Shown: positions 1 through 64,000 of the stretch, piece after piece
Position numbering within the stretch: position 1 is the stretch's first letter
How the letters are laid out: each line of letters begins with the position of its first letter
Origin: an uncultured Alphaproteobacteria bacterium
GTDB taxonomy: Bacteria; Electryoneota; RPQS01
Assembly (NCBI GenBank): GCA_964530625.1
Contig: CAZHAK010000007.1
Location: forward strand, 21,938 to 85,937
Reading direction: 5' to 3'
Length of the DNA stretch: 64,000 nucleotides
Made by a program: the position numbers and the translations under genes
Notes under the pieces: model-generated
The model's input: the letters and a program-made list of their open reading frames with translations, nothing else
What the model was told of the DNA's origin: nothing
Database searches by the model: none

Positions 1-449
1 TTGTTCTGGCCGAATACCATTGAGAAATCGTCCGTATTGGAATTCCCCGACCCGACGTTCAACTTGCCTGTAATCGTCCCACCGCTTGCGCCATCCACAG
101 TGCCCACCCGATAAGAATAAGCGGTTGATACAATCTGCTCGCGCGGTGTCATCTCGCTGTCTTCGCCGATGGTCAGCCCGAGCCAGACATTCTCGCTGAA
201 CAAGTCACCTAATTCTGTTACTGATCCAAGCAGGACTTGAAACAATCCCTCCGAGACATCAATCAACGGATGCGTCTCTGTCCAAGCAGGTGCGCCTCCG
301 TTTGCGGTCATGTAGATCCCGAACGTGATCGCCACAGTCGTGTCGAGAGGATTCCCGTCTGGTGTTGTGAGCTTTCCTTGATAGTTGATAAGTTGCGGGA
401 TTGCAAACGAACAACTTACGGTGAGCAGGATTGCGAAGAGAGTACGCAT
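1..449 (-). CDS. Secreted hypothetical protein, N-terminal part only (the gene runs off the window start)
   Basis: The reverse-strand ATG is at 449-447 and the frame stays open to position 1. The translation is MRTLFAILLTVSCSFAIPQLINYQGKLTTPDGNPLDTTVAITFGIYMTANGG..., with a hydrophobic N-terminus that looks like a signal peptide. The ORF track does not list it because no stop falls inside the window. Confidence 0.55.
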   Translation of the reverse strand, partial: MRTLFAILLTVSCSFAIPQLINYQGKLTTPDGNPLDTTVAITFGIYMTANGGAPAWTETHPLIDVSEGLFQVLLGSVTELGDLFSENVWLGLTIGEDSEMTPREQIVSTAYSYRVGTVDGASGGTITGKLNVGSGNSNTDDFSMVFGQN

Positions 450-634
450 ATCAGAGTCCTTTCTTGTGATCAATCATCATGTGTCCCGTTTATGTCAACT
501 GCTGTACAAGAATTTTCAGCTCCGCGCGTTCTGCGGCCTGAGCATTGTTCTGTATCACCAATTCCTGCACTGCGGCCAAATGACGCAATACAATTTACTG
601 CCACATACGCCATGCATCAACAGTTTATGACAAA

Positions 635-652
635 TTGATATATTCATATCAA
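635..652. promoter_or_regulatory. Perfect inverted repeat TTGATAT-ATTC-ATATCAA in an AT-rich intergenic region, a candidate operator about 190 nt upstream of the partial gene at 1-449
   Basis: Read directly: ttgatat attc atatcaa at 635-652, a 7-bp arm with a 4-bp spacer. Confidence 0.35.
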
Positions 653-770
653 TATCGAATAGTTGGCTAAGAGCCTAATTTTCAATATATAGCAATGAAA
701 AGCGGGCCTGATACAATGAATCAGACCCGCCAATGTGGGAATGAGAGGACTCTTGTACGGAAATGTTACG

Positions 771-796
771 AAAAAGGGCCGGAACAAATCCGGCCC
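771..796 (-). terminator. Rho-independent terminator for the S8/T9SS gene
   Basis: The stem gggccgga/tccggccc with loop acaaa lies at 776-796. On the minus strand it is followed by a U-run (forward aaaaa at 771-775). It sits immediately 3' of the CDS ending at 820. Confidence 0.6.
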
Positions 797-819
797 TTCT
801 GCTTCAGTCTTTGCCTCTA

Positions 820-3800
820 CTATTTCAGCAGCAAGAGCTTCTGCATGTGTGTTCCTAATGGAGATTCAAGCCGGGCAAAATAAACTCCCGTCGCAACTCC
901 CGCCGCGTTCCATGTGAAGCGATGCACACCTGCCGTGTAAAGACCGCTTGCTACAGTCGTTACTTCGCGGCCCGTGATGTCAAACACGCGCAGGCTCAAG
1001 TGAGCATTCTGCGGCAGTGAAACCTCCAAGGCCGTCGTCGGATTGAAAGGATTCGGATAAGCCGGTGCCAGCGCGTATTCCAGTGGCAATACGGATGGGT
1101 TCTCCGCATCAAGCTGTACCACATGAATCGTATCCGTCGCGATACTTTCGCCACCTTCGTACATCGCCGTCAGCCAGAAATAGTGTCCCGCGTCTCCGCT
1201 CGGAATACGTGTCCGGAACTCAAGTGCCGTTGTTGAAGCCAGCACGAACTCATTGATATGCACGATGTAACTCGAAAGTTCATCCAAACCACCGACGCTT
1301 TCCGGCGCGTCCCAGCTCATGAACAACGAATCGTTCGTGCGCGTGTATGTTAAATTTTGTGGGGGATCGAGTCGCCAGACTTCCGCGTCCGCCGACGTCG
1401 TCTGGCCCGCTACGACGGTTGCTTCTGCCGTGATAAACTCGTAACCCGGAATCTGCACACGCAACGTGCGCGGCCCGGCAAACACATCTTGTAGTGAGAA
1501 CGAGCCATTCGCAGCAACTTGCCCCATCCTGTTTCCAACTCTCACTCCGTTCGCAATTGCTTCTGAAATTGGCGGATGAGTCGTGATCGTACCGGTAAGA
1601 TTGCCCGTGCTGCGATCCAACGTACGTGTTGTAAACAGGATAGCACTGCCCTGCTGAATTGCAAATGAACTGTCATTTAACACTGTATTGTACTGCAATT
1701 GCAATCCGTATGTTTCAGTAGGACTCTCTATACCAACCGTCCCGCCGATCTGAATGTCCACATTGTCATAGACAAACATGATTTCACAATCACCCGTCGG
1801 CGTAGGCCAGACTTCCTGATCGAAAATGTGAATCTGTGCCGTCAAATGATTTGCCGTAATCGGCACGAAGTAAAGGTGATCGTATTCAATGATGAACACA
1901 CCGTTCGGTTGATCGTAGCGAGTCAGAATGCGGGAATCCACAGGATTCAAGCCGAGCACCAGGTTGTCCCAAAAGAGCGCCAACATTCCCGCCGGACCTT
2001 GTGGCGCAGGAATCGCTGTGTTCGCATTGCGGCGGTCAGGATCTTCGCCCGGAGCCACCCAGCCGTTTTCATTGACCGTGATGGAATCATACGCTCGCCC
2101 GTAAAAAACGAACGGAAACGGCATCTCGACAAACGACGACGCATCTGAAATTTGCGGAAACTCAAGCTCAGTCGCGTTCGTCATGTCTGCCCAATTGTAC
2201 TGGGCGGGCAAACCGTAATCATAGCGATCATAAGCACGGTAGCCGCTGCTGTCCGGCCCAACGCTTTGTGAGCGCGGCGTGGTGAACTGAATCAGAGCTT
2301 CTGTTGTATCGTTCGTCGCAACAAACAAAGTTGTCTCAGCTTGAAGTCCTTGAAACTCTACCACGAAGGAGTAGTTATTCTCACCGGGAAGCACAAAAGA
2401 AAACTCGCCGTTCTCATCTGTTTCCGTCGCTTCCACCGGTACAAACTGCGGAGTAACCGTCGCGAATTGCACTGGAATGGCATTGCCAATCTCAACGGTG
2501 CCCAGAAGAACTCCGCTGGGTACCAAAGACATGGCAATGTCAAGGACAACCGTATCCGAATCAGCTACCGAAAACTCGCTGTTGTATTGAGCGAATCCGA
2601 AAGCGCTGATCGAAAACGGCAAAAGCGAATCTGCAGGCAATGATATCCGGTAGTTTCCTTGAGCGTCGCTGTAGCGAATATAGTTGTCGCCCGCCTGCAC
2701 TCGCGCACCGGCTATCGGTTGACCGTTCGACTGATTGGTAATCTGACCAACCACCCAGCCGCGATCGGCTGATATCATGAGTACCGCTTCATAGGCGTCC
2801 ACCATGCCGCGACCATAGGTATTGTCGTCGCCAGCCGTGCCATAATCAATTGCAGTTTGCATCAGCACGGATTTGATTTCACGCACGTCCGCATTCGGAT
2901 TGGCTTCACGCATCAGAGCAACCACGCCCGCGATGTGCGGACCCGCCATCGAGGTGCCGCTGAAACTACCACTATAACCACCGGGGACGCTCGAGTAGAC
3001 ATTCTCGCCCGGCGCAACAATTTCCGGTTTGATTTGCGTGCCGTCACAGTCGCTCGGGCCACGACTCGAAAAACTTGAGATGGGATGCGGTACAGCCGGG
3101 TAATTTCCCGCATTCACCGACCCCACAGAAAAGAACGTCACTGAGTCAAGCGCAATGTTGGCCGGACTGCGGTGTGTTGCAGCGCCGGGGCCTTCATTAC
3201 CTGCCGAAAACGTCACAACTGTTCCCGCCGTTTCGCAAGCGATAATCGCGGTGTTCCAGTCGTTGAAACAATCGGGATATCCTAAACTACTGTAGACTCC
3301 CCAAGAATTCTGAATCACATCCGGCACGTCTTCAATAGTCTCTGGATTTTCATCCGGATCGGCAAACCACTGATAGCCTTGCAAGACATCACTGGTAAAG
3401 TCGCCGCCAAACCCGCCAATCGCATTCATCGCAATCCACTCCGCACCCGGAGCAACGCCAATGGTATCAAATTGAGAACCATTTCCACCTGTTCCGCAAA
3501 TTGTTCCCATTACGTGCGTACCGTGGCTTTGAGCATCTACGGGCGTTTGCGAGCCACCACCCAAAACGTCCAGCCAACACTCCGAATGCGGCGCGTGATT
3601 GCCGCGCCAACGACTGCCGAGCGCCACATGATTTCCGTCCACACCCGTGTCCATATTAGCTACCAAAACTCCCTCTCCTGTGTAGCCCAGTTCATTCCAG
3701 ACCCGCGGCGCATGCACGGCGTTCACACCCGGAGGACGCGAATCCAACGACTGCCGCTGTTCGCGTTCCGTGCTACGCACAGGTTCGATGAGCTCCATAA

Positions 3801-4221
3801 CAGGCACTGCCTCAACCCAACGCACAGAAGGGTGCTTAATCAATTCCACAAGCACACTGCGTTCACCCTTGACGACTACACAGTTGGTAATCCAATAAGG
3901 AGTAAAACCGTCAATCCTATGACGCTCGCGCAATGCATCCAGATCATTAAGCAACGGTGGTTGTGTGTCACGAGCCACTCGCTGCAGTTCTTCTACGACA
4001 ATCTGATGCCGCTGTTGACGTGTTACTTTCATGTTGCGCAACATGATATCCATTTCGCGCAAATCCACCCGTTCCCACAGATGAAAAATCGCTTTCACCT
4101 TGGCGTCGGGAGCAACTTTGCTCCATTGCTCCTGTAAGTCAGGCGCAATCTCGCCTGCGAGCAGGCTCGTGGCTGAAAATGCTATCAGTAGTGCAGGCAA
4201 CAGCCAGAAAACTCGTTTCAT
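820..4221 (-). CDS. Secreted subtilisin-like serine peptidase (S8) with an N-terminal propeptide-like region, internal beta-sandwich/FN3-like domains and a C-terminal T9SS (Por) sorting domain
   Basis: Signal peptide MKRVFWLLPALLIAFSATSLLA. Catalytic triad motifs: VLVANMDTGVDGNH (Asp), HGTHVMGTICG (His), GTSMAGPHIAGVVALM (Ser). The C-terminus AYPNPFNPTTALEVSLP...GVYFARLESPLGTHMQKLLLLK is a typical type-A T9SS CTD. Confidence 0.85.
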   Translation of the reverse strand: MKRVFWLLPALLIAFSATSLLAGEIAPDLQEQWSKVAPDAKVKAIFHLWERVDLREMDIMLRNMKVTRQQRHQIVVEELQRVARDTQPPLLNDLDALRERHRIDGFTPYWITNCVVVKGERSVLVELIKHPSVRWVEAVPVMELIEPVRSTEREQRQSLDSRPPGVNAVHAPRVWNELGYTGEGVLVANMDTGVDGNHVALGSRWRGNHAPHSECWLDVLGGGSQTPVDAQSHGTHVMGTICGTGGNGSQFDTIGVAPGAEWIAMNAIGGFGGDFTSDVLQGYQWFADPDENPETIEDVPDVIQNSWGVYSSLGYPDCFNDWNTAIIACETAGTVVTFSAGNEGPGAATHRSPANIALDSVTFFSVGSVNAGNYPAVPHPISSFSSRGPSDCDGTQIKPEIVAPGENVYSSVPGGYSGSFSGTSMAGPHIAGVVALMREANPNADVREIKSVLMQTAIDYGTAGDDNTYGRGMVDAYEAVLMISADRGWVVGQITNQSNGQPIAGARVQAGDNYIRYSDAQGNYRISLPADSLLPFSISAFGFAQYNSEFSVADSDTVVLDIAMSLVPSGVLLGTVEIGNAIPVQFATVTPQFVPVEATETDENGEFSFVLPGENNYSFVVEFQGLQAETTLFVATNDTTEALIQFTTPRSQSVGPDSSGYRAYDRYDYGLPAQYNWADMTNATELEFPQISDASSFVEMPFPFVFYGRAYDSITVNENGWVAPGEDPDRRNANTAIPAPQGPAGMLALFWDNLVLGLNPVDSRILTRYDQPNGVFIIEYDHLYFVPITANHLTAQIHIFDQEVWPTPTGDCEIMFVYDNVDIQIGGTVGIESPTETYGLQLQYNTVLNDSSFAIQQGSAILFTTRTLDRSTGNLTGTITTHPPISEAIANGVRVGNRMGQVAANGSFSLQDVFAGPRTLRVQIPGYEFITAEATVVAGQTTSADAEVWRLDPPQNLTYTRTNDSLFMSWDAPESVGGLDELSSYIVHINEFVLASTTALEFRTRIPSGDAGHYFWLTAMYEGGESIATDTIHVVQLDAENPSVLPLEYALAPAYPNPFNPTTALEVSLPQNAHLSLRVFDITGREVTTVASGLYTAGVHRFTWNAAGVATGVYFARLESPLGTHMQKLLLLK

Positions 4222-4266
4222 TCAATACCTCCGATTTGTAGTCCGTCCAAGGAATCAGCCCTATTG

Positions 4267-6696
4267 CTATTTGGAGAGAAGGGTAAGTCCGTTATCAAAG
4301 AGAGCTTTTGTCGCGGCGTCCCAGAAACTGTCCGCTTCAAACGCGGACTCCTTTTCATTGTAGCGCCACGACGGAACTCCTGTCGTTTGAATGTCCGTTT
4401 TGCTCAGCAAGTATCCAGCGATAGCCTGCACCAGCGCGTCATCAGGATACTGTTGCAACGCCACGATCGCGTGGTCGAGTGACTCTTCGTGTTTGCCGCT
4501 GAGTTTCGCCCACCAGGCACGGTGCGCTGCGATGCGCCCATTGGCTGGCTTCAACAATTCCGCTTCATCGATCTGTGATTTGGCGGCATCCAGCTCTCCG
4601 GTCAACAACAACAAGCGAGCGTAATCCAATCGCAATCCCACCACACCACTGCGGCGCTTCAGTGCGACCTGATAAACTGAGTCCGCACGTCCGATTTGTC
4701 CGGCCCACAGCAAAGCTTCCGCGTAGCCGCGGAGGGCATCGTCGTCCGTGCTTTGCTCGGCCAATACCAACGTATAATTTACTACGGCTTGCTCAAACAT
4801 GCCACAGGTAAATTGCCATCCCGCAATTTCCCGTATGAGCTGAGTTCTCTCGGAACTGCTTGTTTTTTTTAGCCCTGCTTCGAGTTTGGGCAGCAACTCA
4901 CGATATTTCCCATCTGAGAAGGCTCTTGAACTCGCCCATTGCCCGTACGAGGCCGCCTTATCCGGGTAGGACTGCACCAGCCGCTCGGCGTAGGCCTGTG
5001 ATAAGCTGTCTTGGTCCCTATAAGAGGAAATTCGCGCCAATGCCCGCAAGACCACCTCCGAGTTCGCGTCGCGGGCTTCAGCTTGCCGAGCGAATTCCAT
5101 CGCTTGATCCAGCTTGCCTAACTCCACTTCATTATCCGCCGCATTCACGAAAGCCACAGGATAGCAAGCATCCACGTTAGGAGCAGACATATAATGCTCA
5201 AGCAACTCAACCAACTTCGGGTCGAGTTTGTGCAGCCGCTCTTTCGTGATCTCGCGTGTGTCGTACTCGTTGCGTCGCGGAGAAAAATACGAGTTCATGC
5301 CTTCCGCAAAATACTCCCAGACACTCGATCCCTGATAGCGGCTGACAAAAATTTCTTCATCCGCCGCGTCTTTCGCGCTCGCCTCGCGATAAAGATCCTC
5401 AATCATCGTCCAGTCCTCTGGCGGATACACACCGTGCACCTGATGTGTCAGCTCGTGCAAGACCGTGTTGTACTTGTTGTAAATTGAGCGTTCCACGTCT
5501 TCAATTCCTGTCACGGTCGTATAGCCGCCGCACCCGCGCACGTCATCCCACAATCGCGAGTCATAGCTGATCCGCTGATCAGCGATGGTTTCAAGTCCCG
5601 GACACTCTGAAAGCTTTTCGTGAAGCGGTTTAATATAGTGATGACTGGCGCTGGCCACGAGTACAGGAAGGTAATCCTTCCACGGCTCAACCGAAATCGC
5701 CACTTGCTTCTTGTGCCGGGCTGAAAGCGACTCCCAATTGAGAACATACTTTTCAATCATTGGAATCTCAGGAAACTCTTTGGCGTCGAAGGCCGCCTGA
5801 TCCGCGTCCCGATAGAGATTCTCGCGCAGGCGCAGCTGCTCCAAGCATTTCGCGACGCCGTTATGCGCGCGCCCGTAATCCGGGACATATTTCAGCGCCT
5901 CAAAGAAATGCTCCATTGCGGCACCGTACTCGCCGTGCATCCATTCCTCGGATCCGTCTATCACAAAGTCCCGCGCGCATATTTCGCTTCCGTCGCACTT
6001 CAAGTACTTGTTAGATGACTCAAGTTCCGTGTAGTTCTTTCGCGCGTATCCGTTTCCCAAATAATAATGGCCGTATTCATGGTACTTGTTCCAGCGCAAG
6101 ACCTCTTCAAACAAGTCCATGGACTCACTGGTCTCACCGAGTCGCTGCTTGCAGAGCGCCGCCTGGAAGATCATCTCGTCAGACAGCAATTCCTGCGTCC
6201 ACGCGCGCTCAAGAAGTTCCATCGCGTCTTCGTAGCGCTGCTTCTTCTGAAACACTCGGGCAAGTCCGATGCTGCCCCAGCGTTGCGAAATCGGATCACG
6301 AAACGCCAGCGCTGTCTGAAACATCAGCTCCGCGCGCTCCATGTTAAGCTGCGCGAAGGCAAGCTCGCCTTGTACTATCGCACTCCAGTCGCCTGTCCTG
6401 ACCACCCACTTTTCAAGCGCGGGAAAATTCTCGGTCAATAAGAACCAGGACAATACACTTTCAAAGGCATCGCCGTCGCCACTCAGCTCTTGCAACTCAG
6501 TTAAGCCCGGCTTGAACTCTGCAAAACGATACTCGCGCAGAGCTTTGGCGGAAGCAGCCGCGAAGGATTGCGTCTTGGGCATATTCTTTTCAGAGAACCG
6601 CCACTCCCGAATATCCGCCGCTTTCTTCACCAGCTTCGATTCTGCCAGTACAATCATAGGCAAGACAGCCAACACCAACAGTACATTACGCCACAT
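4267..6696 (-). CDS. Secreted TPR-repeat protein with an embedded HExxH zinc-metallopeptidase-like motif
   Basis: The start was chosen at the internal Met (MWRNVLLVLAVLPMIVLA, a signal peptide) because the ORF's first Met overlaps the upstream gene. Repeated TPR-like helices run throughout. The motif VLHELTHQVHG is followed about 40 aa later by WEYFAEGMNSYF, a possible third zinc ligand Glu. Confidence 0.6.
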   Translation of the reverse strand: MWRNVLLVLAVLPMIVLAESKLVKKAADIREWRFSEKNMPKTQSFAAASAKALREYRFAEFKPGLTELQELSGDGDAFESVLSWFLLTENFPALEKWVVRTGDWSAIVQGELAFAQLNMERAELMFQTALAFRDPISQRWGSIGLARVFQKKQRYEDAMELLERAWTQELLSDEMIFQAALCKQRLGETSESMDLFEEVLRWNKYHEYGHYYLGNGYARKNYTELESSNKYLKCDGSEICARDFVIDGSEEWMHGEYGAAMEHFFEALKYVPDYGRAHNGVAKCLEQLRLRENLYRDADQAAFDAKEFPEIPMIEKYVLNWESLSARHKKQVAISVEPWKDYLPVLVASASHHYIKPLHEKLSECPGLETIADQRISYDSRLWDDVRGCGGYTTVTGIEDVERSIYNKYNTVLHELTHQVHGVYPPEDWTMIEDLYREASAKDAADEEIFVSRYQGSSVWEYFAEGMNSYFSPRRNEYDTREITKERLHKLDPKLVELLEHYMSAPNVDACYPVAFVNAADNEVELGKLDQAMEFARQAEARDANSEVVLRALARISSYRDQDSLSQAYAERLVQSYPDKAASYGQWASSRAFSDGKYRELLPKLEAGLKKTSSSERTQLIREIAGWQFTCGMFEQAVVNYTLVLAEQSTDDDALRGYAEALLWAGQIGRADSVYQVALKRRSGVVGLRLDYARLLLLTGELDAAKSQIDEAELLKPANGRIAAHRAWWAKLSGKHEESLDHAIVALQQYPDDALVQAIAGYLLSKTDIQTTGVPSWRYNEKESAFEADSFWDAATKALFDNGLTLLSK

Positions 6697-7378
6697 GTTT
6701 ATCCTCCGCGATTCTGCCGTCAACCATCGTCACAATTCGCCTGGCGATACTCATCACCTTCGGGTCGTGAGTGGAAAAAACAAAAGTCGTTTCGTGTGTG
6801 CGATTCATTTCAAGCATCAATTCCAGCACGGCCATTCCCGTGTCATGATCTAAATTCGCTGTAGGCTCGTCGGCCAAAACCAGATTCGGATTGGTGATCA
6901 GCGCTCGCGCCACGGCTACACGCTGGCGTTGCCCGCCTGAAAGTTCATCGGGACGATGATGCCCGTACTCCGACAGTCCAACCTCTTCAACTAAGTCGTT
7001 GACTCGCCTGTCAATCTCGGCTTTTGGCACGCGCTGTAGTTCAAGCGGCAAACCGACATTCTCTTTAACATTAAACACCGGCAGCAAATTGAAACTCTGA
7101 AAAATAAAACCAATGCGGTCACGTCTGAGCAGCGTCGTTTCTTTGTCATTCAGTTCAGCCGGATCGTACTCGCCGAACATGGTCACCTTACCCGACGTCG
7201 GTACATCCAGGCAGCCGATCATATTCAACAGCGTCGTCTTGCCGCTGCCCGACGGCCCGACGATACACAAAAATTCACCCGCACCCACGCGCAGGCCAAC
7301 GTCCACCAAGGCATGAACGATGTGCGCGCCAAGTTGATAGTCTTTGCAAATCTTTTCGGTCACAATAATGTCTGGCAT
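6686..7378 (-). CDS. ABC transporter ATP-binding protein (LolD/MacB-type ATPase)
   Basis: Walker A GPSGSGKTTLLNMIG. ABC signature LSGGQRQRVAVARAL. Walker B LVLADEPT. Confidence 0.85.
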   Translation of the reverse strand: MPDIIVTEKICKDYQLGAHIVHALVDVGLRVGAGEFLCIVGPSGSGKTTLLNMIGCLDVPTSGKVTMFGEYDPAELNDKETTLLRRDRIGFIFQSFNLLPVFNVKENVGLPLELQRVPKAEIDRRVNDLVEEVGLSEYGHHRPDELSGGQRQRVAVARALITNPNLVLADEPTANLDHDTGMAVLELMLEMNRTHETTFVFSTHDPKVMSIARRIVTMVDGRIAEDKHVA

Positions 7379-7386
7379 ATAAAACT

Positions 7387-8604
7387 TTAGAAGTAAATGA
7401 CGAACCGCAAATCCGTTGCGTAGTATGCGGGCAATACGGGCAACTCACTTGAGGGCGAGCCAGCCGCGAAAGAGAAGCCTGCGGAAATATCCACGTCAGG
7501 ATAGCCCATGAACGTAATCAAGGGATATCCGTACAACGTTTGATCTGCCGGCTCAAAGATAAGATTTCCCCCGACTGTCCAAAGATTTCGCCAATTGTAA
7601 ACTCCGCTTGTGGCGACGTACCACTGATGAAGCTCTTGCGTGGGTCTTGTCAATAGCAGCAAATTCGCGTAGTCAACGATTGCCGCCGGATTCGGTTGTC
7701 TGGTGCGGAGCTCGTTCGCGTCGCTCTTAAACCTTGCAAGATAGTCCGCAAACTCAGAATCATCGAGCCCCCAACCGGTGTAATAAATCTCTGCATACAC
7801 GCTGGAATTGCCGAATAGCTTGCTGCCGCCCAGCACCGCGCGCGGTATCCATGTTCTGTTCTGCTCAAGCACCATATAGTGACGAAGCGTCGAATTCTCC
7901 ATTGCAAGCCACGCCCCTTCGCCATAGACCACCAGCGGCCCGGCGTCCCACGAAAATGCGCCCGCGATATTCGTCTCATCGTCAAAGTTGTGTGTCGCCG
8001 TCGCGTAAAGATCAACGGTTCCCACAAGTTTGAACAATCGTGCTCCCGCCATTCTGCGCGTGCCGTCCAGCGTCGGAATCTCAATCAGGTCATCGCCGCG
8101 ATCCGGTGAATAGAGCAACGACATCGAGAACCACGGCAACGTCGCGTCCATTCTTGCTAGATAAACTCCTTCAAGGTAGCGCGTCGGATCAAGCGGATTC
8201 GCGTTGCGCTGCAAATTGTCCGATGGAGTATAGGTCAATCCCGTACCCCAGCGCGCGCGCTGTTTGCCCATCAGGAATGTCACTCGATGCGACGGATTCA
8301 AATAGCCATAACCCTGATCCAACACCCAATCAAAATTCTCTGCTGAATCCGGCTGATGCACAAACTGAAAACGCGGTTCAATCCGGTATCCGGCCCGCCG
8401 CTGATGCGATCCCTTTACGGATACGCGCAACTCATGCAAATAATTCTCGCGCCAAGTTCCTGTCGCAGGCGGGTAAAGCCACACCGCTCCCCGATCTGGC
8501 CCGGTGAAGACAGCATTGTTCTCCAGTCGAAACGTGGTCTGCGGTTGCGCAAACGCAATCGAGAACAAAAGAAAGAAACTACTTGCCCAAGCGAGTCGGA
8601 TCAA
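7387..8604 (-). CDS. Outer-membrane beta-barrel protein of unknown function
   Basis: Signal peptide MIRLAWASSFFLLFSIAFAQ. The sequence is rich in alternating aromatic and polar stretches, and the C-terminus ends ...LRFVIYF (aromatic terminus typical of outer-membrane barrels). It is embedded in the ABC/LolA-like cluster. Confidence 0.5.
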   Translation of the reverse strand: MIRLAWASSFFLLFSIAFAQPQTTFRLENNAVFTGPDRGAVWLYPPATGTWRENYLHELRVSVKGSHQRRAGYRIEPRFQFVHQPDSAENFDWVLDQGYGYLNPSHRVTFLMGKQRARWGTGLTYTPSDNLQRNANPLDPTRYLEGVYLARMDATLPWFSMSLLYSPDRGDDLIEIPTLDGTRRMAGARLFKLVGTVDLYATATHNFDDETNIAGAFSWDAGPLVVYGEGAWLAMENSTLRHYMVLEQNRTWIPRAVLGGSKLFGNSSVYAEIYYTGWGLDDSEFADYLARFKSDANELRTRQPNPAAIVDYANLLLLTRPTQELHQWYVATSGVYNWRNLWTVGGNLIFEPADQTLYGYPLITFMGYPDVDISAGFSFAAGSPSSELPVLPAYYATDLRFVIYF

Positions 8605-9319
8605 AAGTGGACTCCGGAACTCCGTCGCGCTCTTTCAGCGACACAATTGTTACTCTGGTGTAAGCGCCCTCTTCCAAGAAATCATACATCGTCATAACCG
8701 AAGGCCGCTCCCGCCCCGCCAAGATTGCCGTTTCGTCGATGACTTCCTGCTTCAGCGCCTTACCCGTCAATCCGTAAAACGTGATCGTGTCGGGAATCGC
8801 GGACGCGCTGTCCAAACCGCACTCCATTTTTGCGTAGGCCACGCTGCGTGTCTTGGCGGTCAGTTCCACAAAATAATGAACGCGACCGTCGCGGACGGTG
8901 CGTTCGACGACCTTTGCCCAGTAGTCATCGGCAAGCGTCGAGTTCATCACGTCTTCATTCGAAAACACACTCCCCATGAAGCTGGCTTTGCGCGTAAGCT
9001 TCACAGGCCGCGAAACGTCCGGCACATAAAACCATAAATTATCGCCGTTCAACAAAATTTGTTTGTCGCGCTCGCGCGGTGGGTCGGTCACGGTCATCAG
9101 AGATTTGTCTTCACCGACACCGACAATATCATATGTATAATGAAGCAAGTCGCGGCCCGGGCGGCTCGTTTCCATTTGAATCGTCATTTCGTATGCGCCC
9201 GGAAAGCGCGCGTCGTCCAATCGCTGCAACAGAGCTTGCGCGACAGAATCACTCGCCTCCTGTGCACGGGCAATCGTTGAAACAACGATCAGAACACCAA
9301 CAAGCAGAGATCTAAACAT
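8579..9319 (-). CDS. Outer-membrane lipoprotein-sorting protein (LolA-like fold)
   Basis: Signal peptide MFRSLLVGVLIVVSTIARA. Size, composition and placement next to FtsX-type permeases match LolA-like periplasmic partners of MacB/Lol-type ABC systems. Confidence 0.55.
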   Translation of the reverse strand: MFRSLLVGVLIVVSTIARAQEASDSVAQALLQRLDDARFPGAYEMTIQMETSRPGRDLLHYTYDIVGVGEDKSLMTVTDPPRERDKQILLNGDNLWFYVPDVSRPVKLTRKASFMGSVFSNEDVMNSTLADDYWAKVVERTVRDGRVHYFVELTAKTRSVAYAKMECGLDSASAIPDTITFYGLTGKALKQEVIDETAILAGRERPSVMTMYDFLEEGAYTRVTIVSLKERDGVPESTFDPTRLGK

Positions 9320-10570
9320 CTATCTAACTCCTTTTGCAAGCGCAGCCGTAACGGGAACTCTCGACGCACGACGCGCCGGCAACACGGATCCCGCCCACGA
9401 GCTGAAAATGGCAAGCGCCGCCCCAATCAGCCAATCAACGGCCCGCGACTGAGCAAAGTACGTGTCCGCTAACGGCATCGAAATCGCTTCAATTGCCTCT
9501 TTCGGCAGGCTGATGCCGTGCACGTTCATGAACCACGCAAAAAGGCCCCCGATTACCGAACCAATCACAATGCCAAAAAATCCCACCGTGATGCCTTCAG
9601 CCAAGAACATTGTACGGATTTGCTTCTTCTCCATTCCCAGTGCGCGCAAAGCTCCTATTTCACCCGTGCGTTCAAACACCGAGACGGTCATCGTATTCGA
9701 AATGCCAAACACTGCAAGTGTCACGAGAATCCAGCCGATGATAGCATAAGAGACCATGTCAGCTTTCACCGCCGCCACAATGTCGCGTGCGACTTCGTAC
9801 CACGTTTCCACAATAAGTTTGTCGCTCGTCGCGCGTGTCACAACTGCCGCCACTTCATCGCGAACACTTGGCACGACGCGCAGGTTCGTGGTGCGAATAA
9901 CAATCTCGGTGACCTCGTCCCGCATGTCAAGCAGCTCCGAGACAAACGGCAAGGGAGCGTAGACCGCTCCTCTGTCCGCGATGCCAAAACCGCTGTCAAA
10001 AATCCCAATTACTTCCGCATCCACCAGATTGTTCGCGCGATCCTGAGTCTGCGCAAACAACAAGAGTGAGCTGCCTACTTCCGCGCCGAGCAGTTCCGCC
10101 AACCGATCACCGATCAGGATGCCATTCGTCAAATCACTAAGCCTGCTGCCTTCCTTAACTCCGGAAAGAATCACGCCGACCTTTTCCTCTGCCGACGGAA
10201 CGACGCCATAGAGCACGACTGTAGCGCGTTCACGTCCATTCGACAAAATCGCGGACGTCAAAATCCTCGGACTCGAGGCAATGACATCAGGCAATGTGTC
10301 CGTGGCAAGTGTGACTGCGCTGGCGTTATGAATCGTCAGGTCAAGCGGCAGCCTGCGCTTCTCGTCTGCGTAACCATCCGCGTGAATCTGAATGTGTCCG
10401 GTGCGCAAATCCACGGTCTTCTCAATCGTGATCAAGTAGAAACCGCGCAGCACACCGATCAGCAGAATCAACATGCCTGTATTGACACCAAGCGCCAGCA
10501 CATTGAACAGCGAGCGCCGCCGTTGTTTCATGACATTGCGAAAACCCAGTCTAAACCAGAGCAAGTTCAT
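9320..10570 (-). CDS. ABC transporter permease, FtsX/MacB-like
   Basis: The start was set at the internal Met (MNLLWFRLGFRNVMKQRRRS), which abuts the stop of the upstream permease at 10567. It has an N-terminal TM helix, a large periplasmic domain and a C-terminal FtsX-type 3-TM bundle. Confidence 0.75.
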   Translation of the reverse strand: MNLLWFRLGFRNVMKQRRRSLFNVLALGVNTGMLILLIGVLRGFYLITIEKTVDLRTGHIQIHADGYADEKRRLPLDLTIHNASAVTLATDTLPDVIASSPRILTSAILSNGRERATVVLYGVVPSAEEKVGVILSGVKEGSRLSDLTNGILIGDRLAELLGAEVGSSLLLFAQTQDRANNLVDAEVIGIFDSGFGIADRGAVYAPLPFVSELLDMRDEVTEIVIRTTNLRVVPSVRDEVAAVVTRATSDKLIVETWYEVARDIVAAVKADMVSYAIIGWILVTLAVFGISNTMTVSVFERTGEIGALRALGMEKKQIRTMFLAEGITVGFFGIVIGSVIGGLFAWFMNVHGISLPKEAIEAISMPLADTYFAQSRAVDWLIGAALAIFSSWAGSVLPARRASRVPVTAALAKGVR

Positions 10571-11784
10571 CCCAGCTCCCGCAATATTTCCACGGGCTGT
10601 TTCTTGGATGCCCAGTAGGCAGGATACAGAGACGCGAAAATCGAAATCAACATTCCCAGCAACGCAATCTTGATCGTTGTTTCCGGAACAAAGGTAAACC
10701 AAATTAAGCTGTCAATGCCTTCAAGTCCCTGCATCGCTTCACCCAAATCAATCGGGTGCGCGTAAAAGTAAAACGTGATCGGCAGCGAAAAAATCAATCC
10801 GACTATCGTGCCGATCAAGCCCAGCACCGCGCCTTGAAAGAGCACAATCTTGATCAACTGCCTCGGCAATAGCCCCACCGCTCGCAATGTCCCGAATTCG
10901 CGCAGCCGTTCGAGCACGCTAATCAAGAATGTATTGATCATACCAAGCGAAGCAACAACCAAGATGATCAACGTGATAACCCAAATTCCAATTTCAGAGA
11001 CATCAAGCAATTGAATCAGCGCCGCCTGATCTTCTTTCCAGGACGTTACCTGATAGCGGTCGGCAAACTGCGACTTCACAACGGGCAAGACGTCATCAAG
11101 AGCTTCAAGAGACTCAAGTTCGAGCGTTACACTCGTCACTCGGTTTTCCAGCGCAACCAAACGCTGCACGGTGTTAAGCTCGCCAATTACAAGCGTCGCA
11201 TCTTCATCTTCATTCAAGCTGCGAAAGATACCGCGGACAACCGGTTCGACTGCTGACATCCCGCCATACACGTCGCTCGTCAGGAGAATAATCTTCTCAC
11301 CTGCTTTGACGTCCAAAAGCTTTGCGGCGTTACTTCCGAGCATGACTTGATTCGACCCGTCCAAAAACTCGCCGTCAATCATCGCTCGCTCAAGCCTTCC
11401 CCAAATCGCTCGGGCAGCCTCTGGCGTCGTTGCGTTCAGCTGCATTTCGAGCGTGCGATCCGGTGAATTTGCCAGCGCGCCGAATCGAATCATCGGTCGC
11501 ACCATACGAACCTTTGAAAGAGTGCTTAGGGACTCTTCGAGAGCTTTCGTCCACGGCATATTCGGCTCGAGCGGCAGGAGATCAATCTTCTTGTCATAAC
11601 CCTGCGCCGCAAGACGAATATGCCCTGATTCGCGGACGGCCTGCTGTTGTACCTTGTCGCGAAATCCGTCCACGTAACTTCCGCCGAATTGCAACAGAAA
11701 AACCGACACAGCCACGACAGCGATCACAGCCAGCGAACGCTTCCACATCTTTCTTATGTCGCGCATCGCGAAGCGAGTCAGCAT
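10567..11784 (-). CDS. ABC transporter permease, FtsX/LolC/E-like
   Basis: MLTRFAMRDIRKMWKRSLAVIAVVAVSVFLL opens the protein. It has a periplasmic domain followed by an FtsX 4-TM architecture, and is paralogous to the adjacent permease. Confidence 0.75.
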   Translation of the reverse strand: MLTRFAMRDIRKMWKRSLAVIAVVAVSVFLLQFGGSYVDGFRDKVQQQAVRESGHIRLAAQGYDKKIDLLPLEPNMPWTKALEESLSTLSKVRMVRPMIRFGALANSPDRTLEMQLNATTPEAARAIWGRLERAMIDGEFLDGSNQVMLGSNAAKLLDVKAGEKIILLTSDVYGGMSAVEPVVRGIFRSLNEDEDATLVIGELNTVQRLVALENRVTSVTLELESLEALDDVLPVVKSQFADRYQVTSWKEDQAALIQLLDVSEIGIWVITLIILVVASLGMINTFLISVLERLREFGTLRAVGLLPRQLIKIVLFQGAVLGLIGTIVGLIFSLPITFYFYAHPIDLGEAMQGLEGIDSLIWFTFVPETTIKIALLGMLISIFASLYPAYWASKKQPVEILRELG

Positions 11785-13313
11785 CAGAACGATTTCTTCA
11801 CAGAGTAAAGACGATACGGAGAGCGCAGCAGAATAGGATTCGCCAGAACTCCCAAGTCTTGCTTCAAGCTCTTGTCGTTCCAGTCCGCATTACGTTCATC
11901 GACAAGAATATGAGTACAGCGGTACTTTGAAAGCAGCAACCAGCGATCCGCCGTTTCCAGAGGATCATTAAAAAAGCTGGTGGCGTCCGCGCGGCGCTGA
12001 TTCACTTCTTCTTGAATCAATGGATTCCCTTTTGCCTGCGCCACAAGGCGCGCACCTGTGACCGCTGGCACACGCCAACCGACCGTATCCTCCACCATTA
12101 CGATGGAGGACTTATCCAATCTGTTCCGAAGGATATTCAAATCCTGCCACGGCTCAAGAATATCGCCGCTGGTTCTTTTATAATGCACGATGACCGGCGA
12201 CCATTGCTTAACGATTTTGTGGGCACGATAGTAAATTCCCGGTATAAACACCGCCATGACGAGGAATAACACTATCAGGACATGTGTTTTGGATCGCTGA
12301 AAGAAGCCGCGTGTAAACAACCCGCTGTCCCAGAGGAACAACCCGATACACATATGCGCGAAAATTGCTCCGTAAAATATAAATCTGCTGCCGATTTGCA
12401 CACCCGCTAGCCAGCTTAACAGATAGATTGCCAATGAACAACCGAGCGCAATGACCAACTCCGGATACTTTCTGCGCACAGCGAAAAAAGCCGCGATCGG
12501 TAATCCAAGCAGGACGGGGCCAATCTTCATCACTTGCCCGTCAAACAATCGAACTTTGTACCACGCTTCGGTTGAACCTCGAAACAAGAGCGTTGAATAG
12601 TCGAAATACGGCCACCACAACGATACAAGCAGCACTCCGACAGGAACAAGCTGCAAGAGCAGGGTTTTGCCAATGCTCACCCGAGCGACGGCCCACCCGA
12701 AGGCTGCCACAAACAAGAACAGCGCGGTTATCGGATGCGAGAGAAAGGCCAACAGCGACAACGCGATGTAGCCCGTCAATCGAGCTCGCGACCCGCTGAC
12801 TAAGTAGTGATTGAGCTCCGCGAGCCCGTGAAAGCATATACCGTAGGCAAAAGTTCCGACAAGACCTGGTAACGCGAAGAAGAACTCAGCCTGATATGCG
12901 TTCGCTTCGCCGTACCCTCGACCCCATCCAATGAGCATCACCGGAACAATCCACAGTATCGCGCGCGAATCAGTCGTCAGCGTCCTTATCACTCGTGCAA
13001 GCCCGGTAACAAACAAGAGTATATTGAGCAGGCCGGCAATCGCTACCGTCGTAAAGAGCGGGAGGTCAAACAGGCGGTCAATCACACCCCATACTATAGT
13101 GTACGGCGTGAATCTCGGCGAAGTTTCGCCCGGCAAATCGAGTAGCGGGTTGCGTGGATTCAGCGGCGAGTCTGATGCGGCTTCTATTGTTGCTGCCGTT
13201 TCCCAAATGTCCGCTTCCTCGCCCCAACGCGGCGCAATTGTATAAAGAAGCGCGACCACAAGGATCGCGCCATACATAAAGCGCTGCCACGGCGCCGACT
13301 TTAGCCGATTCAT
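11784..13313 (-). CDS. Polytopic integral membrane protein, probable GT-C-fold glycosyltransferase (ArnT/PMT-like)
   Basis: About 12 predicted TM helices across 509 aa. Its start codon overlaps the stop of the GT2 gene, a genomic pairing typical of a polyprenyl-phosphate-sugar synthase plus GT-C transferase. Confidence 0.45.
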   Translation of the reverse strand: MNRLKSAPWQRFMYGAILVVALLYTIAPRWGEEADIWETAATIEAASDSPLNPRNPLLDLPGETSPRFTPYTIVWGVIDRLFDLPLFTTVAIAGLLNILLFVTGLARVIRTLTTDSRAILWIVPVMLIGWGRGYGEANAYQAEFFFALPGLVGTFAYGICFHGLAELNHYLVSGSRARLTGYIALSLLAFLSHPITALFLFVAAFGWAVARVSIGKTLLLQLVPVGVLLVSLWWPYFDYSTLLFRGSTEAWYKVRLFDGQVMKIGPVLLGLPIAAFFAVRRKYPELVIALGCSLAIYLLSWLAGVQIGSRFIFYGAIFAHMCIGLFLWDSGLFTRGFFQRSKTHVLIVLFLVMAVFIPGIYYRAHKIVKQWSPVIVHYKRTSGDILEPWQDLNILRNRLDKSSIVMVEDTVGWRVPAVTGARLVAQAKGNPLIQEEVNQRRADATSFFNDPLETADRWLLLSKYRCTHILVDERNADWNDKSLKQDLGVLANPILLRSPYRLYSVKKSF

Positions 13314-14143
13314 TAAGCTCCCGTCGGCACGGCGGTACCGGAAACATCCAATGCACGCGGTGATTTCTTAAACAGCGCAGAGTTCAACAAACCCATTTGC
13401 GCCAGCTTGTATTTTAACATGACCTGCACAGTTTGCAATCCGTATTTTGTGCTCCGCCGAAAATTAATTGATGAAGCTTCGTCAAAATAGCGCGTCGGAA
13501 TTGGCACGTCACCAATCCGGAATCCGTGAAACACCGATTGCGCCAAAAATTCCGAGTCAAAAACAAAGTCATCTGAATTTGAATGGTAGTTTATCGTTTC
13601 CAATACTTCACGCGCATAGGCCCGGAATCCCGTATGCAGATCACCCGCGTTCTGACCAAGCATTACATTCTCAAAAATAGTCAGAGCACGATTGGAAAGA
13701 TATTTGTACACGGGCATGCCGCCTTCCAACGTCTCACGGCGAGATCGAATCCGCGAACCCAAAATTATGTCCACGGTTCCCGTTTTCAGCAGGCTCACAA
13801 CGGCGGGAGTAATCCGTCCGTCGTATTGATAGTCAGGATGAATCATTACCACCACGTCCGCGCCGGAATTTAGCGCCGCATCGTAACATGTCTTCTGATT
13901 GCCGCCGTAGCCCTTATTTCGTTCATGAGGAATAACCGTCATGCCAAGGGATTTTGCCACTTCAACAGTATTGTCCTTCGAGCAATCGTCTACAAGAATG
14001 AACTCGTGCACGGATCCGCTGGGGATGGACTTTAGTGTTCGTTCAATCGTCAGCGCGGCGTTGTAGGCCGGCATGACACACACGACTTTCTTGATCTCAC
14101 GCTCAGGACGTTCCTGAAATTCTTCTAAGCGAACAAATCCCAT
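13313..14143 (-). CDS. Family 2 glycosyltransferase (polyprenyl-phosphate sugar synthase-like, DPM1/ArnC type)
   Basis: [17 protein letters not shown]...[11 protein letters not shown], i.e. the GT2 DXD-type N-terminal fold. Its length of 276 aa is typical. Confidence 0.75.
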
Positions 14144-14152
14144 AAATTCCTT

Positions 14153-15553
14153 TTACAAATGCAGCGCGCGGTTTTCCGTCGCGGCTAAACAGGCTTCCTT
14201 CATCGCTTCCGTGAATGTCGGATGAGCATGAGACACCCTGGCAATATCTTCGGCACTCGCGCGGAACTCAAGCGCTACCACCGCCTCGGCAATCATGTCC
14301 GCGGCGCGCGCGCCAAACATATGCACACCTAAAATCTCGTCAGTGACTTTGTCCGCAAGCACCTTCACGACGCCTTCAGTTTCATTCGCAGCCCGCGCGC
14401 GTCCCAATGCTTTGTAGGGAAAGCTGCCCGTCTTGTAGGCGCGTCCCGATTGCTTTAGTTCTTCTTCGGTGAATCCCACTCCGGCCACTTCCGGCCAGGT
14501 GTAAACAACCCAAGGTATCGCGCGATAGTTAATATGCGGCTTCTGTCCTGCGAGCAATTCTGCGACATACACGCCTTCGTCTTCGGCCTTGTGCGCAAGC
14601 ATCGCGCCGCCAATGACGTCGCCTATCGCGTAAATTCCTGGACGAGCCGTCTCAAGATACTCATTCACCTTGATAAATCCGCGCGTGTCTGTTGAAACCC
14701 TGACACTTTCGAGCCCCAGCTTGTCCGTGTAAGGTTTACGGCCGACAGCCATCAAACAGTAGTCACCGAGCAGTTCAATGTCATCTCCCCCCGGTGTCTC
14801 TGCAGTAACGGAAACTTTCTTACTCTTCGTATCTACTGCCTTAACCTTGTGACCAAAATAAAGTTCAATTCCGATATTCTTAAGCGACTTCCCCAGCTCC
14901 TTGCCCATCGTTAAGTCCATCGTCGGAATTGCGGAGTTTAAAAACTCTACAATGCGCACCTTCGTCCCCAATCTTGCAAAAACGGATCCCATCTCGCAAC
15001 CGATTACGCCCGCTCCGATGACCACAAGCTCCTTAGGCACATTCTTCAGGGCCAGCGCTTCCGTCGAAGAGATAATTTTTGTCTTATCAATCTTGGCGAA
15101 GGGCAGGTCTAAAGGCTTTGAACCCGTCGCGATGATGGCATTCGTGAACGAAATCTCCTGAACACTGCCGTCTTCACTTTCCACGCGCAGTTTGTCCGCA
15201 CCAAGAAACGAACCATGACCGTGCAACACGTCAATCTTGTTCTTCTTCATAAGATACGCGACGCCTTTGACGTTGTCGTCGACCACTGCGTCCTTGCGGC
15301 CGCGCATCGTCGGCCAATCGAGTTTCAATCCTGTGAGGCCGATGCCGTGTGTGTCAAAATGCTTGCCCGCAGCATAATAAAGCTCAGATGAGTCAAGCAA
15401 AGCTTTCGAGGGAATGCAGCCGACGTTCAGACACGTTCCACCCAGCGTCGCGTAACGCTCGACGATGGCAACCTTCATTTTCAATTGTGCCGCGCGAATC
15501 GCCGCGACATAACCGCCGGGGCCTGACCCGACGACCACAAGATCGTATTTCAT
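14153..15553 (-). CDS. lpdA: Dihydrolipoyl dehydrogenase (E3)
   Basis: FAD motif VVVGSGPGGYVAAIRAAQ. Redox-active disulfide GGTCLNVGCIPSK. C-terminal dimerisation region HAHPTFTEA. Confidence 0.9.
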   Translation of the reverse strand: MKYDLVVVGSGPGGYVAAIRAAQLKMKVAIVERYATLGGTCLNVGCIPSKALLDSSELYYAAGKHFDTHGIGLTGLKLDWPTMRGRKDAVVDDNVKGVAYLMKKNKIDVLHGHGSFLGADKLRVESEDGSVQEISFTNAIIATGSKPLDLPFAKIDKTKIISSTEALALKNVPKELVVIGAGVIGCEMGSVFARLGTKVRIVEFLNSAIPTMDLTMGKELGKSLKNIGIELYFGHKVKAVDTKSKKVSVTAETPGGDDIELLGDYCLMAVGRKPYTDKLGLESVRVSTDTRGFIKVNEYLETARPGIYAIGDVIGGAMLAHKAEDEGVYVAELLAGQKPHINYRAIPWVVYTWPEVAGVGFTEEELKQSGRAYKTGSFPYKALGRARAANETEGVVKVLADKVTDEILGVHMFGARAADMIAEAVVALEFRASAEDIARVSHAHPTFTEAMKEACLAATENRALHL

Positions 15554-15578
15554 ATTGAGAATTTTGTGAGAGTTCGTG

Positions 15579-16841
15579 CTATATTTGCAGCAGAATGCGC
15601 ATGGGATTCTCCAAACTTTCCTTCACGCGAACGAGAAATCCGACTGACTCGCGCCCGTCTATGATTCGATGATCGTAACTCATGGCCACATACATCATCG
15701 GACGGATGACCACTTGTCCATTCAATGCAATTGGGCGTTCCTCGATTTTGTGCATTCCTAAAATTGCGCTCTGCGGCGGATTTAATATCGGCGTGGACAT
15801 TAACGAGCCAAATACTCCGCCGTTGGAAATGGTATAGGTGCCGCCCGTCATCTCGTCAATCGTCAATTGATTGTTGCGCGCTCGTGCGGCAATCCGCTCG
15901 ATGTCCGCTTCAATCTCGGCAAGGGTCATGCTTTCGGCATTTCGCACTACCGGCACCACCAATCCTTTCGGCGCTTGCACTGCGACTCCCATGTCCACGT
16001 AATCGTGATAGATGATTTCATCTCCTTCGATCGAGGCGTTGACCGCAGGGAAGTACTTCAGCGCTTCCGTCAACGACTTCACAAAAAATGACATGTATCC
16101 AAGTTTGACACCGTGCTGCTCCTGAAACTTGTCTTTGAATTCCTTGCGCAGTTGAATCAGGTTTGACATGTCAATCTCATTGAAGGTCGTCAGCATGGCC
16201 GTTGTCTGCCTGACGGAGACCAATCGCTCGCCCACCTTTTGTCTGAGCAGAGACATCTTTTCGCGCCGCTCAACTCGCTCGCCCGAATAGGTTACTCGTG
16301 CAACTTGCGGGGGAAGATGCGATGGTGTCGTTACTTTGGGTGCGCTTGAGCTGGGCGCTGGAATTGCCGCAGTCGGCGCGGCCTTGGGAGCGGCCACAGC
16401 ACGCTGGGCATCGTCTTTCGTGATTCGGCCTGCTTTACCGCTGCCATTTGTTATGTCGTTTGCGCTCAGTCCGGCTTCGCGCAAAAGCTTGCCCGCTGCA
16501 GGTGAGGCGATTTTCGTGGACCCGCTTGCAACAGTAGACGGCTTGGCGGTCTGCGCCGCCGCCGTCGCAGCTTTCGCCTCTGTTTTAGCTGGCGCGGCAG
16601 TCGCCGTTGCTGTGTCATCAATCGTGCCAGCCAAGGCGCCAACGTGAACAGTTGATCCTTCCTGAATCAGAATCTTCAGAATGCCGCTCGTCTCAGCAGA
16701 CACCGACAGCGTGGCCTTTTCCGACTCAATCTCAAACAATTCGTCGCCCATCTCCACAAACGCGCCGTCGGGCTTCAGCCAACTTGAAATCGTGACTTCA
16801 TTGACGGATTCACCCGGACTTGGAACTTTTACTTCAAGCAT
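15579..16841 (-). CDS. sucB: Dihydrolipoyllysine-residue succinyltransferase (E2 of 2-oxoglutarate dehydrogenase)
   Basis: N-terminal lipoyl domain ([11 protein letters not shown]) and an Ala/Pro-rich linker. The catalytic domain ends with [14 protein letters not shown]. Confidence 0.85.
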
Positions 16842-16890
16842 TTTATGTCGTTATTCTCCCTAGCAAAAACAATCGCTCTTGCCGGGCTGT

Positions 16891-19605
16891 TTAGAGTTTA
16901 AAAACCTTATCAACCAGCTCAGTTGATTCATGCTCATGCAAATCCGGAAATCCGACGGAAGGAACGCAAGACTCCGGACGGGAAATTACTCTGAGCTTTG
17001 TCAAATCAAACTTGCGAAAGAGAAACGGCCAGCACCCCTGATTCTCCGGCTCTTCCTGCGCCCATACAAACTCCGCGTTCGGATAGCGATTTATCACGGC
17101 TTTTAACTGCTTTGTAGGGATTGGGAAAATTTGCTCTAACCTGACCAACGCCACATCTTTTCGATCAGCGTCACGCTGTTTCTTTATCAAGTCAAAGTAG
17201 AATTTCCCCATACACAGCACCACGCGCTTAACGTGCTTCGGATTGGTCCAAGTATCATCCAATACTTCCTGATATTTCTTGCCGGGGCCGAAGTCTTCCA
17301 TCGGGCTGACGCACAGCGGATGGCGCAGCGGGCTTTTTGGAGTCAACACAATCAGCGGAGTTCTAAACGGCCGCGTAAGCTGTCGTCTGAGCACATGAAA
17401 GAAATTTGCCGGTGACGTGCCAGCCACCACTTGCATATTCGTGCCCGCGCACATCTCAAGAAATCTCTCAACGCGGGAGGACGAATGCTCCGGCCCTTGA
17501 CCTTCTAAACCGTGGGGTAGGAGCAGCACCAATCCGTTTTCGCGGCGCCACTTCTGCTCGGCGCCTGCGATAAACTGGTCCGATATAATCTGCGCGCCAT
17601 TCACGAAATCGCCAAATTGCGCTTCCCAAACCACCAGTGCTTTGGGTGACGCCATGGCATAGCCATACTCGTACCCTAACACGGCATATTCAGATAAAAT
17701 CGAATTCCAGATTTCGAATTTCGCCTGATTCTTGCTGATATGATGCAGTGGATAGTACTCATCATCCGAGTCTTCCATCCGCACCATCGCGTGACGATGA
17801 GAAAATGTGCCGCGTTTGGAGTCTTGACCGGAAAAGCGCACACTGTTGCCCTGATCGCATAAGGTCGCGTAAGCCAGCAGTTCACCCATCGCCCAGTCAA
17901 AACGGCCTTCCGTAATCATCTTGCGGCGATCCTGAAAAATCCGCTCGACCTTGCTCATAAACTTCTTGTCTTCTGGAAGTTTCGTGATTGCTTGAGCAAT
18001 CCTCTTTAAGTCCTTTAGCTCAACACCCGTCTCAGGAGATTCTTCAAAGTCTTCAAGCGTGGAAAATCTGAGATCTTTCCAATAGTCCTTCAGGGAGCTT
18101 GGAGCCATTGATTCAAAAACATCTTTTGCCGTCTTAAAATCCGTTTCCAACTTTGCGCGGAAGTCCTTTTCAATCTCTTTGGACTCTTCGGCGGAAATAG
18201 TTCCTTCATCTGCAAGTTCGCGCGCATATATCTGCATCGGATCGGCATGCGCCGCAATCGCCTTATAGAGTACCGGCTGGGTAAATCGGGGCTCATCGCC
18301 CTCGTTGTGGCCGTGCTTCCGGTAGCCCAAAATGTCAACGAATACGTCACGCTGAAACTCCTGACGAAATTCCAGAGCTAACTCAATCGTGTAAATTACT
18401 GCTTCCACGTCGTCACCATTCACATGGAACACCGGAGAAAGCGTCGTCTTCCCCACGTCGGTGCAATAGGTGCTTGAGCGTGCTTCAATGTAGTTGGTCG
18501 TAAAACCGACTTGATTGTTCAACACGATGTGCATTGATCCGCCTGTCTGGTAGGCGCTCACCTGTGACATCTGCAGCAACTCGTACACAACACCCTGTCC
18601 GGCAATTGCCGAATCTCCGTGGATCAGTACCGGCAGCACTTTCCTGAAGTCCGAACCGAAGCGCTGATCCGCCTTCGCCCGGCATACGCCGGCAACAACC
18701 GGATTGATGGCTTCCAAGTGTGACGGATTCGGCATCACGGTCAAGTGAACCGGCAATCCCGCGCGCGTCGTCTTGTCCACAGAGTGACCTAAATGATATT
18801 TTACGTCACCGGAAAAATGCGTGCCCCTGTATTGCTTGCCTTCAAATTCGTTAAAGATGTGGCGGTAATCCTTATCCAGCACATTCGTCAGGATGTTCAA
18901 TCGCCCGCGATGTGCCATGCCGATCACAAAATCGTGAATCCCGAATTGTGCCCCGTGCTCGACCAGCGCGTCCATCGCCGGAACAAATGTCTCAAGACCT
19001 TCAAGTGAAAATCTCTTTTGTCCCACGAATCGCTGATGCATGAATTTTTCCAGCACGACAGCCTGCGTGAGCTTTGTGAGCGTGTGCCGTTTCGCGTCTA
19101 AAGTAAAGTGGCGACGATTCCGGGTACTTTCCATTCGCTCTTGAAGCCAATCCAAAACCTTCGGATCGCGCATGAATATCCACTCGACGCCGACCGAGTT
19201 GCAATAAGTCGCTTCCAACAATTTGATAATTTCACGCAACGGTGACGGGCCGAGACCGACTCGCGTGCCTGCCTGAAACACCCGGTCCAAATCGCTTTCC
19301 GACAACTCGAAATTCTCCAATGTCAGCTTGCCGCCGTATTCGCGACGACTGCGGACCGGATTTGTTTTTGTAAACAGGTGGCCGCGCTGACGATAGGCCG
19401 CGATCAGGTTAACGACCTTGAACTCCTTCTCAAACTCTTCCGGAGCCTGTTGCGGCACCTGACCGTTCAACGTCCGTGCAAACTCAAAACCTTCGAAAAA
19501 TCGTCGCCAGCCTTGATCCATAGAATCAGGCGCAGAACGATACTTCTCGTAAATATCGTTTATCACTGCCGGATCAGCATTCACCAAAAAAGACAAGTCT
19601 GTCAT
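16891..19605 (-). CDS. sucA: 2-oxoglutarate dehydrogenase E1 component
   Basis: A 904-aa protein with the ThDP-dependent E1 architecture. The start MTDLSFLVNADPAVINDIYEKY is typical of SucA. It lies upstream of sucB-lpdA in the same orientation. Confidence 0.85.
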   Translation of the reverse strand: MTDLSFLVNADPAVINDIYEKYRSAPDSMDQGWRRFFEGFEFARTLNGQVPQQAPEEFEKEFKVVNLIAAYRQRGHLFTKTNPVRSRREYGGKLTLENFELSESDLDRVFQAGTRVGLGPSPLREIIKLLEATYCNSVGVEWIFMRDPKVLDWLQERMESTRNRRHFTLDAKRHTLTKLTQAVVLEKFMHQRFVGQKRFSLEGLETFVPAMDALVEHGAQFGIHDFVIGMAHRGRLNILTNVLDKDYRHIFNEFEGKQYRGTHFSGDVKYHLGHSVDKTTRAGLPVHLTVMPNPSHLEAINPVVAGVCRAKADQRFGSDFRKVLPVLIHGDSAIAGQGVVYELLQMSQVSAYQTGGSMHIVLNNQVGFTTNYIEARSSTYCTDVGKTTLSPVFHVNGDDVEAVIYTIELALEFRQEFQRDVFVDILGYRKHGHNEGDEPRFTQPVLYKAIAAHADPMQIYARELADEGTISAEESKEIEKDFRAKLETDFKTAKDVFESMAPSSLKDYWKDLRFSTLEDFEESPETGVELKDLKRIAQAITKLPEDKKFMSKVERIFQDRRKMITEGRFDWAMGELLAYATLCDQGNSVRFSGQDSKRGTFSHRHAMVRMEDSDDEYYPLHHISKNQAKFEIWNSILSEYAVLGYEYGYAMASPKALVVWEAQFGDFVNGAQIISDQFIAGAEQKWRRENGLVLLLPHGLEGQGPEHSSSRVERFLEMCAGTNMQVVAGTSPANFFHVLRRQLTRPFRTPLIVLTPKSPLRHPLCVSPMEDFGPGKKYQEVLDDTWTNPKHVKRVVLCMGKFYFDLIKKQRDADRKDVALVRLEQIFPIPTKQLKAVINRYPNAEFVWAQEEPENQGCWPFLFRKFDLTKLRVISRPESCVPSVGFPDLHEHESTELVDKVFKL

Positions 19606-19915
19606 TTCTTCCTTTTTGCCCCGCGCGGACGTCCCCGTCCCGCTTGACTCTGAACTTCGTTCACTATGTTTCGGTTACCGTTTCTGCGCATAACCCGCAT
19701 GCTTTTGCTAAATATTCCCAATCTTAGAGTTTACGAAATTCCCCTCGGATTCTCAAGCGAAAGAGATCCGTTTTCCAGAGATTCGAACCTGTCTTAAGCA
19801 TAGGTGCGTAAGCTGGCCAATCTGACCACGAGTTTGCCTTTCGCCTGTAAAATCCGCATCTTAGATGACCAAAGGCTTCGAATTTTCAATATTTTCAATA
19901 AAGAGGTGTCGTCAA

Positions 19916-20731
19916 ATGACAACTTATCGTCCAACCCCCAACCCCGCCCAAATTCTCAAGGTCTTTGGTGCGCTAATCGTAGTGCTGCTGCTTTTCCGCT
20001 GTTTCACCATCATTCCTGCCGGACACGTGGGTGTGGTCGACTTTTTCGGAAAGGTTTCAGACACGACGTTGAAACCCGGTGTAAATCTGCGCAATCCGTT
20101 AGCGACCATACACAAGTTTTCGGTCAAGACTCAAGAAGAAAAGGAAATGATGACTGTCCCGTCAAGAGAGGGACTCTCTGTTCAGCTTGAAGTTTCGGTC
20201 CTGTTCCATTTGAATCCGGAAAAAGCCGCGGAAGTCTATAAAACCATTGGGCCGAATTACATCGGGATTATCCTTGAACCCAACTTTCGCTCAATAACTC
20301 GTGGCGTAACAGCAGGTTACGAAGCTCGCGCCCTCTACACCTCTGAGCGCGAAGTCCTCTCACAGCAGATACAAACGGACTTGCAAGCTATTGTTGAACC
20401 GAGAGGCATCACGATTGAGGCCACTCCCCTGAGGCAAGTGAACTTACCGGTTAACCTGACCGCATCCATCGAACAGAAGCTGCAAATGGAGCAAGAATCG
20501 CAAAGAATGGAGTTCGTTCTGACCAAGGAATCCCAAGAGGCGGATCGCAAGCGTATCGAGGCGCAAGGTATTGCCGACTTCCAGAAAATCGTTTCTCAGG
20601 GCCTCAGTGATCCCTTTTTACGCTGGAAAGGCATCGAAGCTACTGAAAAATTAGCTACTTCCAGCAATGCCAAGACAGTCGTTATCGGTTCTGGGAGGGA
20701 CGGTCTACCTATCATCCTCGGCAATCAGTAG
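19916..20731 (+). CDS. SPFH/band-7 (stomatin/prohibitin-like) membrane protein
   Basis: The start was chosen at ATG 19916, preceded by AAGAGGTG. It has an N-terminal TM helix and then IIPAGHVGVVDFFGKV, an SPFH domain. Confidence 0.75.
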   Translation: MTTYRPTPNPAQILKVFGALIVVLLLFRCFTIIPAGHVGVVDFFGKVSDTTLKPGVNLRNPLATIHKFSVKTQEEKEMMTVPSREGLSVQLEVSVLFHLNPEKAAEVYKTIGPNYIGIILEPNFRSITRGVTAGYEARALYTSEREVLSQQIQTDLQAIVEPRGITIEATPLRQVNLPVNLTASIEQKLQMEQESQRMEFVLTKESQEADRKRIEAQGIADFQKIVSQGLSDPFLRWKGIEATEKLATSSNAKTVVIGSGRDGLPIILGNQ

Positions 20732-20770
20732 GCCAGAATAACGCTATTTCTGGAAAATACGAAATAGGAC

Positions 20771-20795
20771 GAGAGGCGGACATGTGCCGCCTCTC
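20771..20795 (-). terminator. Stem-loop terminator between convergent genes; the U-run follows on the minus strand, so it serves the DoxX gene
   Basis: gagaggcgg-acatgtg-ccgcctctc. The minus-strand downstream sequence is tcctatttcgtattttcc. Confidence 0.5.
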
Positions 20796-20819
20796 GCAAT
20801 TGAACCCGCTTAAAGCGGC

Positions 20820-21236
20820 CTATTTTACAAACCGCCGATCCAATGCGTATCTTCCACCGCCGATCAGCACGAACGCGATTGCAATTGCCATGAACAGAAA
20901 GGCCTTTTCCGCCGTCCCGAACGGATCATCAGCGTGACGGACAAAGCCCGCGACTCCCATCGTGGTTGCAATAAAAAATGCGGACGGGCGCGTGGCTAGG
21001 CCCAGAGCAAGCAATATCGCGCACGCAAACTCCGAGAGACCTGCCGCCCACGCAAATACGTCGGGCATCGGAAAGCCCATCTTGGCAACACCGTCCACGA
21101 ATTTCTCGGACGGAGGCATCTTGCCCCAGCCGTGTGCAATCGCCAGCGACAAACCCGTATAAACCCGCAGCACAAACAAACCCATGTTCGCCGCGGCGGA
21201 TTTGATATCGGCACCGCCAAATAGAAATTTCTTCAC
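20820..21236 (-). CDS. DoxX family membrane protein
   Basis: A 138-aa protein with 4 TM helices. MGLFVLRVYTGLSLAIAHGWGKM is DoxX-like. Confidence 0.7.
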   Translation of the reverse strand: MKKFLFGGADIKSAAANMGLFVLRVYTGLSLAIAHGWGKMPPSEKFVDGVAKMGFPMPDVFAWAAGLSEFACAILLALGLATRPSAFFIATTMGVAGFVRHADDPFGTAEKAFLFMAIAIAFVLIGGGRYALDRRFVK

Positions 21237-21309
21237 ACGAGACCTCTCTTGTATTTATAAATCGTAAAACTTAGATTATTGAATTGGATTCACTCATTTG
21301 GGTATATAT

Positions 21310-22002
21310 ATGAAAACGCTCGGGCTTATCGGCGGAACAAGCTGGCATTCCACCGTGGACTACTACAGATTGCTCAACCAGTTGGTAAATCAACGATTGG
21401 GCGGCAAAAACGCCGCGCGGCTCATTCTGCATTCCTTAAACTTCCAGGAATTCTACACGGACAACCAGAATGGGGGTTGGGAGTCCACGGAGCGCTTTCT
21501 GATTCCCATCGCCCGTCAGCTTGAAGAGGCTGGTGCCGAAGGACTCATGCTATGTGCCAACACCCCGCACATGGTCGCGCCGGGAGTGCAGGCCGCGATT
21601 TCGATTCCCTTGATCCACATCGCCGAAGCCACAGCGCGTGAAATTGTCAAGAACGGGCAAAATCGAGTCGCTTTGCTCGGCACCGTTTTCACGATGGAGG
21701 AACCGTTCTATTCAGATATTCTCGCTCAACACGGAATCGAAACTCTCGTCCCTGACAAAGCGACTCGTGACTACATCCATGAAACTATCTTCGATGAAAT
21801 GAGTCTCGGCCAATTCAAGCACGAGACAAAAACTGAGTACCTGCGCATCATGAACACCCTGAAACAGCAGGGCGCGCAAGGGGTGATTCTTGGATGCACC
21901 GAAATTCCGATCTTGGTCAAGCCCGAAGAGTGCCCCATGCCCGCCTACGACACCATCCTCATACATTGCACGGCGGCCGTGGACTTCGCGTTGGCTGACT
22001 AA
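21310..22002 (+). CDS. Aspartate/glutamate racemase family protein (YgeA-like amino-acid racemase)
   Basis: MKTLGLIGGTSWHSTVDYYRLLNQ...RLGG matches the YgeA-type N-terminus. Both catalytic Cys regions are present (LMLCANTPH and ILGCTEIP). The start 21310 is preferred over the ORF-track start 21298. Confidence 0.8.
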   Translation: MKTLGLIGGTSWHSTVDYYRLLNQLVNQRLGGKNAARLILHSLNFQEFYTDNQNGGWESTERFLIPIARQLEEAGAEGLMLCANTPHMVAPGVQAAISIPLIHIAEATAREIVKNGQNRVALLGTVFTMEEPFYSDILAQHGIETLVPDKATRDYIHETIFDEMSLGQFKHETKTEYLRIMNTLKQQGAQGVILGCTEIPILVKPEECPMPAYDTILIHCTAAVDFALAD

Positions 22003-22025
22003 GATACAAAAGTTATCACAAAAGA

Positions 22026-22056
22026 AAGAGGGGCAGGTTCATCACCGGCCCCTCTT
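22026..22056. terminator. Stem-loop between the convergent racemase and S8 genes
   Basis: agaggggc ... gcccctct is an 8-bp GC-rich stem at 22026-22054, with T-rich flanks on both strands. Confidence 0.4.
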
Positions 22057-22074
22057 GCGGTTTCAGCTTATACC

Positions 22075-23940
22075 TCAGCTACGCTCAAGCAGTTCCAAGG
22101 ACTTCTTCGGATTCATCAGCTTAACGCTGCGGTCCCCGGCCTTCTGGTCATCCGCACCGTTAATAATCAGTTCTCGTAACTGCGAGGCTGTCAAATCAGG
22201 CTTCACGGTCAAAAGCTTGCCCGCCAGATTCAAGACCTGCGGCGAGCTCATGGAGGTTCCGTTCAACTTCATCTGCGTGCCGCCGGGCACGTAGCTCATC
22301 ACTTCAAAGCCGTTGCCATAGACGTCCACCTTGCCGAAGCTGGTGAAACTCGTCTCTTCACCGGCCTGATCGACCGCGCCAATCGAAATGATGTTCGGTA
22401 AATCATAGCTCGACGGATAAAACTCGGCGAACTCGTTGTCCGTATTTGAATTGCCCGCGCTGGTGATGAATAGGATGTTCGGCGCGTTCACAATGGCATT
22501 CTTGAACGCCGTGTCACCGATTGTATAAATCTTGCGCGCCAATTCTTTGCGCGCCTCAGGAGTGGCGCCTTCATTGTGCTGTTCGAGCGCGTCTTCAATA
22601 CCGCGAAGCGAGCCGCCCCAGCTCATGTTGACTGCGCGAACATTGTTCGTCTTGAAATACTCAATAGTTTCCGTCAGTGCTGCGGCATCTTTAATTGCCT
22701 GCTCAACCGTCGGCTTTTCAGGAATCATCCGATGGTCAAACGTCAAACGCGCCGCAAGTATCCGGCAGTACGGATTACCTGCCGCCGCGATGCCCGCGAC
22801 GTGCGTTCCATGACAATAGTTGCCGTAAAGACCGATGCTCTCAATAAATGCCTGAACTTCGTCCTGTTTCAGACTCGCGATGTGTTTCTTGATTTCCGTT
22901 GCTTCGTCACTCTCAATCGCCGACTGCACGTCTCCCAAACCTTTCATCCAACGGCGCATCTGATCCTCGTCCGCCTTCATCTCATAGTTGCCAATCGGGA
23001 ACAGGAGTGAGGTCACTTTATTCGAGTGCAAGTCGAACGCTACACCGTGCACGTCGTCCACAAATCCGTTGTTGTCGTCGTCTTTATTGTTGCCCGGTAT
23101 TTCCTTTTCATTCGTCCACATCTGGCCCAATGGAGTAAAGATATTCCAATCCACGCCGCTGTCCCAAACTGCCAGCACAACAGGTTTATGCTTCTTGCCC
23201 TTCTCTAAATCAAAATTACGATCAGCCCAAATGTCCGGCTTCTCTACGGCATTGGCGTTAATATAATCCGTGAAGGCCGCCGCAAAGATCTCTTTCTTTG
23301 GGATATAGTATCGGAGCGCGAAAAACGGTGACAAGAGCGAAGTCGCGTTGTCCTGTGTCATCTCGCCGTTACTTTTGTCAAGCTGAGGCTGAAGACTCGC
23401 CTCCAAGCCGCCGATGACCAATGCTTCTGCAACCATTTCTGCGCTGCCCTTCTGAGCCTTGACGTTGTTCGCCACGACTTCATAAGGCATATTGGCAAGC
23501 ATCCCACGAAGCTCTTTGTCCAAATTCGCGTCGTAATTTTCCTGGCCCTTCAACTGTGCTGTGGCAATCACGCGACCGACCAGAGCCGTTGTGTGTTTGG
23601 CGGCTTCTTTGTCTTCAATCTCAATCCGCTTGTTCACCAACTCAAGATAGCGTGCCCAATCGCCTTCAATAATGGCAATCGAACCGAGGTCGCCATACAT
23701 ACCCTGCAGAGTAGATTTGTCCGTGATGTCGTAGGTCTCAAGATCCGCCAGAATGTTCGCCTTCACTTCAGTGGCAAGTTTCTTAATCGCAGCGTCGTCC
23801 TTCAAGAAATCGACAATCTTCTGATCAATCTTGTATGTATGACGCGGCAGATCGTCGAGTTTCTCAATCTTAATCTTTTCAGCCATGGCGCTGCTTGCCA
23901 GCAAGCCGACCATCACCATGAGCAACCAGGTGCGCTTCAT
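22075..23940 (-). CDS. Secreted S8 family serine peptidase with an N-terminal alpha-helical domain
   Basis: The start is at the internal Met (MKRTWLLMVMVGLLASSAMA, a signal peptide). Motifs: AVWDSGVD (Asp), YCHGTHVAGIAAAGN (His), NGTSMSSPQVLNLAG (Ser). Confidence 0.8.
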   Translation of the reverse strand: MKRTWLLMVMVGLLASSAMAEKIKIEKLDDLPRHTYKIDQKIVDFLKDDAAIKKLATEVKANILADLETYDITDKSTLQGMYGDLGSIAIIEGDWARYLELVNKRIEIEDKEAAKHTTALVGRVIATAQLKGQENYDANLDKELRGMLANMPYEVVANNVKAQKGSAEMVAEALVIGGLEASLQPQLDKSNGEMTQDNATSLLSPFFALRYYIPKKEIFAAAFTDYINANAVEKPDIWADRNFDLEKGKKHKPVVLAVWDSGVDWNIFTPLGQMWTNEKEIPGNNKDDDNNGFVDDVHGVAFDLHSNKVTSLLFPIGNYEMKADEDQMRRWMKGLGDVQSAIESDEATEIKKHIASLKQDEVQAFIESIGLYGNYCHGTHVAGIAAAGNPYCRILAARLTFDHRMIPEKPTVEQAIKDAAALTETIEYFKTNNVRAVNMSWGGSLRGIEDALEQHNEGATPEARKELARKIYTIGDTAFKNAIVNAPNILFITSAGNSNTDNEFAEFYPSSYDLPNIISIGAVDQAGEETSFTSFGKVDVYGNGFEVMSYVPGGTQMKLNGTSMSSPQVLNLAGKLLTVKPDLTASQLRELIINGADDQKAGDRSVKLMNPKKSLELLERS

Positions 23941-24026
23941 GTTCTTCTCCGTGCAGTGTTTATGAAAATAGGAAATTGAATTGCGAATCTTTATCGCGAG
24001 GCAGGCAGTAGCGCCTGACGACAAAC

Positions 24027-25463
24027 CTAAGAGATTAGATACCCTTTCGTCCCGCTTTGTGGCAGGGGAGAAGGGTGAAAAGGAGGGTTGTGTTTGAAAG
24101 GCTTACCCGTTTCAAACCTAAGGGCAGATTCCAAATCTGGAAACCAGGGCGAGAAGCCCACTTTTCTAAGGGCATCAGGCTCGACATGCTGGCCCTGAAG
24201 CAGTAGTTCCCTTCCCATTTGCCCAAACACTAAATTTACAGCAACTTCAGGTACAAATGCAAGTGTAGGCCGCCGAAGAACCGAACCAAGAATATCAGTA
24301 AACATCTGATTTGTAACAGCTTGCGTTGTCGCATTCACTGGCCCAGACAGACGTCCATCATATATACAGCGATAGATCGCGGCAGTCAGATCGTCCAGCT
24401 GAATCCAGCTCATCATTTGCCGACCGTGGCCCATTCGTCCGCCCAGACCGTACCTGAAAAACGGGAGGAGCTTGCCCAACACACCTCCCCGGCCCGAAAT
24501 CACATTGCCGATTCGCGGATGAACCACCCGAATACCTGCCTCTCGAGCAGGATTGGCCGCTTCTTCCCAGGCCCGGCAGACCTCCACCAGAAATCCCTCA
24601 CCCTGAGCGCCAGTTTCATCTACCGGATCGGACGAGTTGGCATAAATCCCGATAGCCGACGCACTTACAAATACCTCAGGAGGCTGTTTCAGCCCCGCGA
24701 TCGTTTTTGCCAGCAACTGGGTTCCGTCAACACGGCTGCCCAAAATCTCGCGCTTTGCGGCCCCGGTCCATCGCCCGCCCGCGATGTTTCGCCCGGCCAG
24801 ATGAACCACAGCATCCAGATTTTCAAGTTTCTCACCCTCAATCTCGCCCGTGCGCGGGTTCCAATAAATGGAGTTCTCATCGCCGCCACGCTTCCGATCA
24901 AGCGTCAGTATCGTATGGCCACCCGTTGTCAAAAAAAGCTTGAGGGAACTTCCGATCAGCCCGGTCGCTCCGCTGACCGCAATGCGCAGTCTTGGTTGGT
25001 CGGCAAATTCCGTGTGTCGGGAAAGGTCCATCCACGTCCGCTCATGCCGCCACGGAAAGACCGTGTTAAGTTTCCTCTGAACTTGGGAACGGGCAAAGAC
25101 TTGTCCTAATTTCCCCAGAGGAAACTCGTAATCAATCCTATTCTCAAGTTCGCTGAGGCCCTCTCCAACATTGGTGAAAAGATGCAGATGAACCCAGTTC
25201 CGGAACGGTCCACGCTCGAGCTCGCTTATAAACTGCCGACCCTCAATAATGCTGTGGTACTTGGCAAGCCATTTCACCGCAAGCGGTCCTACAGGCACTC
25301 GCAACTCTCGCCGACTTCCTTCCCGAACCTGCTTATCACCCCACATCATGCGGATTGCAGACCAAGGCGGTGTAAGCCTTTCCAACGCACCGATTCGCAT
25401 ATGCCAAGCAAACAGTTCACTGGCAGAAGCAGGGAATTGGCCTTTCAGGCTGTACTGTGGCAC
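24027..25463 (-). CDS. Fusion protein: N-terminal SRPBCC (polyketide-cyclase-like) domain plus a TIGR01777/YfcH-type NAD-dependent epimerase-like domain
   Basis: The N-terminus MPQYSLKGQFPASASELFAWHMRIGALERLTPPW is SRPBCC-like. The middle IAVSGATGLIGSSL is a Rossmann GxxGxxG motif. The total length is 478 aa. Confidence 0.6.
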   Translation of the reverse strand: MPQYSLKGQFPASASELFAWHMRIGALERLTPPWSAIRMMWGDKQVREGSRRELRVPVGPLAVKWLAKYHSIIEGRQFISELERGPFRNWVHLHLFTNVGEGLSELENRIDYEFPLGKLGQVFARSQVQRKLNTVFPWRHERTWMDLSRHTEFADQPRLRIAVSGATGLIGSSLKLFLTTGGHTILTLDRKRGGDENSIYWNPRTGEIEGEKLENLDAVVHLAGRNIAGGRWTGAAKREILGSRVDGTQLLAKTIAGLKQPPEVFVSASAIGIYANSSDPVDETGAQGEGFLVEVCRAWEEAANPAREAGIRVVHPRIGNVISGRGGVLGKLLPFFRYGLGGRMGHGRQMMSWIQLDDLTAAIYRCIYDGRLSGPVNATTQAVTNQMFTDILGSVLRRPTLAFVPEVAVNLVFGQMGRELLLQGQHVEPDALRKVGFSPWFPDLESALRFETGKPFKHNPPFHPSPLPQSGTKGYLIS

Positions 25464-25649
25464 AAGTTCTTCATGGAACGTAATGTGGATAAACTTAAAT
25501 ATACGGTTTTTCTGCGGTATCCGAAAGTTCTATTTTGCGAAGATTCGGTTCTCGTGAGAAATCTTCGCCGAAACCGTTGAATCCCGTGGTGCCATTCCGT
25601 ATCTTCAGGTAGATGCTATGCCCTCCTTAAGCCCATACCTCTTTTTCCT

Positions 25650-26771
25650 ATGGCCTTGATTTTCAACGGTTCACCCGAGCCCACGCTGGGTGTCGAGTGT
25701 GAGCTGCTCCTCATTGATCCCAAAACGTGGCAGCCGGTCAATCGCGTTCCTGAACTCCTCGAACTCCTCGGCGACGTTGGCTGGGCAAAGCCTGAATTGC
25801 TGCGCTGTATCGTTGAGATTATCACCACACCCTGTCGTACCGTCGCGGCTGTCAAGCGCGAGCTGGTGGAGAAGTTTCGCATCACGGAAGCTGCCGCAAA
25901 CTCCTTGGGATTGACCACCTCTTTCATGGCCACTCACCCGACTGCGATGTGGCATGAAATGGAAATCACCGACAATCAGCGTTACACGACGCTCGTCAAT
26001 AAAATGCAGTGGCCAGCGCGCCGTGCCATGATCATGGGATTGCATGTGCACGTCGGTGTCAAAACGGCTGAGAAGGCCATCGCTATTTTCAATGCAATGA
26101 CGACGTTTCTGCCGCATCTGCTCGCGCTCTCTGCCGCGTCTCCTTATTTTATGGGAGAAGAAACCGGCTTGGCATCCTGCCGCATCAAAGTGTTTGAAGC
26201 CATGCCCACCGCCGGACTGCCTCAGCGTATGCTCAACTGGGCGGAGTTTCAGCGCTTTATGAAAACATTGATCCACTCCGGCGCGATTCAGTCCATACAG
26301 GAAATCTGGTGGGATGTCCGGCCGCATCCGAAGTTTGGCACGATTGAAATTCGTATTTGTGACGGTACTCCTGATCTCGAGGATGTGCTGGCCTTGGTCG
26401 CCATGTCGCAGTGTCTGATCTGCTATCTTGAAGATCTTTACGACAACGGCGAAGAGCTTCCCATTCACAAATACTGGTTTATTCGTGAGAACAAGTGGCG
26501 TGCCACGCGCTGGGGGTTGGACGCTGACATCGTTCATTCTGATGACGGAACGACGAGGCATATGCGGGACGATCTGCAAATGCTCGTCAAGGCTCTCACG
26601 CCGTTTGCTATTCAGCAAGATTGCCTGAGTGAATTGCAGCATGTTGCCAAAATCATTGATCGAGGCGGAAGCTACGACCGTCAACGCGCTGTCTATCGCA
26701 AAACGGAGAGCTTTAAGGCGGTCACAGAGTCCGTCGTAGCTGAATATCACGAGAGCCTGAAGCGGGCGTAG
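25650..26771 (+). CDS. Carboxylate-amine ligase, glutamate-cysteine ligase family 2 (YbdK-type)
   Basis: TLGVECELLLIDPKT. The overall length and conserved Glu/His pattern match GCS2 family enzymes. Confidence 0.8.
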   Translation: MALIFNGSPEPTLGVECELLLIDPKTWQPVNRVPELLELLGDVGWAKPELLRCIVEIITTPCRTVAAVKRELVEKFRITEAAANSLGLTTSFMATHPTAMWHEMEITDNQRYTTLVNKMQWPARRAMIMGLHVHVGVKTAEKAIAIFNAMTTFLPHLLALSAASPYFMGEETGLASCRIKVFEAMPTAGLPQRMLNWAEFQRFMKTLIHSGAIQSIQEIWWDVRPHPKFGTIEIRICDGTPDLEDVLALVAMSQCLICYLEDLYDNGEELPIHKYWFIRENKWRATRWGLDADIVHSDDGTTRHMRDDLQMLVKALTPFAIQQDCLSELQHVAKIIDRGGSYDRQRAVYRKTESFKAVTESVVAEYHESLKRA

Positions 26772-26789
26772 TCCCCGCGAAAGCCGATC

Positions 26790-27986
26790 GTGCCCACACA
26801 GTCCCGCCTTTCACCCGATGTCAAACGGCTCGGTTGGGTTAGCTTCTTCACGGACATTTCGAGCGAGATGCTCTATGCAGTCACGCCGATCTTTCTAACA
26901 ACCGTGCTGGGCGCGTCCGCCGGTGTCGTCGGCGTTATTGAAGGCGTTGCGGAAGCTACGGCAAGTGTTTTAAAAGGTCTGAGCGGCTGGTACTCCGACC
27001 GCATTCGCAATCGCAAACGGTTTATCTTTGTGGGCTATTTTCTGTCCGCAATCGCCAAGCCGTTGATTGCTATCGCAAGCTCATGGGGCTTCGTGCTCTT
27101 TGCGAGATTTCTTGATCGTTTCGGTAAAGGTGTGCGGAGCAGTTCGCGTGACGCGCTGATTGCTGACGTGACTCCCAAGGAGTTGCGCGGTCGAGCCTTC
27201 GGTCTTCACCGCGCAATGGACACAGCCGGAGCTTTGACCGGCGTTGTCATCACGCTCTTCTTACTCGAGACGCTGGGTGACGGCGGAAGCCAGCAGATGT
27301 CGTTGCGCAGTCTCTACTGGATAGCCTTCGTTCCGGCGATCCTCGGCGTGGTTCTGATCTTCTTTGTGCGCGAGTCAAAATCTGCCGGAGAGCAAAAGCC
27401 CCTCTCACTGCGAGGAAAGAAACTCGGCGCACACTACTGGTTGATCGTCGGCATTTCAGGCATCGCCTACCTTGGGCTCAGCAGTGACGCGTTCTTGATT
27501 CTAAAGGCGAAAGATATCGGTCTGACGTTGCCGCAAGTTCTGATTGGATACATTGCCTTCAATGCCGTCTATTCATTAGCCGCGTATCCTATCGGTAAAC
27601 TCTCCGATCGCATCCGCATGGAGTATCTGCTGTGCGCGGGACTGTTGATTTATGCGGTTGTGTACTACGGCTTCGCGTCTGCGGAAACCCGCACAGTAGT
27701 CTTCGCGCTCTTCATCACCTACGGACTCTATGCCGCACTGACGGACGGCGTTGTCCGCGCTTTGATTGCAAATGTTGTCGCCGCGGATGTCAAAGCCACT
27801 GCGCTGGGCCTCTTCAGCATGATCACCGGACTGCTTGCCTTGTGCGCAAGCCTTTTAGCGGGTTGGTTGTGGGACAACATATCCAGTGACGCCCCTTTTT
27901 ATCTCGGAGCAATTCTCAGTTTAGCCGCCGCATTTGGATTCGCCGCGCTTAGTTTGCAACGCCGTCCGAAGCACGATCAAGCCTAA
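26790..27986 (+). CDS. MFS transporter
   Basis: About 12 TM helices across 398 aa. The MFS motif region is GKGVRSSSRDALIADV. It starts 18 nt after the ligase gene. Confidence 0.8.
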   Translation: MPTQSRLSPDVKRLGWVSFFTDISSEMLYAVTPIFLTTVLGASAGVVGVIEGVAEATASVLKGLSGWYSDRIRNRKRFIFVGYFLSAIAKPLIAIASSWGFVLFARFLDRFGKGVRSSSRDALIADVTPKELRGRAFGLHRAMDTAGALTGVVITLFLLETLGDGGSQQMSLRSLYWIAFVPAILGVVLIFFVRESKSAGEQKPLSLRGKKLGAHYWLIVGISGIAYLGLSSDAFLILKAKDIGLTLPQVLIGYIAFNAVYSLAAYPIGKLSDRIRMEYLLCAGLLIYAVVYYGFASAETRTVVFALFITYGLYAALTDGVVRALIANVVAADVKATALGLFSMITGLLALCASLLAGWLWDNISSDAPFYLGAILSLAAAFGFAALSLQRRPKHDQA

Positions 27987-28009
27987 ATTATCCCTCATTC
28001 TTTCCCTTT

Positions 28010-28747
28010 ATGAAGCGTGAACACCACAAATGGTACAGCCCGGCCCTTGGCCGCGATATGGAAATGCTTGTCTACGGTCACTATGGCCGTCCGCTCTTAG
28101 TCTTTCCGTCCGCCCAAGGAAGATTCTTCGATTACGAAGGCAATCATATGATTGAGACGATTCGCGGCACGATTGACGGCGGTGGCGTGAAAGTCTTTTG
28201 CATTGACGGTATCGACTCGGAGAGCTGGTTCAACAGAGGACTCGCTCCTGATCTTCGCGTCCGCGCACATCAATACTACGAACAGTATGTCACACATGAA
28301 GTCTTTCCGTTTATTCATCATCATTGCGGTTCGCAAAATCAGCGCATCGCCGCGACCGGATCGAGCTTCGGCGCGTATCATACTCTGAACTTCGCCCTGA
28401 AGTATCCGTGGAACTTCAGTCACATTCTGTGCATGTCCGGCAACTTTGACATCCGCGAACGACTCGAAGGCTACTATGACGAAAGTTTCTATTTCCAAAA
28501 TCCGATGGACTATCTTCCCAATCTGACGGATCACGATACACTCGAAGCGATTCGTAAAATTAAAATCGCGCTCGTCGTTGGGCAGGGCGCTTGGGAAGGA
28601 AATTGCATTGACCAAACCAAACGCATCTCCGATATCCTGAATGACAAGGGCGTCGGCCATCATCTCGATATGTGGGGGCACGATACTCCGCATGATTGGC
28701 CAAGCTGGCGCCGGATGATTTCAGTTTATATTTCGCAACTTGACTAA
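28010..28747 (+). CDS. Esterase family protein (esterase D / Fes / S-formylglutathione-hydrolase-like alpha/beta hydrolase)
   Basis: The nucleophile elbow is ATGSSFGAYHTLNFAL (GxSxG). Length and pattern match the putative-esterase family. Confidence 0.65.
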   Translation: MKREHHKWYSPALGRDMEMLVYGHYGRPLLVFPSAQGRFFDYEGNHMIETIRGTIDGGGVKVFCIDGIDSESWFNRGLAPDLRVRAHQYYEQYVTHEVFPFIHHHCGSQNQRIAATGSSFGAYHTLNFALKYPWNFSHILCMSGNFDIRERLEGYYDESFYFQNPMDYLPNLTDHDTLEAIRKIKIALVVGQGAWEGNCIDQTKRISDILNDKGVGHHLDMWGHDTPHDWPSWRRMISVYISQLD

Positions 28748-28752
28748 CCCGA

Positions 28753-30033
28753 ATGACTATGCAACACTTTGAAGATCTTCCGCATACAGTGCGTCGCATC
28801 GGTCTTCTGCTTGGCAACGAGTACGCTTGGCCGCTTTCATTTGAAGCGCTGATTAGAAAACTCGGCTCACACTTGGATTATCAAGGGCGTCGGTTTGAGT
28901 TTGAAGTCGAGCGATTGAATATTGAACCGTTTGATTTGCGGCAACCCGTTCGTCAACACGTGATTATTGATCGCCTCGGCTATTGGCACATGACTGTGCG
29001 TGAATGGCTGAAAAAATCTGTGTTGATGAATGATTCGCATACGGTAAATAATCCGTTTACGTTTCAGTCCATGGAGAAGCATTCCGCCTACTGCGTGATG
29101 ATACGCCTGGGATTTGATATTCCAGAAACTTGGCTGATCCCGCAAAAAAAGTGGGACGCACAGGACGAGCGCGCCAAAGTGACTACCGAGAACTATCACA
29201 AGATGTTCGACCTTGAGAGCATTGTCGAAAAAGTCGGTGGCTATCCGGTATTTATGAAGCCCTATGACGGCGGCGGCTGGCGCGGCGTGACACACATCAA
29301 GAATAAATCGGACTTGAACAAAGCATATGACGAGTCCGGTGAGCAGACCATGCATATTCAAAAGGGCGTTAAAGATTATGAGATCTTTTGCCGCTGTCTC
29401 GGTTGTGGCCCGCAAGTTCTGCCTATGCGCTATGACCCCGAACAGCCACTGCACAATCGCTATCGAATAGAGCACGGTTTTCTCTCGGACTATCAGGGTG
29501 ATTACCTGATGAAATTGACACGCATCATCAATGCTTTTTTCGGTTGGGAATACAATTCGTGTGAATCCTTGATGCGCGGCGACAGCATCTTCCCGATTGA
29601 TTTCGCCAACGCGGTGCCCGATACGTCACTCATCTCCCTGCACTACTATTTCCCGTGGGCGATTAAGGCCCTTGTCCGCTGGTCACTCTACTGTGCGGTG
29701 ACAGAGCGTACGACGCGCATTGATTTGCAGAGCCGGGAGTATTTTAAGATCGCGGACAGAGACATTCCTTTCGATGAGAAGCTAAACCTTTATCATGATC
29801 TTGCGCAGAGGTATTTTGAAGCTGATCGCTTCGAAGTATTTTGCGCCTCACACTTAGCCGAACTGGACACCCTTGCGTTGGAATTCTTCTCCAGTCAGGA
29901 GTGGGACACTATTCTGATTGAACGATGCCGCCGCTCCTTCCCGCAGCACGAGCATGAGAAATTCATTTCGCATTACCGCGGCCTGATCAACTACTGGGTT
30001 AAGACTGAACAGGACAGGCTCTCGCAAAATTAG
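28753..30033 (+). CDS. ATP-grasp superfamily ligase of unknown specificity
   Basis: The ATP-grasp core reads YPVFMKPYDGGGWRGVTHI (Lys plus Gly loop), then IQKGVKDYEIFCRCLGCG, then SIFPIDFANAVPD (a Mg-binding region). It starts 5 nt after the preceding esterase gene. Confidence 0.5.
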   Translation: MTMQHFEDLPHTVRRIGLLLGNEYAWPLSFEALIRKLGSHLDYQGRRFEFEVERLNIEPFDLRQPVRQHVIIDRLGYWHMTVREWLKKSVLMNDSHTVNNPFTFQSMEKHSAYCVMIRLGFDIPETWLIPQKKWDAQDERAKVTTENYHKMFDLESIVEKVGGYPVFMKPYDGGGWRGVTHIKNKSDLNKAYDESGEQTMHIQKGVKDYEIFCRCLGCGPQVLPMRYDPEQPLHNRYRIEHGFLSDYQGDYLMKLTRIINAFFGWEYNSCESLMRGDSIFPIDFANAVPDTSLISLHYYFPWAIKALVRWSLYCAVTERTTRIDLQSREYFKIADRDIPFDEKLNLYHDLAQRYFEADRFEVFCASHLAELDTLALEFFSSQEWDTILIERCRRSFPQHEHEKFISHYRGLINYWVKTEQDRLSQN

Positions 30034-30034
30034 A

Positions 30035-31156
30035 ATGGCGGATTTACCTCGAGTATTGACCATCAAAGTGCCTGCCGACACTCCGGCGGGCGCGTCTATC
30101 TTTCTTGCGAGTGATTTAAACGGTTGGAGTCCGTCGCATCCGCTCGCCCGCGCGTCCCTGCAATCGGATGGGACGCATCGCTTTCTGCTGCCGTCTGGTA
30201 CGGAAAAAGTTGAATTCAAAATTACGCGTGGAACCTGGGATACTGTCGAGTGTTCGGCCAATGGCGAGCCGATGAGTAATCGCAGTTGGCTTGTCGACGC
30301 GGACAACGGTGACTTGACTGTTGAGGTGGGCGGTTGGTGTGACATACATCCTGATGCATTGCATTGGCGGCCCAAACATACCGTCGTCGGCGACCTGCGC
30401 ATCTTGAAAGACATCTTCTCGCCTCAGCTCGGCAACATGCGTGATATTTTCGTATGGCTACCGCCTGAGTATAACGAGTTGACTGGCGAACGCTATCCAG
30501 TTCTCTACATGCATGACGGACAAAACCTTTTTGACAACGTGCTCGCTTTTGGTGATGAGTGGGGAGTGGATGAAGTTTCGACTGAACTTGCGGAAAAGGA
30601 GAATCTTCGTCACATCGTAATTGGAATTCCCAACATGGGACTGTCGCGTCTGCACGAGTATTCGCCGTGGGAAGATGACTTCAGGCGCTCGCGCGGCTGG
30701 GGTGAGCGTTATGTGCGATTCATTCTGCAAACCGTTAAGCCTATGATTGACGGCTACTATCGCACAAAGTCCGAGCGTGAATTCACGGCAGTCGCCGGAT
30801 CATCACTTGGCGGACTGATCTCGCTTTACGCGGGACTGACACGTCCTGACAGATTTTCCTTTGCCGCATGTCTTAGTCCGACAATGAACGTTGCCGGAGG
30901 AAGAATTTTGAAAACCGCCGCAGGATTTCAGGGTGATGTGCGCTTCTGGATTGACTATGGAGCGCGCGAATTCGGTGGAAACCTTGAACTTTCTAACCAA
31001 ATGATCGAGGCGGTGCAAGGCTGCGTGAGAACGCTGAAGTCCAACGGCGTGAACGCAAGATCATTCATTGATCCGGCTGGAGAGCACAACGAAGCCTCGT
31101 GGCGGCGACGCCTGCCCGATATTCTTCGATGGTGGCACGATTCACTTCCCAAGTAA
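30035..31156 (+). CDS. Fes-like esterase: N-terminal Ig/CBM48-like domain plus C-terminal esterase domain
   Basis: The start overlaps the upstream stop by 1 nt. The esterase part has AGSSLGGLISLYAGL (GxSxG) and the upstream YSPWEDDF. The roughly 120-aa N-terminal beta-domain resembles enterochelin-esterase and glycogen-binding N-domains. Confidence 0.6.
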   Translation: MADLPRVLTIKVPADTPAGASIFLASDLNGWSPSHPLARASLQSDGTHRFLLPSGTEKVEFKITRGTWDTVECSANGEPMSNRSWLVDADNGDLTVEVGGWCDIHPDALHWRPKHTVVGDLRILKDIFSPQLGNMRDIFVWLPPEYNELTGERYPVLYMHDGQNLFDNVLAFGDEWGVDEVSTELAEKENLRHIVIGIPNMGLSRLHEYSPWEDDFRRSRGWGERYVRFILQTVKPMIDGYYRTKSEREFTAVAGSSLGGLISLYAGLTRPDRFSFAACLSPTMNVAGGRILKTAAGFQGDVRFWIDYGAREFGGNLELSNQMIEAVQGCVRTLKSNGVNARSFIDPAGEHNEASWRRRLPDILRWWHDSLPK

Positions 31157-31160
31157 ACAG

Positions 31161-31190
31161 AAAGCCCAACTCAAATGAGTCGGGCTTTTT
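31161..31190. terminator. Bidirectional rho-independent terminator between convergent genes
   Basis: aaagcccaactca-aa-tgagtcgggcttttt is a GC stem flanked by an A-run 5' and a T-run 3'. Confidence 0.65.
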
Positions 31191-31212
31191 GCTATCAGCT
31201 ATGTCGTGATGA

Positions 31213-33123
31213 CTATTCCTTTACCTCAGGCTTTTGAATGCCCTTCAGATGTTTGTCGAAGAACTCGACCTGTTTGGTGTATTCTGCGATGACGTTCTCG
31301 CGCTTGCTCGCGCCATGACCTTCATCCGGGAAGATCAGCGAATCCACCGGCGTACCGATCTTATTCAACTCAGCGATAATCTGCCGGGCTTCATAGACCG
31401 GAACACGCGGATCGTTTTCACCGTGAATCACGAGTAGCGGAGTCTTGATTAAATGTGCCTTGTGAATTGGCGACACTTCATCAAGAAACGCGGGATCAGA
31501 CAAGGGACCATACTCTGATTCGCGCAATGCGCGACGATAATCAGCCGTTTTCTCCAAAAAAGTCTTGAAATTCACGATGCCCACGACATTCACGGCGGCG
31601 CTGAACAAATCAGGATACTCCGTGATCATGCCCATAGTGACATAGCCGCCGTAGCTGCCGCCGCGAATGCCGATCATGCCTTGCTTCGTATAGCCTTGCG
31701 CGATCACATAATCCGTCGCAGCTTTGTAATCTTTGAGCGAATTTTTGCGCAGCTTGTAGTTGTCCAGTGCCATAAAGTCACGACCGTAGCCCGATGATCC
31801 GCGAGGATTCAAGCAGAACACGCCGTAGCCGTTCAACATCATGTACTGAATGTTGCGAATGAACCCGGGACGGAATTGCGACTCAGGTCCGCCGTGTGCT
31901 TCAACCAAAAATGGAATCTGCTCGCCTTCTTTGTAAGCAGCGGGTAAGTAAAGATAACCTGAAATTTCAAGCCCATCAAAACTCGGGAAGCGAACCAGGA
32001 CCGGATCACGAAACAGCGCTTTATCAATACCGGCGTAAATGGATTGTGTCAGCTGCGTGAGTTTTTCAGTTTCCGGATTCCAACGGTAGACCTCTGGCGC
32101 CGTTGTCGGGCTCGAGAATGAAATGATGATTTCGCCGTCTTGCGTGAAGCCTGCGACGCGCATCTGTCCGTCGAGTTTTGGAAGTTTCACGGCCTTTCCG
32201 GTTTCAACTTCGCGCACTTTTGCTCGGCCCCATCCGTCTTCATTGGTCGATGCCGCCATATACTTGAAGTCGCGGGAGAAGCCCACACCTTCACATTCCC
32301 ACTTGGTATCCAGCCAGCCGTCGTCGACATAAGTCAGTTTCGGCGAACCGAGCTTCATTGTGGCTAGCCGCGACATCCCGTCCTTGTTGTCGTTGCAATC
32401 CAACCAAATCGTTTGATTGTCCGGCATCATCGTCACAGAACCATAAATCACTTCGCTCTTGTCTTTCGTGATGGTCTTCCATTTGCCCGTCGTCAAGTTC
32501 AGATGATGAAGGTCATTATTGACATTGGACGTCCATGTGGCAATAATCATGTGATTGCCGTCCTTGGATAGGTCGGCTATCACATTTGCACCGGGTATGC
32601 CGTCAAAAATCTTCTTCGTCTTACCCGAAGTAACGTTCATTTCATAAATGAAAAAGTCGGTGCCGTTCTCTTCGTTCGAGCGATAGTATATTTTCGAGTC
32701 ATCGCGCGACCAAACAACCGAACCAAAACGGATGCCCGGCTTATCTGTTAATTTGAGAATACGGCCCGTTTTCGTGTCCATCAAATAGAGCTGCGAGTTT
32801 TCGTCGCCGCCAACGGCCGCTTCGACGATGGCAACGTGGCCGTTGCGGGATAGAGTAAAACCGCTAAATCCGTCTTGAAACGTCGTCAACTGATATGGCC
32901 AACCGCTCTCGGTAATGCGATACAACTGCGGTTCACCTGACGCTGAGGACGACACATAAACATCCTTCCCGTCCCAGCTGTTGCCCGCTGGACTCCAATT
33001 ACCAATTTGCAAAAACGTCCCGATATCCGGAATATACTGACCTTCCGAGAGTAGCGTCGCGGGCGGATTTGCATGCGCAAGAGAAAAACCGAGCAGCGCG
33101 AGGATGACAAGATACTTATTCAT
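31213..33123 (-). CDS. S9 family serine peptidase (prolyl oligopeptidase / acylaminoacyl-peptidase type) with an N-terminal beta-propeller
   Basis: Signal peptide MNKYLVILALLGFSLAHA. Nucleophile motif GIRGGSYGGYV (GxSxGG). HGENDPRVP and DEGHG complete the triad. Confidence 0.8.
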   Translation of the reverse strand: MNKYLVILALLGFSLAHANPPATLLSEGQYIPDIGTFLQIGNWSPAGNSWDGKDVYVSSSASGEPQLYRITESGWPYQLTTFQDGFSGFTLSRNGHVAIVEAAVGGDENSQLYLMDTKTGRILKLTDKPGIRFGSVVWSRDDSKIYYRSNEENGTDFFIYEMNVTSGKTKKIFDGIPGANVIADLSKDGNHMIIATWTSNVNNDLHHLNLTTGKWKTITKDKSEVIYGSVTMMPDNQTIWLDCNDNKDGMSRLATMKLGSPKLTYVDDGWLDTKWECEGVGFSRDFKYMAASTNEDGWGRAKVREVETGKAVKLPKLDGQMRVAGFTQDGEIIISFSSPTTAPEVYRWNPETEKLTQLTQSIYAGIDKALFRDPVLVRFPSFDGLEISGYLYLPAAYKEGEQIPFLVEAHGGPESQFRPGFIRNIQYMMLNGYGVFCLNPRGSSGYGRDFMALDNYKLRKNSLKDYKAATDYVIAQGYTKQGMIGIRGGSYGGYVTMGMITEYPDLFSAAVNVVGIVNFKTFLEKTADYRRALRESEYGPLSDPAFLDEVSPIHKAHLIKTPLLVIHGENDPRVPVYEARQIIAELNKIGTPVDSLIFPDEGHGASKRENVIAEYTKQVEFFDKHLKGIQKPEVKE

Positions 33124-33143
33124 ATTAGGGTCCTTGAACTATG

Positions 33144-34919
33144 CTATTTCCTGGGAAACTGTTCTGATTTATAGCTCGCAAACAGATGTTTGCACTTGTT
33201 GCGCTGATATTTTCCGGTTGACGTCACAGGAAATTCGCTGCCAAACACCACAACCTTGGGGCACTTGGACATCGGCAATTCCTGCTTACAGAATTCGAGA
33301 ATCTGAGCCTCCGTCACGTCGGTGCCGGGTTTCAGGCAAACATAAGCTCCCACTTCTTCGCCGTACCAATCGTTTTCGAAACCAACAGCCATTGCTTTGT
33401 CTATTCCCGGTATCCGCGCAAGAACCTCGTCAATTTCAAACGGAGAGATATTCACTCCGCCCCGAATGATAAGCTCTTTGAGCCGTCCGGTGATGAAAAG
33501 GAACTTTCGGCCCTTGTCGTCGAGCTTAAAAAATCCTTCATCACCGGATCGAAACCAACCGAACTCAAATGTCCTCTCATTGATTTCCGGATTCGCGAAA
33601 TAATGTTTCATCACATTAAGGCCGCGTATCACGATTTCGCCCTTCGTATCCTGCGGAAGCGACTTCCCGTGTTCGTCGTGAATCTCCATTTCGTTTTGCG
33701 GAATCGGCACTCCGATGGACGGAAATCCGAAATCGCGGATCCATGACTTGTGCTCGGTCGCAGTCAACTCGATAGGGAGGAAGCATGAATAGCAGGTTGT
33801 CTCCGACAATCCGTAACCATGCACGATCCGCAAACCAAAACGATCCTCAAAAGCCGACGCGAGCTCCACTGTCAATGGCCCCGCCCCGCAGATAATATGA
33901 CGGAATTTGGGTAACGAGAGTTGCTTACCCTCCAAACTCTTCTCGTGCAGCAGAAATTGAAGGAGGGTCGGCACGACGCTGACCACGTTTATTTCTTCCT
34001 GTTTCATTCGGTCGAAGAACTGCGAGCTGGAAAACTTCTGATTCAAAACCACCGTGCCGCCGAAAAACATGGGTGTCATCAGCGTCACCACCGTCCCGTT
34101 CACATGATGAATCGGCAGGACGCACATCATTCTCTGTCCCGCCGTAAGCTGATGCCACTCCGCAATTCCCTGCGCGTCCGTTAACAAATTCTGCTGCACC
34201 AGCACAACGCCTTTGGGATTTCCGGTCGTGCCGGACGTATAGACTATCAGTACTTCGTCCTCGAGTGTGATGTCCAAACTTTCAACCTTTTCGCTGCTGT
34301 GCTTGGAAAGTTCCGTGACAAAGTGCGGATATTTGTCCGACGCCACACCTCCTGTCTGTACGATCGTTTTGAGCAGTGGCAGCTTCTCTTTCAAGTGAGC
34401 GATGCGCCCTAAATATGGCTCGCGCACGAAGGCAAGTTTCGTCTCCGAGTTTGCGAGAATGAATTCCACCCGCTCATCGCTCTCCCCAAGATTTATCGGC
34501 ACGACGACCGCGCCAAGCGCCCACGCGGCAAAGTAGTGCACCACGGTCTCCGCGTGATTGTGCGACACCGTGGCAATCCGATCCCCGCGTGAAACACCAA
34601 AGCTTTTGAGCAACCGCACGGTCTGCCAAACCAATCCTATGAATTCACGATAAGACCACTCGCTCCGTTCGCCTCCGTCAGTGTAAAAAATCAGAAATGG
34701 CTGATCGGGTCTGGCTGAAAATTGCTGCCTGAGCAACTGTCCGACATTCGAAAACGGAAGGGGGGAGAGAGCATGCGCTCCCTCCCCCAATCTCCGCGCA
34801 TGTGCTATCTTCTCAGCTAAAGAGCGCAACGCTCCTCCTGCTAAATTGCCTGTGTTACTTGCCGAGCTCGTAGATGAAGTCAAATTGCGCTGTCGTTTGA
34901 TCCGGGTCGCCAATGTCAA
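33144..34919 (-). CDS. AMP-dependent synthetase/ligase (acyl-CoA synthetase family)
   Basis: The AMP-binding motif is YTSGTTGNPKGVVL, with GYGLSET and a C-terminal lid. The annotated N-terminus overlaps the upstream gene by 65 nt, so the true start is probably an internal non-ATG codon. Confidence 0.75.
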   Translation of the reverse strand: MTLATRIKRQRNLTSSTSSASNTGNLAGGALRSLAEKIAHARRLGEGAHALSPLPFSNVGQLLRQQFSARPDQPFLIFYTDGGERSEWSYREFIGLVWQTVRLLKSFGVSRGDRIATVSHNHAETVVHYFAAWALGAVVVPINLGESDERVEFILANSETKLAFVREPYLGRIAHLKEKLPLLKTIVQTGGVASDKYPHFVTELSKHSSEKVESLDITLEDEVLIVYTSGTTGNPKGVVLVQQNLLTDAQGIAEWHQLTAGQRMMCVLPIHHVNGTVVTLMTPMFFGGTVVLNQKFSSSQFFDRMKQEEINVVSVVPTLLQFLLHEKSLEGKQLSLPKFRHIICGAGPLTVELASAFEDRFGLRIVHGYGLSETTCYSCFLPIELTATEHKSWIRDFGFPSIGVPIPQNEMEIHDEHGKSLPQDTKGEIVIRGLNVMKHYFANPEINERTFEFGWFRSGDEGFFKLDDKGRKFLFITGRLKELIIRGGVNISPFEIDEVLARIPGIDKAMAVGFENDWYGEEVGAYVCLKPGTDVTEAQILEFCKQELPMSKCPKVVVFGSEFPVTSTGKYQRNKCKHLFASYKSEQFPRK

Positions 34920-35400
34920 ACTGAAGCTCCGCTTGACCGTGCCAGTTCCCTGTAATCGGGAACTGTAGGCCGCCCAGTATGATAAGTGTCAAGTCAGTCT
35001 CTGAGTCGTCAAACTTCGAACCGTTCGGGCCATTCCAATCGAAACTATACAGATTAAGTCCCAACCCTGCACCGGGATAGACGAATAAATTCTTGTCCAA
35101 TTCAAAGTGATAGGCCACGGTATTACGAATCGCAATGTTCGTATAGTTCCACTCGTAACTCCCGGCGTATCCATTGATGTCCTCGCCCGTGCTCCAATAT
35201 GTGATTGCAATTTCCCATGGTAAATTGTCCGTCCATGTTCCCATATCGGCCACAACGCCCAACGTAAAAGTGCCGTCGCCAAGTTCAGGATCCACGAACC
35301 CTACGCGTCCGCCTATTCCTTTCAATCCGATATTCGTGGCCGCAAAGGCAGCATGCCCCATAACCATTGCCAATACCAACAAGAGTGCATTCCTCTTCAT
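34855..35400 (-). CDS. Small outer-membrane beta-barrel protein (OmpW/OmpA-barrel-like)
   Basis: Signal peptide MKRNALLLVLAMVMGHAAFA. A 181-aa protein with alternating hydrophobic beta-strand pattern and an aromatic-rich C-terminus. Confidence 0.5.
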   Translation of the reverse strand: MKRNALLLVLAMVMGHAAFAATNIGLKGIGGRVGFVDPELGDGTFTLGVVADMGTWTDNLPWEIAITYWSTGEDINGYAGSYEWNYTNIAIRNTVAYHFELDKNLFVYPGAGLGLNLYSFDWNGPNGSKFDDSETDLTLIILGGLQFPITGNWHGQAELQFDIGDPDQTTAQFDFIYELGK

Positions 35401-35473
35401 AGATTTTCTCCAGTTCTGCTTTGTTTGTCCAAGCTAAACAATAGCCATTTTTCAGCTAAGATTCAACAAAATA

Positions 35474-36856
35474 CTATCTTTCCAACATAGCCAAAGCCTC
35501 GATTTCCGGGGTCTGGGGAAAAAAGTCAACCGGCTGAATCTGGACAGCCTGAAATCCATCGGTAGCCAAAATCTTCAAGTCGCGGCTTAGCCGGGCCGGA
35601 TTGCAGGACAGATACGCGATTCTCTTGATTCGGGAATCGCCTAGCAGCTTGAGTACGCTCGGATGACAACCACTGCGGGGCGGATCCAAAATCACGAGGT
35701 CATCCGGACTGAACGTCTCCGAAAGGCGGGGCAACAGTCGCGCGACTTCGCCCTGATGAAACTCCGCTTCTACTGAAGGGTTCATCGCCGCAAGATGTTC
35801 AAACGTCTTTTTGGACAGGGCGTTCTGCTCCACAACCTCAACCCTTGCTCCGTCAACTGCCGCCGCAAACCCCAGTGCGCCATATCCGCCGTAGAGATCC
35901 CAAACCGTTCGAGCGGAGAGTCGTTCCCGTTGTTCCTGCAAGTGTTCCAAGACGAGGTGCGTCGCACCTTCGTTAACCTGAGCGAAACCGGCAGGGTGGA
36001 CACTCAAATCCTTTCCCAGCCAAGTGGTCAACATGGAGCGACTCTCCTCTTCTCTCCAAAACCTGCCTCGCTCTCCCACAACTCCGGCTAGATTGGCCGT
36101 ACCTATCCAGACACCGCCCGGAACTTCGAAAATTCTCGCAAACTTTAAGAAATTCTGTACATCCGTCTCGTCCGGCGAGCCTTTAAAAATCGCTATCAGA
36201 CCCGCACCCCAGTCCGTTTCATAAAACGAAATCCGGTCTGGAAAGCTCGACTTAGGTAACTCTCGTGCATCCCTCAGCGCCCAACCCACGTTTCCCAGCG
36301 CCTGCCCGACTGTTTTGGTTCCCAGCAGGCAATTCCGTATCTCGGCAAATCCTGCCCCTCGCGCGCCCACGGCATACCCAAGGTCCGCGCCGCCGCGCTC
36401 CCGACCTCGAAGCTGCAAAGTCAACCGATTTCGGTAGCCCCACTTGCTCGGACTCGGCCACATCTCAGCCACTACCGCAGGCGAAACCACTCCCCGCAGG
36501 ACACGCCTGACAAGCTCCGTCTTCTCGCTTAGTTGTTTCTCGTAGCTGATGATCCCCCATTCTGAAGCCGGACATTCCTTGGCGTGACGGCACGGATGTT
36601 CGCACCGATCCGTTGACTTGCGCAGGACTTTTACCTGTTCAGCAATAGGTGGCTTTGCGGTGTCATTGGCCGAGAACGCCACACGGTCGCCCGGCACGAC
36701 CCGCTCGGCGAAGTAAATCTTCTCCCGGCTATGGACAATTCCTCGCCCGTCGCTCGACAGAGCGCTTACTTCCCCGACCTGGCGGCCGGCAGACTTCGAG
36801 CTTTGATGGAGCGATTCTTGCCCTTTATCTTCAAAATTGGGTTTGTCAGGCCGCAT
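35474..36856 (-). CDS. rlmD: 23S rRNA (uracil-C5)-methyltransferase, RlmD/RumA family (TRAM domain plus class I SAM methyltransferase)
   Basis: An N-terminal TRAM-like region with Cys cluster (CEHPCRHAKECP). SAM-binding and catalytic motifs VLDLYGGYGALG and ILDPPRSG. Confidence 0.75.
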   Translation of the reverse strand: MRPDKPNFEDKGQESLHQSSKSAGRQVGEVSALSSDGRGIVHSREKIYFAERVVPGDRVAFSANDTAKPPIAEQVKVLRKSTDRCEHPCRHAKECPASEWGIISYEKQLSEKTELVRRVLRGVVSPAVVAEMWPSPSKWGYRNRLTLQLRGRERGGADLGYAVGARGAGFAEIRNCLLGTKTVGQALGNVGWALRDARELPKSSFPDRISFYETDWGAGLIAIFKGSPDETDVQNFLKFARIFEVPGGVWIGTANLAGVVGERGRFWREEESRSMLTTWLGKDLSVHPAGFAQVNEGATHLVLEHLQEQRERLSARTVWDLYGGYGALGFAAAVDGARVEVVEQNALSKKTFEHLAAMNPSVEAEFHQGEVARLLPRLSETFSPDDLVILDPPRSGCHPSVLKLLGDSRIKRIAYLSCNPARLSRDLKILATDGFQAVQIQPVDFFPQTPEIEALAMLER

Positions 36857-36905
36857 GGCCGAGACTCCTTCCTACGGATATCTACATGAAAACACCCGAT
36901 AAGTT

Positions 36906-37646
36906 ATGAAGATTTTGGGAATTATAGTAGCCCGCCGGGGATCTGAGCGATTACCGGGCAAAGTCCTCCGGGATTTGGCCGGAGAACCAATGTTGCTGAA
37001 AGTTCTGTCCCGGGCGTCCCGATCTACCTGTTTGCATGATTTATTCGTAGCCTTGCCGGACAATCGCACCGATGATTCGATTGAATCGCTGTGTTTATCC
37101 AGCGGCTATTTTTGCTTCAGAGGTTCAGAGCAGGACATCCTTGACCGCGTCTATCGCACGGCCATCGCCTACGGAGCGGATATCGTAGTACCGCTGCGCG
37201 CAAGCTGTCCTCTGATTGACGGCCAGCTCATTGACCAAGTCGTCGAAAAACTGCTTGAGTCGAAGTCCGCCGATTGGTGTACGAATCGATTGCCGGCACA
37301 CACGTTCCCGCAAGGCCTCGAAGTGGATGCCATCAAAATTGACGCGTTGCGCAAAGCCTGGCACGAAGACACGCATCCCGGTTCACGCCAGCATCTTGAA
37401 GCCTTTCTAATTCGCAGAATTGATCTCTTTAACTCCGTGAGCGTCTCACACACAACCGATCTGTCACACATGTCGTGGCAAGTGTCAGAACTGCCTGATC
37501 TGGATCGCGTCCGCACTATCTTTGAAAAACTCGGCGACGGTCCATTTAGTTGGCAGGACGCGCTGTCCGTCTGGCTATCACTGCCCCAGGACCTCATTCC
37601 GGCTGACTCTACCCCGGGACATATCTGGCACCCAAGCGAAGCATAA
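36906..37646 (+). CDS. Cytidylyltransferase domain protein (SpsF/NeuA/KdsB-like CMP-sugar synthetase)
   Basis: MKILGIIVARRGSERLPGKVLRDLAGEPML is the classic N-terminal motif of acylneuraminate and SpsF-type cytidylyltransferases. Confidence 0.65.
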   Translation: MKILGIIVARRGSERLPGKVLRDLAGEPMLLKVLSRASRSTCLHDLFVALPDNRTDDSIESLCLSSGYFCFRGSEQDILDRVYRTAIAYGADIVVPLRASCPLIDGQLIDQVVEKLLESKSADWCTNRLPAHTFPQGLEVDAIKIDALRKAWHEDTHPGSRQHLEAFLIRRIDLFNSVSVSHTTDLSHMSWQVSELPDLDRVRTIFEKLGDGPFSWQDALSVWLSLPQDLIPADSTPGHIWHPSEA

Positions 37647-37653
37647 AAAAAGC

Positions 37654-38640
37654 ATGATTACATTCAAATCACAAGAATCGACGCGACACATTCTCAACCC
37701 GCGCGTTGAGTCAAAGCCTGTGTTCGCACCAAAAATCTTCGTAGCTGGAGCAGAGAACACACTCGCAAATGTTTTGACCTATGGTCTCTATGAACAGGGC
37801 GCGCAGATTTCCGCACAGACTGTCAATCACGACTCCGCCATCGCGCTCAAGCGGAATTTCCCGATTCTTCACTGCTCACTAACGGACGAGCGATTCACTC
37901 ATGCGCTTGCGACGTTTTCTCCTGACGTGATCCTGCATGCGCCTGCCGAACCAACGCGCGAGTCCTCCAGCCACTGGCCCTGGGCAGTATTCAACCGCAT
38001 CGTCGAAAGAACACTCGCCGTCTGCGAAGCCGCACGCCGGCACTCACCCACATCACACGTTGTGTTTCTGTCCTCCGCCGAAGTCTATGGAGAATGTGAC
38101 TCGCCAGCAAAAGAAGACCGTGCACCTGCGCCAGTTACCGTGCAGGGCCGTTACACGCACATCGCGGAGCAGGTTCTGCGGGACTTCCACGAAACGCATG
38201 GTTTGAAAACGACTATTTTGCGCGTCTCGTCTGCTTACGGCCCGTCGCTCCGCAACAACCCGGTGAATGATTTGCTCTTCAATCTGATCGGCCCGCAAGG
38301 AACAAATGGCAAAGCTGACCTGAACATGAACGCCACCTGCGATTTGATTCATGGCGCCGACGTCGTGCAAGCGGTCAGGCTCATTCTCGAAAAGAGCACC
38401 GAAGGAACTTTCAATGTTGGATCGGGGACTTGCCTTTCACTTGCTGATTTGAACACACATTTGTGCGCGATTCTTGAGCTGAGTCCCGAACCGGCATACG
38501 CTAAACCTACCGTCACAAACACTCTCGCCCAACGCGTTGACATCAGCAAACTCAAGGCGCTCGGATTTGTATCGCAAGTCCCGCTGCTCGAAGGCTTGCG
38601 TGGTTATGCCGCTTGGTGGTCGGGCGCAAAAGCCGCCTGA
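37654..38640 (+). CDS. NAD-dependent epimerase/dehydratase family protein, atypical (degenerate Gly-rich loop and no YxxxK lysine)
   Basis: The start is ATG 37654 (MITFKS), 8 nt after the upstream stop. VFLSSAEVYG is the SDR epimerase signature. However, the N-terminal FVAGAENTLANVL replaces GxxGxxG, and RYTHIAEQ has Tyr but no Lys at +4. Confidence 0.55.
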   Translation: MITFKSQESTRHILNPRVESKPVFAPKIFVAGAENTLANVLTYGLYEQGAQISAQTVNHDSAIALKRNFPILHCSLTDERFTHALATFSPDVILHAPAEPTRESSSHWPWAVFNRIVERTLAVCEAARRHSPTSHVVFLSSAEVYGECDSPAKEDRAPAPVTVQGRYTHIAEQVLRDFHETHGLKTTILRVSSAYGPSLRNNPVNDLLFNLIGPQGTNGKADLNMNATCDLIHGADVVQAVRLILEKSTEGTFNVGSGTCLSLADLNTHLCAILELSPEPAYAKPTVTNTLAQRVDISKLKALGFVSQVPLLEGLRGYAAWWSGAKAA

Positions 38641-38660
38641 CAGAAAATTCGCTTAACAAA

Positions 38661-38690
38661 ACAGCCCGCGTGTGCGGGCTGTTTTGCGTT
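38661..38690. terminator. Bidirectional rho-independent terminator
   Basis: acagcccgc-gtgt-gcgggctgt followed by tttgcgtt, with an A-rich 5' flank. It sits between convergent genes ending at 38640 and 38705. Confidence 0.7.
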
Positions 38691-38704
38691 GAATATTTAT
38701 CTGC

Positions 38705-40474
38705 TCACTGTGCTTCGAGTCGACCCTGCCGGTCCATCTCCTCGCGCACCTCCTGCATCAGCGGGGCAATCATCGCAGTCGAAAAATCAAACTGAATTCC
38801 CGCCGATTGATATAGCTTCGGCAAAGGCCTCGACCCGCCTAACGACAATCCGTGCTTGTAATCACGCAGCGCATCAGCTTTATTCTTGCGCGAACGACTC
38901 CAAATCTGAAACGCTCCCAACTGCGCAATACCGTATTCAATGTAGTAGAACGGCACTTCAAACAAATGCAACTGCGCATGCCAGCGATAATCGCGAGCCT
39001 CTTCAAAGCCAGTGTGATCCGCACCTGCGCCGAATTTCTCCACTAACCCGCGCCAATAGTTTCGTCGCTCGTCGCGTGTGTGAGTCGGATGAGTGTAAAT
39101 CCAATGCTGAAATGCGTCAATCGTGGCCACCCACGAGAGCAAAGCAATTCGTGCTTCAAGTTCTGTGCGAATCGTGCGCGCTTTGTCGGCTACAGAATAG
39201 AATTCATCCAGCACAGGCATAGCCAAGAGCTCCATGCTCATCGAGGCGACTTCCGAAAACTCCATCGGTGCGTGACGATAAGAATGAAGCGCTTCGTCCC
39301 GCACCGCGAAGGCGTGAAACGCGTGTCCCCCTTCATGCAGCAGCGTGAACACGTCATCGTTTGTCCCGACCGAATTCATAAAAATGAACGGCAACCGCAA
39401 TTCGGCCAAGTCGCTCTGGTATCCACCCGGAGCCTTGCCTTTGCGACTAGTAAGATCGAGCAAGCCAAGCTGGTTCATCCTGTCAAACTGCTCACCCAAC
39501 TCCTGATCTAATTTATGGAAGACCTGTGAGCATTTATCAATCAATTCATCCGATGTGCCGAACGGATGAAGAGGCGGGCGACCAAGCGGATCACAATCCA
39601 TATCCCACGGCTTTAAGGCCTCGACACCCAGAGCTTTCTTGCGATCCTCAGAAGCTTTGCGAAGCACTGGCACCACTAACTCTGCAACCGCAGAGTGATA
39701 AGACGCACAATCCTCCGGAGTGTAATCAAAACGCTCGTATTCGCGGAATTTGTAATCACGAAAATTATCGAAACCCGCGTTCAAGGCAATCTGATGCCGG
39801 ATGCGCAGCATCGCGTCAAAAATATCTTCTAAAGCGTCACGATCCCGCAAGCGCCGCTCTGCGACCAACCGATAAGCCTTTTGACGCACCGAGCGATCCG
39901 CCTCCTCAAGCAAGGCCAACGCGCGCGGAATGGTGATCTCCTGGCCCTTCCATTCAATCGTCATCGAGCCGAAGAGCTTCTGGTACTGCTGTGACAGCCG
40001 CTCAAGTTCGGTTTCCAGCGCGACATTTTCTTCCCGGTAAAGGTTCACCGCGTTTCTGCACGAGCGAAGATACACATCGTATTTCGGCGGCAGAGAGGAG
40101 GCAAAAGGACTCTCCACGAGTTTTCGGTTCAGCCTGTCCTGTGCTTCCTTTATTCTCGGAGAAATCTCCTCCACGAACGTCATAAAGGCATTTTCAGCTT
40201 CCACGTCATCCGTCGCGCACGTCATCGCAATGTAGCGACGCGAGGACTCCTCCGACATAAAGGCCGAAAGTTCGCTCCCGTCAGCAATCCATGCTTCCAA
40301 ATCGTCCGTATTCGCGATCTTGCGCTCCTCAAGATTTACGAAATAGGGTGCTACGTCATCCCAACCCTTCAAAACCAAGTCCGTCCCTAAAAAATGACGC
40401 GGAAACTCAGCTGAAGGCCGGCTGAGTTCCGCGACGCGATTTTCGATCGTCGGCATTCCTATCCACTCTCCCAA
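38705..40474 (-). CDS. pepF: M3 family oligoendopeptidase (PepF-like)
   Basis: The zinc motif is LLHEGGHAFHAF (HExxH). The 589-aa length and helical architecture match M3B, and there is no signal peptide. Confidence 0.8.
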   Translation of the reverse strand: MGEWIGMPTIENRVAELSRPSAEFPRHFLGTDLVLKGWDDVAPYFVNLEERKIANTDDLEAWIADGSELSAFMSEESSRRYIAMTCATDDVEAENAFMTFVEEISPRIKEAQDRLNRKLVESPFASSLPPKYDVYLRSCRNAVNLYREENVALETELERLSQQYQKLFGSMTIEWKGQEITIPRALALLEEADRSVRQKAYRLVAERRLRDRDALEDIFDAMLRIRHQIALNAGFDNFRDYKFREYERFDYTPEDCASYHSAVAELVVPVLRKASEDRKKALGVEALKPWDMDCDPLGRPPLHPFGTSDELIDKCSQVFHKLDQELGEQFDRMNQLGLLDLTSRKGKAPGGYQSDLAELRLPFIFMNSVGTNDDVFTLLHEGGHAFHAFAVRDEALHSYRHAPMEFSEVASMSMELLAMPVLDEFYSVADKARTIRTELEARIALLSWVATIDAFQHWIYTHPTHTRDERRNYWRGLVEKFGAGADHTGFEEARDYRWHAQLHLFEVPFYYIEYGIAQLGAFQIWSRSRKNKADALRDYKHGLSLGGSRPLPKLYQSAGIQFDFSTAMIAPLMQEVREEMDRQGRLEAQ

Positions 40475-40486
40475 AATTAAGTCCCG

Positions 40487-43234
40487 CTAACGATTCGCGG
40501 TGACAATGTAATAACCCAATGTGTCCAATTCAGTCAAATCCACAAACGTGGTTCCCGGAACCGTTCCCAAAATAACTGTGTTGAAAACTGTCGCGGGATA
40601 CTGTGTACCGCGCCAAACCGTATAGTTATTGGCACCCGCTACTGGCTCCCACGTCAATTGCATCCCGTTGTCAATCACCAAGACTGTGAGATCTTCCGGC
40701 GGCAATAGTCCTGATGCCAAGATACACACGTCATCAACCGCAGCCTCAACCAGCGACCCAAGCCCTTGATCCTGTGCTACGAACCGTAACCGCATCTGAC
40801 TGGTCAGTGGGACGAATTCTTCTACAATGAAAATACTGCGCCGCCACTCTTCCCAGTCAACACGCTCATGCAGCATGGACGTCCACGTTGTGCCGCCGTC
40901 ATTCGATATGTCAATATCAAAGTAGTCTTCGCCCGGATTGTTGCCATTGTCATTCGAGTACCAACTGTACAACTCAATCGCAACGTTGCTTTCTTCGCTC
41001 AAATCCCAAACAGGCGAGAGCAGCGTTGTTTTGCCGCCGTCCACGTCATTTGCGCCCGCAGATCCGCCCGCGAGTCCGCTTGTCACAAAACAATTCACAC
41101 CGCTTTCCGTATGATCGTTTTCCGGTTGGCAGACGTTGCCGTTTGTCTCAGTCTGTTCGGGGTCCATCCGATTCCAGATTCCGTTCGTGGCATTGTCTCC
41201 CGGCGCACCTACTGCCCAACCTTGATTATCTGCCTCGAAGTCATAACAGTACAGTTCCTGCGGCATGAAGAAATTCACCGTGGTATCTGCCGATAGCATC
41301 AGTGATTCTTGCACCGCGCCGCGAGTGCCAAAGGCCCGTAAAGTATACGTATTGCCCGTCGGCATCGTCAAAGAGTAAAAGCCTTCGGCGTTGGTCGTTG
41401 CAGGTGCTATGGGTGCGTCTAAAACTTCAACCAATGCATTGGGAATACTCTGACCACCTGAGGTGTAGACATGACCGGATACCACGCCCACGGGAGCCAA
41501 TGTCATCTGCACATTAAGTTCCGTGTCACCACCCTCAGTGATCATTACGTTGTCCATCGTTACGGGCAGATACCCGAATTTCGTAAACACCAAAGTGTAA
41601 GTTCCCGCGCTGGTGGCGATGGAATAGCCACCCGCCGCGTCCGTCAGATCGCTGCGACCGTTTTCAAGAATGGAGACGTCAACGTCCACAAGCGCATTCC
41701 CGGAAGTCATCACGACGCCGGAAACTCTTCCAAGGTTGAAGACTGCTGTAACTGCGGCGTATCCATCGATAAACCCAAATCCAAACGTATTGTCATTGCC
41801 GACGGATCCATACCCGGAATCAATGGCCGTGTTTATCAGTGCCTCTTTAATCGTAATCGGATCACAATCCGGGCACGCTTGACGCATCAACGCGACAATG
41901 CCCGCGACGTGCGGCCCCGCCATTGACGTTCCGCTATATGCTCCATTGTAACCGCCGCCGGGGACACTTGAGTAAACATTCACACCGGGTGCCACAATCT
42001 CGGGCTTGATATGAGTTCCGGCACAAGGGCTTGGACCGCGGCTGGAAAAACTCGCGATCGCATAGGGCGGTTGACTTGCCGCGGCGACTTCCACAGCGCC
42101 GACAGAAAACATTTGAACTTCACTCAGCGCGTGAATTGCCGGACTGCGATGCGTCGTGGCATTCGGACCTTCGTTACCCGCACTGAATGTAACAACACAA
42201 CCCAGAGCCTCAAGATTCACAATCGCCGTGTTCCAGAAATCCCAACATTGCGTGTAGCCAGGAAAATTCTGATTGACGCCCCAACTGTTTTGCACAATGT
42301 CCGGCACGTCGTCAATCGTTTGAGGATCGCCGTCCGGATTTGCAAACCACTGAAAGGCGTTGATTACGTCGTTGTTGAAGTCGTTGCTCACTCCTTGATC
42401 TATCGCGTTGCATGCAATCCACTCTGCGTCCGGTGCGCTCCCGACCGTGTTGGTATCATTACCGGAAATCGCGCGACCGCACATCGTGCCCATGACGTGC
42501 GTGCCGTGATTGTTGTCATCGGACGGAAAAGTCGTCGGCACGGCATTCAGCACATCCAGCCAACCCGCCGATGCCCCCGCCGTCAGTCCGCGCCAGCGTG
42601 AGGCCAATGCCGGGTGATTGCCGTCAACTCCGGTGTCCAGATTTGCCACCAGCACACCCTGTCCGGTGATTCCCAACTCTCGATTCACGCGCGTCGCACC
42701 GATTGCATTCTGACCCGGAGTCAATTGCTCCGTGTCCAACGGATTGCGACCCGGTCGGTGCATTTCATCGTCGTCCTCCGCAGGAGTGTCCCCGCGGATA
42801 GGCTCAATCAGTACTGCCTGAAAGTTTTCCGATAAAGCGCGAATATCACTGCGATGCCTCAGCGCGTTGAAAAACTCGGGTTTTGCGCTGACTACAAACA
42901 AATTCTCAATCCAGTAACCCGTATAGCCCTCAACCAGACCTGTCGCTTTTCCAGCGTCCAATTCGCCGATAAACTTCGGCTGAGTCTGCGCCGCGTTCGA
43001 GCGTAGAGCGTTGTAAACCTCCGCGTATCGCTGTGCGCGTTTTGCGCCCTGCGCATGTAGCGCGAGATCGAGCATCCGGATGTCAATCGGATTCTCTAAA
43101 ATCACGATGCCGGACACGAATTCGCCCGTGCCGGCAAAGCTAAGTTCAAGATCAAAATTCGGTGACACTTCCGCTGCCGGCGCAAACCCTGCGGCAAGTC
43201 CCAAGACGAGCGTTGCAATAGCCCAGTTCCTCAT
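40487..43234 (-). CDS. Secreted subtilisin-like S8 peptidase, a paralog of the 820-4221 gene, with a C-terminal FN3-like domain and no T9SS CTD
   Basis: Signal peptide MRNWAIATLVLGLAAGFAPA. The propeptide region GYTGYWIENLFVVSA is shared with its paralogs. Motifs: VLVANLDTGVDGNH, HGTHVMGTMCG, GTSMAGPHVAGIVALM. It ends with ...LTWEPVAGANNYTVWRG...GYYIVTANR. Confidence 0.85.
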   Translation of the reverse strand: MRNWAIATLVLGLAAGFAPAAEVSPNFDLELSFAGTGEFVSGIVILENPIDIRMLDLALHAQGAKRAQRYAEVYNALRSNAAQTQPKFIGELDAGKATGLVEGYTGYWIENLFVVSAKPEFFNALRHRSDIRALSENFQAVLIEPIRGDTPAEDDDEMHRPGRNPLDTEQLTPGQNAIGATRVNRELGITGQGVLVANLDTGVDGNHPALASRWRGLTAGASAGWLDVLNAVPTTFPSDDNNHGTHVMGTMCGRAISGNDTNTVGSAPDAEWIACNAIDQGVSNDFNNDVINAFQWFANPDGDPQTIDDVPDIVQNSWGVNQNFPGYTQCWDFWNTAIVNLEALGCVVTFSAGNEGPNATTHRSPAIHALSEVQMFSVGAVEVAAASQPPYAIASFSSRGPSPCAGTHIKPEIVAPGVNVYSSVPGGGYNGAYSGTSMAGPHVAGIVALMRQACPDCDPITIKEALINTAIDSGYGSVGNDNTFGFGFIDGYAAVTAVFNLGRVSGVVMTSGNALVDVDVSILENGRSDLTDAAGGYSIATSAGTYTLVFTKFGYLPVTMDNVMITEGGDTELNVQMTLAPVGVVSGHVYTSGGQSIPNALVEVLDAPIAPATTNAEGFYSLTMPTGNTYTLRAFGTRGAVQESLMLSADTTVNFFMPQELYCYDFEADNQGWAVGAPGDNATNGIWNRMDPEQTETNGNVCQPENDHTESGVNCFVTSGLAGGSAGANDVDGGKTTLLSPVWDLSEESNVAIELYSWYSNDNGNNPGEDYFDIDISNDGGTTWTSMLHERVDWEEWRRSIFIVEEFVPLTSQMRLRFVAQDQGLGSLVEAAVDDVCILASGLLPPEDLTVLVIDNGMQLTWEPVAGANNYTVWRGTQYPATVFNTVILGTVPGTTFVDLTELDTLGYYIVTANR

Positions 43235-43263
43235 TATCTTCCTCGCTAGTTAGGAGATGCTAT

Positions 43264-45792
43264 CTATCTTTCAGACACTACAAAAAAGTACTCCGGCCCG
43301 GTCAAATCCACCGTCGTCAGATATTCGATGTTCGCGGTCGTGCCGATCAGCGTCGAGTTGCCAATGGTTGGAGGCCAAATCTCGCTACTCCAAACTGAAT
43401 AGTGATCGGCGTTGTCAGCTGCCGACCAGCGCAAATGCGCGTCGCCGTTCTCGATTGAAATGGTCAAGTCGTCAACCGCCAACGGAACGAGGCTCTCGCT
43501 TGCGTCTATTGTCACCGGCACACTCAGCACCGGAGTGATCGAATCATTCGAGTTGAGCCTCAGCGTGGCCAGCGACGGTCCCTCTGGTAAACAGCACGAC
43601 GACAATCTCAGCGTAACAATCTGCTGTCCGCCTATCGCTACACTTCCAGAAACCGGGATCGTCTGCACCGCCGGTTCCGGACAAAACTTGATTGCCAGAT
43701 TGTTGGCGATAAATGCGCCGTTGTAGATCACAGCCGTTCCCTTTGTCCGGTCGCTGTTCTGCATTCCGATCGTCGCAGACTCAAGGCGGTTCACGCCCAT
43801 ATTGCCGTACTGATACGTCACCGAACCGTCGGCTGTCAAAATCATTTCGAAATTGTAGACGCCGCTGCCCGAATAGCTCTGTACGTTCTGGAATGACACG
43901 ATAAACGAATCCACGTTGTTCGTCCAACGGCGCACGTTGGTTCCCGCGCGCTGCGGGCTCAAATCATCCCACCAACAAGCAAGAATGTTCTCTGGTGCAG
44001 TAATGCTCGGCAGTTGCGTATTGCTGTAAGACGTCGCACCGGTAGCCGTGGATGTAAATGAAATCCATCCGTTTGCCGCGACACGCACTTGCGAATAGCT
44101 ATCACCGTAAAACGGAAAACTGAATCCGATCGCATACGGGCCAAGATTTTGATCGTCCTGCGTAAACGACACCTGAGTGCCGACGGTGCTGATATCAACC
44201 CAAGCGTAAGCCGGGCCGCCCGTCACACGACTGTCAATCCACCTCCCGCCGCCAATACTTGCACCATAGTCTGTCATGTTAAAATCGAGTTCGTTCGAAT
44301 TCCATGTCAATTCGGCGTCGCCATTGTTCTCAATAGTCAAGTTCACGTCGTAGGTATCGCACAACGGAACGATTTCTGAGAAATTTGCGGGAACCACCGC
44401 AATCTCAGCACGAGGAGCGGGATTCAATTGAATATTCAATACCGTCGGAGTGCCGCCAACTACGGTTACGTTGTTAACGGTCTGACCGATAAAACCCGGA
44501 GCGGTGAACGTCAAAGAATACGTTCCCGGTCGCAGCATCCGGAAGTAGTCGCCGTGCAAAGCCGTGCTATAGGTCAAGTAGGGAATATTCGCCAACATGA
44601 CGTTCGCCCGAACTGGATGACCCGTTGAAGCATCTGTTATAATTCCGCGCACGCCCTCGCGAGCCTGCTGTAAGTAGTTGATCATTGCTTGACGATTCTC
44701 GTTCCACAAACTATCCAGCGCGCTTTCGGGGCCGGACTTCGTATGTGAAACCTCCATTGTCACTTCTTTGCAGCCCATCCAGACGTAGTTCCAATCCTGC
44801 ATTCCGCCGTTCACATGATACCAATCCGCGCCATTGGTCGTGCCGTCCGGTGGAAATTGATTGCTGCCGAACATCGTCGGATTTTCCTGCGCGTACACCA
44901 ACGAAATATGATAGAAGAGCGCGTTCTCAGGCGAGGGAGAAAAGATACTCTGACCCGTGTAATTGCTGTCCCACGGGTAGTTTGCGACGATTGTTCCCCC
45001 GTGAAAATTCGCCGAGATAACGAAGGTTCGTGTCGCCGAAAAATTCATCACCGCCGCAGTTTCGGCTTCCCGGCCGGTCGTCGTATTCGTCGAGTCGTTC
45101 ACACGATCCGGGAAATCCCGGTTCAAGTCGATCCCGTTCGCGTTAAATCTTTGACCCAACGACCCCACGTCGCGTCCGTCGGGATTCATCAACGGCATAA
45201 TGTATATTTCAAAGTCATTCACGAGGCCTGTCAATTCCGGATCAATGCCGTAGCCCGTAAGCAGCGTATCGATCAGTTTCATGCAATTCTCAAGCCCGGT
45301 CACTTCATCCCCGTGCATCGAAGAAATGTACTTTACTTCGATTTCCGGTTCATCCACCCCGACGTTATCGGAAACTTTTGCCATCAGCATCGGACGCCCC
45401 TGCACACTATTGCCGATGTTCTGCCATGAAAACAGAGTCGGATAAGCCGCAGCCCAGGCGATAAAATCGGCCTGAATATCCGCATTCTCGTGGTACTCAT
45501 CCAAACTTCCGTGCTCAACGCGTTCTTCCGGCAGCCAGCGTACCGAAAAGCCACGCGCGCGCAGCGCATCAAAATCCTCCGGAAGCAGATAAACATGCGG
45601 CACCGGTCCCCTATAATGATCAAAAATACCACCCGCATCTTGAATCAACTGCGCGTCCAGCGGAGACTTGATTTCAATCTCGGCCAATCTTGAATTCAAC
45701 ATGTTCTTCTTCACGGGTCGCGCTTGAGGCGCGACTGCTATGACAAAACATGCGACTATTACTAATAACAACTGATACGTTCGTAGCATCAT
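43264..45792 (-). CDS. Secreted M14 family zinc carboxypeptidase with C-terminal beta-sandwich and FN3-like domains
   Basis: The start is at the internal Met (MMLRTYQLLLVIVACFVIAVAPQA). YISSMHGDEVTG is the HxxE zinc site. NFHGG holds the third zinc His. It has a long C-terminal extension. Confidence 0.8.
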   Translation of the reverse strand: MMLRTYQLLLVIVACFVIAVAPQARPVKKNMLNSRLAEIEIKSPLDAQLIQDAGGIFDHYRGPVPHVYLLPEDFDALRARGFSVRWLPEERVEHGSLDEYHENADIQADFIAWAAAYPTLFSWQNIGNSVQGRPMLMAKVSDNVGVDEPEIEVKYISSMHGDEVTGLENCMKLIDTLLTGYGIDPELTGLVNDFEIYIMPLMNPDGRDVGSLGQRFNANGIDLNRDFPDRVNDSTNTTTGREAETAAVMNFSATRTFVISANFHGGTIVANYPWDSNYTGQSIFSPSPENALFYHISLVYAQENPTMFGSNQFPPDGTTNGADWYHVNGGMQDWNYVWMGCKEVTMEVSHTKSGPESALDSLWNENRQAMINYLQQAREGVRGIITDASTGHPVRANVMLANIPYLTYSTALHGDYFRMLRPGTYSLTFTAPGFIGQTVNNVTVVGGTPTVLNIQLNPAPRAEIAVVPANFSEIVPLCDTYDVNLTIENNGDAELTWNSNELDFNMTDYGASIGGGRWIDSRVTGGPAYAWVDISTVGTQVSFTQDDQNLGPYAIGFSFPFYGDSYSQVRVAANGWISFTSTATGATSYSNTQLPSITAPENILACWWDDLSPQRAGTNVRRWTNNVDSFIVSFQNVQSYSGSGVYNFEMILTADGSVTYQYGNMGVNRLESATIGMQNSDRTKGTAVIYNGAFIANNLAIKFCPEPAVQTIPVSGSVAIGGQQIVTLRLSSCCLPEGPSLATLRLNSNDSITPVLSVPVTIDASESLVPLAVDDLTISIENGDAHLRWSAADNADHYSVWSSEIWPPTIGNSTLIGTTANIEYLTTVDLTGPEYFFVVSER

Positions 45793-45808
45793 TTCACCTG
45801 CTCTAAGT

Positions 45809-46633
45809 TTAGTCAACCCCGGCGTTCGAATGCAGTTCAATCCACTCGCTCCATGAACCCGGATATAGTTTCAAATCTGTGTAGCCGGCTTGATCCATTG
45901 CCCATAACAATTGGCAAGCCGTCACACCCGACCCGCAGTAGGCCGTGACGGCTTGCTGATCATGCACACCTAATCTTTCGAAAGCCTCACGCAATTCAGT
46001 CTTGCTCTTCAGTTGCGGAGGATCGCCCGTCATAAGCTCCGAAAGCGGCATGTTGCTCGCGCCTTCAATGTGCCCTGCGCGTTTGTCAAGCGGCTCGATC
46101 TCGCCTTGATAACGTTCTGAGGCACGTGCGTCAAGTACGGCTTCTCCGGCTGCGATACTTTGCGCAACAGCACGGGCATCCACCATCAACTCTTCCCGCA
46201 GTCGAATCTCAAACGGAGCCACGGAAGAAACTGCTTTCTCTGCAGTCTCGACTGCGCGTCCTTCCGCCTTCCACTTGGCAAATCCCCCATCCAGCACGGC
46301 CACGTCATCAACGCCAATCCACCGAAGCAGCCACCACAGCCGCGCGGCCAGCTTAAAGCCCTTTGCTTCCGTACAAATAACGCGCCTGCCCTGCCCAATT
46401 CCCTTGCGAGCAAGTCGCTTAACAAGCTCTTCAGGAGTCGGGAGTGGATGACGGCCCTTGGAAAAATCTCCGACTTCCGACAGATCCAAATCCACATCCA
46501 CAAACACCGCGTTTGGAATGTGGCCCTCCAAATAGCTTGCGTACGCCGCCTTTGGATCCATGTGAACCCAGCGTATATCGGCAATCACAATCCCGGGATC
46601 ATTGATGTACTCGGCCAGCCAGTCCGTCGTCAC
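45809..46633 (-). CDS. sseA: 3-mercaptopyruvate/thiosulfate sulfurtransferase (tandem rhodanese domains)
   Basis: The active-site loop is YCGSGVTACQL. There are two rhodanese domains. A GTG start at 46633 gives MTTDWLAEYINDPGIVIADIRW, a typical SseA N-terminus. The longer ORF in the track (to 46990) overlaps the upstream beta-helix gene and is rejected. Confidence 0.75.
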   Translation of the reverse strand: MTTDWLAEYINDPGIVIADIRWVHMDPKAAYASYLEGHIPNAVFVDVDLDLSEVGDFSKGRHPLPTPEELVKRLARKGIGQGRRVICTEAKGFKLAARLWWLLRWIGVDDVAVLDGGFAKWKAEGRAVETAEKAVSSVAPFEIRLREELMVDARAVAQSIAAGEAVLDARASERYQGEIEPLDKRAGHIEGASNMPLSELMTGDPPQLKSKTELREAFERLGVHDQQAVTAYCGSGVTACQLLWAMDQAGYTDLKLYPGSWSEWIELHSNAGVD

Positions 46634-46644
46634 AATCTGTGTCG

Positions 46645-49600
46645 TCAAGGCTGCGGCTCTGCCAATACTTGAAAGAATCCCTTCACCGGGTGAACCGGGC
46701 CAATAAACTGAAAAACTGTAAAGGTGTCCGTCGTTATCACGACGGTCGAGAGAAAACTCCCGCTCATGCTCGAGTCCGTCTTGACTGTAAACAGAGCCGG
46801 AACATTGTAGCTCCAATGCAGCCACACGCTGTCCGAATTCGCGCGAATCATCAAGTCCTCGATCGGCGCAAGCGGTTCGCCAAGCTGCGGACCGTGATAC
46901 CCCTGATCGGGTCTGGATATGTCTGCGATGAAATCGATGCGAGTCGTTCCTTCCGGAGCAATCAACAGCGTGTCCCCGGCATTCACACACGGAGATTGCA
47001 CGCTATCTCCCGTCGAAAGCTGCGCCAAATAGAATCCGTGACCCGATCCGCTCACCCACTGGGGATCCAATTGAATGTTGTAGTAGCGGTCACACGGATC
47101 ACTGTTCGAGTTCAAGCTGTCCAATATGCCAATACTCGCCGGCCCCTGATTAGGGGTGTCCGCAAAGAATGCGAAATTCGCGGAGTCATTCTGCGCCACG
47201 CAATTGTAGCGTACGACAGACGTCGATGTCACGAAGAAAAACATCCCGTCGCCGTGATTCTTGGCGATGATATTGTTCTTCACCTGCGGGGAGCCAAAAC
47301 GAATGTAAACTCCCGCGCCATCCACTCCACTGTTTCCTGAAATCGTGTTGAACTGGAGCGTTGCGCTCGCGCTGCCCACCCATATCGCGCCGCCCGCAGG
47401 TGCGCTGTTATTCAAAAGCAAATTATTCCTGACAAGCGTGGGTGACGTGTCCAAATGAATTCCGCCCCCTGTTGCAGAAGCGGAATTCCCTTCAATCCTG
47501 CTATTCAAAATCTGCCCGGTCGCACTCTTTGCCAAAAGTGCCCCGCCTGCCTTCGCAGATCCGCCTGCCATCACGCAATCGTCAATAATCGGATTGGAGT
47601 TCGTTGCCGCACAAACTATTCCGCCCGAGTCGGCAGAACTGCTTGAGAGAAAACATTCCGTAAATACTGGCGAAGACTGTGTCAGATAAACCGCGCCGCC
47701 CTGCAACGCTTTGTGCCGCGAGATCGAGCAATGAACGAACGACGGTGAAACACCGCTTAGCCAAATCGCTCCGCCCTGTGTCCGTGAAGTTGTCAGGGCC
47801 CACGAGTCACTCCAACCGACATAGTCAAAAGCGCTCGCTCCGGCGCTACCGCTCATGGTAATCCCACGCCAGCGACCCGGATTGCTCACGGTGTCTGTAG
47901 CAAACAAAATAGAATCTGAAACGTTTCCTATCGCAGTTACAACCCCCTTAACATCCATGCCGCATGGACCACAGAACAATAACGTGGTTCCCGCCGCAAT
48001 CGTCAAATCTTCCCCCGTATTCACGACGATATCCGCGAAGACTTTCACGGTATCGGGTCCAAGAGTACCTGATTGCGGTCCGAAAATTCCTACTGGCGAA
48101 ACTCCAAACGCACTCTCAATCGCGCCCATATCCGGCAAGCTTAAGAGTGGCAGAGGTCTATTCTCCCCGACAATGTCTTGTGCCAAGGTGTTCCAATTCC
48201 CCGAACCTATGGCAGAGCTGTTCGCACTCAAACTCCAGTCACCGTTTGCCGTATCAGCAAACATCGGATCTGAAAATACATTCAAGAATGTGTCACAGGA
48301 ATCGCCGTTCATGTTTTGAGCCACCGGAACCCCGATAAACTCAGGACCCTGCGCAGCATCGTTCTCCAAATAACCTATTGTTCCCCTTAAAAGTGAATAC
48401 GCAATCCGCGAATTCTTAGACGCACCAAAATACACATTATTGCTCGTCGACTCCGCGATGATGGAATTCTCAATATCTGCAACGGTGGATTCAAGTCGCA
48501 ACCCGCCATTAATGCTGCCGCCGATCGTGCAATGCCTGAGCGCAATCTTACTGCTATTGGCCGTCGCAAGCCCGCCTCCCAACGCCAACGATTTATTCTT
48601 CGTAATCAGGCAGTTCGTGGCCGAAAGTGTGCTCTGATTCGTCGAAATCCCGCCGCCGTTCAAAGTCGAAGTATTCTTCAATATCTCGCATGAGTTAAAC
48701 ACCGCATCCGCAGTTTCCCACAGATGCACACCGCCGCCCTCGTCACTGGCTTGGTTCCAGCGAACCCGACATCCGTTTAACGTCGGCTGTGATTGTCGAA
48801 TGGAGAGGCCGCCGCCGTTGCCCAGACTTGTGTTGCTGTCAAAATCACAATTTGTAAAGATCGGGTGCGCATTGTTTCGCAAGAACACACCACCTCCGTA
48901 AAGCCCTGCCGTGTTCTGCTTCACCACACAATTATTAAATGTCGGTGCGCCGTCTAACGTGACCCAGATTCCCGCGCCTTCGCCGACGCAGATATTGCCG
49001 CGCACTTCACACTCTTCAAACAGCCCGTTAGAGGTCGCTCGGTAGCTGTGAATCCCTCCGCCGTCATCTGCTGACGTATTCATCAAGACCTTGCACCGCA
49101 GCATATGCGGAGAGGATTCCCAAATGTAAACTCCGCCTCCGTCAAACTCAATAGTGTAGTTCCGCTCGATCAAACAATCGTAAATCAGAGGAGAAGAATT
49201 CTCACAAACAATGCCACCCCCATGACCGCGTCCCTGATTGGCTCGCATCGTCGAACTGTCAATCCGCCCTGTGGAATTTTTAAACACCAACCCTCCGCCG
49301 TTTATTCTTGCAAAATTGCTGTCAAACAAACAATGAGACAGTTGTGGTGAACCTCCGCGCAAATAAGCCCCGCCGCCGCTGCCGGAACTTGCGCTATTTT
49401 TGAAGAATCGCGAATACGTAACCACGCTGCCAATGGTATTATTTAGGAACAGCCCCGCGCCTTCGGCACGAGATACATTCCGTTCAAAGAAGCAGGAATC
49501 CATCCACAGAGTTGAGGATGTCACATACACTGCCCCACCGGCGACTTCCGCGCGATTTCTCCTGAAACTCGTGTGTTCAACTCGCAGAACGGATCCCCCA

Positions 49601-50031
49601 CCAACATAAATTGCTCCACCTAAACTATCCGGACCCGTTGGACCGGGAGCCAGCGAATTCTCAAACACCGCATAGCGCACGAAGCTCGAGTCATTGGCGT
49701 TAATTAAACTCAACCCACGCCACTTGGAAGGATTCAGAAGCGTGTCGGTCGTAAAAACTGCCGAGTCCCCTAGCGTTCCACTCACGGCAAGATAGCCATT
49801 GACAGTCAGCGAAAAAGCGCCCGCAAAATATATTCTGACCCCTGAGCCAACCAGCAGACTATCGCTTGCGGCAACACTGAGATTTCCTTGAACAACATAA
49901 GGACTTCCGGCACTCGTCCAACTTCCGCTGACAGGACCCGACACCACAAAGGTCGTATCCGCCCGCGCAGCCAGCACGCTGACCAAGAAACTCAGCGTCC
50001 AAAAAGTGAATGGTTTACCCGGGAATCTCAT
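46645..50031 (-). CDS. Large secreted right-handed parallel beta-helix repeat protein (pectin-lyase-fold), 1128 aa
   Basis: Signal peptide MRFPGKPFTFWTLSFLVSVLAARA. There are dozens of PbH1-type repeats (NxxxxGGGI/GGAI...N....). The C-terminus is FN3-like. Confidence 0.7.
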   Translation of the reverse strand: MRFPGKPFTFWTLSFLVSVLAARADTTFVVSGPVSGSWTSAGSPYVVQGNLSVAASDSLLVGSGVRIYFAGAFSLTVNGYLAVSGTLGDSAVFTTDTLLNPSKWRGLSLINANDSSFVRYAVFENSLAPGPTGPDSLGGAIYVGGGSVLRVEHTSFRRNRAEVAGGAVYVTSSTLWMDSCFFERNVSRAEGAGLFLNNTIGSVVTYSRFFKNSASSGSGGGAYLRGGSPQLSHCLFDSNFARINGGGLVFKNSTGRIDSSTMRANQGRGHGGGIVCENSSPLIYDCLIERNYTIEFDGGGVYIWESSPHMLRCKVLMNTSADDGGGIHSYRATSNGLFEECEVRGNICVGEGAGIWVTLDGAPTFNNCVVKQNTAGLYGGGVFLRNNAHPIFTNCDFDSNTSLGNGGGLSIRQSQPTLNGCRVRWNQASDEGGGVHLWETADAVFNSCEILKNTSTLNGGGISTNQSTLSATNCLITKNKSLALGGGLATANSSKIALRHCTIGGSINGGLRLESTVADIENSIIAESTSNNVYFGASKNSRIAYSLLRGTIGYLENDAAQGPEFIGVPVAQNMNGDSCDTFLNVFSDPMFADTANGDWSLSANSSAIGSGNWNTLAQDIVGENRPLPLLSLPDMGAIESAFGVSPVGIFGPQSGTLGPDTVKVFADIVVNTGEDLTIAAGTTLLFCGPCGMDVKGVVTAIGNVSDSILFATDTVSNPGRWRGITMSGSAGASAFDYVGWSDSWALTTSRTQGGAIWLSGVSPSFVHCSISRHKALQGGAVYLTQSSPVFTECFLSSSSADSGGIVCAATNSNPIIDDCVMAGGSAKAGGALLAKSATGQILNSRIEGNSASATGGGIHLDTSPTLVRNNLLLNNSAPAGGAIWVGSASATLQFNTISGNSGVDGAGVYIRFGSPQVKNNIIAKNHGDGMFFFVTSTSVVRYNCVAQNDSANFAFFADTPNQGPASIGILDSLNSNSDPCDRYYNIQLDPQWVSGSGHGFYLAQLSTGDSVQSPCVNAGDTLLIAPEGTTRIDFIADISRPDQGYHGPQLGEPLAPIEDLMIRANSDSVWLHWSYNVPALFTVKTDSSMSGSFLSTVVITTDTFTVFQFIGPVHPVKGFFQVLAEPQP

Positions 50032-50417
50032 GCTCTTTCAAGAAGTCTTTTTTGTCAATTATGTCGCCCCACGGGCGTTCCTTTCTATCCTTACAATTTG
50101 CAACGGATTCCTGCTGAAAGCAAGGAAGTCTCGTAAAGATTTTTTGCAGACAGATAATGTATCTGATACCCAAATCAATAAAAATCAATGAATAATAACC
50201 ACAAGGGGCAGCAGAGTTCTTACATTTATAGAAATCCGAGGCAGATACCTAAATAGATGATTTTCGGCAACAAGGAGAGGCATCGACCCGCAAACCGAGA
50301 GAGGCAGGTGTGTAACCCAGTCAATGTTTTTCTCAACTTTCTGTTAAAACATCAGATAACCTGAACTAATGCTGGTAAGAAACGTGTCGCAAATGTGATT
50401 TAAGTTACTGAGATAGA

Positions 50418-50446
50418 TTGCATAGCAGTCTCTAACGTGCTATAAT
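50418..50446 (+). promoter_or_regulatory. Near-consensus sigma70 promoter (-35 TTGCAT, 17-nt spacer, -10 TATAAT) for the small-protein/giant-peptidase operon
   Basis: ttgcat at 50418-50423, tataat at 50441-50446, with an exact 17-nt spacer. It lies in a 486-bp AT-rich intergenic region, and an AGGAG ribosome-binding site sits 8 nt before the ATG at 50518. Confidence 0.6.
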
Positions 50447-50517
50447 CTACCGTAATACACCCAGAAGTTACTCTCTTCGGGGTGAGAATAGATGAATTTT
50501 GTGTGAAGGAGACACAC

Positions 50518-50901
50518 ATGCGATGGATGTTTATGCTTGCAATGGTTTCGATGATTGCGATTTCTGCCTTTGCGGAGGAAGAAAAATCAATCGAGGCATT
50601 GCCCACGGACGCCCAAGTTCTGGATCAACAGATGCGTGATTTGTTGATGGAAAGGGAAGCGGTACTGACCCAAATGGCCGAGGACATGAAGACCGCACCC
50701 TTAGACGAGCGTACAGCACGCGACGCTGAGTACGCGGATATGCAAACTCAATACGAGATTCAATTGCTGGAGATGATGGTCGAGTATTATGAAGTGACTG
50801 GAAATGAGCAATTGCGACTTCGTGCCGAAGCAAACCTTGCACAAATGTTGGCGCCCGCTGCAACAGGAACGCCGGAAGCCGTGAATGGGGAGGGACGCTA
50901 A
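50518..50901 (+). CDS. Small secreted acidic alpha-helical protein of unknown function (paralog of the next gene)
   Basis: ATG at 50518 follows a GAAGGAG ribosome-binding site. Signal peptide MRWMFMLAMVSMIAISAFA. The mature protein is about 108 aa and rich in Glu, Gln and Ala. The C-terminal motif is LEMMVEYYEVTGNEQLRLRAEA. Confidence 0.6.
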   Translation: MRWMFMLAMVSMIAISAFAEEEKSIEALPTDAQVLDQQMRDLLMEREAVLTQMAEDMKTAPLDERTARDAEYADMQTQYEIQLLEMMVEYYEVTGNEQLRLRAEANLAQMLAPAATGTPEAVNGEGR

Positions 50902-50902
50902 A

Positions 50903-51385
50903 ATGAAAAAGATTACTTTGATTATTCTTCTCGCCTTGCCTTTGGCTCTTTGGGCAAATCAACCTGTCCAAAAAGGTGAGCGCTACGACGACGCGGTGAT
51001 CGTAGACAAAGCTCCGACCGGAAGCTCAACCGAAGCTCGTGTTGACGACTTGGCGGGCGAACCAGTCACGACTATTCTGCAGCCCGAGTTTCAAGAGCTT
51101 GAAGACCGCTACGCGGAACAGTTGAACCAACTCCGTGCGCAAATTGAGCTGGCCGCGCCGGATCAGCAGGAAGCACTCGAACTTCAAGCCGTTGCGCTAA
51201 AGCAAGAACTTGAAGGGGCCAGACTTGAAACCGTGTTAAACTATGTTCGCGCACAGGGCAACACTGACGCAGAAAAGCGCGTGCTGGAAGCGATTCACAA
51301 CTATCAGAATCCGACCCCGGTACAGAGAGTGAGCGTTGAACGCGATCCGAAAACCGGTGCTGAGAAGAAGGGAGTTTCGCGATGA
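50903..51385 (+). CDS. Small secreted alpha-helical protein of unknown function (paralog of the previous gene)
   Basis: ATG at 50903 follows GGGAGGG. Signal peptide MKKITLIILLALPLALWA. The C-terminal motif LETVLNYVRAQGNTDAEKRVLEA matches the motif in the upstream protein. Its stop overlaps the next start (ATGA). Confidence 0.6.
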   Translation: MKKITLIILLALPLALWANQPVQKGERYDDAVIVDKAPTGSSTEARVDDLAGEPVTTILQPEFQELEDRYAEQLNQLRAQIELAAPDQQEALELQAVALKQELEGARLETVLNYVRAQGNTDAEKRVLEAIHNYQNPTPVQRVSVERDPKTGAEKKGVSR

Positions 51386-54300
51386 ATAGGCTTTTTCTCT
51401 TTCTAGCGATACTTCTTATCACCGTCAGCGCGAATGCCGCAACTGATTCGCAATCGGAGTTTGTGCGCGATGCTCAAAATGAATGGGTGCCCGAGCCCCC
51501 GACACGAGATTTCTCAAAGCGCATTGTCTTTGACAAATATGTGTGGGAAGAAGGAGTTGACCCCAAAGCACGCTTCCTCAATTTGCTCATGGTGAAGTTC
51601 TTCGATGAAGACACTGTGCGCCTGCGTGACGGCCAGTTGACTTCGTTGACGGGACGCGATATTTCTTTTACGAAATCCTTTCTTGCCCGCCATCCCGAAA
51701 TCTCGCCCCGCGTGATTATATGGAACAAAACTGAAGAAAAATACATGGCAAATCTCGCCCGCATCGAGAAGAAGTCGGGCTGGGATTTGGTTGACCTTTT
51801 CAGCTTCTATTGCTTCGAATTGCCGGAAGCACCCGCTGACGCGCAAGCGTTGATCAGCGAGATTCTCGATGCTCCCGAGGTCGAAACCGCTTATTACGAG
51901 CCGATTCCCGTGGATTTCTTGTGTCAAGATCTCGGGAACACGACACCAAACTTCCGCCCCAACCAAACATATCACGATGCTGCCCCTGTTGGTGTCGACT
52001 TAGATTGGGTGTGGGCAGAACATATTGATGATGTCGTGGACGGACCCGGCACAGGTCGTTGGACTGGAATCTTTGAGCGCGGACTCCAAACCACACACGA
52101 AGACTTCACCTTAGCTGAAGTGGCCACAGCTGGCACGCCTGATTCAGACAACGATCACGGAACGGCTGTGACAGGGTTGCTGGGCGCCTGCGATGATAAT
52201 GGGGTTGGTTGTATTGGTTTTATGGCCGATCAGAGAATGAGGCTCTATCAACGGAATTCAGGCTCTTACGGTTCCACGGCTGATATTTACAATCTAGCCA
52301 ATGGGCAACTGGTTTCTGGTGAAGTCACGAACTCATCATGGGGCTACACGGCAAATCCACTCCCTCCGGGACAAACATGTCCTTGCAATCCAGGTCAAAA
52401 CGGCTCAGTACCCATTGAGTATTCAGCAAGTGTTAAGGCAGAAGTTCAGGCGGGCGTTGCAGATGGTATTCACTACTTTCTGTCCGCAGGGAATGGATGC
52501 ACGAACCTTGATGACGCGACTTTTGGAACAACCTTCAGAAATTCCACAGACACAGGATCAAACTACGTCTCCGCAATCCAGTCTGCGGCTGGCCACAATG
52601 CATCCTGCTTTACGTGCTTTGGCGAGCGCTGTGACCTGAACGCATGGGGCGATGGGAGTTTTACGCTGGGCTATAATTCCGACGGTACTCCGTTTGTACC
52701 GGCATCCCAGGACGAGTGGTACACGAACGGATTCAATGGAACATCGAACGCCTCCCCGACCGTTGCCGGCTGTGCAGGCGTCATTCACAACGTGGTCAAC
52801 TATTATACCGGATCGACGCTGTCCACTTCGTTGATGCGAAACTATCTCAATAACTACGGTACCGCACCAGGCACGACTCCGGGGAATATCGGTGTCATGC
52901 CGAATCTCTTCGGAATCATGTCGGCTAACCTGAATCCCGATTTCCGCACTGGTTGGACCTGGTATATGGTGCCGAGAAGTACAGGAGGTGCGACAGCGGA
53001 CAACTGTCTTATCACCGCGAACTTAAGCCCCGACCCGTCACTTACCTATTGGAATGCCGCTGCGGAGAACGAAGCGGTTATCGGCTGGGGAACTCCGGCG
53101 GCGTACAGAATTTATTTAGACGACGTGTGGGAAATCGGCTGGGTGGACGGAAACGACACTTTGCATGCGCAAGAAAGAACTTACGGCATTAATGCTAGTA
53201 CTACCGTTCGCGGTGGTCGCCACTTTGTTCGCCTGACCGTTGATCCACTTGATCAAGTTGATGAATGGGTTGAAACCGACAATAGCGAACACAATCAATG
53301 GGTCTGGAACCCCCGCCAATTTACGAACGGCCAGATCCTAACCTTGTCTTCGCCTCCGATAAAGTATGCTACAGACCAGCTCTCCGAGGGTTTCTCATAT
53401 CCCAATGTGGATGGCTATGGTGGCGAAAACTTTCAATTCGATGGATACTGGGATATCATGATGGTGATGGCCCAATCTTCAACTGCAGATTACGACGCAC
53501 GTATCTACAGCGAAGATGTCACCTCGACAAACGGATTTGACGACACCGAAGCCTCCTCTGCGTACGTTTCGTTCAGCGATTTCGTAGGCGTCAACAACAA
53601 TGTCGCCGGTCAGTCTCAAGAATTGATTGCCGCTGTGCTTAATTATGACGGTGAATCTTCACAGCATCGTGTGGAGTGCGGAACTTCCACAATCCTTAGC
53701 CCCAGCACGCCCGGCATCGGCCGCACCTCCTATGGCTCGCATAGCTTAACGTCCACGGAGCTCTTTGATGTCTGGGAATTCTATGTTAACGAACTTGTTC
53801 CTTACAACATTGAAGTTGACGTCACCTCCGGAAGCGCAAACGTTGTCGTTTCTATTTACGGACCGGACGACACCTTCTTCAGCAGAGGCAACTTCAATGC
53901 GCAGTCAAACTCCGGCGGTGCGGGCGAAGACGAAATGATCTCCTGCTGGACACCCAACGCCATAGGCTGGCACGCCATCGTCGTGCACAAGCATAACTAC
54001 CTCGATTGGGATGAAACGGCTAACTTCAATCTTTACGTAGGTAAAGCAGGATTTGACTTCGTTCACACTTTAGGTACGGGTTGGTCGCACAGTTTGGTTG
54101 TAAGACAGGTTGCTGGTGGGCAGCCTGCAGTTCTGCCTGCATCTTTGACGGGCAACATTGCGACGAACTATGTCAACATCATGGCTTTGAATCAAGGCTG
54201 TACTGCCGCTGTTGCGTCTTTGGATGACCGCGTCTTTCGTGACGGACCGGCCGTTGGAACCTTTGCCAACTGGAACGGGGCAATTGTGCCGGGAGGCATG

Positions 54301-55569
54301 GCCTTCGGTTCAAATCGCAATATCGGCACTGTCCCCGGTGGCCGTCACCAAATCGGCAACGTCATTGATATTCTTAATGAAGGGCCGGAATGGGACGAAA
54401 CTAACAATCGCTACGACGAACAATTCGTTTGGACGCCTGCTCTGTTGACCAACAATGTGATGTTCAACTCGCTAAACACGGCCCCGAACTGGCGCGATTT
54501 CGATGCAACCTTGTTCTTCCCGGACTACAACGTGGACGGCTTCCGTTTTACAGGCGGTGGATTCTGGAGCGGCGTTGGCATGACTCCCAATAACACCGTT
54601 GAGGACGTATATAACTTATTCCTCTACGACCCGGCAACGTCTTCTACATCCGGGTTCGGAACTCGCTTGGTGAACTCCTGGTCAGCTGGCGCTGACGTCG
54701 AATGGGTCATTGAGAACGGTAGCCAAATCGCCAATGAAACCTTTGATGTCGGCGTTCACAACAACACCGCCTGGCCGAATGACACGTCTCTCTCCACCTA
54801 CCGTCTGCAGCAATCCAACAGAATTCAAGACCTGAATGTTGGACAATTTCACGGCGAATTCCCCTTCCCCAGCACTCAGATTATCAACGTGTTTGATCTC
54901 AATCTGACCTCTGGAGTGAGTACGGATATTCTCTTGGATAACCGTGGAACAGGTGATCTTGGATTTGCAATCTACAATCCGAGCATGCTCTATGGAAGTC
55001 GCACGACGTACACCCAATTGATTAACTTGAATGGCGACGCCGCGGATGAAGCGACAACATTTGTCCCGACTCAAACGGGCCGACATGGATTTGTGGTCTT
55101 TAAGAATGATCGCAGTGATCTGGGAGCAAATCCTTATGCGCTGGTCATCGGTGAACGTACACCAAGAGCACCGGACTCACTGGTCATCAAGTGGGCCTCA
55201 AGCTCTCCGATTTCCGTGGAATTGACGTGGGCGCCTGTGACCCAAGACATTTTCGGGCAACCAATCACGGTCGACCGTTATGACATTTACTTCACGTATA
55301 ACCTTAACGCGCTCTATCCGGCGGGTTGGGGTTTCGGTGGTTCAACCTTAGATAACACGCAAGTGCCGATTTTCCCGAATGATGCGGAGTTCGGCTTCAA
55401 GTGTCTCTTCTTGGCTGTTGACACCGATGGCTTGATCGTCGGAGGATCTGACCTGCCCGAAGGAGCCACGTCGGTCATAGGTCAAAGAGCGGAAGATGTC
55501 CGCAATGCTGCAGGATGGCACGAGAATATTCTTGTCCCACAGTCAGAACGCGTGAATTCGATTCGCTAA
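51382..55569 (+). CDS. Giant secreted kexin/subtilisin-like (S8) protein with three CARDB-like repeat modules and a C-terminal FN3-like domain; Glu sits at the predicted catalytic Asp position
   Basis: Signal peptide MNRLFLFLAILLITVSANA. His motif DNDHGTAVTGLLGA. Oxyanion YFLSAGNGCTN. Ser motif NGTSNASPTVAGCAGV. The Asp-box position reads GTGRWTGIFERG (Glu instead of Asp). Repeats occur at VDEWVETDNSEHNQWVW, LDWDETANFNLYV and GPEWDETNNRYDEQFVW. Confidence 0.65.
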   Translation: MNRLFLFLAILLITVSANAATDSQSEFVRDAQNEWVPEPPTRDFSKRIVFDKYVWEEGVDPKARFLNLLMVKFFDEDTVRLRDGQLTSLTGRDISFTKSFLARHPEISPRVIIWNKTEEKYMANLARIEKKSGWDLVDLFSFYCFELPEAPADAQALISEILDAPEVETAYYEPIPVDFLCQDLGNTTPNFRPNQTYHDAAPVGVDLDWVWAEHIDDVVDGPGTGRWTGIFERGLQTTHEDFTLAEVATAGTPDSDNDHGTAVTGLLGACDDNGVGCIGFMADQRMRLYQRNSGSYGSTADIYNLANGQLVSGEVTNSSWGYTANPLPPGQTCPCNPGQNGSVPIEYSASVKAEVQAGVADGIHYFLSAGNGCTNLDDATFGTTFRNSTDTGSNYVSAIQSAAGHNASCFTCFGERCDLNAWGDGSFTLGYNSDGTPFVPASQDEWYTNGFNGTSNASPTVAGCAGVIHNVVNYYTGSTLSTSLMRNYLNNYGTAPGTTPGNIGVMPNLFGIMSANLNPDFRTGWTWYMVPRSTGGATADNCLITANLSPDPSLTYWNAAAENEAVIGWGTPAAYRIYLDDVWEIGWVDGNDTLHAQERTYGINASTTVRGGRHFVRLTVDPLDQVDEWVETDNSEHNQWVWNPRQFTNGQILTLSSPPIKYATDQLSEGFSYPNVDGYGGENFQFDGYWDIMMVMAQSSTADYDARIYSEDVTSTNGFDDTEASSAYVSFSDFVGVNNNVAGQSQELIAAVLNYDGESSQHRVECGTSTILSPSTPGIGRTSYGSHSLTSTELFDVWEFYVNELVPYNIEVDVTSGSANVVVSIYGPDDTFFSRGNFNAQSNSGGAGEDEMISCWTPNAIGWHAIVVHKHNYLDWDETANFNLYVGKAGFDFVHTLGTGWSHSLVVRQVAGGQPAVLPASLTGNIATNYVNIMALNQGCTAAVASLDDRVFRDGPAVGTFANWNGAIVPGGMAFGSNRNIGTVPGGRHQIGNVIDILNEGPEWDETNNRYDEQFVWTPALLTNNVMFNSLNTAPNWRDFDATLFFPDYNVDGFRFTGGGFWSGVGMTPNNTVEDVYNLFLYDPATSSTSGFGTRLVNSWSAGADVEWVIENGSQIANETFDVGVHNNTAWPNDTSLSTYRLQQSNRIQDLNVGQFHGEFPFPSTQIINVFDLNLTSGVSTDILLDNRGTGDLGFAIYNPSMLYGSRTTYTQLINLNGDAADEATTFVPTQTGRHGFVVFKNDRSDLGANPYALVIGERTPRAPDSLVIKWASSSPISVELTWAPVTQDIFGQPITVDRYDIYFTYNLNALYPAGWGFGGSTLDNTQVPIFPNDAEFGFKCLFLAVDTDGLIVGGSDLPEGATSVIGQRAEDVRNAAGWHENILVPQSERVNSIR

Positions 55570-55591
55570 ACCGTCACTTAATTTGTGATCC

Positions 55592-55627
55592 AAACGAGGC
55601 CCCGCGGGGCCTCGTTTCGTTTTGATT
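55592..55627 (+). terminator. Strong rho-independent terminator after the giant peptidase gene
   Basis: aaacgaggcccc-gc-ggggcctcgttt is a perfect 12-bp stem at 55592-55617, followed by cgttttgatt. Confidence 0.8.
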
Positions 55628-55748
55628 GAGGCACGAAAACTGCACTTGAGGCTATGGGTACGTTACGCAGAGTGAACAAGGAGATTCGCGGCATAGCGTT
55701 TATTATGGTGAAATTCCTCGAAGATCAATTAATCCAACGACTTTACTG

Positions 55749-58700
55749 ATGCTCGACCTGTTTCCGTCACGCTTCACCCTTAGATCAATGTTTCGGACTA
55801 TTTACACGCTCGCAACTCTACTCATCTGCCATTCCAGCCTCTGGGCGGCGAAAGACCTCCCGATGCATGGGTTCCTGGCCTACTGGCCTGCGGCGCTTGG
55901 ATTGATGGCTGCGGTGGGTTTGGCAGGGCTGTGTATCCTGACTTTTCGGAGGGCACGTAAGACCGACGAACACGATCCTGTGCTGGATTGGCGATCCCTT
56001 GCAGAAAACATCGCCGAAGCGGTTATTCTTCTGAAGGCCGATGGAACGGTGCTGTTTGTAAACCGCTGGAGCAGCGACCGTGATGTTATGATCGGTATGC
56101 CCATCGAAGAATTTATTCACGGCGATGATCGAGTTCGTTGGAAAGAGTACTACTTTCTTCGAGCAGGCAGAGCCTCCGTTTGTAAAACTGATGTTTTCAA
56201 AATGACGCTGCCCGAAGCCACCACCGCCTATTGGGAAGTGCGCATTTCGCCGCTCTCTAATGGGCCGCACGGAGCAGATATCATGCTCTGTGCCCGCGAT
56301 GTCACAGATTCCCGTTTGAAAGAAACAACTAAAGACGTTCTCCACAAAGTTACTTTTGCCTCGACTCACGTTGAGTCCTTGGAATCATTTGTCAGATACA
56401 TCGAACTGCAACTTGCCCGATTGGTGGATACAAGTAACTTCTACCTTGCTCTCTACGACAACGAGACTGATACGTACTTGAAATTCCTGTCCAGAGATCG
56501 TTCGGAGCCGCTTACAGCAGAAATCGAGCGGGTGAGCCTCAAGGGAGGATTGACTGACTATGTTCGCAAGACCGGCAAACCGGTGCTGATGAACAATCAC
56601 AATCGAGCGGAATTGATCGCTAATGGCAGCTTGCGAACAATTGGAGAATCCGCCGCTTGCTGGCTCGGGGTGCCCTTGCAAACACGCGATGACGTACTTG
56701 GTGTGCTCGTCGTGCAATCGTATAACAATCTGAATTGCTACACCAACTCTGATGTCGAACTCTTGTCGATCGTCGCGGGTTCGATAGGACGAGCGTTCGA
56801 GCGAAAATCTGCCCAAGCCGAGTTAAAGCAACGGGAAGAAAAACTCAGGCTCTTCACTGAGCGCACGCCCGCGCTGCTCTGGTCACAAGACGAAACAGGG
56901 AGAATTACCTACGCAACCGGTGCGGCGTTGTCAGCGATTGGACTTGGTCCCGACTCACTGGTTGGAAATACTCTTTGCCAGACCGTGCAGTTCAAAGACG
57001 AAGACTTCAGACAACAATTCGAAACGTTGGTGCCGGGCGCACCGCAAAGTTTCCAATTCATATTGCGTGAACGCACCTTTGAGGCATGGATCGAGCGGAC
57101 AAACAGTGCTGATGGAAAATTTGCGGGCATGACCGGCGTAGCGTTGGATGTGACTGAGAAGGACCGCGCGGGGACTGAACTGCGCAGGTTTTTTGAATTG
57201 TCCGGAGACTTGTTTGCCGTTATTGATTTGCAAGGCGTACTTGTACGCTGCAATGATGCGTACTTAAATGCCACAGGATATACGCGTGAGGAGAGAATCG
57301 GTCAGCCATCCCTCACCCTGGTTCATCCTGATGACTTTGCCTTAGCTGAGTGGGCTATGAAAAGACTGTCAGCAGGGGAGCCGGTTATCGGACTCGAAGC
57401 GCGGATTGTGTGCAAAGACGGAGGATGTAAATGGATATCCTGGAGCTCCGTTCTTGATCCGCATGACAACCTGATTTATACTTCAGGTAAAGATGTCACG
57501 AGTCGCCGTGAAATCGAGAATGCGCTTCACGAGCGTGAAGAACAACTTTGCCTCTTTGTCGAAAATTCTCCCGCGGCACTTGCCATGTTTGATCGTGACA
57601 TGAACTATATGATTGTTAGTGAACGATGGCGCACCGATTACAATCTTGGAAGCACTGACTTTGTCGGAAGATCGCATTACGAGGTCTTCCCGGAAATCAG
57701 CGATGAATGGAAAGTGATTCATAAACGTTGCTTAAACGGTGCCACTGAACAATGCTCACGCGATCCCTTCCTGCGGAATGACGGAACAACCGATTGGGTC
57801 CGATGGGAAATTCGCCCTTGGTATCGTGCCGACGGCACTATCGGCGGAATCATGATGTTCACTGAAGTCATCACCGACGAAGTCAATGCAGAGTTGGAAC
57901 TTTCACGTTCCAGAAATCTTGCCCGTCAAATTGTCGAGTCATCGCTCGACTCCGTTATTGCTATTGACGGCAAAGGGAATGTTACCGAGTGGAATCCACA
58001 GGCAGTGAAAGACTTTGGCTACACGCACGACGAAGCGATCGGCAAACCACTGCACGACCTGATTGTCCCCAAACATCTGGCCGAAGCCCACGTTCGAGGC
58101 CTTGAAAAGTACGCGCGTTCGGGTCACGCCCTGATCCTGAATCGTATCCTGAATTTACCCGCGATACGCAAGGGCGGGGAGGAGTTCCCTGTCGAAATTT
58201 CGATCTGTCCCATTCAAGTCGGTGACGAGACTCATTTCTCGGCATTTATCCGCGATATCAGTGAACGGCTTGAAAAGGAAAAAGAACTCACCGAAAGCCG
58301 CGCTCGGCTCAAAGAAGCCCAAAGAATCGCCGGTCTTGGATTCTGGGAATGGTTTGCCGAAAAAGATGAGATGTTTGTCAGCGAAGAGAAACTAACACTC
58401 TACGACAGACCTGATTTGAAACTGCCGATCACCTTTGCGCGGTTTCTTGAGATCGTGCACCCGGATGACCGACAAATGTTCATCGATACCAATCAGGCGC
58501 TCGCGTCAGGGCAGAATTCTTGCGAACTCCAATACAGAATCGTAAGACCGACGGGCGAAATCCGATATGCTTACAGCCAGGGTGAAACCGCACGAGACGA
58601 GCACGGTAACATCCTGAAGCTATTCGGCACCACGCTCGACGTCACAGACAGAGTTCTGAACGAACAAATGCTGCGGGACAGCGAACAGAGACTGGCAATG

Positions 58701-60587
58701 GCGCTCGAAGGTTCAACCGACGGCTTCTGGGATTGGAATATCGTTTCTGGCGATTGCTTTTTTAGCCCAAGAATCGTAGAGTGGCTCGGCTATGACGCAG
58801 GTGAGTTCATTCATAAAATGAGCTTCTGGCAAGAGATTGTTCATCCGGATTCTCTGCCTGTGGTCAATCGCGCTTTTGCTGAACACGTCGCGAGTAGAAC
58901 TGCGCACTATGAAGTCGAAGGACGAATACGCACGAAATCCGGGGAATGGATTTGGGTGTTATCGCGAGGGAAGGTCGTGCTGTGGGATGAACACGGAGCA
59001 CCACTGCGTGCAGCAGGAACATGGACAAACATCACAGACCGAAAAGTTATCGAGGCACGTGCGCTTCAGCTTGGAAGAATTCTGGACAATTCCGTCAATG
59101 AAGTCTACATCGTTGACATAGACTCTCTGAGAATTCTGGAAACCAATCAGAGGGCACGAATCAACACCGGCTACTCGCTCGAAGACTACCAGACTCTGAC
59201 CATTCCACGGCTAACGGCAAATTGGAGAGAAAGCGAACTTCCAAGGCTGCTTCATCCTCTGCTGAACTACAAAATGGAAGTTGTGCGGACAAAGGCCGAT
59301 CATCGCCGAAGTGACGGGACAACGTATCCGTTTGAAGCTACGCTCCAGCTCATGGAATGGCAAGACAAAACTGTGCTTGTCTTCATTGGCTCCGACGCAA
59401 CCGAAAAGGCCAAAGCCGAGCAAAAACTGGAAAGACTGGATGCGCGAATCAGACAAAATCAACGTCTCGAAACGATCGGCACGCTGGCTGGCGGTATCGC
59501 CCACGACTTTAACAATATCCTTACTCCAATACTGGGCTATGCGGATATCGCCGCCAGTGAACTGGATCAAGAATCGACGACGCGAAAAGATCTCGAACAT
59601 GTGATTCAGGCTGCCTACCGGGCCAAAGAGCTCGTCCAGCAAATTCTTGCGTTCAGCACGCAAGGTGACCAAGCTCGCCATCATCTGAAAATCGACCTTG
59701 TCGTAAAGGAAACTCTAAAGTTGTTGCGGGTCGGCATCCCGACAAACATTGATTTAGTCCAAAGCATCGAAAACGTCGGGTATGTTACGTCGGATCCCAG
59801 CATGATCAATCAGATCCTCGTGAATCTCTGCGCCAATGCCGGGCAGGCGATCGGTGAAACCGGCGGTGTCATTGATGTTTCACTCACAAAAGTTGAACTG
59901 AAAGAGTATGACGAACGTGAGCGCCTGAAACTGCCCGAAAGAGCCTACGCAAAACTGTGCGTGCGAGACTCCGGCAAAGGAATGGATGGATACACCATGG
60001 GACGAATGTTTGAACCATTCTTCACAACGGAAGATGTCGGCAAGGGAACTGGACTCGGACTTTCCGTTGTGCATGGCATCGTGAAATCGCACGGAGGGGC
60101 AATAGATGTTGAGTCCGTACCCGATCAAGGTACACGAATTTGCGTCTATCTACCCGTAGAATTCGATGACGACGGCGCAAATCTCCCGCGCACGTTTGAG
60201 GACCCCTCGGGAAGTGAGCACATCCTACTCTGCGATGATGACGATTCTATTCTGATGCTCGGAAAGCAGATGCTTGAGAACTATGGATACTCTGTAACCG
60301 CGACCCAAGACCCTGTCGCAGCTCTGGCCTTGCTGGCGCAAGCAGACCCCCCTGTCGCGGCTATTGTCGTGGATGATCAAATGCCCATCCTCTCAGGCCG
60401 TGATGTCGCATTAGCGGCGCACGATTACAACTCGAGGGTCCCGGTCATCCTGCTGTCTGCGGGGCAAAGCCGTACGGAGAGCGCAGAATGCTTTGCTGCC
60501 GTGCTTTCGAAGCCGGTCGGAGCAGGTGATCTTGCACATTCAGTTAGAAAATGTATTGACGAATCCAAAATGGAGACTGCAACATAA
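55749..60587 (+). CDS. Hybrid sensor histidine kinase: N-terminal TM region, multiple PAS/PAC and GAF domains, HisKA, HATPase_c, and a C-terminal receiver domain
   Basis: Two N-terminal hydrophobic segments. There are many PAS-like repeats over 1612 aa. The HisKA H-box is GGIAHDFNNILTPILGYADI. The ATPase G-boxes are GKGTGLGLSVVHGIV. The receiver region is HILLCDDDDSILML...VVDDQMP...SKPV. Confidence 0.8.
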   Translation: MLDLFPSRFTLRSMFRTIYTLATLLICHSSLWAAKDLPMHGFLAYWPAALGLMAAVGLAGLCILTFRRARKTDEHDPVLDWRSLAENIAEAVILLKADGTVLFVNRWSSDRDVMIGMPIEEFIHGDDRVRWKEYYFLRAGRASVCKTDVFKMTLPEATTAYWEVRISPLSNGPHGADIMLCARDVTDSRLKETTKDVLHKVTFASTHVESLESFVRYIELQLARLVDTSNFYLALYDNETDTYLKFLSRDRSEPLTAEIERVSLKGGLTDYVRKTGKPVLMNNHNRAELIANGSLRTIGESAACWLGVPLQTRDDVLGVLVVQSYNNLNCYTNSDVELLSIVAGSIGRAFERKSAQAELKQREEKLRLFTERTPALLWSQDETGRITYATGAALSAIGLGPDSLVGNTLCQTVQFKDEDFRQQFETLVPGAPQSFQFILRERTFEAWIERTNSADGKFAGMTGVALDVTEKDRAGTELRRFFELSGDLFAVIDLQGVLVRCNDAYLNATGYTREERIGQPSLTLVHPDDFALAEWAMKRLSAGEPVIGLEARIVCKDGGCKWISWSSVLDPHDNLIYTSGKDVTSRREIENALHEREEQLCLFVENSPAALAMFDRDMNYMIVSERWRTDYNLGSTDFVGRSHYEVFPEISDEWKVIHKRCLNGATEQCSRDPFLRNDGTTDWVRWEIRPWYRADGTIGGIMMFTEVITDEVNAELELSRSRNLARQIVESSLDSVIAIDGKGNVTEWNPQAVKDFGYTHDEAIGKPLHDLIVPKHLAEAHVRGLEKYARSGHALILNRILNLPAIRKGGEEFPVEISICPIQVGDETHFSAFIRDISERLEKEKELTESRARLKEAQRIAGLGFWEWFAEKDEMFVSEEKLTLYDRPDLKLPITFARFLEIVHPDDRQMFIDTNQALASGQNSCELQYRIVRPTGEIRYAYSQGETARDEHGNILKLFGTTLDVTDRVLNEQMLRDSEQRLAMALEGSTDGFWDWNIVSGDCFFSPRIVEWLGYDAGEFIHKMSFWQEIVHPDSLPVVNRAFAEHVASRTAHYEVEGRIRTKSGEWIWVLSRGKVVLWDEHGAPLRAAGTWTNITDRKVIEARALQLGRILDNSVNEVYIVDIDSLRILETNQRARINTGYSLEDYQTLTIPRLTANWRESELPRLLHPLLNYKMEVVRTKADHRRSDGTTYPFEATLQLMEWQDKTVLVFIGSDATEKAKAEQKLERLDARIRQNQRLETIGTLAGGIAHDFNNILTPILGYADIAASELDQESTTRKDLEHVIQAAYRAKELVQQILAFSTQGDQARHHLKIDLVVKETLKLLRVGIPTNIDLVQSIENVGYVTSDPSMINQILVNLCANAGQAIGETGGVIDVSLTKVELKEYDERERLKLPERAYAKLCVRDSGKGMDGYTMGRMFEPFFTTEDVGKGTGLGLSVVHGIVKSHGGAIDVESVPDQGTRICVYLPVEFDDDGANLPRTFEDPSGSEHILLCDDDDSILMLGKQMLENYGYSVTATQDPVAALALLAQADPPVAAIVVDDQMPILSGRDVALAAHDYNSRVPVILLSAGQSRTESAECFAAVLSKPVGAGDLAHSVRKCIDESKMETAT

Positions 60588-60964
60588 TGAATCGAATTTT
60601 GGCCATTGACGATGATCCCAACGTTAGACAAATGATCTGCCGGATGCTTGAGCGCAGCGGGTACGATGTCGTGACTGCTGCCAACGGCCGCGAAGGTGTT
60701 GAAAAATTCCGGGCTAATCCACCGGACGTCGTTATCACGGACATCATTATGCCCGAACAGGAAGGCATCGAAACTATCCGGCAACTGAAATCCGAATTCC
60801 CGGATTGCCGCATCATAGCAATCTCTGGAGGCGGACGGGTTGGCCCGGCAGACTACCTGAACATGGCAAAGCTACTCGGAGCCGCTAAAACTATCAGGAA
60901 ACCCTTCGACAGCGCACAGCTTATCTCGGCCATTCGAGAAGTCATGGCAGAGGATGTCGCCTAA
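60587..60964 (+). CDS. Single-domain CheY-like response regulator
   Basis: MNRILAIDDDPNVRQM...VVITDIIMPEQEG...RKPF. The start overlaps the kinase stop (ATGA). Confidence 0.85.
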   Translation: MNRILAIDDDPNVRQMICRMLERSGYDVVTAANGREGVEKFRANPPDVVITDIIMPEQEGIETIRQLKSEFPDCRIIAISGGGRVGPADYLNMAKLLGAAKTIRKPFDSAQLISAIREVMAEDVA

Positions 60965-61098
60965 GCTGCCTCGACCTTATCTTGCTGATTTTAGATGGAC
61001 GTGCCTCGGTGCGAAAAGAGGCATCAATCTGTCTTTTCGCTGCAGAATGCAAGGCAATTCGATCCACTTGCTTAAATTATTGTTATTTCTGACTCTAA

Positions 61099-61324
61099 AA
61101 CAAATGTGACGATTACCGAACCGGTGTGACGATGTTGACGATGATTGCCTCAGCCACGCCTTCGGTTGGCACCGAAGCAGTGACCACGGAGTACACTCTA
61201 AATCAGCAACCCGAACCCGTTTAGCCCGAACGTGAACCTGACCAAAGGTGTGTACTTCACGGTGAAGATCGGCACCGAGTTCACCGCCACGAAGAAGATG
61301 CTGCCGTTAAGCAAGTGCGTGTAA
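61099..61324 (+). pseudogene. Degraded remnant of a T9SS C-terminal sorting domain (frameshifted and internally deleted), with no cargo-protein body
   Basis: Frame 1 (61099-61221) reads ...SATPSVGTEAVTTEYTLNQ. After a +1 shift, 61202-61321 reads ISNPNPFSPNVNLTKGVYFTVKIGTEFTATKKMLPLSKCV*. NPNPFSP and GVYF...TKKM are hallmark CTD motifs, but the roughly 40-aa middle is missing. The piece starts only 135 nt after the upstream gene. Confidence 0.55.
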
Positions 61325-61412
61325 CGCACGTCTTGTGCTGATGCCAACGTAAGATATTGTCCCAAGGACATACAACGGGCCTTCTACACGGGAGGCTCGT
61401 TGCATTATGTAG

Positions 61413-61662
61413 AGGTTTGAAGCAACAACACGCAAAGCAGATGCTCCCATTCATTCTATCCGTCATAAGCCTTTGTCCAAGAGCACACCATGCGGTGTTC
61501 AAATCAATGATCTGGAAATCACAATACTAGTTAGCACCTTGCATGATCGTAGCGGGTCGTCATCTTGTTTCATTTGATGCGCCGGATCTGACCACGGGTC
61601 TGTATTTCTACACGACCAAGATTGATATCGACATTAACGACACAAAGAAAAGCTGCTTTTGA
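61413..61662 (+). pseudogene. Second degraded T9SS C-terminal sorting domain remnant (one frameshift)
   Basis: Frame 0 reads ...HKPLSKSTPCGVQINDLEITILVSTLHD. Frame 1 from 61543 reads MIVAGRHLVSFDAPDLTTGLYFYTTKIDIDINDTKKSCF*. Joined, these resemble a full-length CTD (...V.I.DL.G..V.TL.....AG.H.V.FDA.DL..GLYFY......TKK...). Confidence 0.5.
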
Positions 61663-61854
61663 CGTAAGAACTTTAACTTGTTGTTTTCCTGAGGGTTCTC
61701 AAGTTCCAAATGCCCTCTCTCGGCTCACGTCAACGATACGATTATTTCATTTTTTCTTCCCTATTCCTTGCCTCGCCAAAAAATTGAGTGTAAATTGAGG
61801 GAATACCTCTGTCCCGAGGATTTCTGTTTATATGCAAGATAAAGGTGAATTGAA

Positions 61855-64000
61855 ATGAAACTATGGTCTAAGATTCTGTGCCTGGTTGTTGCCCTGTTCG
61901 CGGTCACCACACTTCACGCTGCCGAGTTCTCGGACATGCTCGAGTTAGAGCTTGAAAAAGCGAAGGGTAGTGACTTCGTCAGCGCAATTATCACGCTGCC
62001 GAGTGCGATTGATATTCGGTCGCTCGACTTTGCGCTTCACACTCGCAAAGCAACCTTGGCGGAACGTCACAGTGAAGTTATTGGCGCGCTGAAATATAAC
62101 GCGTCGCTAAATCAGCCTGCCTATCGCGCCGAACTCGAAGAAGAAATCGAAAAAGGAAATGTCGAAGGCTATACCGCCTACTGGATTGAAAATCTCTTCG
62201 TGATTTCTGCTACAAAAGATTACATTGAGTCGCTGCGCAACCGCGGTGACATCGAGTTTGCCGACGAGAACTTCAAACCCGAGTTGATTGAGCCGATTGT
62301 CTCGTCCTCAGGCGACGAACGTCCGCCGCGAATAAATCCGCTCGACAACGAAACCACCACAGCCGGTCAAAATGCCATCGGTGCAACCCGCGTCAATCGC
62401 GAACTTGGCATTACGGGTCAAGGCGTGCTTGTAGCAAACTGTGACACCGGAGTTGACGGCAATCATCCTGCGCTCGCTTCGCGCTGGAGAGGAAACTTTG
62501 CGCCTGCGGCAGAATGCTGGCGCGACGCTCTCGGATCTGCACCCAACTTCCCCTCGGATGGAAACAATCACGGCACGCACGTCATGGGTACGATTACGGG
62601 CCGCGCGATCTCCGGCAATGACACCAATACTGTGGGTAGTGCGCCCAACGCGCTGTGGATTGCGACCAACTCAATCAATCAGGGCGTCGGTGCCGCATTC
62701 GATAACGACATCATCGCCGACTACCAGTGGTTTGCAGATCCCGACGGCGACGTCCAAACCTTGGATGATGTCCCGGATTGCATTCAGAATTCGTGGGGAG
62801 TTCATTCTGGCTTTAGCGGGTACATTCAATGCGACAGCCGCTGGAACACCGTAATTCTAAACTGTGAAGCGGCTGGTCCCGTGATCTCATGGTCAGCCGG
62901 TAACGAATCTGGCTCCGGCCATCGAGCGCCCGCGATCTTTTCCATAAATGCTTACCAAATCTTCTCTGTGGGCGCGGTGGACGCACAAGATGGCTTGCCG
63001 CCCTATCCGATTGCAAGTTTTTCGAGCCTTGGACCCACACCTTGTGCTCCCTTTGTTCCTGACAACATTAAGCCAGAAATTTCCGCGCCCGGTGTGAATG
63101 TCTATTCGTCCGTCCCCGGTGGCGGCTATAGTAGTTCCTATTCCGGCACCTCTATGGCAGGACCGCATGTTGCAGGCGTCGTCGCGTTGATGCGCGAAGC
63201 CTGTCCCGATTGCGATCACATCACGATCAAGGATGCGATCATGCAAACCGCGCTTGACCAAGGTCCGGCAGGGCAGGACAATACATACGGCTATGGCGTG
63301 ATCCAAGCCTATGAAGCCGTCATCGCTGTCTCCGCACTCGGCCGCGTAGCTGGTGTCGTTACGGACGGAGTTGATCCTATTAACGGTGCGCGCGTGAAAA
63401 TTCTTTCCGGACCAAACCAAGTTTACACTGATGCTGGTGGTCTGTATTACCTCGCCTTATCTGACGGAACCTACGACCTTGAGTTTTCGAAAGTCGGTTT
63501 CATTTCTGACACAACGTATGGCGTGGTCGTGACCGTTGGAGATACCGTCTTTGTCAATGCTGAACTCACTGCGCTGACACCAGTCGTTTTCGTGAACGAA
63601 GATTTCGAAGCCGGCGCTCCCGGTTGGACACACGATGCTCCCGGCGGCTGGGTAGATAATTGGCACATCTCGACAGAGCGCGCAAACTCCGGTACACATT
63701 CGTACAAGTGCGGCGACGAGGGAGTGGGAACATATGCAAGTTTCGATGACGCTCGCTTGACGTCCCCTGTTTTGTCAAACATCCCTGCTTCGGCTTATCT
63801 GAATTTCGATCTCCAGATCGAATCCGAACTTTCGGGAGCTTTCCCGGATTCAGCTTATGACGGCGGATTCATAGAGCTCTCCGTTGATGCAGGCCCGTGG
63901 ACCCACGTTTCCCCGCTGCAAGGCTACACCAAAACCTTCCGATACTCTGCAGGTGGAGGAAATCCCTATACCGGGCCGGTTCCGGGGGTTGCGTGTTTTG
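61855..64000 (+). CDS. Secreted propeptide-S8 subtilisin-like peptidase, the third paralog (3' end beyond the window)
   Basis: ATG at 61855 follows AAAGGTG. Signal peptide MKLWSKILCLVVALFAVTTLHA. The propeptide GYTAYWIENLFVISA is shared with its paralogs. Motifs: VLVANCDTGVDGNH, HGTHVMGTITG, GTSMAGPHVAGVVALM. There is no stop before 64000. Confidence 0.85.
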   Translation, partial: MKLWSKILCLVVALFAVTTLHAAEFSDMLELELEKAKGSDFVSAIITLPSAIDIRSLDFALHTRKATLAERHSEVIGALKYNASLNQPAYRAELEEEIEKGNVEGYTAYWIENLFVISATKDYIESLRNRGDIEFADENFKPELIEPIVSSSGDERPPRINPLDNETTTAGQNAIGATRVNRELGITGQGVLVANCDTGVDGNHPALASRWRGNFAPAAECWRDALGSAPNFPSDGNNHGTHVMGTITGRAISGNDTNTVGSAPNALWIATNSINQGVGAAFDNDIIADYQWFADPDGDVQTLDDVPDCIQNSWGVHSGFSGYIQCDSRWNTVILNCEAAGPVISWSAGNESGSGHRAPAIFSINAYQIFSVGAVDAQDGLPPYPIASFSSLGPTPCAPFVPDNIKPEISAPGVNVYSSVPGGGYSSSYSGTSMAGPHVAGVVALMREACPDCDHITIKDAIMQTALDQGPAGQDNTYGYGVIQAYEAVIAVSALGRVAGVVTDGVDPINGARVKILSGPNQVYTDAGGLYYLALSDGTYDLEFSKVGFISDTTYGVVVTVGDTVFVNAELTALTPVVFVNEDFEAGAPGWTHDAPGGWVDNWHISTERANSGTHSYKCGDEGVGTYASFDDARLTSPVLSNIPASAYLNFDLQIESELSGAFPDSAYDGGFIELSVDAGPWTHVSPLQGYTKTFRYSAGGGNPYTGPVPGVACF

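What the first reader, a model, noticed from the sequence alone, without database searches (positions are those of the whole stretch)
4267..6696. Secreted TPR-scaffold protein carrying a gluzincin-like HExxH...E module
About 800 aa of TPR-like repeats flank a segment reading NTVLHELTHQVHG...WEYFAEGMNSYF, the spacing expected for a zinc metallopeptidase (HExxH plus a downstream Glu). The gene sits between the T9SS subtilase and the Lol-like ABC cluster, and may share a transcript with them. A TPR-embedded putative peptidase is unusual. It may be a substrate-recruiting protease or a non-catalytic relic.
Basis: seen in the sequence. Interest (0 to 1): 0.5.

Follow-up and report, generated by a model that had tools for sequence, protein, structure and literature searches.

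The report
TPR-flanked lethal-factor-like zinc peptidase
The gene encodes an exported protein in which an apparently intact zinc protease domain, a distant relative of anthrax lethal factor and the clostridial Pro-Pro endopeptidases, sits between two arms of TPR repeats; databases label this family only as "TPR repeat protein", and its gene neighbours elsewhere point to peptide breakdown for uptake.

Summary
Window 4267-6696 (- strand) is one 809-aa gene with a signal peptide, two TPR arms and HELTH…WEYFAE in between.

All catalytic positions are present:
- Zinc ligands H414, H418 and E461.
- General base E415.
- Oxyanion tyrosine Y454, seven residues before E461.

These are invariant in 50 close homologues. 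In 84 distant homologues all are invariant except E415, which is V in one.

The domain is the most conserved part of the protein (about 62% identity against about 32% for the arms). A non-catalytic relic is therefore very unlikely.

The link to the Lol-like ABC cluster is local: 3 of 80 related loci have it. The S8 subtilase neighbour is kept only in the five closest species.

Across the family, recurring neighbours are OPT oligopeptide transporters, isoaspartyl peptidases and gamma-glutamyl transpeptidase. One lineage has a prolyl-oligopeptidase fusion between a TonB receptor and a PTR2 transporter.

Best reading: an exported, probably periplasmic, peptide-processing metallopeptidase. It is a new TPR-embedded variant of the M34 kind.

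The parts
4267..6696 (-). Whole gene, 809 aa plus stop codon: TPR-flanked M34/ATLF-like metallopeptidase
   Evidence: ORF and translation; an identical 809-aa gene product is on record on 19 contigs; the full-length AF2 model has pLDDT 90.8 and pTM 0.88
6702..6707 (-). Shine-Dalgarno-like GGAGGA, 5 nt upstream of the ATG at 6696
   Evidence: Read directly from the sequence
6640..6696 (-). Signal peptide, aa 1-19 (MWRNVLLVLAVLPMIVLAE); likely cleavage after VLA; no lipobox
   Evidence: Sequence; hydrophobic N-termini ending in small residues in most homologues. Inferred from the sequence pattern; no predictor was run
5782..6633 (-). N-terminal TPR/helical-repeat arm, aa 22-305. Includes the invariant signature HYxLGNGYARxNY (aa 210-222) and YGRAH (aa 274-278)
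   Evidence: Pfam TPR/ANAPC3 hits; helices in the AF2 model; invariant columns
5182..5781 (-). M34/ATLF-like zincin catalytic domain, aa 306-505
5521..5580 (-). S-loop-like segment DQRISYDSRLWDDVRGCGGY (aa 373-392). Aligns to the PPEP substrate-closing S-loop and S1/S1' residues: Y378~Tyr113, W383~Trp120, V386~Val123 of PPEP-3
   Evidence: HMMER alignment combined with residue roles from PMC12828418. This is the lowest-confidence part of the models (pLDDT 49-68), as expected for a mobile loop. D379 and R381 are invariant in all 85 aligned sequences
5443..5457 (-). HELTH: zinc ligands H414 and H418, general base E415. The family signature continues as HExxHQVH (H421)
   Evidence: aligned to HEFAH of PPEP-3
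5302..5337 (-). YQGSSVWEYFAE: oxyanion Tyr Y454; third zinc ligand E461 (Y-x6-E as in PPEP-3 Tyr190/Glu197); helper E465
   Evidence: Y454 and E461 are invariant in all 85 aligned sequences; E465 is Q in most distant homologues
4405..5175 (-). C-terminal TPR arm, aa 508-764. Absent from most of the more distant 500-700-aa relatives
   Evidence: Pfam TPR_19 and TPR_14; AF2 helices; 60 of 84 distant homologues end within 60 aa after the domain
4270..4404 (-). C-terminal tail, aa 765-809, with a beta-hairpin (776-789) and the conserved motif PxW.Y...Y/F...W; role unknown; not a T9SS sorting domain
   Evidence: AF2 secondary structure; consensus and C-termini; no Por_Secre_tail hit
6686..7378 (-). 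ABC ATPase gene. Its 3' end overlaps the start of the peptidase gene by 11 nt, so co-transcription in this lineage is likely
   Evidence: The adjacency is found in only 3 of 80 related loci
820..4221 (-). Downstream S8 subtilase with CarboxypepD_reg repeats and a T9SS C-terminal domain, 45 nt after the peptidase gene; probably the same transcript
   Evidence: Kept downstream in the five closest species only. No terminator-like site lies between the genes
701..731 (-). Terminator-like hairpin (12-pair stem plus T-run) after the S8 gene; likely end of the transcript
   Evidence: a consensus scan only

Best explanation
The gene encodes a Sec-exported, most likely periplasmic, zinc metalloendopeptidase. 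Its catalytic domain (aa 306-505) is a divergent member of the anthrax-lethal-factor / Pro-Pro-endopeptidase fold (MEROPS M34, Pfam ATLF), inserted between two TPR arms.

Proposed mechanism, by analogy with PPEPs:
- H414, H418 and E461 hold the zinc.
- E415 activates the water.
- Y454 stabilises the tetrahedral intermediate.
- A mobile loop (aa 373-392, RLWDDVRGxGG) closes over an extended peptide lying against the edge strand.
- The TPR arms pack against the domain and restrict or recruit substrates to unfolded or short peptides.

Proposed role: breaking down imported or periplasmic oligopeptides, possibly proline-containing ones, into pieces that inner-membrane peptide transporters can take up.

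Shown here: gene structure, fold, conservation of catalytic residues, and neighbourhood statistics. Inferred: metal binding, activity, location, role of the TPR arms, substrate.
For: Fold:
- The domain model has pLDDT 88 and pTM 0.87.
- The top 11 Foldseek hits are all PPEPs, followed by lethal factor.

Sequence:
- The domain profile finds only PPEP-1 and PPEP-3 (deposited as 'ATLF-like domain-containing protein') chains in the PDB (17 of 17 hits, E about 0.01). The alignment spans WDDVxGxGG, HExxH and EYFAE.
- Pfam ATLF is the best non-TPR hit (E 0.0026).
- Distant homologues of the domain (phmmer E 1e-16 to 1e-35) hit Pfam ATLF in 40 of 68 cases, best 2.4e-12.

Active site:
- The alignment maps Y454 and E461 onto PPEP-3 Tyr190 and Glu197, and HELTH onto His153/Glu154/His157. 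The roles of those residues come from crystal structures (PMC12828418).
- H414, H418, Y454, E461, D379 and R381 are invariant in all 85 aligned sequences; E415 is present in 84 of 85. All are also invariant in 50 close homologues.
- The domain is 62-65% identical across the family, against 32-38% for the arms.

Export:
- Signal peptides occur across the family, and there is no T9SS domain.

Role:
- OPT oligopeptide transporters lie in 10 of 80 related loci, mostly directly upstream on the same strand and with divergent OPT sequences.
- Asparaginase_2 (isoaspartyl peptidase family) lies in 8 of 80 and gamma-glutamyl transpeptidase in 3 of 80.
- Neighbouring T9SS-type proteases include S8, C25 and M6.
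- A fusion with an S9 prolyl oligopeptidase occurs as three full-length copies on record from different sources. It lies between a TonB-dependent receptor and a PTR2 peptide transporter.
- The full-length model has pTM 0.88, which implies a defined packing of arms and domain.
Against: - The window protein itself does not reach Pfam's ATLF gathering score (17.9 against 27.4 bits). Direct sequence E-values to solved M34 structures are only about 0.01.
- Model coordinates could not be read, so the metal-site geometry and the position of the TPR arms relative to the cleft were not checked.
- The beta-sheet looks smaller than in PPEPs: 2-3 strands in DSSP.
- M34 enzymes carry Asp where this family has the invariant H421, and some PPEP specificity residues differ (Pro110 to I376, Leu150 to T411, Arg111 to S377).
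- Peptide-transport or peptide-catabolism neighbours (OPT, Asparaginase_2, GGT) occur in at most about a quarter of loci, and several of those loci are related to each other. Burkholderiales and second-tier contexts are uninformative.
- In this window the immediate neighbours are a Lol-like ABC system and a secreted subtilase, not a peptide transporter.
Confidence: 0.7

Rival explanations
1. Envelope quality-control or assembly protease in the manner of BepA. The TPR arms dock on an envelope machine, and the peptidase degrades or processes stalled outer-membrane proteins or lipoproteins handled by the adjacent LolCDE-like / LolA-like ABC system.
For: - The protein is exported and combines TPR repeats with a metalloprotease, the same logic as BepA (my own knowledge).
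- The gene start overlaps the ABC ATPase gene by 11 nt.
- The cluster holds two LolC/E-like permeases and a LolA_like protein.
- The same arrangement is kept in three related genomes.
Against: - The ABC cluster is present in only 3 of 80 related loci.
- Sister genomes at 68% and 47% identity (L009, L010) have GT2 - peptidase - S8 with no ABC cluster, so the cluster looks like an insertion or deletion next to the gene.
- There is no M48 signature.
- Family-wide neighbours are peptide transporters and peptidases, not envelope-assembly genes.
Confidence: 0.12
2. Dedicated maturation or processing protease for the downstream T9SS subtilase, or for T9SS cargo in general, for example removing a pro-peptide in the periplasm before or during secretion.
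For: - The S8 subtilase follows after 45 nt with no terminator-like site in between.
- It is kept downstream in the five closest species.
- Proteins with a T9SS C-terminal domain or FlgD_ig domain lie within 3 kb in 17 of 80 loci, including a C25 and an M6 peptidase.
Against: - The family is present in Burkholderiales (Roseateles, Paucibacter, Pelomonas), where the one locus inspected (Paucibacter) shows no such neighbour and which, to my knowledge, lack T9SS.
- The partner protein differs from locus to locus.
- T9SS cargo genes are abundant in these phyla, so adjacency is weak evidence (no background rate was computed).
Confidence: 0.1
3. Non-catalytic relic: a TPR scaffold that keeps a dead zincin domain as a binding module.
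For: - The window protein is below Pfam's ATLF threshold.
Against: - Every catalytic position is invariant across about 135 homologues, apart from one distant sequence with V at E415.
- The domain is the most conserved part of the protein.
- The non-catalytic LF-like domains score lower than the active PPEPs.
Confidence: 0.04
4. Exported toxin or effector protease acting on another organism's proteins, as anthrax lethal factor does.
For: Fold relationship to lethal factor; signal peptide.
Against: - No delivery module, toxin partner or secretion-system signal was seen.
- It is a single-copy, chromosomal, syntenic gene in environmental, presumably free-living bacteria.
- Its neighbours are metabolic.
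Confidence: 0.03

Closest known systems
Pro-Pro endopeptidases PPEP-1 (Zmp1, C. difficile), PPEP-2 and PPEP-3 (MEROPS M34; PDB 5A0P, 6FPC, 9G0J)
   Same: - They are the only PDB sequence hits of the domain profile.
- They share HExxH on the active-site helix, an oxyanion Tyr seven residues before the Glu ligand (Y-x6-E-Y/F-F-A-E), the WDDVxGxGG segment with the S1 Trp and S1' Val, and a mobile loop before the edge strand.
- They are exported enzymes.
   Different: - PPEPs are ~200-aa proteins, some with added cell-wall anchor domains, and are reported only from Firmicutes (PMC8610288).
- This protein is 809 aa, has its domain inserted between two TPR arms, and occurs in Gram-negative phyla.
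- Sequence identity is 16-19%.
- H421 replaces the M34 Asp after the motif, and several specificity residues differ.
- Pro-Pro specificity is untested.
Anthrax lethal factor catalytic domain (M34; Pfam PF07737 ATLF)
   Different: Lethal factor is a four-domain toxin delivered by protective antigen into host cells. Here there is no toxin context, and the Pfam gathering score is not met (17.9 against 27.4 bits).
MtfA (Mlc titration factor A; MEROPS M90; PDB 3DL1)
   Different: MtfA is cytoplasmic, has no TPR arms, and scores lower than the PPEPs.
BepA / YfgC (M48 metalloprotease with a C-terminal TPR domain; E. coli periplasm) - from my own knowledge
   Same: Works alike in outline: a Sec-exported HExxH zinc protease joined to TPR repeats that are thought to dock partners or substrates in the envelope.
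   Different: The catalytic family is different: no M48 hit. BepA has one C-terminal TPR domain, whereas here the catalytic domain is inserted between two arms. No solved structure resembles the full-length model beyond plain TPR arrays (TM 0.29 or less).
Substrate-import-associated zinc metallohydrolase lipoproteins (NCBIfam TIGR04549, Pfam Peptidase_Mx1; PDB 4L7A)
   Different: The similarity is far weaker than to M34. Those are lipoproteins without TPR arms.

Membership tests
Gluzincins (clan MA(E): HExxH plus a downstream Glu ligand) | HExxH motif on a helix, with a third-ligand Glu on a following helix | tested here: met
   HELTH at aa 414-418 lies in helix 411-421, and E461 lies in helix 459-470. 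Both are invariant.
MEROPS M34 / Pfam ATLF (PF07737) | Score at or above Pfam's gathering threshold (27.4 bits) | tested here: not met
   17.9 bits, E 0.0026, aa 354-475 against model positions 51-174 of 193. However, 40 of 68 distant homologues of the domain match ATLF at E <= 1e-3, and some are above threshold (P0181 at 45.2 bits).
MEROPS M34 / Pfam ATLF (PF07737) | LF/PPEP-type zincin fold | tested here: met
   [not shown]
MEROPS M34 / Pfam ATLF (PF07737) | Catalytic Tyr seven residues before the Glu ligand (Y-x6-E-x-F-A-E) | tested here: met
   Y454-x6-E461-Y-F-A-E465 aligns to Tyr190/Glu197 of PPEP-3. Y454 and E461 are invariant in all 85 aligned sequences.
MEROPS M34 / Pfam ATLF (PF07737) | Zinc binding and peptide-bond hydrolysis | not testable with these tools
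   Needs a purified protein.
Pro-Pro endopeptidases (EC 3.4.24.89) | Cleavage between two prolines | not testable with these tools
   Only indirect hints: partial conservation of S1/S1' residues (W383, V386, Y378) and a natural fusion with a prolyl oligopeptidase.
Pro-Pro endopeptidases (EC 3.4.24.89) | S-loop with an aromatic (Trp103/Tyr113) and a basic (Lys101/Arg111) residue that close over the substrate | tested here: inconclusive
   Y378 aligns with Tyr113 and is at least 90% conserved. Arg111 aligns with S377, although the invariant R375 and R381 are nearby. The segment has low pLDDT, as expected for a mobile loop. The alignment in this loop is weak.
Pro-Pro endopeptidases (EC 3.4.24.89) | Diverting loop that forces a double-kinked substrate path | not tested
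   Would need superposition of coordinates, which were not available.
Pro-Pro endopeptidases (EC 3.4.24.89) | Small secreted Firmicutes protein of about 200 aa, at most with cell-wall anchor domains | tested here: not met
   809 aa with two TPR arms. Carriers are Eisenbacteria, KSB1/Calditrichota-like MAGs, Marinimicrobia, Cloacimonetes, Gemmatimonadota and Burkholderiales (PMC8610288).
BepA-like M48 + TPR proteases | Peptidase_M48 catalytic domain | tested here: not met
   No M48 hit at E <= 1 in Pfam or NCBIfam, and no M48 structure among the top fold matches.
T9SS cargo proteins | C-terminal Por_Secre_tail sorting domain | tested here: not met
   No hit at E <= 1. The C-terminus is a 45-aa hairpin plus helix. 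The neighbouring S8 gene does have the domain.

The most novel reading that the evidence does not exclude
The TPR-M34-TPR proteins, together with their shorter TPR-M34 relatives, form a previously unrecognised family-level branch of the lethal-factor/PPEP peptidases in Gram-negative and candidate phyla. In this branch the TPR arms cage the active site, making a periplasmic oligopeptidase with proline-directed specificity. The enzyme would link the output of secreted proteases (T9SS S8, C25, M6) or TonB-dependent peptide import to OPT/PTR2 uptake. That would be a new step in bacterial peptide foraging and a new source of Pro-specific proteases.
Probability: 0.3. Interest if true: 0.6.

Novelty: new variant of a known kind. 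Interest (0 to 1): 0.45.

Why it matters
- M34 peptidases are known as a Firmicutes family: the anthrax lethal factor toxin and the Pro-Pro endopeptidases that release cells from surfaces.
- This work finds a related catalytic domain in at least 196 of about 185,000 species genomes scanned, from quite different phyla. The domain is always fused to TPR repeats, and where the sources give a name it is almost always just "tetratricopeptide repeat protein".
- That widens the reach of the fold and flags a systematic annotation gap.
- If the enzymes are active, they are candidates for unusual, possibly proline-directed, specificities. Such enzymes are useful as tools for proteomics and for cleavable linkers.
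- They would also be a missing periplasmic step between secreted proteases and peptide transporters in poorly known environmental bacteria.
- Cultivable carriers (Roseateles, Paucibacter, Pelomonas) make this directly testable.

Tried and rejected
- A profile built from the alignment with full-length homologues, searched against PDB sequences, returned only TPR proteins. I rebuilt a domain-only alignment, which gave the PPEP hits.
- Foldseek of the full-length model against the PDB gave only TPR arrays (TM 0.29 or less). No solved structure shares the overall architecture.
- The AlphaFold-database fold library was not available. Model coordinates are not exposed to scripts, so metal-site distances and arm-to-cleft geometry could not be measured.
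- Literature searches found no description of this family: PPEP plus tetratricopeptide, ATLF-like, PF07737, and M34 plus tetratricopeptide.
- The Lol-like ABC cluster as a functional partner was rejected as a family trait. It is present in 3 of 80 loci and absent from L009 and L010.
- A second HExxH at aa 206-210 is not a metal motif. Its first His is present in only 17 of 30 homologues, and it lies in a TPR-type 'NP..E.AHY.LG' turn.
- Neighbourhoods of two shorter, distant relatives (P0181, P0175) were uninformative.
- WLM/SprT-like, M90 and Peptidase_Mx1 hits are short local matches around the motif and much weaker than M34 in the fold comparison.
- Rfam found nothing in the window. The source organism could not be named; the identical protein carries no name in any source.
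Full report
**1. The observation**

The ORF list shows one long reading frame on the minus strand, 4267..6723. The likely start is the ATG at 6696, five bases after a GGAGGA. This gives 809 aa, the same product that public gene calls give on 19 contigs.

The translation contains the two quoted strings...YNTVLHELTHQVHG... and ...SSVWEYFAEGMNSYF.... I verified the coordinates: HELTH is window 5443-5457 and YQGSSVWEYFAE is window 5302-5337.

Pfam finds significant TPR repeats on both sides (TPR_19 at 8e-15, TPR_14 at 4e-8). The N-terminus (MWRNVLLVLAVLPMIVLA/ESK) reads as a Sec signal peptide with no lipobox, as in most homologues.

- Downstream, after 45 nt, lies an S8 subtilase with CarboxypepD_reg repeats and a T9SS sorting domain.
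- Upstream, overlapping the start by 11 nt, lies an ABC ATPase. It is preceded by an unknown 405-aa protein, a LolA_like protein and two LolC/E-like permeases.

One wording needs correction. 809 aa is the whole protein, and the helical-repeat arms make up about 540 aa of it.

**2. What the HExxH segment is**

Two AlphaFold2 models were made from alignments of homologues. The full-length model has pLDDT 90.8 and pTM 0.88. The model of aa 285-510 has pLDDT 88 and pTM 0.87.

Both show TPR-type helix pairs at aa 22-305 and 508-764. Between them lies a distinct alpha/beta domain with strands at 352-356 and 393-397, the HELTH helix at 411-421 and the EYFAE helix at 459-470. So the motif is not part of a TPR helix.

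Fold comparison of the domain model:
- Foldseek agrees. Its top 11 hits are all PPEP-1, -2 or -3 structures, followed by lethal factor.

Sequence evidence points the same way:
- A profile of the domain alone hits only PPEP-1 chains and PPEP-3 chains (deposited as 'ATLF-like domain-containing protein') among all PDB sequences. All 17 hits are of this kind, at E about 0.01.
- Pfam ATLF is the best non-TPR hit for the window protein, although below threshold (17.9 against 27.4 bits).
- An exhaustive search of 1.84 billion representative proteins with the domain found 356 clusters.
- The more distant ones (31-39% identity, E 1e-16 to 1e-35) hit Pfam ATLF in 40 of 68 cases, best 2.4e-12, and some lie above the gathering score.

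Homology to the M34/ATLF fold therefore rests on three independent lines.

**3. Is the active site intact?**

The PPEP-3 structure paper (PMC12828418) assigns these roles:
- His153 and His157: zinc ligands.
- Glu154: general base.
- Tyr190: oxyanion tyrosine.
- Glu197: third zinc ligand.
- Pro110, Tyr113 and Trp120: S1 pocket.
- Val123, His145 and Leu150: S1' contacts.

I checked that chain index plus 5 reproduces all these residue numbers in the HMMER alignment. In that alignment:
- H414, E415 and H418 match the HExxH motif.
- Y454 matches Tyr190 and E461 matches Glu197, giving the same Y-x6-E-Y-F-A-E pattern.
- W383 matches Trp120, V386 matches Val123 and Y378 matches Tyr113.
- Differences are I376 for Pro110, S377 for Arg111, Y406 for His145 and T411 for Leu150.

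Conservation:
- In 50 close homologues, H414, E415, H418, H421, Y454, E461 and E465 are invariant, as is the RLWDDVRGxGG segment.
- In an alignment of the window domain with 84 distant homologues (85 sequences), H414, H418, Y454, E461, D379 and R381 are invariant and E415 is present in 84 of 85.
- E465 becomes Q in most distant members, and H421 is H in 72 of 85.
- The domain is 62-65% identical across the family, against 32-38% for the arms and about 20% for the termini.

The two least confident stretches of the models are aa 371-390 and 451-460. These correspond to the elements that move on substrate binding in PPEPs, namely the S-loop and the Tyr-bearing helix.

A dead relic is therefore very unlikely. 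Metal binding and catalysis remain inferred.

**4. The family and its contexts**

The word-indexed search found 639 relatives. The top 120 are mostly 800-950 aa with the same TPR-domain-TPR layout and are almost all named "tetratricopeptide repeat protein".

A scan of one genome per species found relatives in 196 species. They include:
- Candidatus Eisenbacteria
- KSB1 and Calditrichota-labelled MAGs
- Cloacimonetes
- Marinimicrobia
- Gemmatimonadota
- Burkholderiales (Roseateles, Paucibacter, Pelomonas, Rubrivivax)
- Rhodocyclaceae

A second tier of 500-700-aa proteins has an N-terminal TPR arm with the domain at the C-terminus.

I compared 80 loci with 10-kb flanks.

The Lol-like ABC cluster of the window occurs next to the gene in only three loci (L008, L011, L021). 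Two sister genomes, at 68% and 47% identity, have GT2 - peptidase - S8 with no ABC cluster. The cluster is therefore a local insertion or deletion, not a partner of the family. The S8 subtilase is kept downstream in the five closest species only.

De novo clustering of the flanking ORFs, followed by Pfam scans, gave these recurring neighbours:
- OPT oligopeptide transporters in 10 of 80 loci. Most lie directly upstream on the same strand. They fall in at least two groups whose OPTs are only 25-31% identical to each other.
- Asparaginase_2 (isoaspartyl peptidase family) in 8 of 80.
- Gamma-glutamyl transpeptidase in 3 of 80.
- Proteins sharing T9SS-type C-terminal domains within 3 kb in 17 of 80, among them a C25 and an M6 peptidase.

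One lineage fuses an S9 prolyl oligopeptidase to the N-terminus of the whole TPR-M34-TPR unit:
- Full-length copies of 1584-1614 aa are on record from different sources, one of them an NCBI Steroidobacteraceae MAG.
- That gene sits between a TonB-dependent receptor and a PTR2 peptide transporter.

Contexts in Paucibacter and in two second-tier proteins were uninformative.

**5. How it most likely works**

Shown:
- An exported protein.
- A catalytic domain of the LF/PPEP fold with every catalytic residue conserved.
- Two flanking TPR arms that the model places in a defined arrangement (pTM 0.88).

Inferred:
- Zinc is held by H414, H418 and E461. E415 activates water and Y454 stabilises the intermediate.
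- The 373-392 loop closes over a peptide bound in extended form.
- The arms, together with the invariant arm motifs HYxLGNGYARxNY (210-222), YGRAH (274-278) and RRxGVVELRLDYAR (about 681-694), shape or gate access to the cleft.
- With a signal peptide, no lipobox and no T9SS domain, the location is most likely the periplasm.

The neighbourhood pattern and the prolyl-oligopeptidase fusion point to breakdown of oligopeptides ahead of uptake. Retained PPEP-like S1/S1' residues make a preference for proline near the cleaved bond possible but unproven. I put it at roughly one in four.

In this window the gene is probably transcribed with the ABC cluster and the subtilase. Supporting this are the 11-nt overlap, the 45-nt gap, and a single strong terminator-like hairpin at 701-731 after the S8 gene. 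That arrangement is specific to this lineage.

**6. Rivals**

- BepA-like envelope quality-control role with the Lol-like system. It fits the local operon but not the family-wide data.
- Dedicated processing protease for the T9SS subtilase. It fits the five closest species. The partner protein changes between loci, and the family extends to Burkholderiales, which to my knowledge lack T9SS; the one Burkholderiales locus inspected showed no such neighbour.
- Non-catalytic relic, contradicted by conservation.
- Toxin, for which there is no supporting context.

**7. Comparison with what is known**

The domain works like, and is homologous to, M34 peptidases. Membership in Pfam ATLF by the curated threshold is not met for this protein, although it is met for some distant relatives.

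It is not a PPEP in the defined sense:
- The architecture and taxa differ (PMC8610288).
- Some specificity residues differ.
- The activity is untested.

It is not M48/BepA. No solved structure shares the full architecture, and the paper library holds no description of a TPR-embedded M34-like peptidase.

I rate it a new variant of a known kind. It is of moderate interest because it extends a family known from Firmicutes toxins and adhesin-releasing enzymes to environmental Gram-negative phyla, exposes an annotation gap, and can be tested in cultivable Roseateles or Paucibacter.

Noticed in passing
window 6031-6081 (-), aa 206-222: A second HExxH (HEYGH, aa 206-210) sits in the N-terminal TPR arm. 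Its first His is present in only 17 of 30 homologues, so it is not a metal motif. It opens a strikingly invariant signature, HYxLGNGYARxNY (Y211, L213, G214, N215, G216 and Y222 are invariant), whose role is unknown; it may line the catalytic cleft.
   Followed up: partly
window 6686-13313 (-): An ABC cluster: ATPase, an unknown 405-aa protein (7387-8604), LolA_like, two LolC/E-like permeases (below NCBIfam cut-offs), and an unknown 509-aa protein (11784-13313). Relative to sister genomes L009 and L010, it lies as a block between the GT2 gene and the peptidase gene. The two unknown proteins have no Pfam or NCBIfam match.
   Followed up: partly
L088 3400-12202: A natural fusion of an S9 prolyl oligopeptidase with the whole TPR-M34-TPR unit (1584 aa; also NCBI HEY1891489.1, Steroidobacteraceae MAG). 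It is flanked by a TonB-dependent receptor and a PTR2/POT peptide transporter, and looks like a compact peptide-utilisation locus.
   Followed up: partly
window 820-4221 (-) and 701-731 (-): A large S8 subtilase (1133 aa) with CarboxypepD_reg repeats and a T9SS sorting domain, followed by a 12-pair terminator-like hairpin. In the longer source contigs, two Peptidase_S74-domain proteins follow it (L001 16248-20000). They would begin near window position ~450 and run off the window's start.
   Followed up: no
window 4270-4404 (-), aa 765-809: A conserved C-terminal tail (PxW.Y...Y/F...W; predicted beta-hairpin 776-789 plus a short helix) is present across the 800-950-aa family. It is not a T9SS domain, and its function is unknown. 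It could be a plug or a docking element.
   Followed up: no
L009, L012, L013, L015, L017, L019, L022 (record titles): Several MAG records holding close homologues are titled 'uncultured Alphaproteobacteria bacterium'. One of them (L009) carries the same T9SS-type S8 neighbour and synteny as the Calditrichota-labelled MAG L008. The taxonomic labels of these records look unreliable.
   Followed up: no
window 1-64000: No Rfam family reaches its gathering score anywhere in the 64-kb window, so the window itself holds no rRNA or tRNA-type marker for naming the organism. The closest named relatives of the gene are MAGs labelled Calditrichaeota (59% identity) and unclassified 'bacterium'.
   Followed up: no

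Follow-up and report, generated by a model that had tools for sequence, protein, structure and literature searches.

A trimmed FN3 domain at the C-terminus of secreted enzymes in an uncultured FCB-group lineage

Three secreted proteins encoded in the window analysed here, a stretch of DNA of 64,000 nucleotides, terminate in the same kind of small domain, which is real, recurrent and an ordinary relative of FN3. With moderate confidence, this tail is regarded as a C-terminal accessory FN3 domain of Sec-exported enzymes, a putative docking or solubilising "foot". By homology and fold, the module is a bona fide bacterial FN3 of the subclass represented by the Clostridium thermocellum CtXyl5A Fn3. 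It retains only the six-strand core and forms the last, non-catalytic domain of enzymes exported by an uncultured FCB-group lineage that is related to MAGs labelled Calditrichaeota or KSB1. The folded tail would most likely dock or solubilise, in the manner of PPC, PKD or FN3 extensions of other secreted peptidases, possibly by binding a substrate, a partner protein or a component of the envelope, and a role as a cleavable export signal appears less likely than that of an accessory foot.

The S8b, M14 and BH tails and their kinship

The S8b gene (40487..43234, minus strand) was identified by Pfam as encoding an S8 protease composed, in this order, of a signal peptide, Peptidase_S8, two CarboxypepD_reg domains, a MAM-like region and the FN3 tail. 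The tail, with six strands, is encoded at 40490..40708 on the minus strand (aa 843-915, LLPPEDL...YYIVTANR) and is followed directly by the stop codon; it is retained in S8b orthologues sharing 58-70% identity. The adjacent M14 gene (43264..45789, minus strand; Pfam) encodes a carboxypeptidase-D-like protein with a signal peptide, Peptidase_M14, CarboxypepD_reg, a NIDO-like middle region and a six-strand FN3 tail formed by its last 75 aa (43267..43491, minus strand; LVPLAVDDL...EYFFVVSER, then stop), which correspond to aa 784-858 when numbered on the listed open reading frame. This protein probably starts at the Met at 45789 rather than at the TTG at 45840, in agreement with an identical database protein of 841 aa (P0001) and its gene call in L001. 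Both genes lie inside a conserved rhodanese-M14-S8-M3 cluster, and a conserved small OMP_b-brl protein has its gene five positions downstream. The third gene (BH; 46645..50031, minus strand; Pfam) encodes a beta-helix protein with a signal peptide, NosD/Beta_helix repeats and a divergent six-strand tail in its last 75 aa (46648..46872, minus strand; LAPIEDL...GFFQVLAEPQP, then stop), and has syntenic orthologues in L002, L007 and L008. The signal peptides, read directly from the N-termini, carry no lipobox, and the stop codons behind the tails are genuine in the window and at six other loci. The GC skew had hinted at a replication origin around 50 kb, a reading that was rejected, since the skew tracks gene orientation.

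The sequence-only reading had proposed that four proteins, namely these three and a kexin-like S8 protein (KEX), share a related C-terminal module with a common DLT[IV]x[IV]...L[RT]W...A[DN]xY[ST]VW motif. The resemblance was clearly borne out for the S8b and M14 tails (~73-75 aa), the only two that match the motif strictly; their alignment spans 83 aa at 29% identity (E 5e-11 against a database of five sequences). The S8b tail scored 65.1 bits against a profile built from M14-orthologue tails alone, while 2,328 generic FN3 repeats reached a maximum of 48 bits and a median of 25 against the same profile. Moreover, outside its own orthologues the S8b tail is closest to the M14 tails (58 bits), other S8 tails scoring 36 bits or less. 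On these sequence comparisons, the S8b and M14 tails are a specific subgroup within FN3. Since they are unusually alike and their genes are adjacent, they could reflect either an old domain exchange or a shared binding partner that would hold both enzymes together. Recent gene conversion between the tail-coding DNA segments was rejected, as only chance 9-12-mers were found in common.

The BH tail scored 9-10 bits against the tail HMM (E 0.007 within the window) and 20.9 bits against the iterated profile. Its membership was confirmed at the profile level only: an alignment of four BH-orthologue tails (A2), compared with the tail alignment in which the S8b tail is the first sequence (A1), gave an hhalign probability of 96.5% (E 7.8e-10) in a colinear match that reached the C-terminus on both sides. 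In KEX, the FN3-like stretch (55162..55449, plus strand; aa 1261-1356) had no match to the tail HMM and an hhalign probability of 2% against the tail profile, its AlphaFold model from a single sequence was uninformative (pLDDT 49.5), and it is not terminal, with 39 aa beyond it; its membership in the tail family is thus unconfirmed. The tail alignment has no conserved stretch of 7-10 columns, and no candidates emerged when the S8b tail by itself was the query of a word-indexed search. When contigs were scanned with full-length S8b, only two planctomycete loci were found, aligned at the MAM-like middle region and not at the tail.

Fold, truncation point and FN3 homology

Pfam fn3 does not match the tails even at E <= 10, leaving them outside the gathering threshold of PF00041, and the NCBIfam scan of the tails likewise gave zero matches. 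Nevertheless, the tails are homologous to FN3 (PF00041) by sequence, though the curated model misses them, given that the tail profile retrieves PF00041-annotated arrays as well as Fn3 domains in the PDB (3MPC and 5G56, matched by sequence at E 9e-10). In the list from the representative library, the best 150 matches are filled by multi-repeat arrays, so that this list establishes generic FN3 homology and gives no count of single C-terminal copies.

Structure prediction, which had been suggested for testing an FN3 fold, agreed with this assignment. Modelled on A1, the S8b tail reached an AlphaFold pLDDT of 91.5, with strands A, B, C, C', E and F arranged in the two predicted sheets A-B-E and C'-C-F, and the best 50 Foldseek matches listed were nearly all FN3 domains. 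The modelled tail has the FN3 beta-sandwich topology, with six strands only instead of the seven of a complete domain (A, B, C, C', E, F, G). The invariant columns of A1 are L, L, W and Y, strand F ending as FYxVxS/A, in line with the conserved FN3 core of Trp in strand B, Tyr in strand C and Tyr/Phe-Tyr in strand F. Between 0 and 2 residues lie beyond the end of the tail profile across the tails (0 in S8b), compared with 13-21 aa in complete FN3s (15-21 aa where these are terminal), and the tails measure 73-78 aa against a period of 88-93 aa in tandem FN3 arrays. The truncation point is identical in the S8, M14 and BH families, the chain ending one residue after strand F, usually with Arg, and the length, the L, L, W, Y core and the end point are kept in over 100 homologues, including some with an overall identity of only about 35%. 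On the other hand, orthologues of the S8 architecture of ~1300 aa differ in whether the G strand is kept or absent, so that the exact truncation may not matter. Among M14 orthologues, conservation is lowest in the tail (38% mean identity versus 57-64%), as would be expected of a spacer no less than of a specific docking module.

The CtXyl5A Fn3 has been described as consisting primarily of 3+3 strands, with a function described as unclear (PMC5063996). By analogy with it, the six-strand core of the tails may be self-sufficient. The CtXyl5A domain (PDB 3MPC, 5G56) is internal, located between CBM13 and CBM62-dockerin, and continues for ~19 residues past strand F, whereas the tails are the last domain and end right after that strand. 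Homology over strands A-F is also shared with the PF00041 tandem arrays of large bacterial surface proteins, in which, unlike the tails, the repeats are complete (period ~91 aa), internal and present in multiple copies. The trimmed FN3 tail is a variant of a known domain.

Endings of homologous proteins and sorting signals

The endings were counted among the best 120 homologues each of M14 and S8. For M14, the trimmed FN3 was terminal in 83 and nearly so in three, and the remaining 34 were mostly eukaryotic carboxypeptidase D. For S8, the trimmed FN3 was the ending of 33 homologues, a complete FN3 that of another 37, and a T9SS CTD closed the remaining class of 44. The trimmed tail thereby constitutes the extreme C-terminus of ~116 homologues with several architectures, and nearly all non-CTD bacterial homologues terminate in FN3. 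The last residue was K or R in 43 of 49 proteins of the class with a CTD or other ending, in 31 of 37 with a complete FN3 and in 62 of 83 M14 tails, against ~6 of 29 other genes of the window, a bias confounded by common ancestry. The FN3 endings together with this K/R bias exceed what a passive accessory domain obviously needs, and leave room for a localisation role.

The CTD-bearing comparator in the window, S8a, carries a T9SS type A C-terminal sorting domain at 823..1089 (minus strand; aa 1045-1133), recognised by TIGR04183 with 35.2 bits (cut-off 23) and by Por_Secre_tail with 25.9 bits. A complete FN3-like domain precedes it at 1117..1371 (minus strand; aa 951-1035). This block had been taken as equivalent to the tails, and only part of that view was sustained. 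Alone, the block matched Pfam fn3 below threshold (E 0.01) and gave an hhalign probability of 3% against the tail profile, while the S8a-family profile A3 reached 80% against A1 (E 1.4e-5), with the FG loop and G strand retained. By sequence, the block is probably FN3-like and a distant relative of the tails.

The tails resemble the type A CTD in being small beta-sandwiches (~70-90 aa) that form the very C-terminus of Sec-exported FCB enzymes (0-2 residues beyond, together with a Sec signal peptide); in homologous S8 proteases the two are found at one and the same position, and both usually end in K or R. However, no sequence match was found between them, motifs of the PxGxY and K-x-x-x-K type are absent from the tails, and the fold relatives of the tails are FN3 domains and not type A CTDs. 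TIGR04183 and PF18962, the type A CTD models, did not match S8b, M14, BH or KEX, and the type B model TIGR04131 had no match in the NCBIfam scan of the full proteins. Signals for sortase, exosortase or rhombosortase (LPXTG, PEP-CTERM, GlyGly-CTERM and others), which combine a short motif with a hydrophobic helix and a basic C-terminal tail, were likewise not recognised: the tails are beta-strand domains with no hydrophobic helix and no NCBIfam match. The sortase- or exosortase-like partner genes that the sequence-only reading had thought worth looking for did not appear, no sortase, exosortase or T9SS partner gene being present among the window open reading frames scanned, and no T9SS, sortase or partner gene in the conserved cluster at related loci. 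Like the tails, the donor-strand-completed pilins of the chaperone-usher and type V systems lack the final (G) strand of an Ig-like sandwich, but no chaperone, usher or pilin genes occur in the window and no N-terminal donor extension was identified.

Non-catalytic C-terminal beta-sandwiches such as PPC (PF04151), PKD and the P-domain accompany secreted bacterial S8 proteases and metallopeptidases. Their likeness to the tails is a functional analogy only, since they belong to other sequence families and have no Pfam match to the tails.

Competing readings and significance

Three other readings were weighed against the accessory foot. The most serious, doubtful though possible, considers the tail a C-terminal localisation signal that replaces the type A CTD, either in an unrecognised class of T9SS cargo or as a surface-anchoring tag whose open F-strand edge would be completed by a strand of an outer-membrane or surface partner. 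It is favoured by the strictly terminal position of the tail in three unrelated enzyme families, by S8 endings that are exclusive (CTD, complete FN3 or trimmed FN3, never both kinds) and by a planctomycete homologue in which a dockerin-like repeat occupies the slot of the tail. The excess of K/R as the last residue points the same way, although shared descent confounds it, as do the named matches from FCB candidate phyla, with T9SS CTD cargo close by. Taken from sequence, the terminal FN3 and the CTD behave as alternative endings in one family, which is suggestive of a sorting or anchoring role. Against this stand the lack of any match to TIGR04183, PF18962 or an NCBIfam sorting domain, the absence of a partner, sortase or T9SS gene from the window and the conserved cluster, the homology of the tail to ordinary internal FN3 repeats and the differing presence of the G strand among orthologues. 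Literature searches found no account of a trimmed FN3 at a C-terminus acting in sorting. A more specific version, judged unlikely, would make the tail an unrecognised localisation module of Calditrichota/KSB1-like FCB bacteria, swapped with the type A CTD and co-localising M14 and S8, in the form of either a third class of T9SS cargo signal or a docking tag with its F-strand edge completed in trans.

Even less probable is a relic origin, in which former T9SS cargo with FN3 and CTD, organised like S8a, would have lost the CTD and then the G strand, leaving a functionless stump. CTD-bearing S8 homologues of ~1150 aa, S8a among them, do have their CTD immediately preceded by a complete FN3-like domain, remotely related to the tails, and the catalytic domains evolve more slowly than the tail. 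Yet the HMM detected tail-type FN3 neither in S8a nor in any of the 44 S8 homologues with a CTD, so that the earlier proposal of a penultimate domain of former T9SS cargo is unsupported; the nearest relatives of the S8b tail are instead the M14 tails. Its length, core and end point are also conserved, and the intergenic gaps beyond the S8b and M14 genes (12 and 29 bp) leave no room for a decayed CTD, of which no sequence was found downstream. Equally improbable is a resemblance due to chance or to generic FN3 similarity alone, in which no specific link between the genes would exist. The motif quoted earlier indeed covers strands A-B-C as they occur in common bacterial FN3s, the tail profile retrieves 44,383 database proteins with PF00041 arrays at the top, and neither KEX nor S8a gave a significant match. 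Generic similarity, named beforehand as refuting a family-specific module, was borne out only by half: the motif is generic, but S8b and M14 form a specific subgroup and ~116 homologues carry the domain C-terminally. The score of S8b on the M14-only profile, above every generic repeat, and the common truncation point contradict generic similarity for S8b, M14 and BH, and it remains the best description for KEX.

Large secreted proteases of uncultured FCB-group bacteria are presently annotated with ~75 aa of nothing at their end, a blind spot of Pfam and NCBIfam. With a model built for this domain, the C-termini of well over 100 proteins here, and probably of many more, would gain an annotation. 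The three-way alternation of endings in one protease family additionally offers a handle on the localisation of non-CTD enzymes in T9SS-bearing bacteria; if the tail is merely an accessory domain, the result is of use for annotation only. Several copies of the tail occur per genome, P0281, P0297 and P0334 being encoded on one 1.93-Mb contig.

Tail-bearing proteins and the likeness between their tails

The span at 40487-50031 carries three genes, all on the minus strand and each with a Sec-type signal peptide: the S8 subtilase S8b (40487-43234; 915 aa, built of an S8 domain, a pair of CarboxypepD_reg domains and a MAM-like region), a carboxypeptidase-D-type M14 carboxypeptidase (listed as 43264-45840) and the beta-helix protein BH (46645-50031; 1128 aa), with a rhodanese gene between BH and M14. 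The mechanical ORF of M14 has a TTG start at 45840, but the database protein and the gene call begin 17 codons later, directly before a typical signal peptide; the true start is probably 45789, given that P0001, an identical database protein of 841 aa, starts at this position. The kexin-like S8 protein KEX (51382-55569, plus strand; 1395 aa) and S8a (820-4221), an S8 paralogue bearing a T9SS C-terminal sorting domain (CTD; 35.2 bits against the type A sorting domain TIGR04183, cut-off 23), lie outside this span.

The sequence-only reading had proposed one C-terminal FN3-like module common to S8b, M14, BH and KEX, which was partly confirmed. By alignment, the S8b and M14 tails share 29% identity over 83 aa, and S8b reaches 65.1 bits on a profile made solely from M14-orthologue tails. 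The BH tail is weak by HMM (9-10 bits, E 0.007 within the window), and an alignment of four BH orthologues (the window and syntenic loci L002, L007 and L008) matched it from one end of the tail profile to the other in hhalign, with 96.5% probability (E 7.8e-10). Membership of KEX was not confirmed (hhalign 2%, no HMM match); 39 further residues come after its FN3-like stretch, and AlphaFold on the single sequence gave an uninformative model (pLDDT 49.5). The strict motif quoted for all four occurs in S8b and M14 only and is mostly generic, the DLT...LxW...AxxYxVW pattern being the generic signature of FN3 strands A, B and C. The explanation that the likeness is only generic FN3 similarity fits KEX; it does not apply to S8b, M14 or BH. 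No DNA-level similarity was found between the tail-coding segments.

By sequence score, the tails of S8b and M14 make up a subgroup. On the profile made from M14 tails alone, S8b and its orthologues scored 59-70 bits, against a median of 25 and a maximum of 48 bits for the 2,328 FN3 repeats in the highest-ranking array proteins. Additionally, outside its own orthologues the S8b tail was closest by BLASTP to M14 tails (58 bits, 39% identity), other S8 subfamily tails giving at most 36 bits. Among M14 orthologues, conservation is lowest in the tail (mean pairwise identity 38% versus 57-64% elsewhere), although the tail keeps its length, its core residues and its end point.

The best match of S8b in the protein collection showed only 70% identity, while M14 of the same genome was found at 100%, and the S8b tail alone retrieved no word-sharing candidate from that collection; therefore, the exact S8b seems absent from the protein index. 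It is encoded by the Logan contig L001.

An FN3 domain ending after strand F

The tails had no match in Pfam or NCBIfam, with no Pfam fn3 even at E <= 10, and no precomputed fn3 annotation was present on more than 100 database homologues. The FN3 call was nevertheless borne out by structure prediction: from an alignment of 39 tails (S8b first, the remainder M14 orthologues), AlphaFold produced a confident six-stranded model (pLDDT 91.5), and FN3 domains made up almost all of the best 50 Foldseek matches. The Fn3 domain of Clostridium thermocellum CtXyl5A (3MPC and 5G56) also gave the best sequence matches of the tail profile (E 9e-10). Among 1.84 billion representative proteins, this profile had 44,383 matches at E <= 1e-3, the best 150 of which were giant proteins with 7-44 tandem copies of Pfam fn3 (PF00041); the module therefore falls within the bacterial FN3 superfamily as an ordinary member.

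Tandem FN3 arrays have a period of 88-93 aa (median 91), and complete protein-ending FN3s extend 15-21 aa past the profile end. The tails stop 0-2 aa past it, directly after the F strand (...YYIVTANR in S8b, ...YFFVVSER in M14, ...GFFQVLAEPQP in BH), with stop codons verified in the window and six other loci, so that the FG loop and G strand are absent. This trimming is a smaller departure than it may seem. The crystal-structure paper on CtXyl5A describes its Fn3 as 'primarily' two sheets of three strands each (PMC5063996). The novelty lies in a variant of a very familiar domain that is conserved, lacks annotation, is trimmed and sits strictly at the C-terminus; it is helpful for annotation and offers a modest lead on how proteins are localised in candidate phyla with a T9SS.

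Terminal modules among homologues and the role of the tail

A trimmed FN3 closes the protein in 83 of the best 120 M14 homologues, and nearly so in three; the remaining 34 are mostly eukaryotic carboxypeptidase D. The best 120 S8 homologues comprise 33 with a trimmed FN3, 37 with a complete terminal FN3 (13-24 extra residues resembling an FG loop and G strand), 44 with a T9SS CTD and about five fragments. Both FN3 forms occur in the ~1300-aa S8 architecture, and three FN3-tailed paralogues (P0281, P0297, P0334) share one 1.93-Mb 'Calditrichaeota' contig. In a Planctomycetota protein homologous to the MAM-like region of S8b (L006 3961-6756), dockerin-like repeats (DxNxDGxxNxxD) fill this terminal slot, which makes a third type of module beside FN3 and CTD.

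The best-supported reading, held with somewhat better than even confidence, is that the tail is an ordinary bacterial Fn3 cut to its six-strand core, which would act as a C-terminal accessory or docking domain on Sec-exported enzymes, a parallel to the extensions (PPC, PKD or FN3) known from other secreted peptidases. The S8b-M14 likeness would then stem from a shared partner, or from an old exchange of the domain between these neighbouring and co-conserved genes. The suggestion that the tail is a relic of former T9SS cargo is improbable, being contradicted by three results: HMM detected no tail-type FN3 in any of the 44 CTD-bearing homologues or in S8a, the S8b tail is nearest to M14 tails rather than other S8 tails, and intergenic spacing is tight. 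The FN3-like block before the S8a CTD, previously considered equivalent to the tails, is not of their type by HMM; the penultimate domain of CTD-bearing homologues keeps its G strand and is a remote FN3 relative (family profile versus tails, hhalign 80%, E 1.4e-5; S8a domain alone, 3%).

The most interesting alternative, which we regard as possible but doubtful, is a dedicated localisation module, as the tail is strictly terminal, alternates with CTD and dockerin endings and has a basic last residue. However, neither sequence nor fold links the tail to CTDs in support of this, and no partner gene was found, the window ORFs scanned including no T9SS component, sortase or exosortase gene. The basic ending itself (R in 58/83 trimmed M14 tails; K/R in 31/37 complete S8 FN3s and 43/49 S8 CTD or other endings, against ~6/29 other window genes) is a bias confounded by shared descent. 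Among the homologues of S8b, M14, KEX and S8a (C-termini at 40490, 43267, 55566 and 823), most that are FN3- or CTD-tailed end in Arg or Lys. Eukaryotic carboxypeptidase-D-group members remove C-terminal basic residues, and the adjacent M14 belongs to a carboxypeptidase-D-like group; that it trims such ends here is pure speculation.

Genomic context

The rhodanese-M14-S8-M3 peptidase order (38705-46990) is kept in four MAG loci (L002, L007, L008, L009), one labelled Calditrichaeota, whose proteins share only 58-77% identity, which suggests a co-expressed peptide-degradation unit. BH is present in three of these four. At the KEX position, close relatives carry an unrelated ~1635-aa protein with NIDO/MAM/BACON-like domains and a T9SS Por_Secre_tail (L002 505-5412; L007 504-5405), and the locus adjoining the sensor kinase is therefore variable. 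In GCA_016703065.1 (L008 5746-9146 and 12609-15289), the BH gene is split into 736 + 336 aa and the S8 gene into 160 + 733 aa, the cause being frameshifts (pseudogenes) or else misassembly. The close relatives are MAGs of activated-sludge type that are labelled only '[bacterium]', and the window genome is present in Logan assemblies, e.g. SRR34646270.

GC skew is about -0.12 across minus-strand gene stretches (1-26 kb, 32-50 kb) and about 0 across plus-strand ones (26-32 kb, beyond 50 kb); a replication origin at 50 kb was rejected, since the switch there tracks gene orientation. The window is an unusually protease-rich stretch, also holding a third S8 paralogue, S8c (61855-64000, plus strand; S8, CarboxypepD_reg and a MAM-like region, running past the window end), a fifth subtilase (22075-24024), an S9 peptidase (31213-33123) and one M3 peptidase. 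Immediately upstream of S8a, the T9SS-cargo protease, is a MacB/Lol-like cluster (6686-11784) made up of an ABC ATPase, an ORF without annotation, a LolA_like protein and a pair of FtsX permeases.

Follow-up and report, generated by a model that had tools for sequence, protein, structure and literature searches.

Two small helical paralogs as candidate partners of a divergent subtilase-like protein with a Glu-His-Ser triad in a conserved three-gene cassette

Dedicated partners such as chaperones, latency factors and inhibitors keep destructive secreted proteases safe and correctly folded in the cell envelope and, to our knowledge, every dedicated protease partner known so far has brought a new fold, a new mechanism and biotechnological use. 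The locus described here, which lies in a window of 64 kb (the whole stretch of DNA that was analysed), raises the question whether two small proteins encoded directly upstream of a giant subtilase-like protein are partners of this sort and, if so, in what capacity they serve it. The three genes form a compact cassette that is widely conserved in uncultured lineages and makes a clean three-protein system open to testing.

The cassette is read from the forward strand and consists of gene A (g1; 50518-50901, 127 aa), gene B (g2; 50903-51385, 160 aa) and gene L (g3; 51382-55569, 1395 aa), the last of which encodes a putatively secreted multidomain S8 subtilase-like protein. The junction of A and B is a gap of 1 nt and that of B and L is an ATGA overlap, in which the start of L overlaps the stop of B; the reading frames and both junctions are exactly as given in the initial annotation, and the AGGAG named there as ribosome-binding site is a Shine-Dalgarno sequence at 50507-50511, 6 nt 5′ of the ATG of A. 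The GGAG of this element is aligned in all eight relatives compared. Upstream, sequence reading places a promoter at 50418-50446, with the -35 element TTGCAT (50418-50423), a 17-nt spacer and the -10 element TATAAT (50441-50446), the latter being part of an extended -10, TGcTATAAT (50438-50446). This promoter had been called textbook, which is too strong, since its elements are present and its -10 is extended but its -35 agrees with TTGACA at only three of six positions; for the same reason it was missed by a generic consensus scan. The composite TTG-N17-TGNTATAAT occurs once in the window and gave no match in 100 shuffles. Moreover, four relatives (L004, L007, L014 and L023) have TGnTATAAT in the corresponding position, and in three of them (L004, L014 and L023) the TTG of the -35 has also survived, although the DNA around these elements has diverged. 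Downstream of L, an intrinsic terminator spans 55592-55627, in which a stem of 11 bp and its loop of 4 nt occupy 55592-55617 and a T-rich tail, CGTTTTGATT, comes next. Its hairpin has a free energy of -20.7 kcal/mol (z = -3.1), and the stem contains seven GC pairs among 11, rather than the perfect 12-bp GC stem described earlier, whose hairpin and T-run are otherwise present. The GC content of the cassette, looked at for horizontal acquisition, is 51.5% and equals that of the window (52.2%). From the promoter and the terminator, A, B and L are predicted to be cotranscribed: the extended -10 promoter would give rise to a single mRNA and the hairpin would end transcription. As translation is coupled, the three proteins would be made in roughly stoichiometric amounts. 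The description of the locus as a self-contained, translationally coupled unit is supported.

The co-occurrence of the three genes in other genomes, a check suggested with the initial annotation, came out strongly: A-B-L recurs in about 20 loci, also in distant genomes, with L proteins 30-74% identical and with unrelated flanking genes. The hosts are uncultured lineages of FCB (Fibrobacterota-Chlorobiota-Bacteroidota) type, among them, by record label, Calditrichaeota, Zixibacteria and Delongbacteria from sludge and sediments. In all of the 13 modules examined, B and L overlap by 4 nt (ATGA or GTGA), GGAGG stands about 8 nt before this junction, and a GC hairpin lies 3′ of L; the gap between A and B ranges from -11 to +2 nt among modules. 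One contig holds three tandem A-B-L modules. In the two that are fully resolved, each L has its own A and B, whereas the first module shows a single ORF of 280 aa in place of the two small genes. Since both L genes of the resolved modules keep their own A and B, the small proteins are argued to be specific for their cognate L. Two exceptions to the 1:1:1 pattern were found, namely a lineage (L012) with a single small gene, whose large protein is nonetheless of full length (1382 aa), and a locus (L019) with two tandem large genes and no small genes between them.

Both small proteins have hydrophobic N-terminal segments that, judged by eye, are signal-like. The putative signal peptide of A covers aa 1-19 (cleavage AFA|EE, read by eye) and would leave about 108 aa of mature protein with a pI of 4.1; that of B covers aa 1-18 (cleavage LWA|NQ, read by eye) and would leave about 142 aa with a pI of 4.7. 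The mature length of 108 aa previously given for A thus holds, whereas that given for B, 145 aa, does not. Neither protein contains a Cys or a lipobox. An AlphaFold model of B, predicted with close homologs only as input, showed a confident three-helix core (aa 60-83, 86-118 and 121-135; pLDDT > 90 in the helices) flanked by termini that are conserved but modelled with low confidence. The earlier view of the small proteins as signal-bearing, acidic and helical agrees with these findings. The conserved but disordered N-terminus of B carries QPVxKGERxDD and its C-terminal tail carries RDPxTG (aa 147-152), of which RDPxxG is nearly invariant in the family alignment. A basic C-terminal residue is found in 82-85% of A/B family members. 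A ends in a Pro-rich tail.

A and B did not match significantly in pairwise BLAST (E = 3), and profile-profile comparison was needed to relate the two proteins. Homologs P0010-P0017 and locus-derived sequences make up alignment A2 for gene A, and alignments A3 and A4 represent the gene B family. The hhalign result showed that the A and B family profiles align over 101 columns (probability 97.2%, E = 4.8e-11), and the A profile also matches g2 (E = 4.8e-10). By these profiles A and B are paralogs, and the C-terminal motif that they had been noted to share reflects real homology. For both genes, pN (0.23-0.33) is far below pS (0.63-0.83) and divergence tracks that of L (Spearman 0.52-0.56), which marks both as genuine genes under selection.

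No family for A or B was found in Pfam, NCBIfam or PADLOC with the window proteins, nor in Pfam with every member of both alignments. The Pfam and PADLOC output amounted to scattered coiled-coil noise, none of it consistent or above cut-off: SurA_N_3 (PF13624) scored 16.4 bits against a cut-off of 27.2 (E = 0.0085) in only 2 of 23 B members, DUF4142 was sub-threshold in 5 of 19 alignment members, and the sole PADLOC match for B was a weak one to ZorA (E = 0.008). A PDB sequence search with both profiles returned nothing better than apolipoprotein A-I (E = 0.04), and Foldseek of the B model against the PDB gave generic helical hairpins at best (E = 0.36). Only 30 clusters match B among 1.84 billion representative proteins. 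The earlier statement that the small proteins match no characterised family is borne out in Pfam, NCBIfam, PADLOC and the PDB by sequence and, for B, by fold; as judged from these searches, A and B are a previously undescribed family of putatively exported helical sister proteins.

L is modular. Structure modelling, which extended to aa 1200, and sequence comparison delimit a predicted prodomain built of beta-alpha-beta units (aa ~64-178; 51571-51915), a catalytic S8 domain (aa ~195-515; 51964-52926), repeat unit 1 (aa 515-890; 52924-54051), repeat unit 2 (aa 891-1260; 54052-55161), which is a paralog of unit 1, and a C-terminal domain (aa 1261-1395; 55162-55566), all on the forward strand. 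The prodomain was modelled with high confidence, can be aligned to pro-subtilisin E, Pro-Tk-subtilisin and fervidolysin structures that include the propeptide, and shows strong conservation, many residues from K72 to Y172 being invariant; Pfam returned no Inhibitor_I9 match over it. It is followed by a disordered linker (aa 182-193) that is the probable autoprocessing region. The pro/mature junction falls in this non-conserved linker, where its position cannot be pinned and the S1 specificity cannot be deduced from it. The catalytic domain has the subtilisin alpha/beta fold but in sequence resembles S8 only weakly (Pfam 48.9 bits; best PDB E = 3e-8), and several family members fall below Pfam S8 detection. 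The catalytic domain is followed by the duplicated unit of about 370 aa; CARDB-like and PPC-like folds were detected in this part of the protein, and unit 1 reads from its sequence as three beta-sandwich domains (CARDB-like, middle and PPC-like). Of the previous classification of L as a kexin-like S8/CARDB protein, the S8 fold stands, in divergent form, and CARDB may denote a likeness of fold; the label kexin-like, judged by closest similarity to kexin/furin (S8B) catalytic domains together with a P-domain next to the catalytic domain, finds no support. The C-terminal domain gave no match to T9SS, PEP-CTERM or other sorting domains in Pfam and NCBIfam, and no T9SS sorting domain (Por_Secre_tail, TIGR04183/TIGR04131) was found in L or its 34 homologs. 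Three L homologs weakly match the NCBIfam dentilisin PrtP model.

The active site of L was located by profile alignment to subtilisins, in which Glu232 (52075-52077) corresponds to Asp32, His259 (52156-52158) to His64, the oxyanion residue Asn371 (52492-52494) to Asn155 and Ser455 (52744-52746) to Ser221; the codons were checked. The expected Asp-His-Ser triad was not found, as the position equivalent to Asp32 is Glu in 34 of 34 homologs. All four residues are invariant in the 34 homologs, and L looks like an active protease on this conservation. Another S8 gene in the same window retains the Asp (NLDTGVD). By alignment, then, L belongs to the S8 fold but has Glu-His-Ser as its triad. Proteins with this invariant Glu in place of Asp32 make up a natural clade of Glu-His-Ser subtilases, for which literature searches found nothing relevant and hence no precedent. 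Proteins of the P0054 type, which carry VVDVEYG...HEDL, hint that the clade extends further. Such a clade is of interest to serine-protease enzymology and, because several of its members are below Pfam S8 detection, it also matters for annotation. Neither the invariant Glu nor the N-terminal prodomain appears in the initial annotation.

Several systems in which a subtilase depends on separately encoded proteins offer a basis for comparison. The serine protease ASP of Aeromonas sobria is served by ORF2 (PDB 3wqb), its external chaperone and, for a time, its inhibitor, which works in the periplasm via a C-terminal tail with a basic last residue (PMC5638518). A and B resemble ORF2 in being small, putatively exported proteins of about 150 aa that adjoin, and seem dedicated to, one S8 protease; unlike ORF2, which is single, encoded downstream and serves a propeptide-less protease, they are two all-helical paralogs encoded upstream of a protease with a prodomain. 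The PDB includes ORF2 within 3wqb, yet neither the A nor the B profile matched a chain there, and the B model gave no fold match either. The potempins of Tannerella forsythia are proteins of 98-132 aa that are encoded immediately upstream of, and cotranscribed with, the genetically linked enzyme for which each is specific, and PotC inhibits the subtilase mirolase (PDB 8ehe; PMC9890683). Our cassette is like the KLIKK-peptidase/potempin pairs in having small ORFs, probably cotranscribed, upstream of a secreted peptidase, and in belonging to the FCB group. However, potempins, of which there is one per peptidase, are lipoproteins of the outer membrane that fold as an OB or an eight-stranded beta-barrel, whereas A and B are a paralogous pair, soluble as judged by the lack of any Cys and hence of a lipobox, and all-alpha (three long helices in B), and L, unlike the KLIKK peptidases, is without a T9SS C-terminal domain.

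The operon prcB-prcA-prtP of Treponema denticola encodes dentilisin (CTLP), whose components assemble in equimolar amounts and whose PrtP protein depends on PrcB, an accessory protein being required for stability of the protease (PMC8167434). The likeness lies in a three-gene operon in which two accessory genes precede that of an S8 protease with an extra C-terminal domain. PrcB (23 kDa) and PrcA (70 kDa), however, are unrelated lipoproteins confined to oral treponemes, whereas the small A and B are related to each other and have no lipid anchor. PrtP is listed as an S8 subtilisin-family protease (PMC8167434). Further precedents for separately encoded subtilase partners are PrtM, the extracytoplasmic maturation factor required by lactococcal PrtP (PMC8037685), and the small dedicated protein in the PopD-PopC pair of Myxococcus (PMC6434023). 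PrtM is a PrsA-type lipoprotein, in contrast to A and B, for which the sub-threshold SurA_N_3 match is the only similarity of this kind. L itself is comparable to fervidolysin (1r6v) and Tk-SP (3afg) as a multidomain subtilase with a prodomain and beta-sandwich domains, but differs from these two and from PrtP in its weak similarity to S8 and in the change of Asp32 to Glu.

Because A and B match no known chaperone or inhibitor in sequence or fold, a partner role is argued from context and analogy. On the analogies above and the gene arrangement, our tentative preference, plausible without being probable, is that A and B are dedicated helpers of L in the periplasm, acting as a pair of chaperones or latency partners. 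The region would then be one transcription unit for a three-protein extracytoplasmic protease module, whose products would all be exported via their Sec-type signal-like N-termini. L would be a pre-pro-subtilase with its own prodomain, the Glu-His-Ser triad and the Asn oxyanion residue, and its duplicated three-sandwich unit probably binds substrate or a surface. A and B would most likely pair as a helical-bundle heterodimer and then bind L through conserved flexible ends, namely, in B, the disordered N-terminal motif and the C-terminal RDPxTG hairpin and, in A, the Pro-rich tail; the confident core of B, its conserved low-confidence termini and its nearly invariant RDPxxG point to a binding protein. 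Held in this way, L may be kept latent yet folding-competent; up to its maturation or export, A and B would double as steric chaperone and temporary inhibitor, and the two may stay on as subunits of the mature complex. A stronger version, which we put forward with greater reserve, is that A and B are a new Sec-exported all-alpha heterodimeric family of obligatory steric chaperones or latency subunits for an unrecognised clade of giant Glu-His-Ser subtilases; each paralog would then clamp one 370-aa repeat unit, or the active site, via its flexible termini. If true, the protease would be controlled in another way than by propeptides, potempins, ORF2 or the dentilisin accessory proteins.

The prodomain normally gives a subtilase both folding and latency. 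It is thus not evident why L, with a predicted one of its own, should need a further chaperone or inhibitor, and the partner roles proposed in the initial annotation fare unequally: chaperone, inhibitor and adaptor roles stay plausible by analogy, whereas that of an in-trans propeptide, in which A and/or B would replace a missing prodomain as an intermolecular foldase in the manner of ORF2 for ASP, becomes the least likely and is very improbable. Besides the confident model of the prodomain at aa ~64-178, its alignment with propeptide-containing structures and its conservation from K72 to Y172, the all-helical nature of A and B is unlike I9-type propeptides. A role as permanent structural subunits (scaffold, stalk or adaptor) of a heteromeric secreted or surface protease complex is rather unlikely but has more in its favour, as coupled translation, conserved among modules, points to products made in stoichiometric amounts, the pair of paralogous small proteins is mirrored by the two paralogous repeat units of L, on which they may dock, and the gene order is identical to that of the equimolar dentilisin complex (PMC8167434), the PrtP model of which weakly matches three family members. 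Without a lipobox or Cys, though, A and B cannot be lipid anchors of the dentilisin type; neither has an NCBIfam or Pfam match, and hence none to a PrcB or PrcA model if these libraries include one; and the lineage with a single small protein still has the full-length large protein of 1382 aa.

Pure self-protection is less likely than such subunits and, in our estimation, unlikely altogether: as potempin- or AprI-like inhibitors, A and B would block prematurely active L in the periplasm and take no part in folding. Inhibitors such as SSI, eglin and the I9 type are not all-helical. Potempins too are beta-barrels (PMC9890683), so that an all-alpha fold would be unlike the inhibitors compared, although the upstream position, the probable cotranscription and the small size of A and B (108-142 aa mature) are potempin-like (PMC9890683), and the conserved C-terminal tail with its basic last residue recalls the ORF2 tail in the ASP active site (PMC5638518). 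Two paralogs for a single active site would be hard to explain, and an S1 preference that cannot be deduced from the unpinned junction also counts against it. Finally, A and B might be substrates or cargo of L, pro-proteins processed into active secreted peptides or helical effectors. LanP, NisP and CylA, S8 proteases that process linked peptide precursors, are among the fold matches of L; within dentilisin, PrcA is itself a substrate of PrtP (PMC8167434), and the conserved A and B tails could be cleavage sites. Cargo is nonetheless quite improbable, since the helical cores are the best conserved and most confidently folded parts, the acidic pI (4.1-4.7) is unlike that of membrane-active peptides, the N-termini are Sec-type signal-like rather than leader peptides, and the neighbourhood has no conserved genes for modification enzymes or transporters.

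The surroundings of the cassette were also considered. A PAS/GAF histidine kinase and a response regulator encoded downstream were dropped as members of the unit, as they adjoin the cassette in the closest relatives only. A reading as a defence system was rejected in view of the signal-like N-termini and the want of a meaningful PADLOC match, that of B to ZorA being weak. A T9SS sorting domain is present in neighbouring genes at related loci, and the neighbours of the cassette include other peptidase genes, both in the window and in its closest relatives.

The three genes of the cassette lie in close succession on the forward strand and encode the small proteins A (g1, 50518-50901, 127 aa) and B (g2, 50903-51385, 160 aa) and the large S8 subtilase-like protein L (g3, 51382-55569, 1395 aa). 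The ORF coordinates bore out the gene positions, the 1-nt A/B gap and the ATGA overlap of B with L given in the initial annotation. An AGGAG sequence lies 6 nt 5′ of the ATG of A. The promoter TTGCAT-17-TATAAT is present, with its −10 element extended by TGc, but it is not the textbook consensus that had been claimed: the −35 element agrees with TTGACA at only 3/6 positions, which explains its absence from a generic promoter scan. The pattern TTG-N17-TGNTATAAT occurred once in the 64-kb window and in 0 of 100 shuffles. TGnTATAAT was found at the equivalent site in four relatives, three of which also have the TTG of the −35 element, and mean column identity in the surrounding DNA was only 52%. 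The proposed terminator hairpin and T-rich tail were also found (−20.7 kcal/mol, z = −3.1), although the stem is 11 bp with seven GC pairs and a 4-nt loop, not a perfect 12-bp GC stem.

An identical L protein is present on contigs of many metagenomes (32 index blocks), and 34 full-length homologues were found (1338-1395 aa, 30-74% identity). Loci of distant homologues were fetched and their upstream DNA was scanned for small genes. The results showed that A and B genes precede the large gene in almost every distant locus having enough upstream DNA, with wholly unlike flanks (FGE-sulfatases and GH92, a toxin-antitoxin pair, a tricorn-like peptidase or cytochrome-like genes). The search of other genomes suggested in the initial annotation thus recovered the triad across distant loci, and the cassette itself is a conserved unit. 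The genome records are labelled Calditrichaeota, Zixiibacteriota or Delongbacteria, plus some unreliable TPA (third-party annotation) names. B and L overlap by 4 nt (ATGA or GTGA) in 13/13 modules, each having a GGAGG-like site inside B about 8 nt upstream and a GC-rich hairpin 3′ of the large gene; the spacing of A and B varies from −11 to +2 nt.

One metagenomic contig (L013:71-15377) carries three tandem small-small-large modules. A and B are separate genes in modules 2 and 3, whose products share 38% identity for A, 47% for B and 52% for L; in module 1 the A and B frames are fused and read as a single 280-aa ORF. Two exceptions were found. In the L012 (5539-5982)/P0076 lineage, a single small gene, scoring with both the A and B profiles, precedes the large gene and may reflect the arrangement that preceded the A/B duplication. 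Locus L019 (25-7939) has two large-protease genes in tandem, about 137 nt apart with no small genes between them, and departs from the one-pair-per-protease rule.

Pfam gave only a weak S8 match on L (48.9 bits, aa 250-488). A structure model covering aa 1-1200 (mean pLDDT 83.6) begins with a signal helix and a prodomain (about aa 64-178); a disordered linker (aa 182-193) leads on to the catalytic domain, which a long beta-sandwich series follows, and fold matches confirm L, at the level of the predicted structure, as a subtilase with accessory domains. The label "kexin-like" was not sustained, as the closest Foldseek matches were subtilases other than kexin and furin. Residues 515-890 and 891-1260 form an internal tandem duplication (BLASTP E = 9e-18); the C-terminal two-thirds of L (window 52924-55161) is a duplicated three-domain unit of about 370 aa, paralleling the duplication of the small proteins. 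Among the 34 homologues, Pfam detected CARDB in 14 and PPC in four; no sorting domain was found in L or these homologues with Pfam or NCBIfam.

Alignment of the L family profile with subtilisins placed Glu232 (window 52075-52077, + strand) on Asp32, the motif gIFERGlqttHED aligning to vIDsGIdssHpD; every one of the 34 family members has Glu at this position. His259, Asn371 and Ser455 align on His64, Asn155 and Ser221, and all four residues are invariant. As judged from the alignment, L has an S8 fold with a triad that departs from the canonical Asp-His-Ser, and the fact that the other catalytic residues never vary speaks for an active enzyme. One family member has VIETG where VIDTG would be expected; another S8 gene in the window keeps Asp in the usual NLDTGVD motif. 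Glu likewise occupies the catalytic Asp position in P0054, a differently built S8 protein (VVDVEYGWRWSHEDL), and the Glu variant may point to a larger S8 clade that has gone unrecognised. Literature searches for a subtilase with a Glu-His-Ser triad found no precedent.

As read by eye, A and B have hydrophobic N-termini with AxA-like end sites. Cleavage there would leave a mature A of about 108 aa (pI 4.1), as claimed, and a mature B of about 142 aa (pI 4.7) instead of 145. Both are devoid of Cys, and therefore neither is a lipoprotein. Their pN of 0.23-0.33 against pS of 0.63-0.83 indicates that both are genuine genes kept by purifying selection. A and B showed no significant similarity in pairwise BLAST; comparison of their family profiles aligned 101 columns (probability 97.2%, E = 4.8e-11) and an A profile search of the window recovered g2 (E = 4.8e-10), indicating that the two are paralogous, as had been proposed. 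Their placement outside characterised families also stood, since none was found in Pfam, NCBIfam, PADLOC or PDB sequence and fold searches. Only 30 among 1.84 billion representative proteins matched in a profile search, 28 of them 88-175 aa long. One, P0086, is a B sequence whose frame continues into the beginning of an L homologue, which confirms the linkage of B and L; another, P0075 (853 aa), was rejected as an unrelated repeat protein.

In its AlphaFold model, B forms three long helices (60-83, 86-118 and 121-135; pLDDT > 90). The N-terminal segment of mature B (residues 19-42, window 50957-51028), with the motif QPVxKGERxDD, is conserved yet disordered in the model, and looks like a segment that would fold upon partner binding. 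The C-terminal tail, of lower model confidence, carries a nearly invariant R-D-P-x-(T/A/S)-G, which we take to be a chignolin-like beta-hairpin turn. The C-terminal residue (window 50899-50901 and 51380-51382) is Lys or Arg in 82-85% of A and B family members in the family alignments. This frequency exceeds what the start/stop overlap accounts for: the overlap constrains only position 3 of the final codon, and the terminal Arg of A in the window is CGC at a non-overlapping junction.

The cassette is a conserved, tightly coupled unit whose large product is a pro-subtilase and whose small products are helical paralogues with signal-like N-termini and conserved flexible ends. We infer a dedicated partnership of A and B with L, because they are never apart from L, are co-duplicated with it and diverge in step with it (Spearman 0.52-0.56). 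Among known systems, ORF2 acts in folding and transient inhibition of ASP through its C-terminal tail (PMC5638518), PrtP is matured by PrtM (PMC8037685) and PopC is held by PopD (PMC6434023). By analogy, our tentative preference is that A and B, probably as a heterodimer, would act on L as a periplasmic chaperone or latency pair. PrcB, PrcA and PrtP form an equimolar complex, and PrtP protein requires PrcB (PMC8167434); that A and B are permanent subunits or adaptors of L is a less likely alternative.

Potempins are encoded just upstream of the linked peptidase that they inhibit, one target being a subtilase (PMC9890683). A and B differ from these lipoproteins of beta-barrel fold, and a purely inhibitory role appears distinctly unlikely. 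That they are substrates or cargo of L is improbable, and an in-trans propeptide function for either is highly so, since L has its own conserved prodomain in the predicted structure. In the family, sequence and fold searches A and B fell outside ORF2, PrcB/PrcA and the SurA/PrsA-type domains; linking a protease genetically to small partners is a known logic, but the component parts here are not known ones. The cassette offers a clean three-protein system, with a putative role for A and B, and a natural catalytic variant.

The genes around the cassette are protease-rich. The − strand at 40487-50031 encodes an S8+CarboxypepD_reg protein (915 aa), an M14+CarboxypepD_reg protein, a rhodanese and a parallel beta-helix protein (1128 aa); the + strand at 55749-64000 encodes a PAS/GAF hybrid histidine kinase and a response regulator, with a further S8+CarboxypepD_reg gene starting near 61855. 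In close relatives (MAGs labelled Calditrichaeota, e.g. GCA_020637445.1 and GCA_013360195.1), a beta-helix protein gene likewise lies divergently upstream and a PAS/GAF hybrid kinase and response regulator downstream; the protease-rich context is common to the closest relatives only.

Follow-up and report, generated by a model that had tools for sequence, protein, structure and literature searches.

Two paralogous exported helical proteins encoded in a conserved, predicted operon with a giant subtilisin-like peptidase

Results

Two adjoining genes, A and B, fill positions 50518-51385 on the plus strand of the window, by which we mean the whole stretch of 64,000 nucleotides that was analysed; the same products are called by independent gene callers on public contigs. 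Gene A (50518..50901, +) runs from ATG to TAA and encodes an exported, acidic, three-helix protein of 127 aa with signal residues 1-19 (50518-50574) and a helical core at residues 30-111. Gene B (50903..51385, +), the ATG of which lies one base past the TAA of A, ends with TGA and encodes a likewise exported and acidic protein of 160 aa with signal residues 1-18 and a three-helix core at residues 60-135. We place the start of A at ATG 50518 and not at GTG 50482, as given in the ORF finder list, because the homologues of A all open with M-[RKQN]-W-M and because a Shine-Dalgarno (SD) sequence, AAGGAGA (50506..50512, +), which is invariant in four aligned loci, stands 5 nt upstream of this ATG. 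Both proteins begin with what reads as a Sec-type signal peptide (MRWMFMLAMVSMIAISAFA followed by EEE in A and MKKITLIILLALPLALWA followed by NQP in B), cleavable in appearance and ending AxA-like. Neither sequence contains a Cys, which excludes a lipobox and hence a lipoprotein. The two mature forms have acidic pI values, 4.1 for A and 4.7 for B, and Glu, Gln and Ala together account for 33-38% of their residues.

The AF2 model of A comprises three helices (residues 30-59, 62-94 and 97-111; mean pLDDT 80.6) and so does that of B (residues 60-83, 86-118 and 121-135; mean pLDDT 73.2, core above 90). An earlier interpretation made without database searches, in the following referred to as the sequence-only reading, had described A and B as exported helical proteins, and the Sec-type signals together with the all-helical, three-helix models of both are in agreement with this description. 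The motif that it had noted, LEMMVEYYEVTGNEQLRLRAEA in A (50767-50832, +) and LETVLNYVRAQGNTDAEKRVLEA in B (51224-51292, +), is located inside the core of each protein, where its G-N forms the predicted turn that leads from helix 2 into helix 3; the latter helix ends with a conserved (N)P. Y90, G95, N96 and R102 of the motif are near-invariant across family A, and in distant members of family B the motif is looser and reads L...L.....G[DN]. In addition to the core, B has two tails with features conserved in its family: a disordered N-tail, in which a motif of the ERxDD type is conserved (QPVQKGERxDDA, 50960-50995, +), and a low-pLDDT C-tail with a family-wide short linear motif, RDPxTG (R-D-P-K-T-G in the window; 51341..51358, +). 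The codons of RDPxTG vary synonymously across loci, which indicates that the motif is under selection at the protein level. The predicted fold itself is a generic helical bundle and as such is uninformative on function.

By eye, the sequence-only reading had aligned L84..A105 of A with L108..A130 of B and had taken the two proteins for tandem paralogues. It could be objected that such a similarity merely reflects the composition of Glu/Gln/Ala-rich helices, or even that the ORFs are not genes, as spurious matches are common among helical low-complexity sequences and the pairwise BLASTP comparison of A with B is not significant (E=3.0). Profile comparisons, however, refute this objection. Alignments of close relatives are matched by hhalign with an E value of 6e-5 over 81 ungapped columns (A35-115 and B59-139), in exactly the register proposed by eye. 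With the signals removed the mature proteins score 26.0 as compared to 11.8 +/- 2.3 for shuffled controls, none of 500 column- or heptad-block-shuffled profiles matches the real score, and the reversed profile reaches only 11.9. With the families widened to 23 sequences of A and 39 of B, and identities as low as about 20-30%, hhalign gives a probability of 96.2% (E 2.4e-9), again in this register, over 82 columns that pair residues 35-116 of A (50620..50865, +) with residues 59-140 of B (51077..51322, +). MAFFT, run independently on 66 sequences, returns the same register, and in a test set of 2099 ORFs the HMM of B finds A ORFs and that of A finds B ORFs. Moreover, the helix boundaries in the AF2 models coincide at an offset of 24 residues, which is the offset of the sequence alignment, and bridging single-copy sequences, described below, fit both profiles. 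Finally, both families keep a constant length and synteny down to about 25-30% identity, which argues against the ORFs being anything but genes. The compositional explanation is thus left with practically no probability. A and B are paralogues with family-level homology in the register seen by eye, a relationship that is brought out by profile methods and not by pairwise BLASTP.

B is directly followed by the gene of a giant secreted subtilisin-like (S8) peptidase (51382..55569, +; 1395 aa; Pfam Peptidase_S8 E 7e-13). Behind its signal peptide the peptidase has an N-terminal region that resembles a propeptide, then a catalytic domain (about residues 200-500) with His and Ser motifs that match those of PDB subtilisins, and finally long non-catalytic C-terminal domains. 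It is strongly acidic (pI 4.3, net charge about -93).

Several signals suggest that A, B and the peptidase gene are expressed as a unit. Upstream of A lies a promoter-like extended -10 element, TGcTATAAT (50438..50446, +), which we recognise by its conservation only: TGnTATA(A/C)T is kept in four related loci with a mean upstream identity of 68%, and a sigma-70 consensus scan passes over it for want of a good -35 element. The SD sequence of B, GGGGAGGGA (50887..50895, +), is embedded in the last codons of A (..GEGR-stop), and a G/A-rich SD sequence together with either a gap of 1-4 nt or an overlap is kept at the A-B junction in 14 loci. The SD sequence of the peptidase gene, AGGGAG (51369..51374, +), in turn lies inside the last codons of B, and the stop codon of B overlaps the ATG of the peptidase gene in the tetranucleotide ATGA (51382-51385, +), a 4-nt ATGA/GTGA overlap found in 14 of 14 loci. 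In the same 14 loci the Gly codon before this overlap is always GGA, with zero synonymous variation, and it is because of this invariance that we read GGAG as an SD sequence. Between the peptidase gene and a hybrid histidine kinase gene at 55749 there is an intrinsic-terminator-like hairpin (55592..55627, +; 11-bp stem with 7 G-C pairs, followed by a T tract), and an analogous 13-bp hairpin occupies the equivalent position in locus L009. No terminator was found inside the A-B-peptidase unit, and an Rfam scan of positions 49900-56000 (E<=0.1) gave no match. These signals point to a single transcription unit that would extend from the extended -10 promoter to the terminator, and they predict that the conserved unit is a translationally coupled operon of three genes that ends before the kinase gene. 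With coupled starts and SD sequences placed inside the upstream genes, the three proteins would be synthesised jointly at a constant ratio, the small ones being translated first.

The A-B-S8 trio is present in 14 of 14 distinct loci. These were reached via A or B (L001, L007, L009, L011 and L012, of which L002-4, L008, L010 and L013 are repeats), through genomes found by a genome-collection scan with the full peptidase (two further loci), and through eight metagenome contigs fetched by the N-terminus of the peptidase alone and hence unbiased toward A and B; all eight of the latter carry A and B upstream of the peptidase gene. One of the trio loci was reached through a relative of B at about 30% identity. 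The link of the small proteins to the secreted peptidase, to which the sequence-only reading had drawn attention, therefore holds in every locus examined, in that the trio is both conserved and translationally coupled. The flanking genes, on the other hand, differ among loci: the hybrid kinase gene follows the peptidase gene in the window, L001-4 and L009-11, whereas a CoA-ligase-like gene lies downstream and multihaem cytochromes lie upstream in L005, and an aldehyde dehydrogenase gene on the opposite strand lies downstream in L007. No other maturation or export genes were found to be conserved around the trio in the loci examined.

An exhaustive profile search with B returned 30 cluster representatives (E<=1e-3), nearly all of them 145-165 aa in length. 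Four of these representatives (P0044, P0050, P0052 and P0053), which had been left out when the A and B profiles were built, score against each of the two profiles, with 26-30 bits for A and 50-59 bits for B, and thus bridge the two families; they are single-copy wherever context exists. Two loci illustrate the single-copy arrangement. In L028 the lone small gene is followed after 21 nt by the gene for an S8 peptidase of 1378 aa, which is homologous to the window's peptidase over its full length (29% identity across 1290 aa, E 6e-112). In L030 a lone small gene precedes, at a distance of 9 nt, the gene for a protein of >1252 aa, which shares the non-catalytic regions 509-774 and 982-1143 of the window's peptidase (30% identity, E 3e-17), has no S8 His or Ser motifs and matches nothing in Pfam or the PDB. 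A HEYGH motif, the one feature that points in this direction, makes it possibly an HExxH-type enzyme. The simplest history is that the ancestor was a single small gene and that the A/B pair arose from it by tandem duplication. P0054, at first sight a fusion of a B-like protein with a peptidase N-terminus, was rejected as a frameshift, since its B-like part ends ..VQTRSGKRGSAGRRRT as compared to ..VERDPATGEALKGGSR in the close relative P0036.

Scans of A, B and 62 family members against Pfam and NCBIfam gave only scattered sub-threshold matches of the coiled-coil type. SurA_N_3 (E 0.0085, 2 of 39 members) and DUF4142 (5 of 23 members) were both rejected because they recur too little. Profile searches of PDB sequences returned only SNAREs and designed helical proteins, all at E>0.007, and in the source databases the family members are named just 'hypothetical protein'. 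As far as profile searches can tell, the A/B family is undescribed and has no relative in Pfam, NCBIfam or the PDB.

Discussion

The sequence-only reading had proposed that A and B are periplasmic modulators or chaperones of the CpxP/Spy/ZraP type that feed into the hybrid histidine kinase encoded downstream. A general likeness to these proteins does exist, in that all of them are exported to the periplasm, small, all-helical and free of cofactors. However, A and B lack the paired LTXXQ motifs at helix starts and show no profile match. When 62 family members (23 A and 39 B) were searched with hmmscan at E<=1, none matched Pfam LTXXQ (PF07813) or the Metal_resist/ZraP family, and NCBIfam gave no CpxP/Spy/ZraP-family match either. 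The pattern LT..Q occurs in none of the 23 A and, as single occurrences, in two of the 39 B sequences, and is absent from both proteins of the window. An HHpred-type comparison of the A and B families with CpxP and Spy of E. coli MG1655 by hhalign gave probabilities of 0.7, 2.1, 2.5 and 4.1%, values for which the use of single CpxP and Spy sequences limits sensitivity, and profile searches of PDB sequences did not return CpxP, Spy or ZraP up to E=10. Short resemblances of PTDAQ..QQMRDLL in A to LTDAQKQQIREIM in Spy and of APDQQ in B to TPEQQ in CpxP were dismissed, as neither is conserved across the family. The charge differs too, the pI of mature E. coli Spy being 9.5 and that of mature CpxP 6.1, as compared to 4.1-4.7 for A and B.

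The kinase itself offers little to a modulator of this kind. Its N-terminus contains a clear transmembrane segment (residues 46-66) and a weaker hydrophobic segment (residues 17-34), and everything beyond consists of PAS, GAF and kinase domains. With a loop of only about 12 residues between the two segments there is no periplasmic sensor domain to which a CpxP-like protein could dock. Moreover, a strong terminator hairpin separates the operon from the kinase gene both in the window and in L009, and the kinase is missing downstream in L005 and L007, so that it is not conserved with A and B. Taken together, both the kinship with CpxP, Spy and ZraP and the role as kinase modulators are largely refuted, and we regard this reading as highly improbable.

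What then would be the role of two small exported proteins that are encoded so tightly with a giant peptidase? On the basis of gene linkage and by analogy with known pairs, we suggest that A and B are dedicated periplasmic partners of the peptidase that act as stoichiometric escort or latency factors, a proposal to which we assign a probability of about 0.5. According to this model A and B would associate in the periplasm to form a helical bundle, and the pair would bind the precursor of the peptidase, probably through the conserved disordered tails of B with ERxDD near the N-terminus and RDPxTG near the C-terminus. The 150-kDa peptidase could thereby be kept soluble and/or inactive until its export or activation. 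In subtilases it is normally the propeptide that both assists folding and confers latency. The window's peptidase has a propeptide-like N-terminal region of its own, an observation that speaks against the partner model. In addition, A, B and the peptidase are all strongly acidic, a property that, if it matters at all, slightly disfavours simple electrostatic binding.

The closest functional parallel is provided by the potempins PotA-E of Tannerella forsythia, which are proven cognate inhibitors of the KLIKK peptidases and include a partner of a subtilisin-type enzyme (mirolase/PotC) (PMC9890683). Potempins are small signal-peptide proteins (118-152 aa), the genes of which lie directly upstream of the peptidase genes and are co-transcribed with them, their stop codons overlapping the peptidase start or lying within 5 bp of it (PMC9890683). 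A and B resemble them in size and signal peptide, in the ATGA overlap between B and the S8 gene in 14 of 14 loci, in the 1-nt gap between A and B, and in that both groups of proteins occur in FCB-group bacteria. A and B might accordingly be imagined as inhibitors in the strict sense, which would spare the cell's own envelope by blocking the enzyme for as long as it is in the periplasm, and besides the layout, shared with the potempin/KLIKK operons (PMC9890683), the translation of the small genes ahead of the peptidase and the presence of conserved, disordered tails selected at the protein level would suit such a function. Then again, potempins carry a lipobox Cys, are lipoproteins of the outer membrane and fold into beta-barrels, either OB or eight-stranded up-and-down, and there is one of them per peptidase (PMC9890683). 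A and B, in contrast, have no Cys, are all-alpha in the AF2 models, form a paralogous pair and share neither sequence nor fold with potempins. The small protein in L030 is linked to a protein with an HExxH motif and without S8 motifs that has only non-catalytic domains in common with the S8 peptidase, which argues against an inhibitor directed at the active site of one enzyme class, and the propeptide-like region of the peptidase counts against strict inhibition as well. We therefore consider a potempin-like inhibitor in the strict sense rather unlikely.

A somewhat fainter prospect is that A and B do not regulate the peptidase but are secreted along with it as cargo or substrates, for instance as pro-proteins trimmed at their tails with release of peptides or as structural or surface-matrix proteins that merely share the operon. 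Subtilases do process precursor proteins, LanP, PatA/G and mycosin-EspB being cases in point, and both the conserved tails on either side of a stable core and the stoichiometric co-expression with a protease would be in line with such a relationship. However, it does not sit well with the lack of other conserved maturation or export genes around the trio, nor with a helical core that is at least as conserved as the tails, and a small upstream gene with overlapping stop and start codons is the arrangement of known accessory and inhibitor pairs.

The proposed partner role can also be set beside other systems in which a small protein attends a secreted enzyme. PopD, a small protein of Myxococcus xanthus, binds the subtilisin-like protease PopC in a complex and restrains its secretion until a signal arrives, the degradation of PopD following the stringent response (PMC6434023). 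A and B differ from PopD by their signal peptides and by the periplasm as their presumed site of action. The lipase-specific foldases (Lif) of Pseudomonas and Burkholderia (LipB/LimA) are all-alpha steric chaperones of the periplasm, each of which shares an operon with the single secreted hydrolase that it serves. They measure about 340 aa, have a membrane anchor and are specific for lipases, and their gene follows that of the lipase. The presumed partner of A and B, in contrast, is a peptidase and their signal peptides look cleavable; in the Pfam scan, by which alone the comparison with Lif was made, no A/B family member matched Lipase_chap. As for the WXG100/Esx heterodimers that occur with mycosin in type VII secretion, there is no match to the WXG100 family of Pfam among A/B family members, the turn in A and B reads T-G-N or Q-G-N and not W-x-G, and Esx proteins are expected to lack a Sec signal whereas A and B both have Sec-type signals.

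A and B are not potempins, as the lipobox and the beta-barrel are both missing; by analogy, they may work as potempins do. That a small accessory protein is encoded beside its peptidase is known already, and what is new here is the all-helical, non-lipidated and duplicated form. One could go further and see in A and B a new class of all-alpha, non-lipidated, peptidase-dedicated periplasmic partners that were single-copy in the ancestor and duplicated into a heterodimer, that recognise non-catalytic domains common to giant secreted peptidases of the serine type and possibly also of the HExxH type, and that control latency or export via conserved tails, unlike propeptides, potempins and Spy-type chaperones. 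In this extended form the proposal is speculative, and we would give it only a small chance of being correct in all its parts.

Calditrichota-like bacteria of sediments and wastewater are assumed to live on detrital protein, which they would break down by means of very large peptidases that they secrete. Such enzymes must remain both harmless and competent for export during their passage through the periplasm, and how this is achieved is, to our knowledge, understood in little more than a few model systems. The locus described here is a compact and sharply bounded three-gene module that includes an unannotated family of small proteins. Should A and B act neither as inhibitors nor as escorts, their strict translational coupling to the peptidase would still want explaining. 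If they are inhibitors or escorts, they would represent a new scaffold among protease regulators and would provide an annotation marker for this family of giant peptidases.

Results and discussion

The unit formed by the paralogous genes A and B (window 50518-51385), which encode two small exported helical proteins, and the adjoining gene for a 1395-residue S8 subtilisin-like peptidase (51382-55569, plus strand) is flanked by candidate signals. Upstream of gene A, an extended -10 element (TGnTATAAT, 50438-50446) and a GGATGAA motif in its presumed 5' UTR (50487-50493) are each conserved in four loci; the remainder of this AT-rich intergenic stretch shows little conservation among them. At the other end, a strong intrinsic-terminator-like hairpin (55592-55627) lies between the peptidase stop codon and the start of the hybrid histidine kinase gene; an equally placed strong hairpin in the related locus L009 (14684-14712) shows that the position of this element is conserved but not its sequence. 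The kinase itself (1612 residues, 55749-60587) carries many PAS/GAF domains and a receiver domain. Since its periplasmic loop of about 12 residues amounts to essentially none, it would presumably sense cytoplasmic or membrane signals.

Upstream of the unit, the opposite (minus) strand holds a cluster of genes for large secreted proteins (40487-50031). One of these genes (46645-50031) specifies a beta-helix protein of 1128 residues whose repeats are Chlam_PMP/NosD-like, and another (40487-43234) a second S8 peptidase, in which the DTG/HGTHV motif is canonical. Synteny with the related locus L001 adds genes for an M14 carboxypeptidase and for a rhodanese to the cluster.

The active site of the peptidase encoded next to gene B suggests a possible variation on the S8 theme. 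The segment in question comprises residues 229-241 (GIFERGLQTTHED; window 52066-52104), and the Pfam match starts past the Asp block. In comparison with BPN', the invariant Glu232 in this segment aligns with the position of the subtilase catalytic Asp (D32 of BPN', within VIDSGIDSSHPDL), and the spacing of seven residues from Glu232 to the next H-x-D is that of BPN'. The peptidase has canonical His (DNDHGTAV) and Ser (NGTSNASP) motifs, and a Ser/His/Glu triad within an S8 fold is a possibility.

In another lineage, the order of a B-like gene followed by a peptidase gene is independently confirmed by P0054, a 257-residue protein of the representative library. Its apparent fusion of a B-like part to a peptidase N-terminus was rejected as a frameshift or assembly artefact, since the B-like part ends in ..VQTRSGKRGSAGRRRT in place of the ..VERDPATGEALKGGSR of its close relative P0036.

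At L028 (6001-10571, GCA_018812265.1), only one small helical gene precedes a full-length peptidase homologue, which indicates that the A/B pair is the product of a tandem duplication. At L030 (712-4962), too, the A/B family is represented by one gene copy, which lies 9 nt before the gene for a large protein (more than 1252 residues). The large protein contains HEYGH, an HExxH motif, but lacks S8 motifs, and neither Pfam nor PDB gave a match for it; it has the non-catalytic region of the window's peptidase in common with that enzyme (30% identity). The small L030 protein may therefore recognize accessory domains rather than the catalytic domain.
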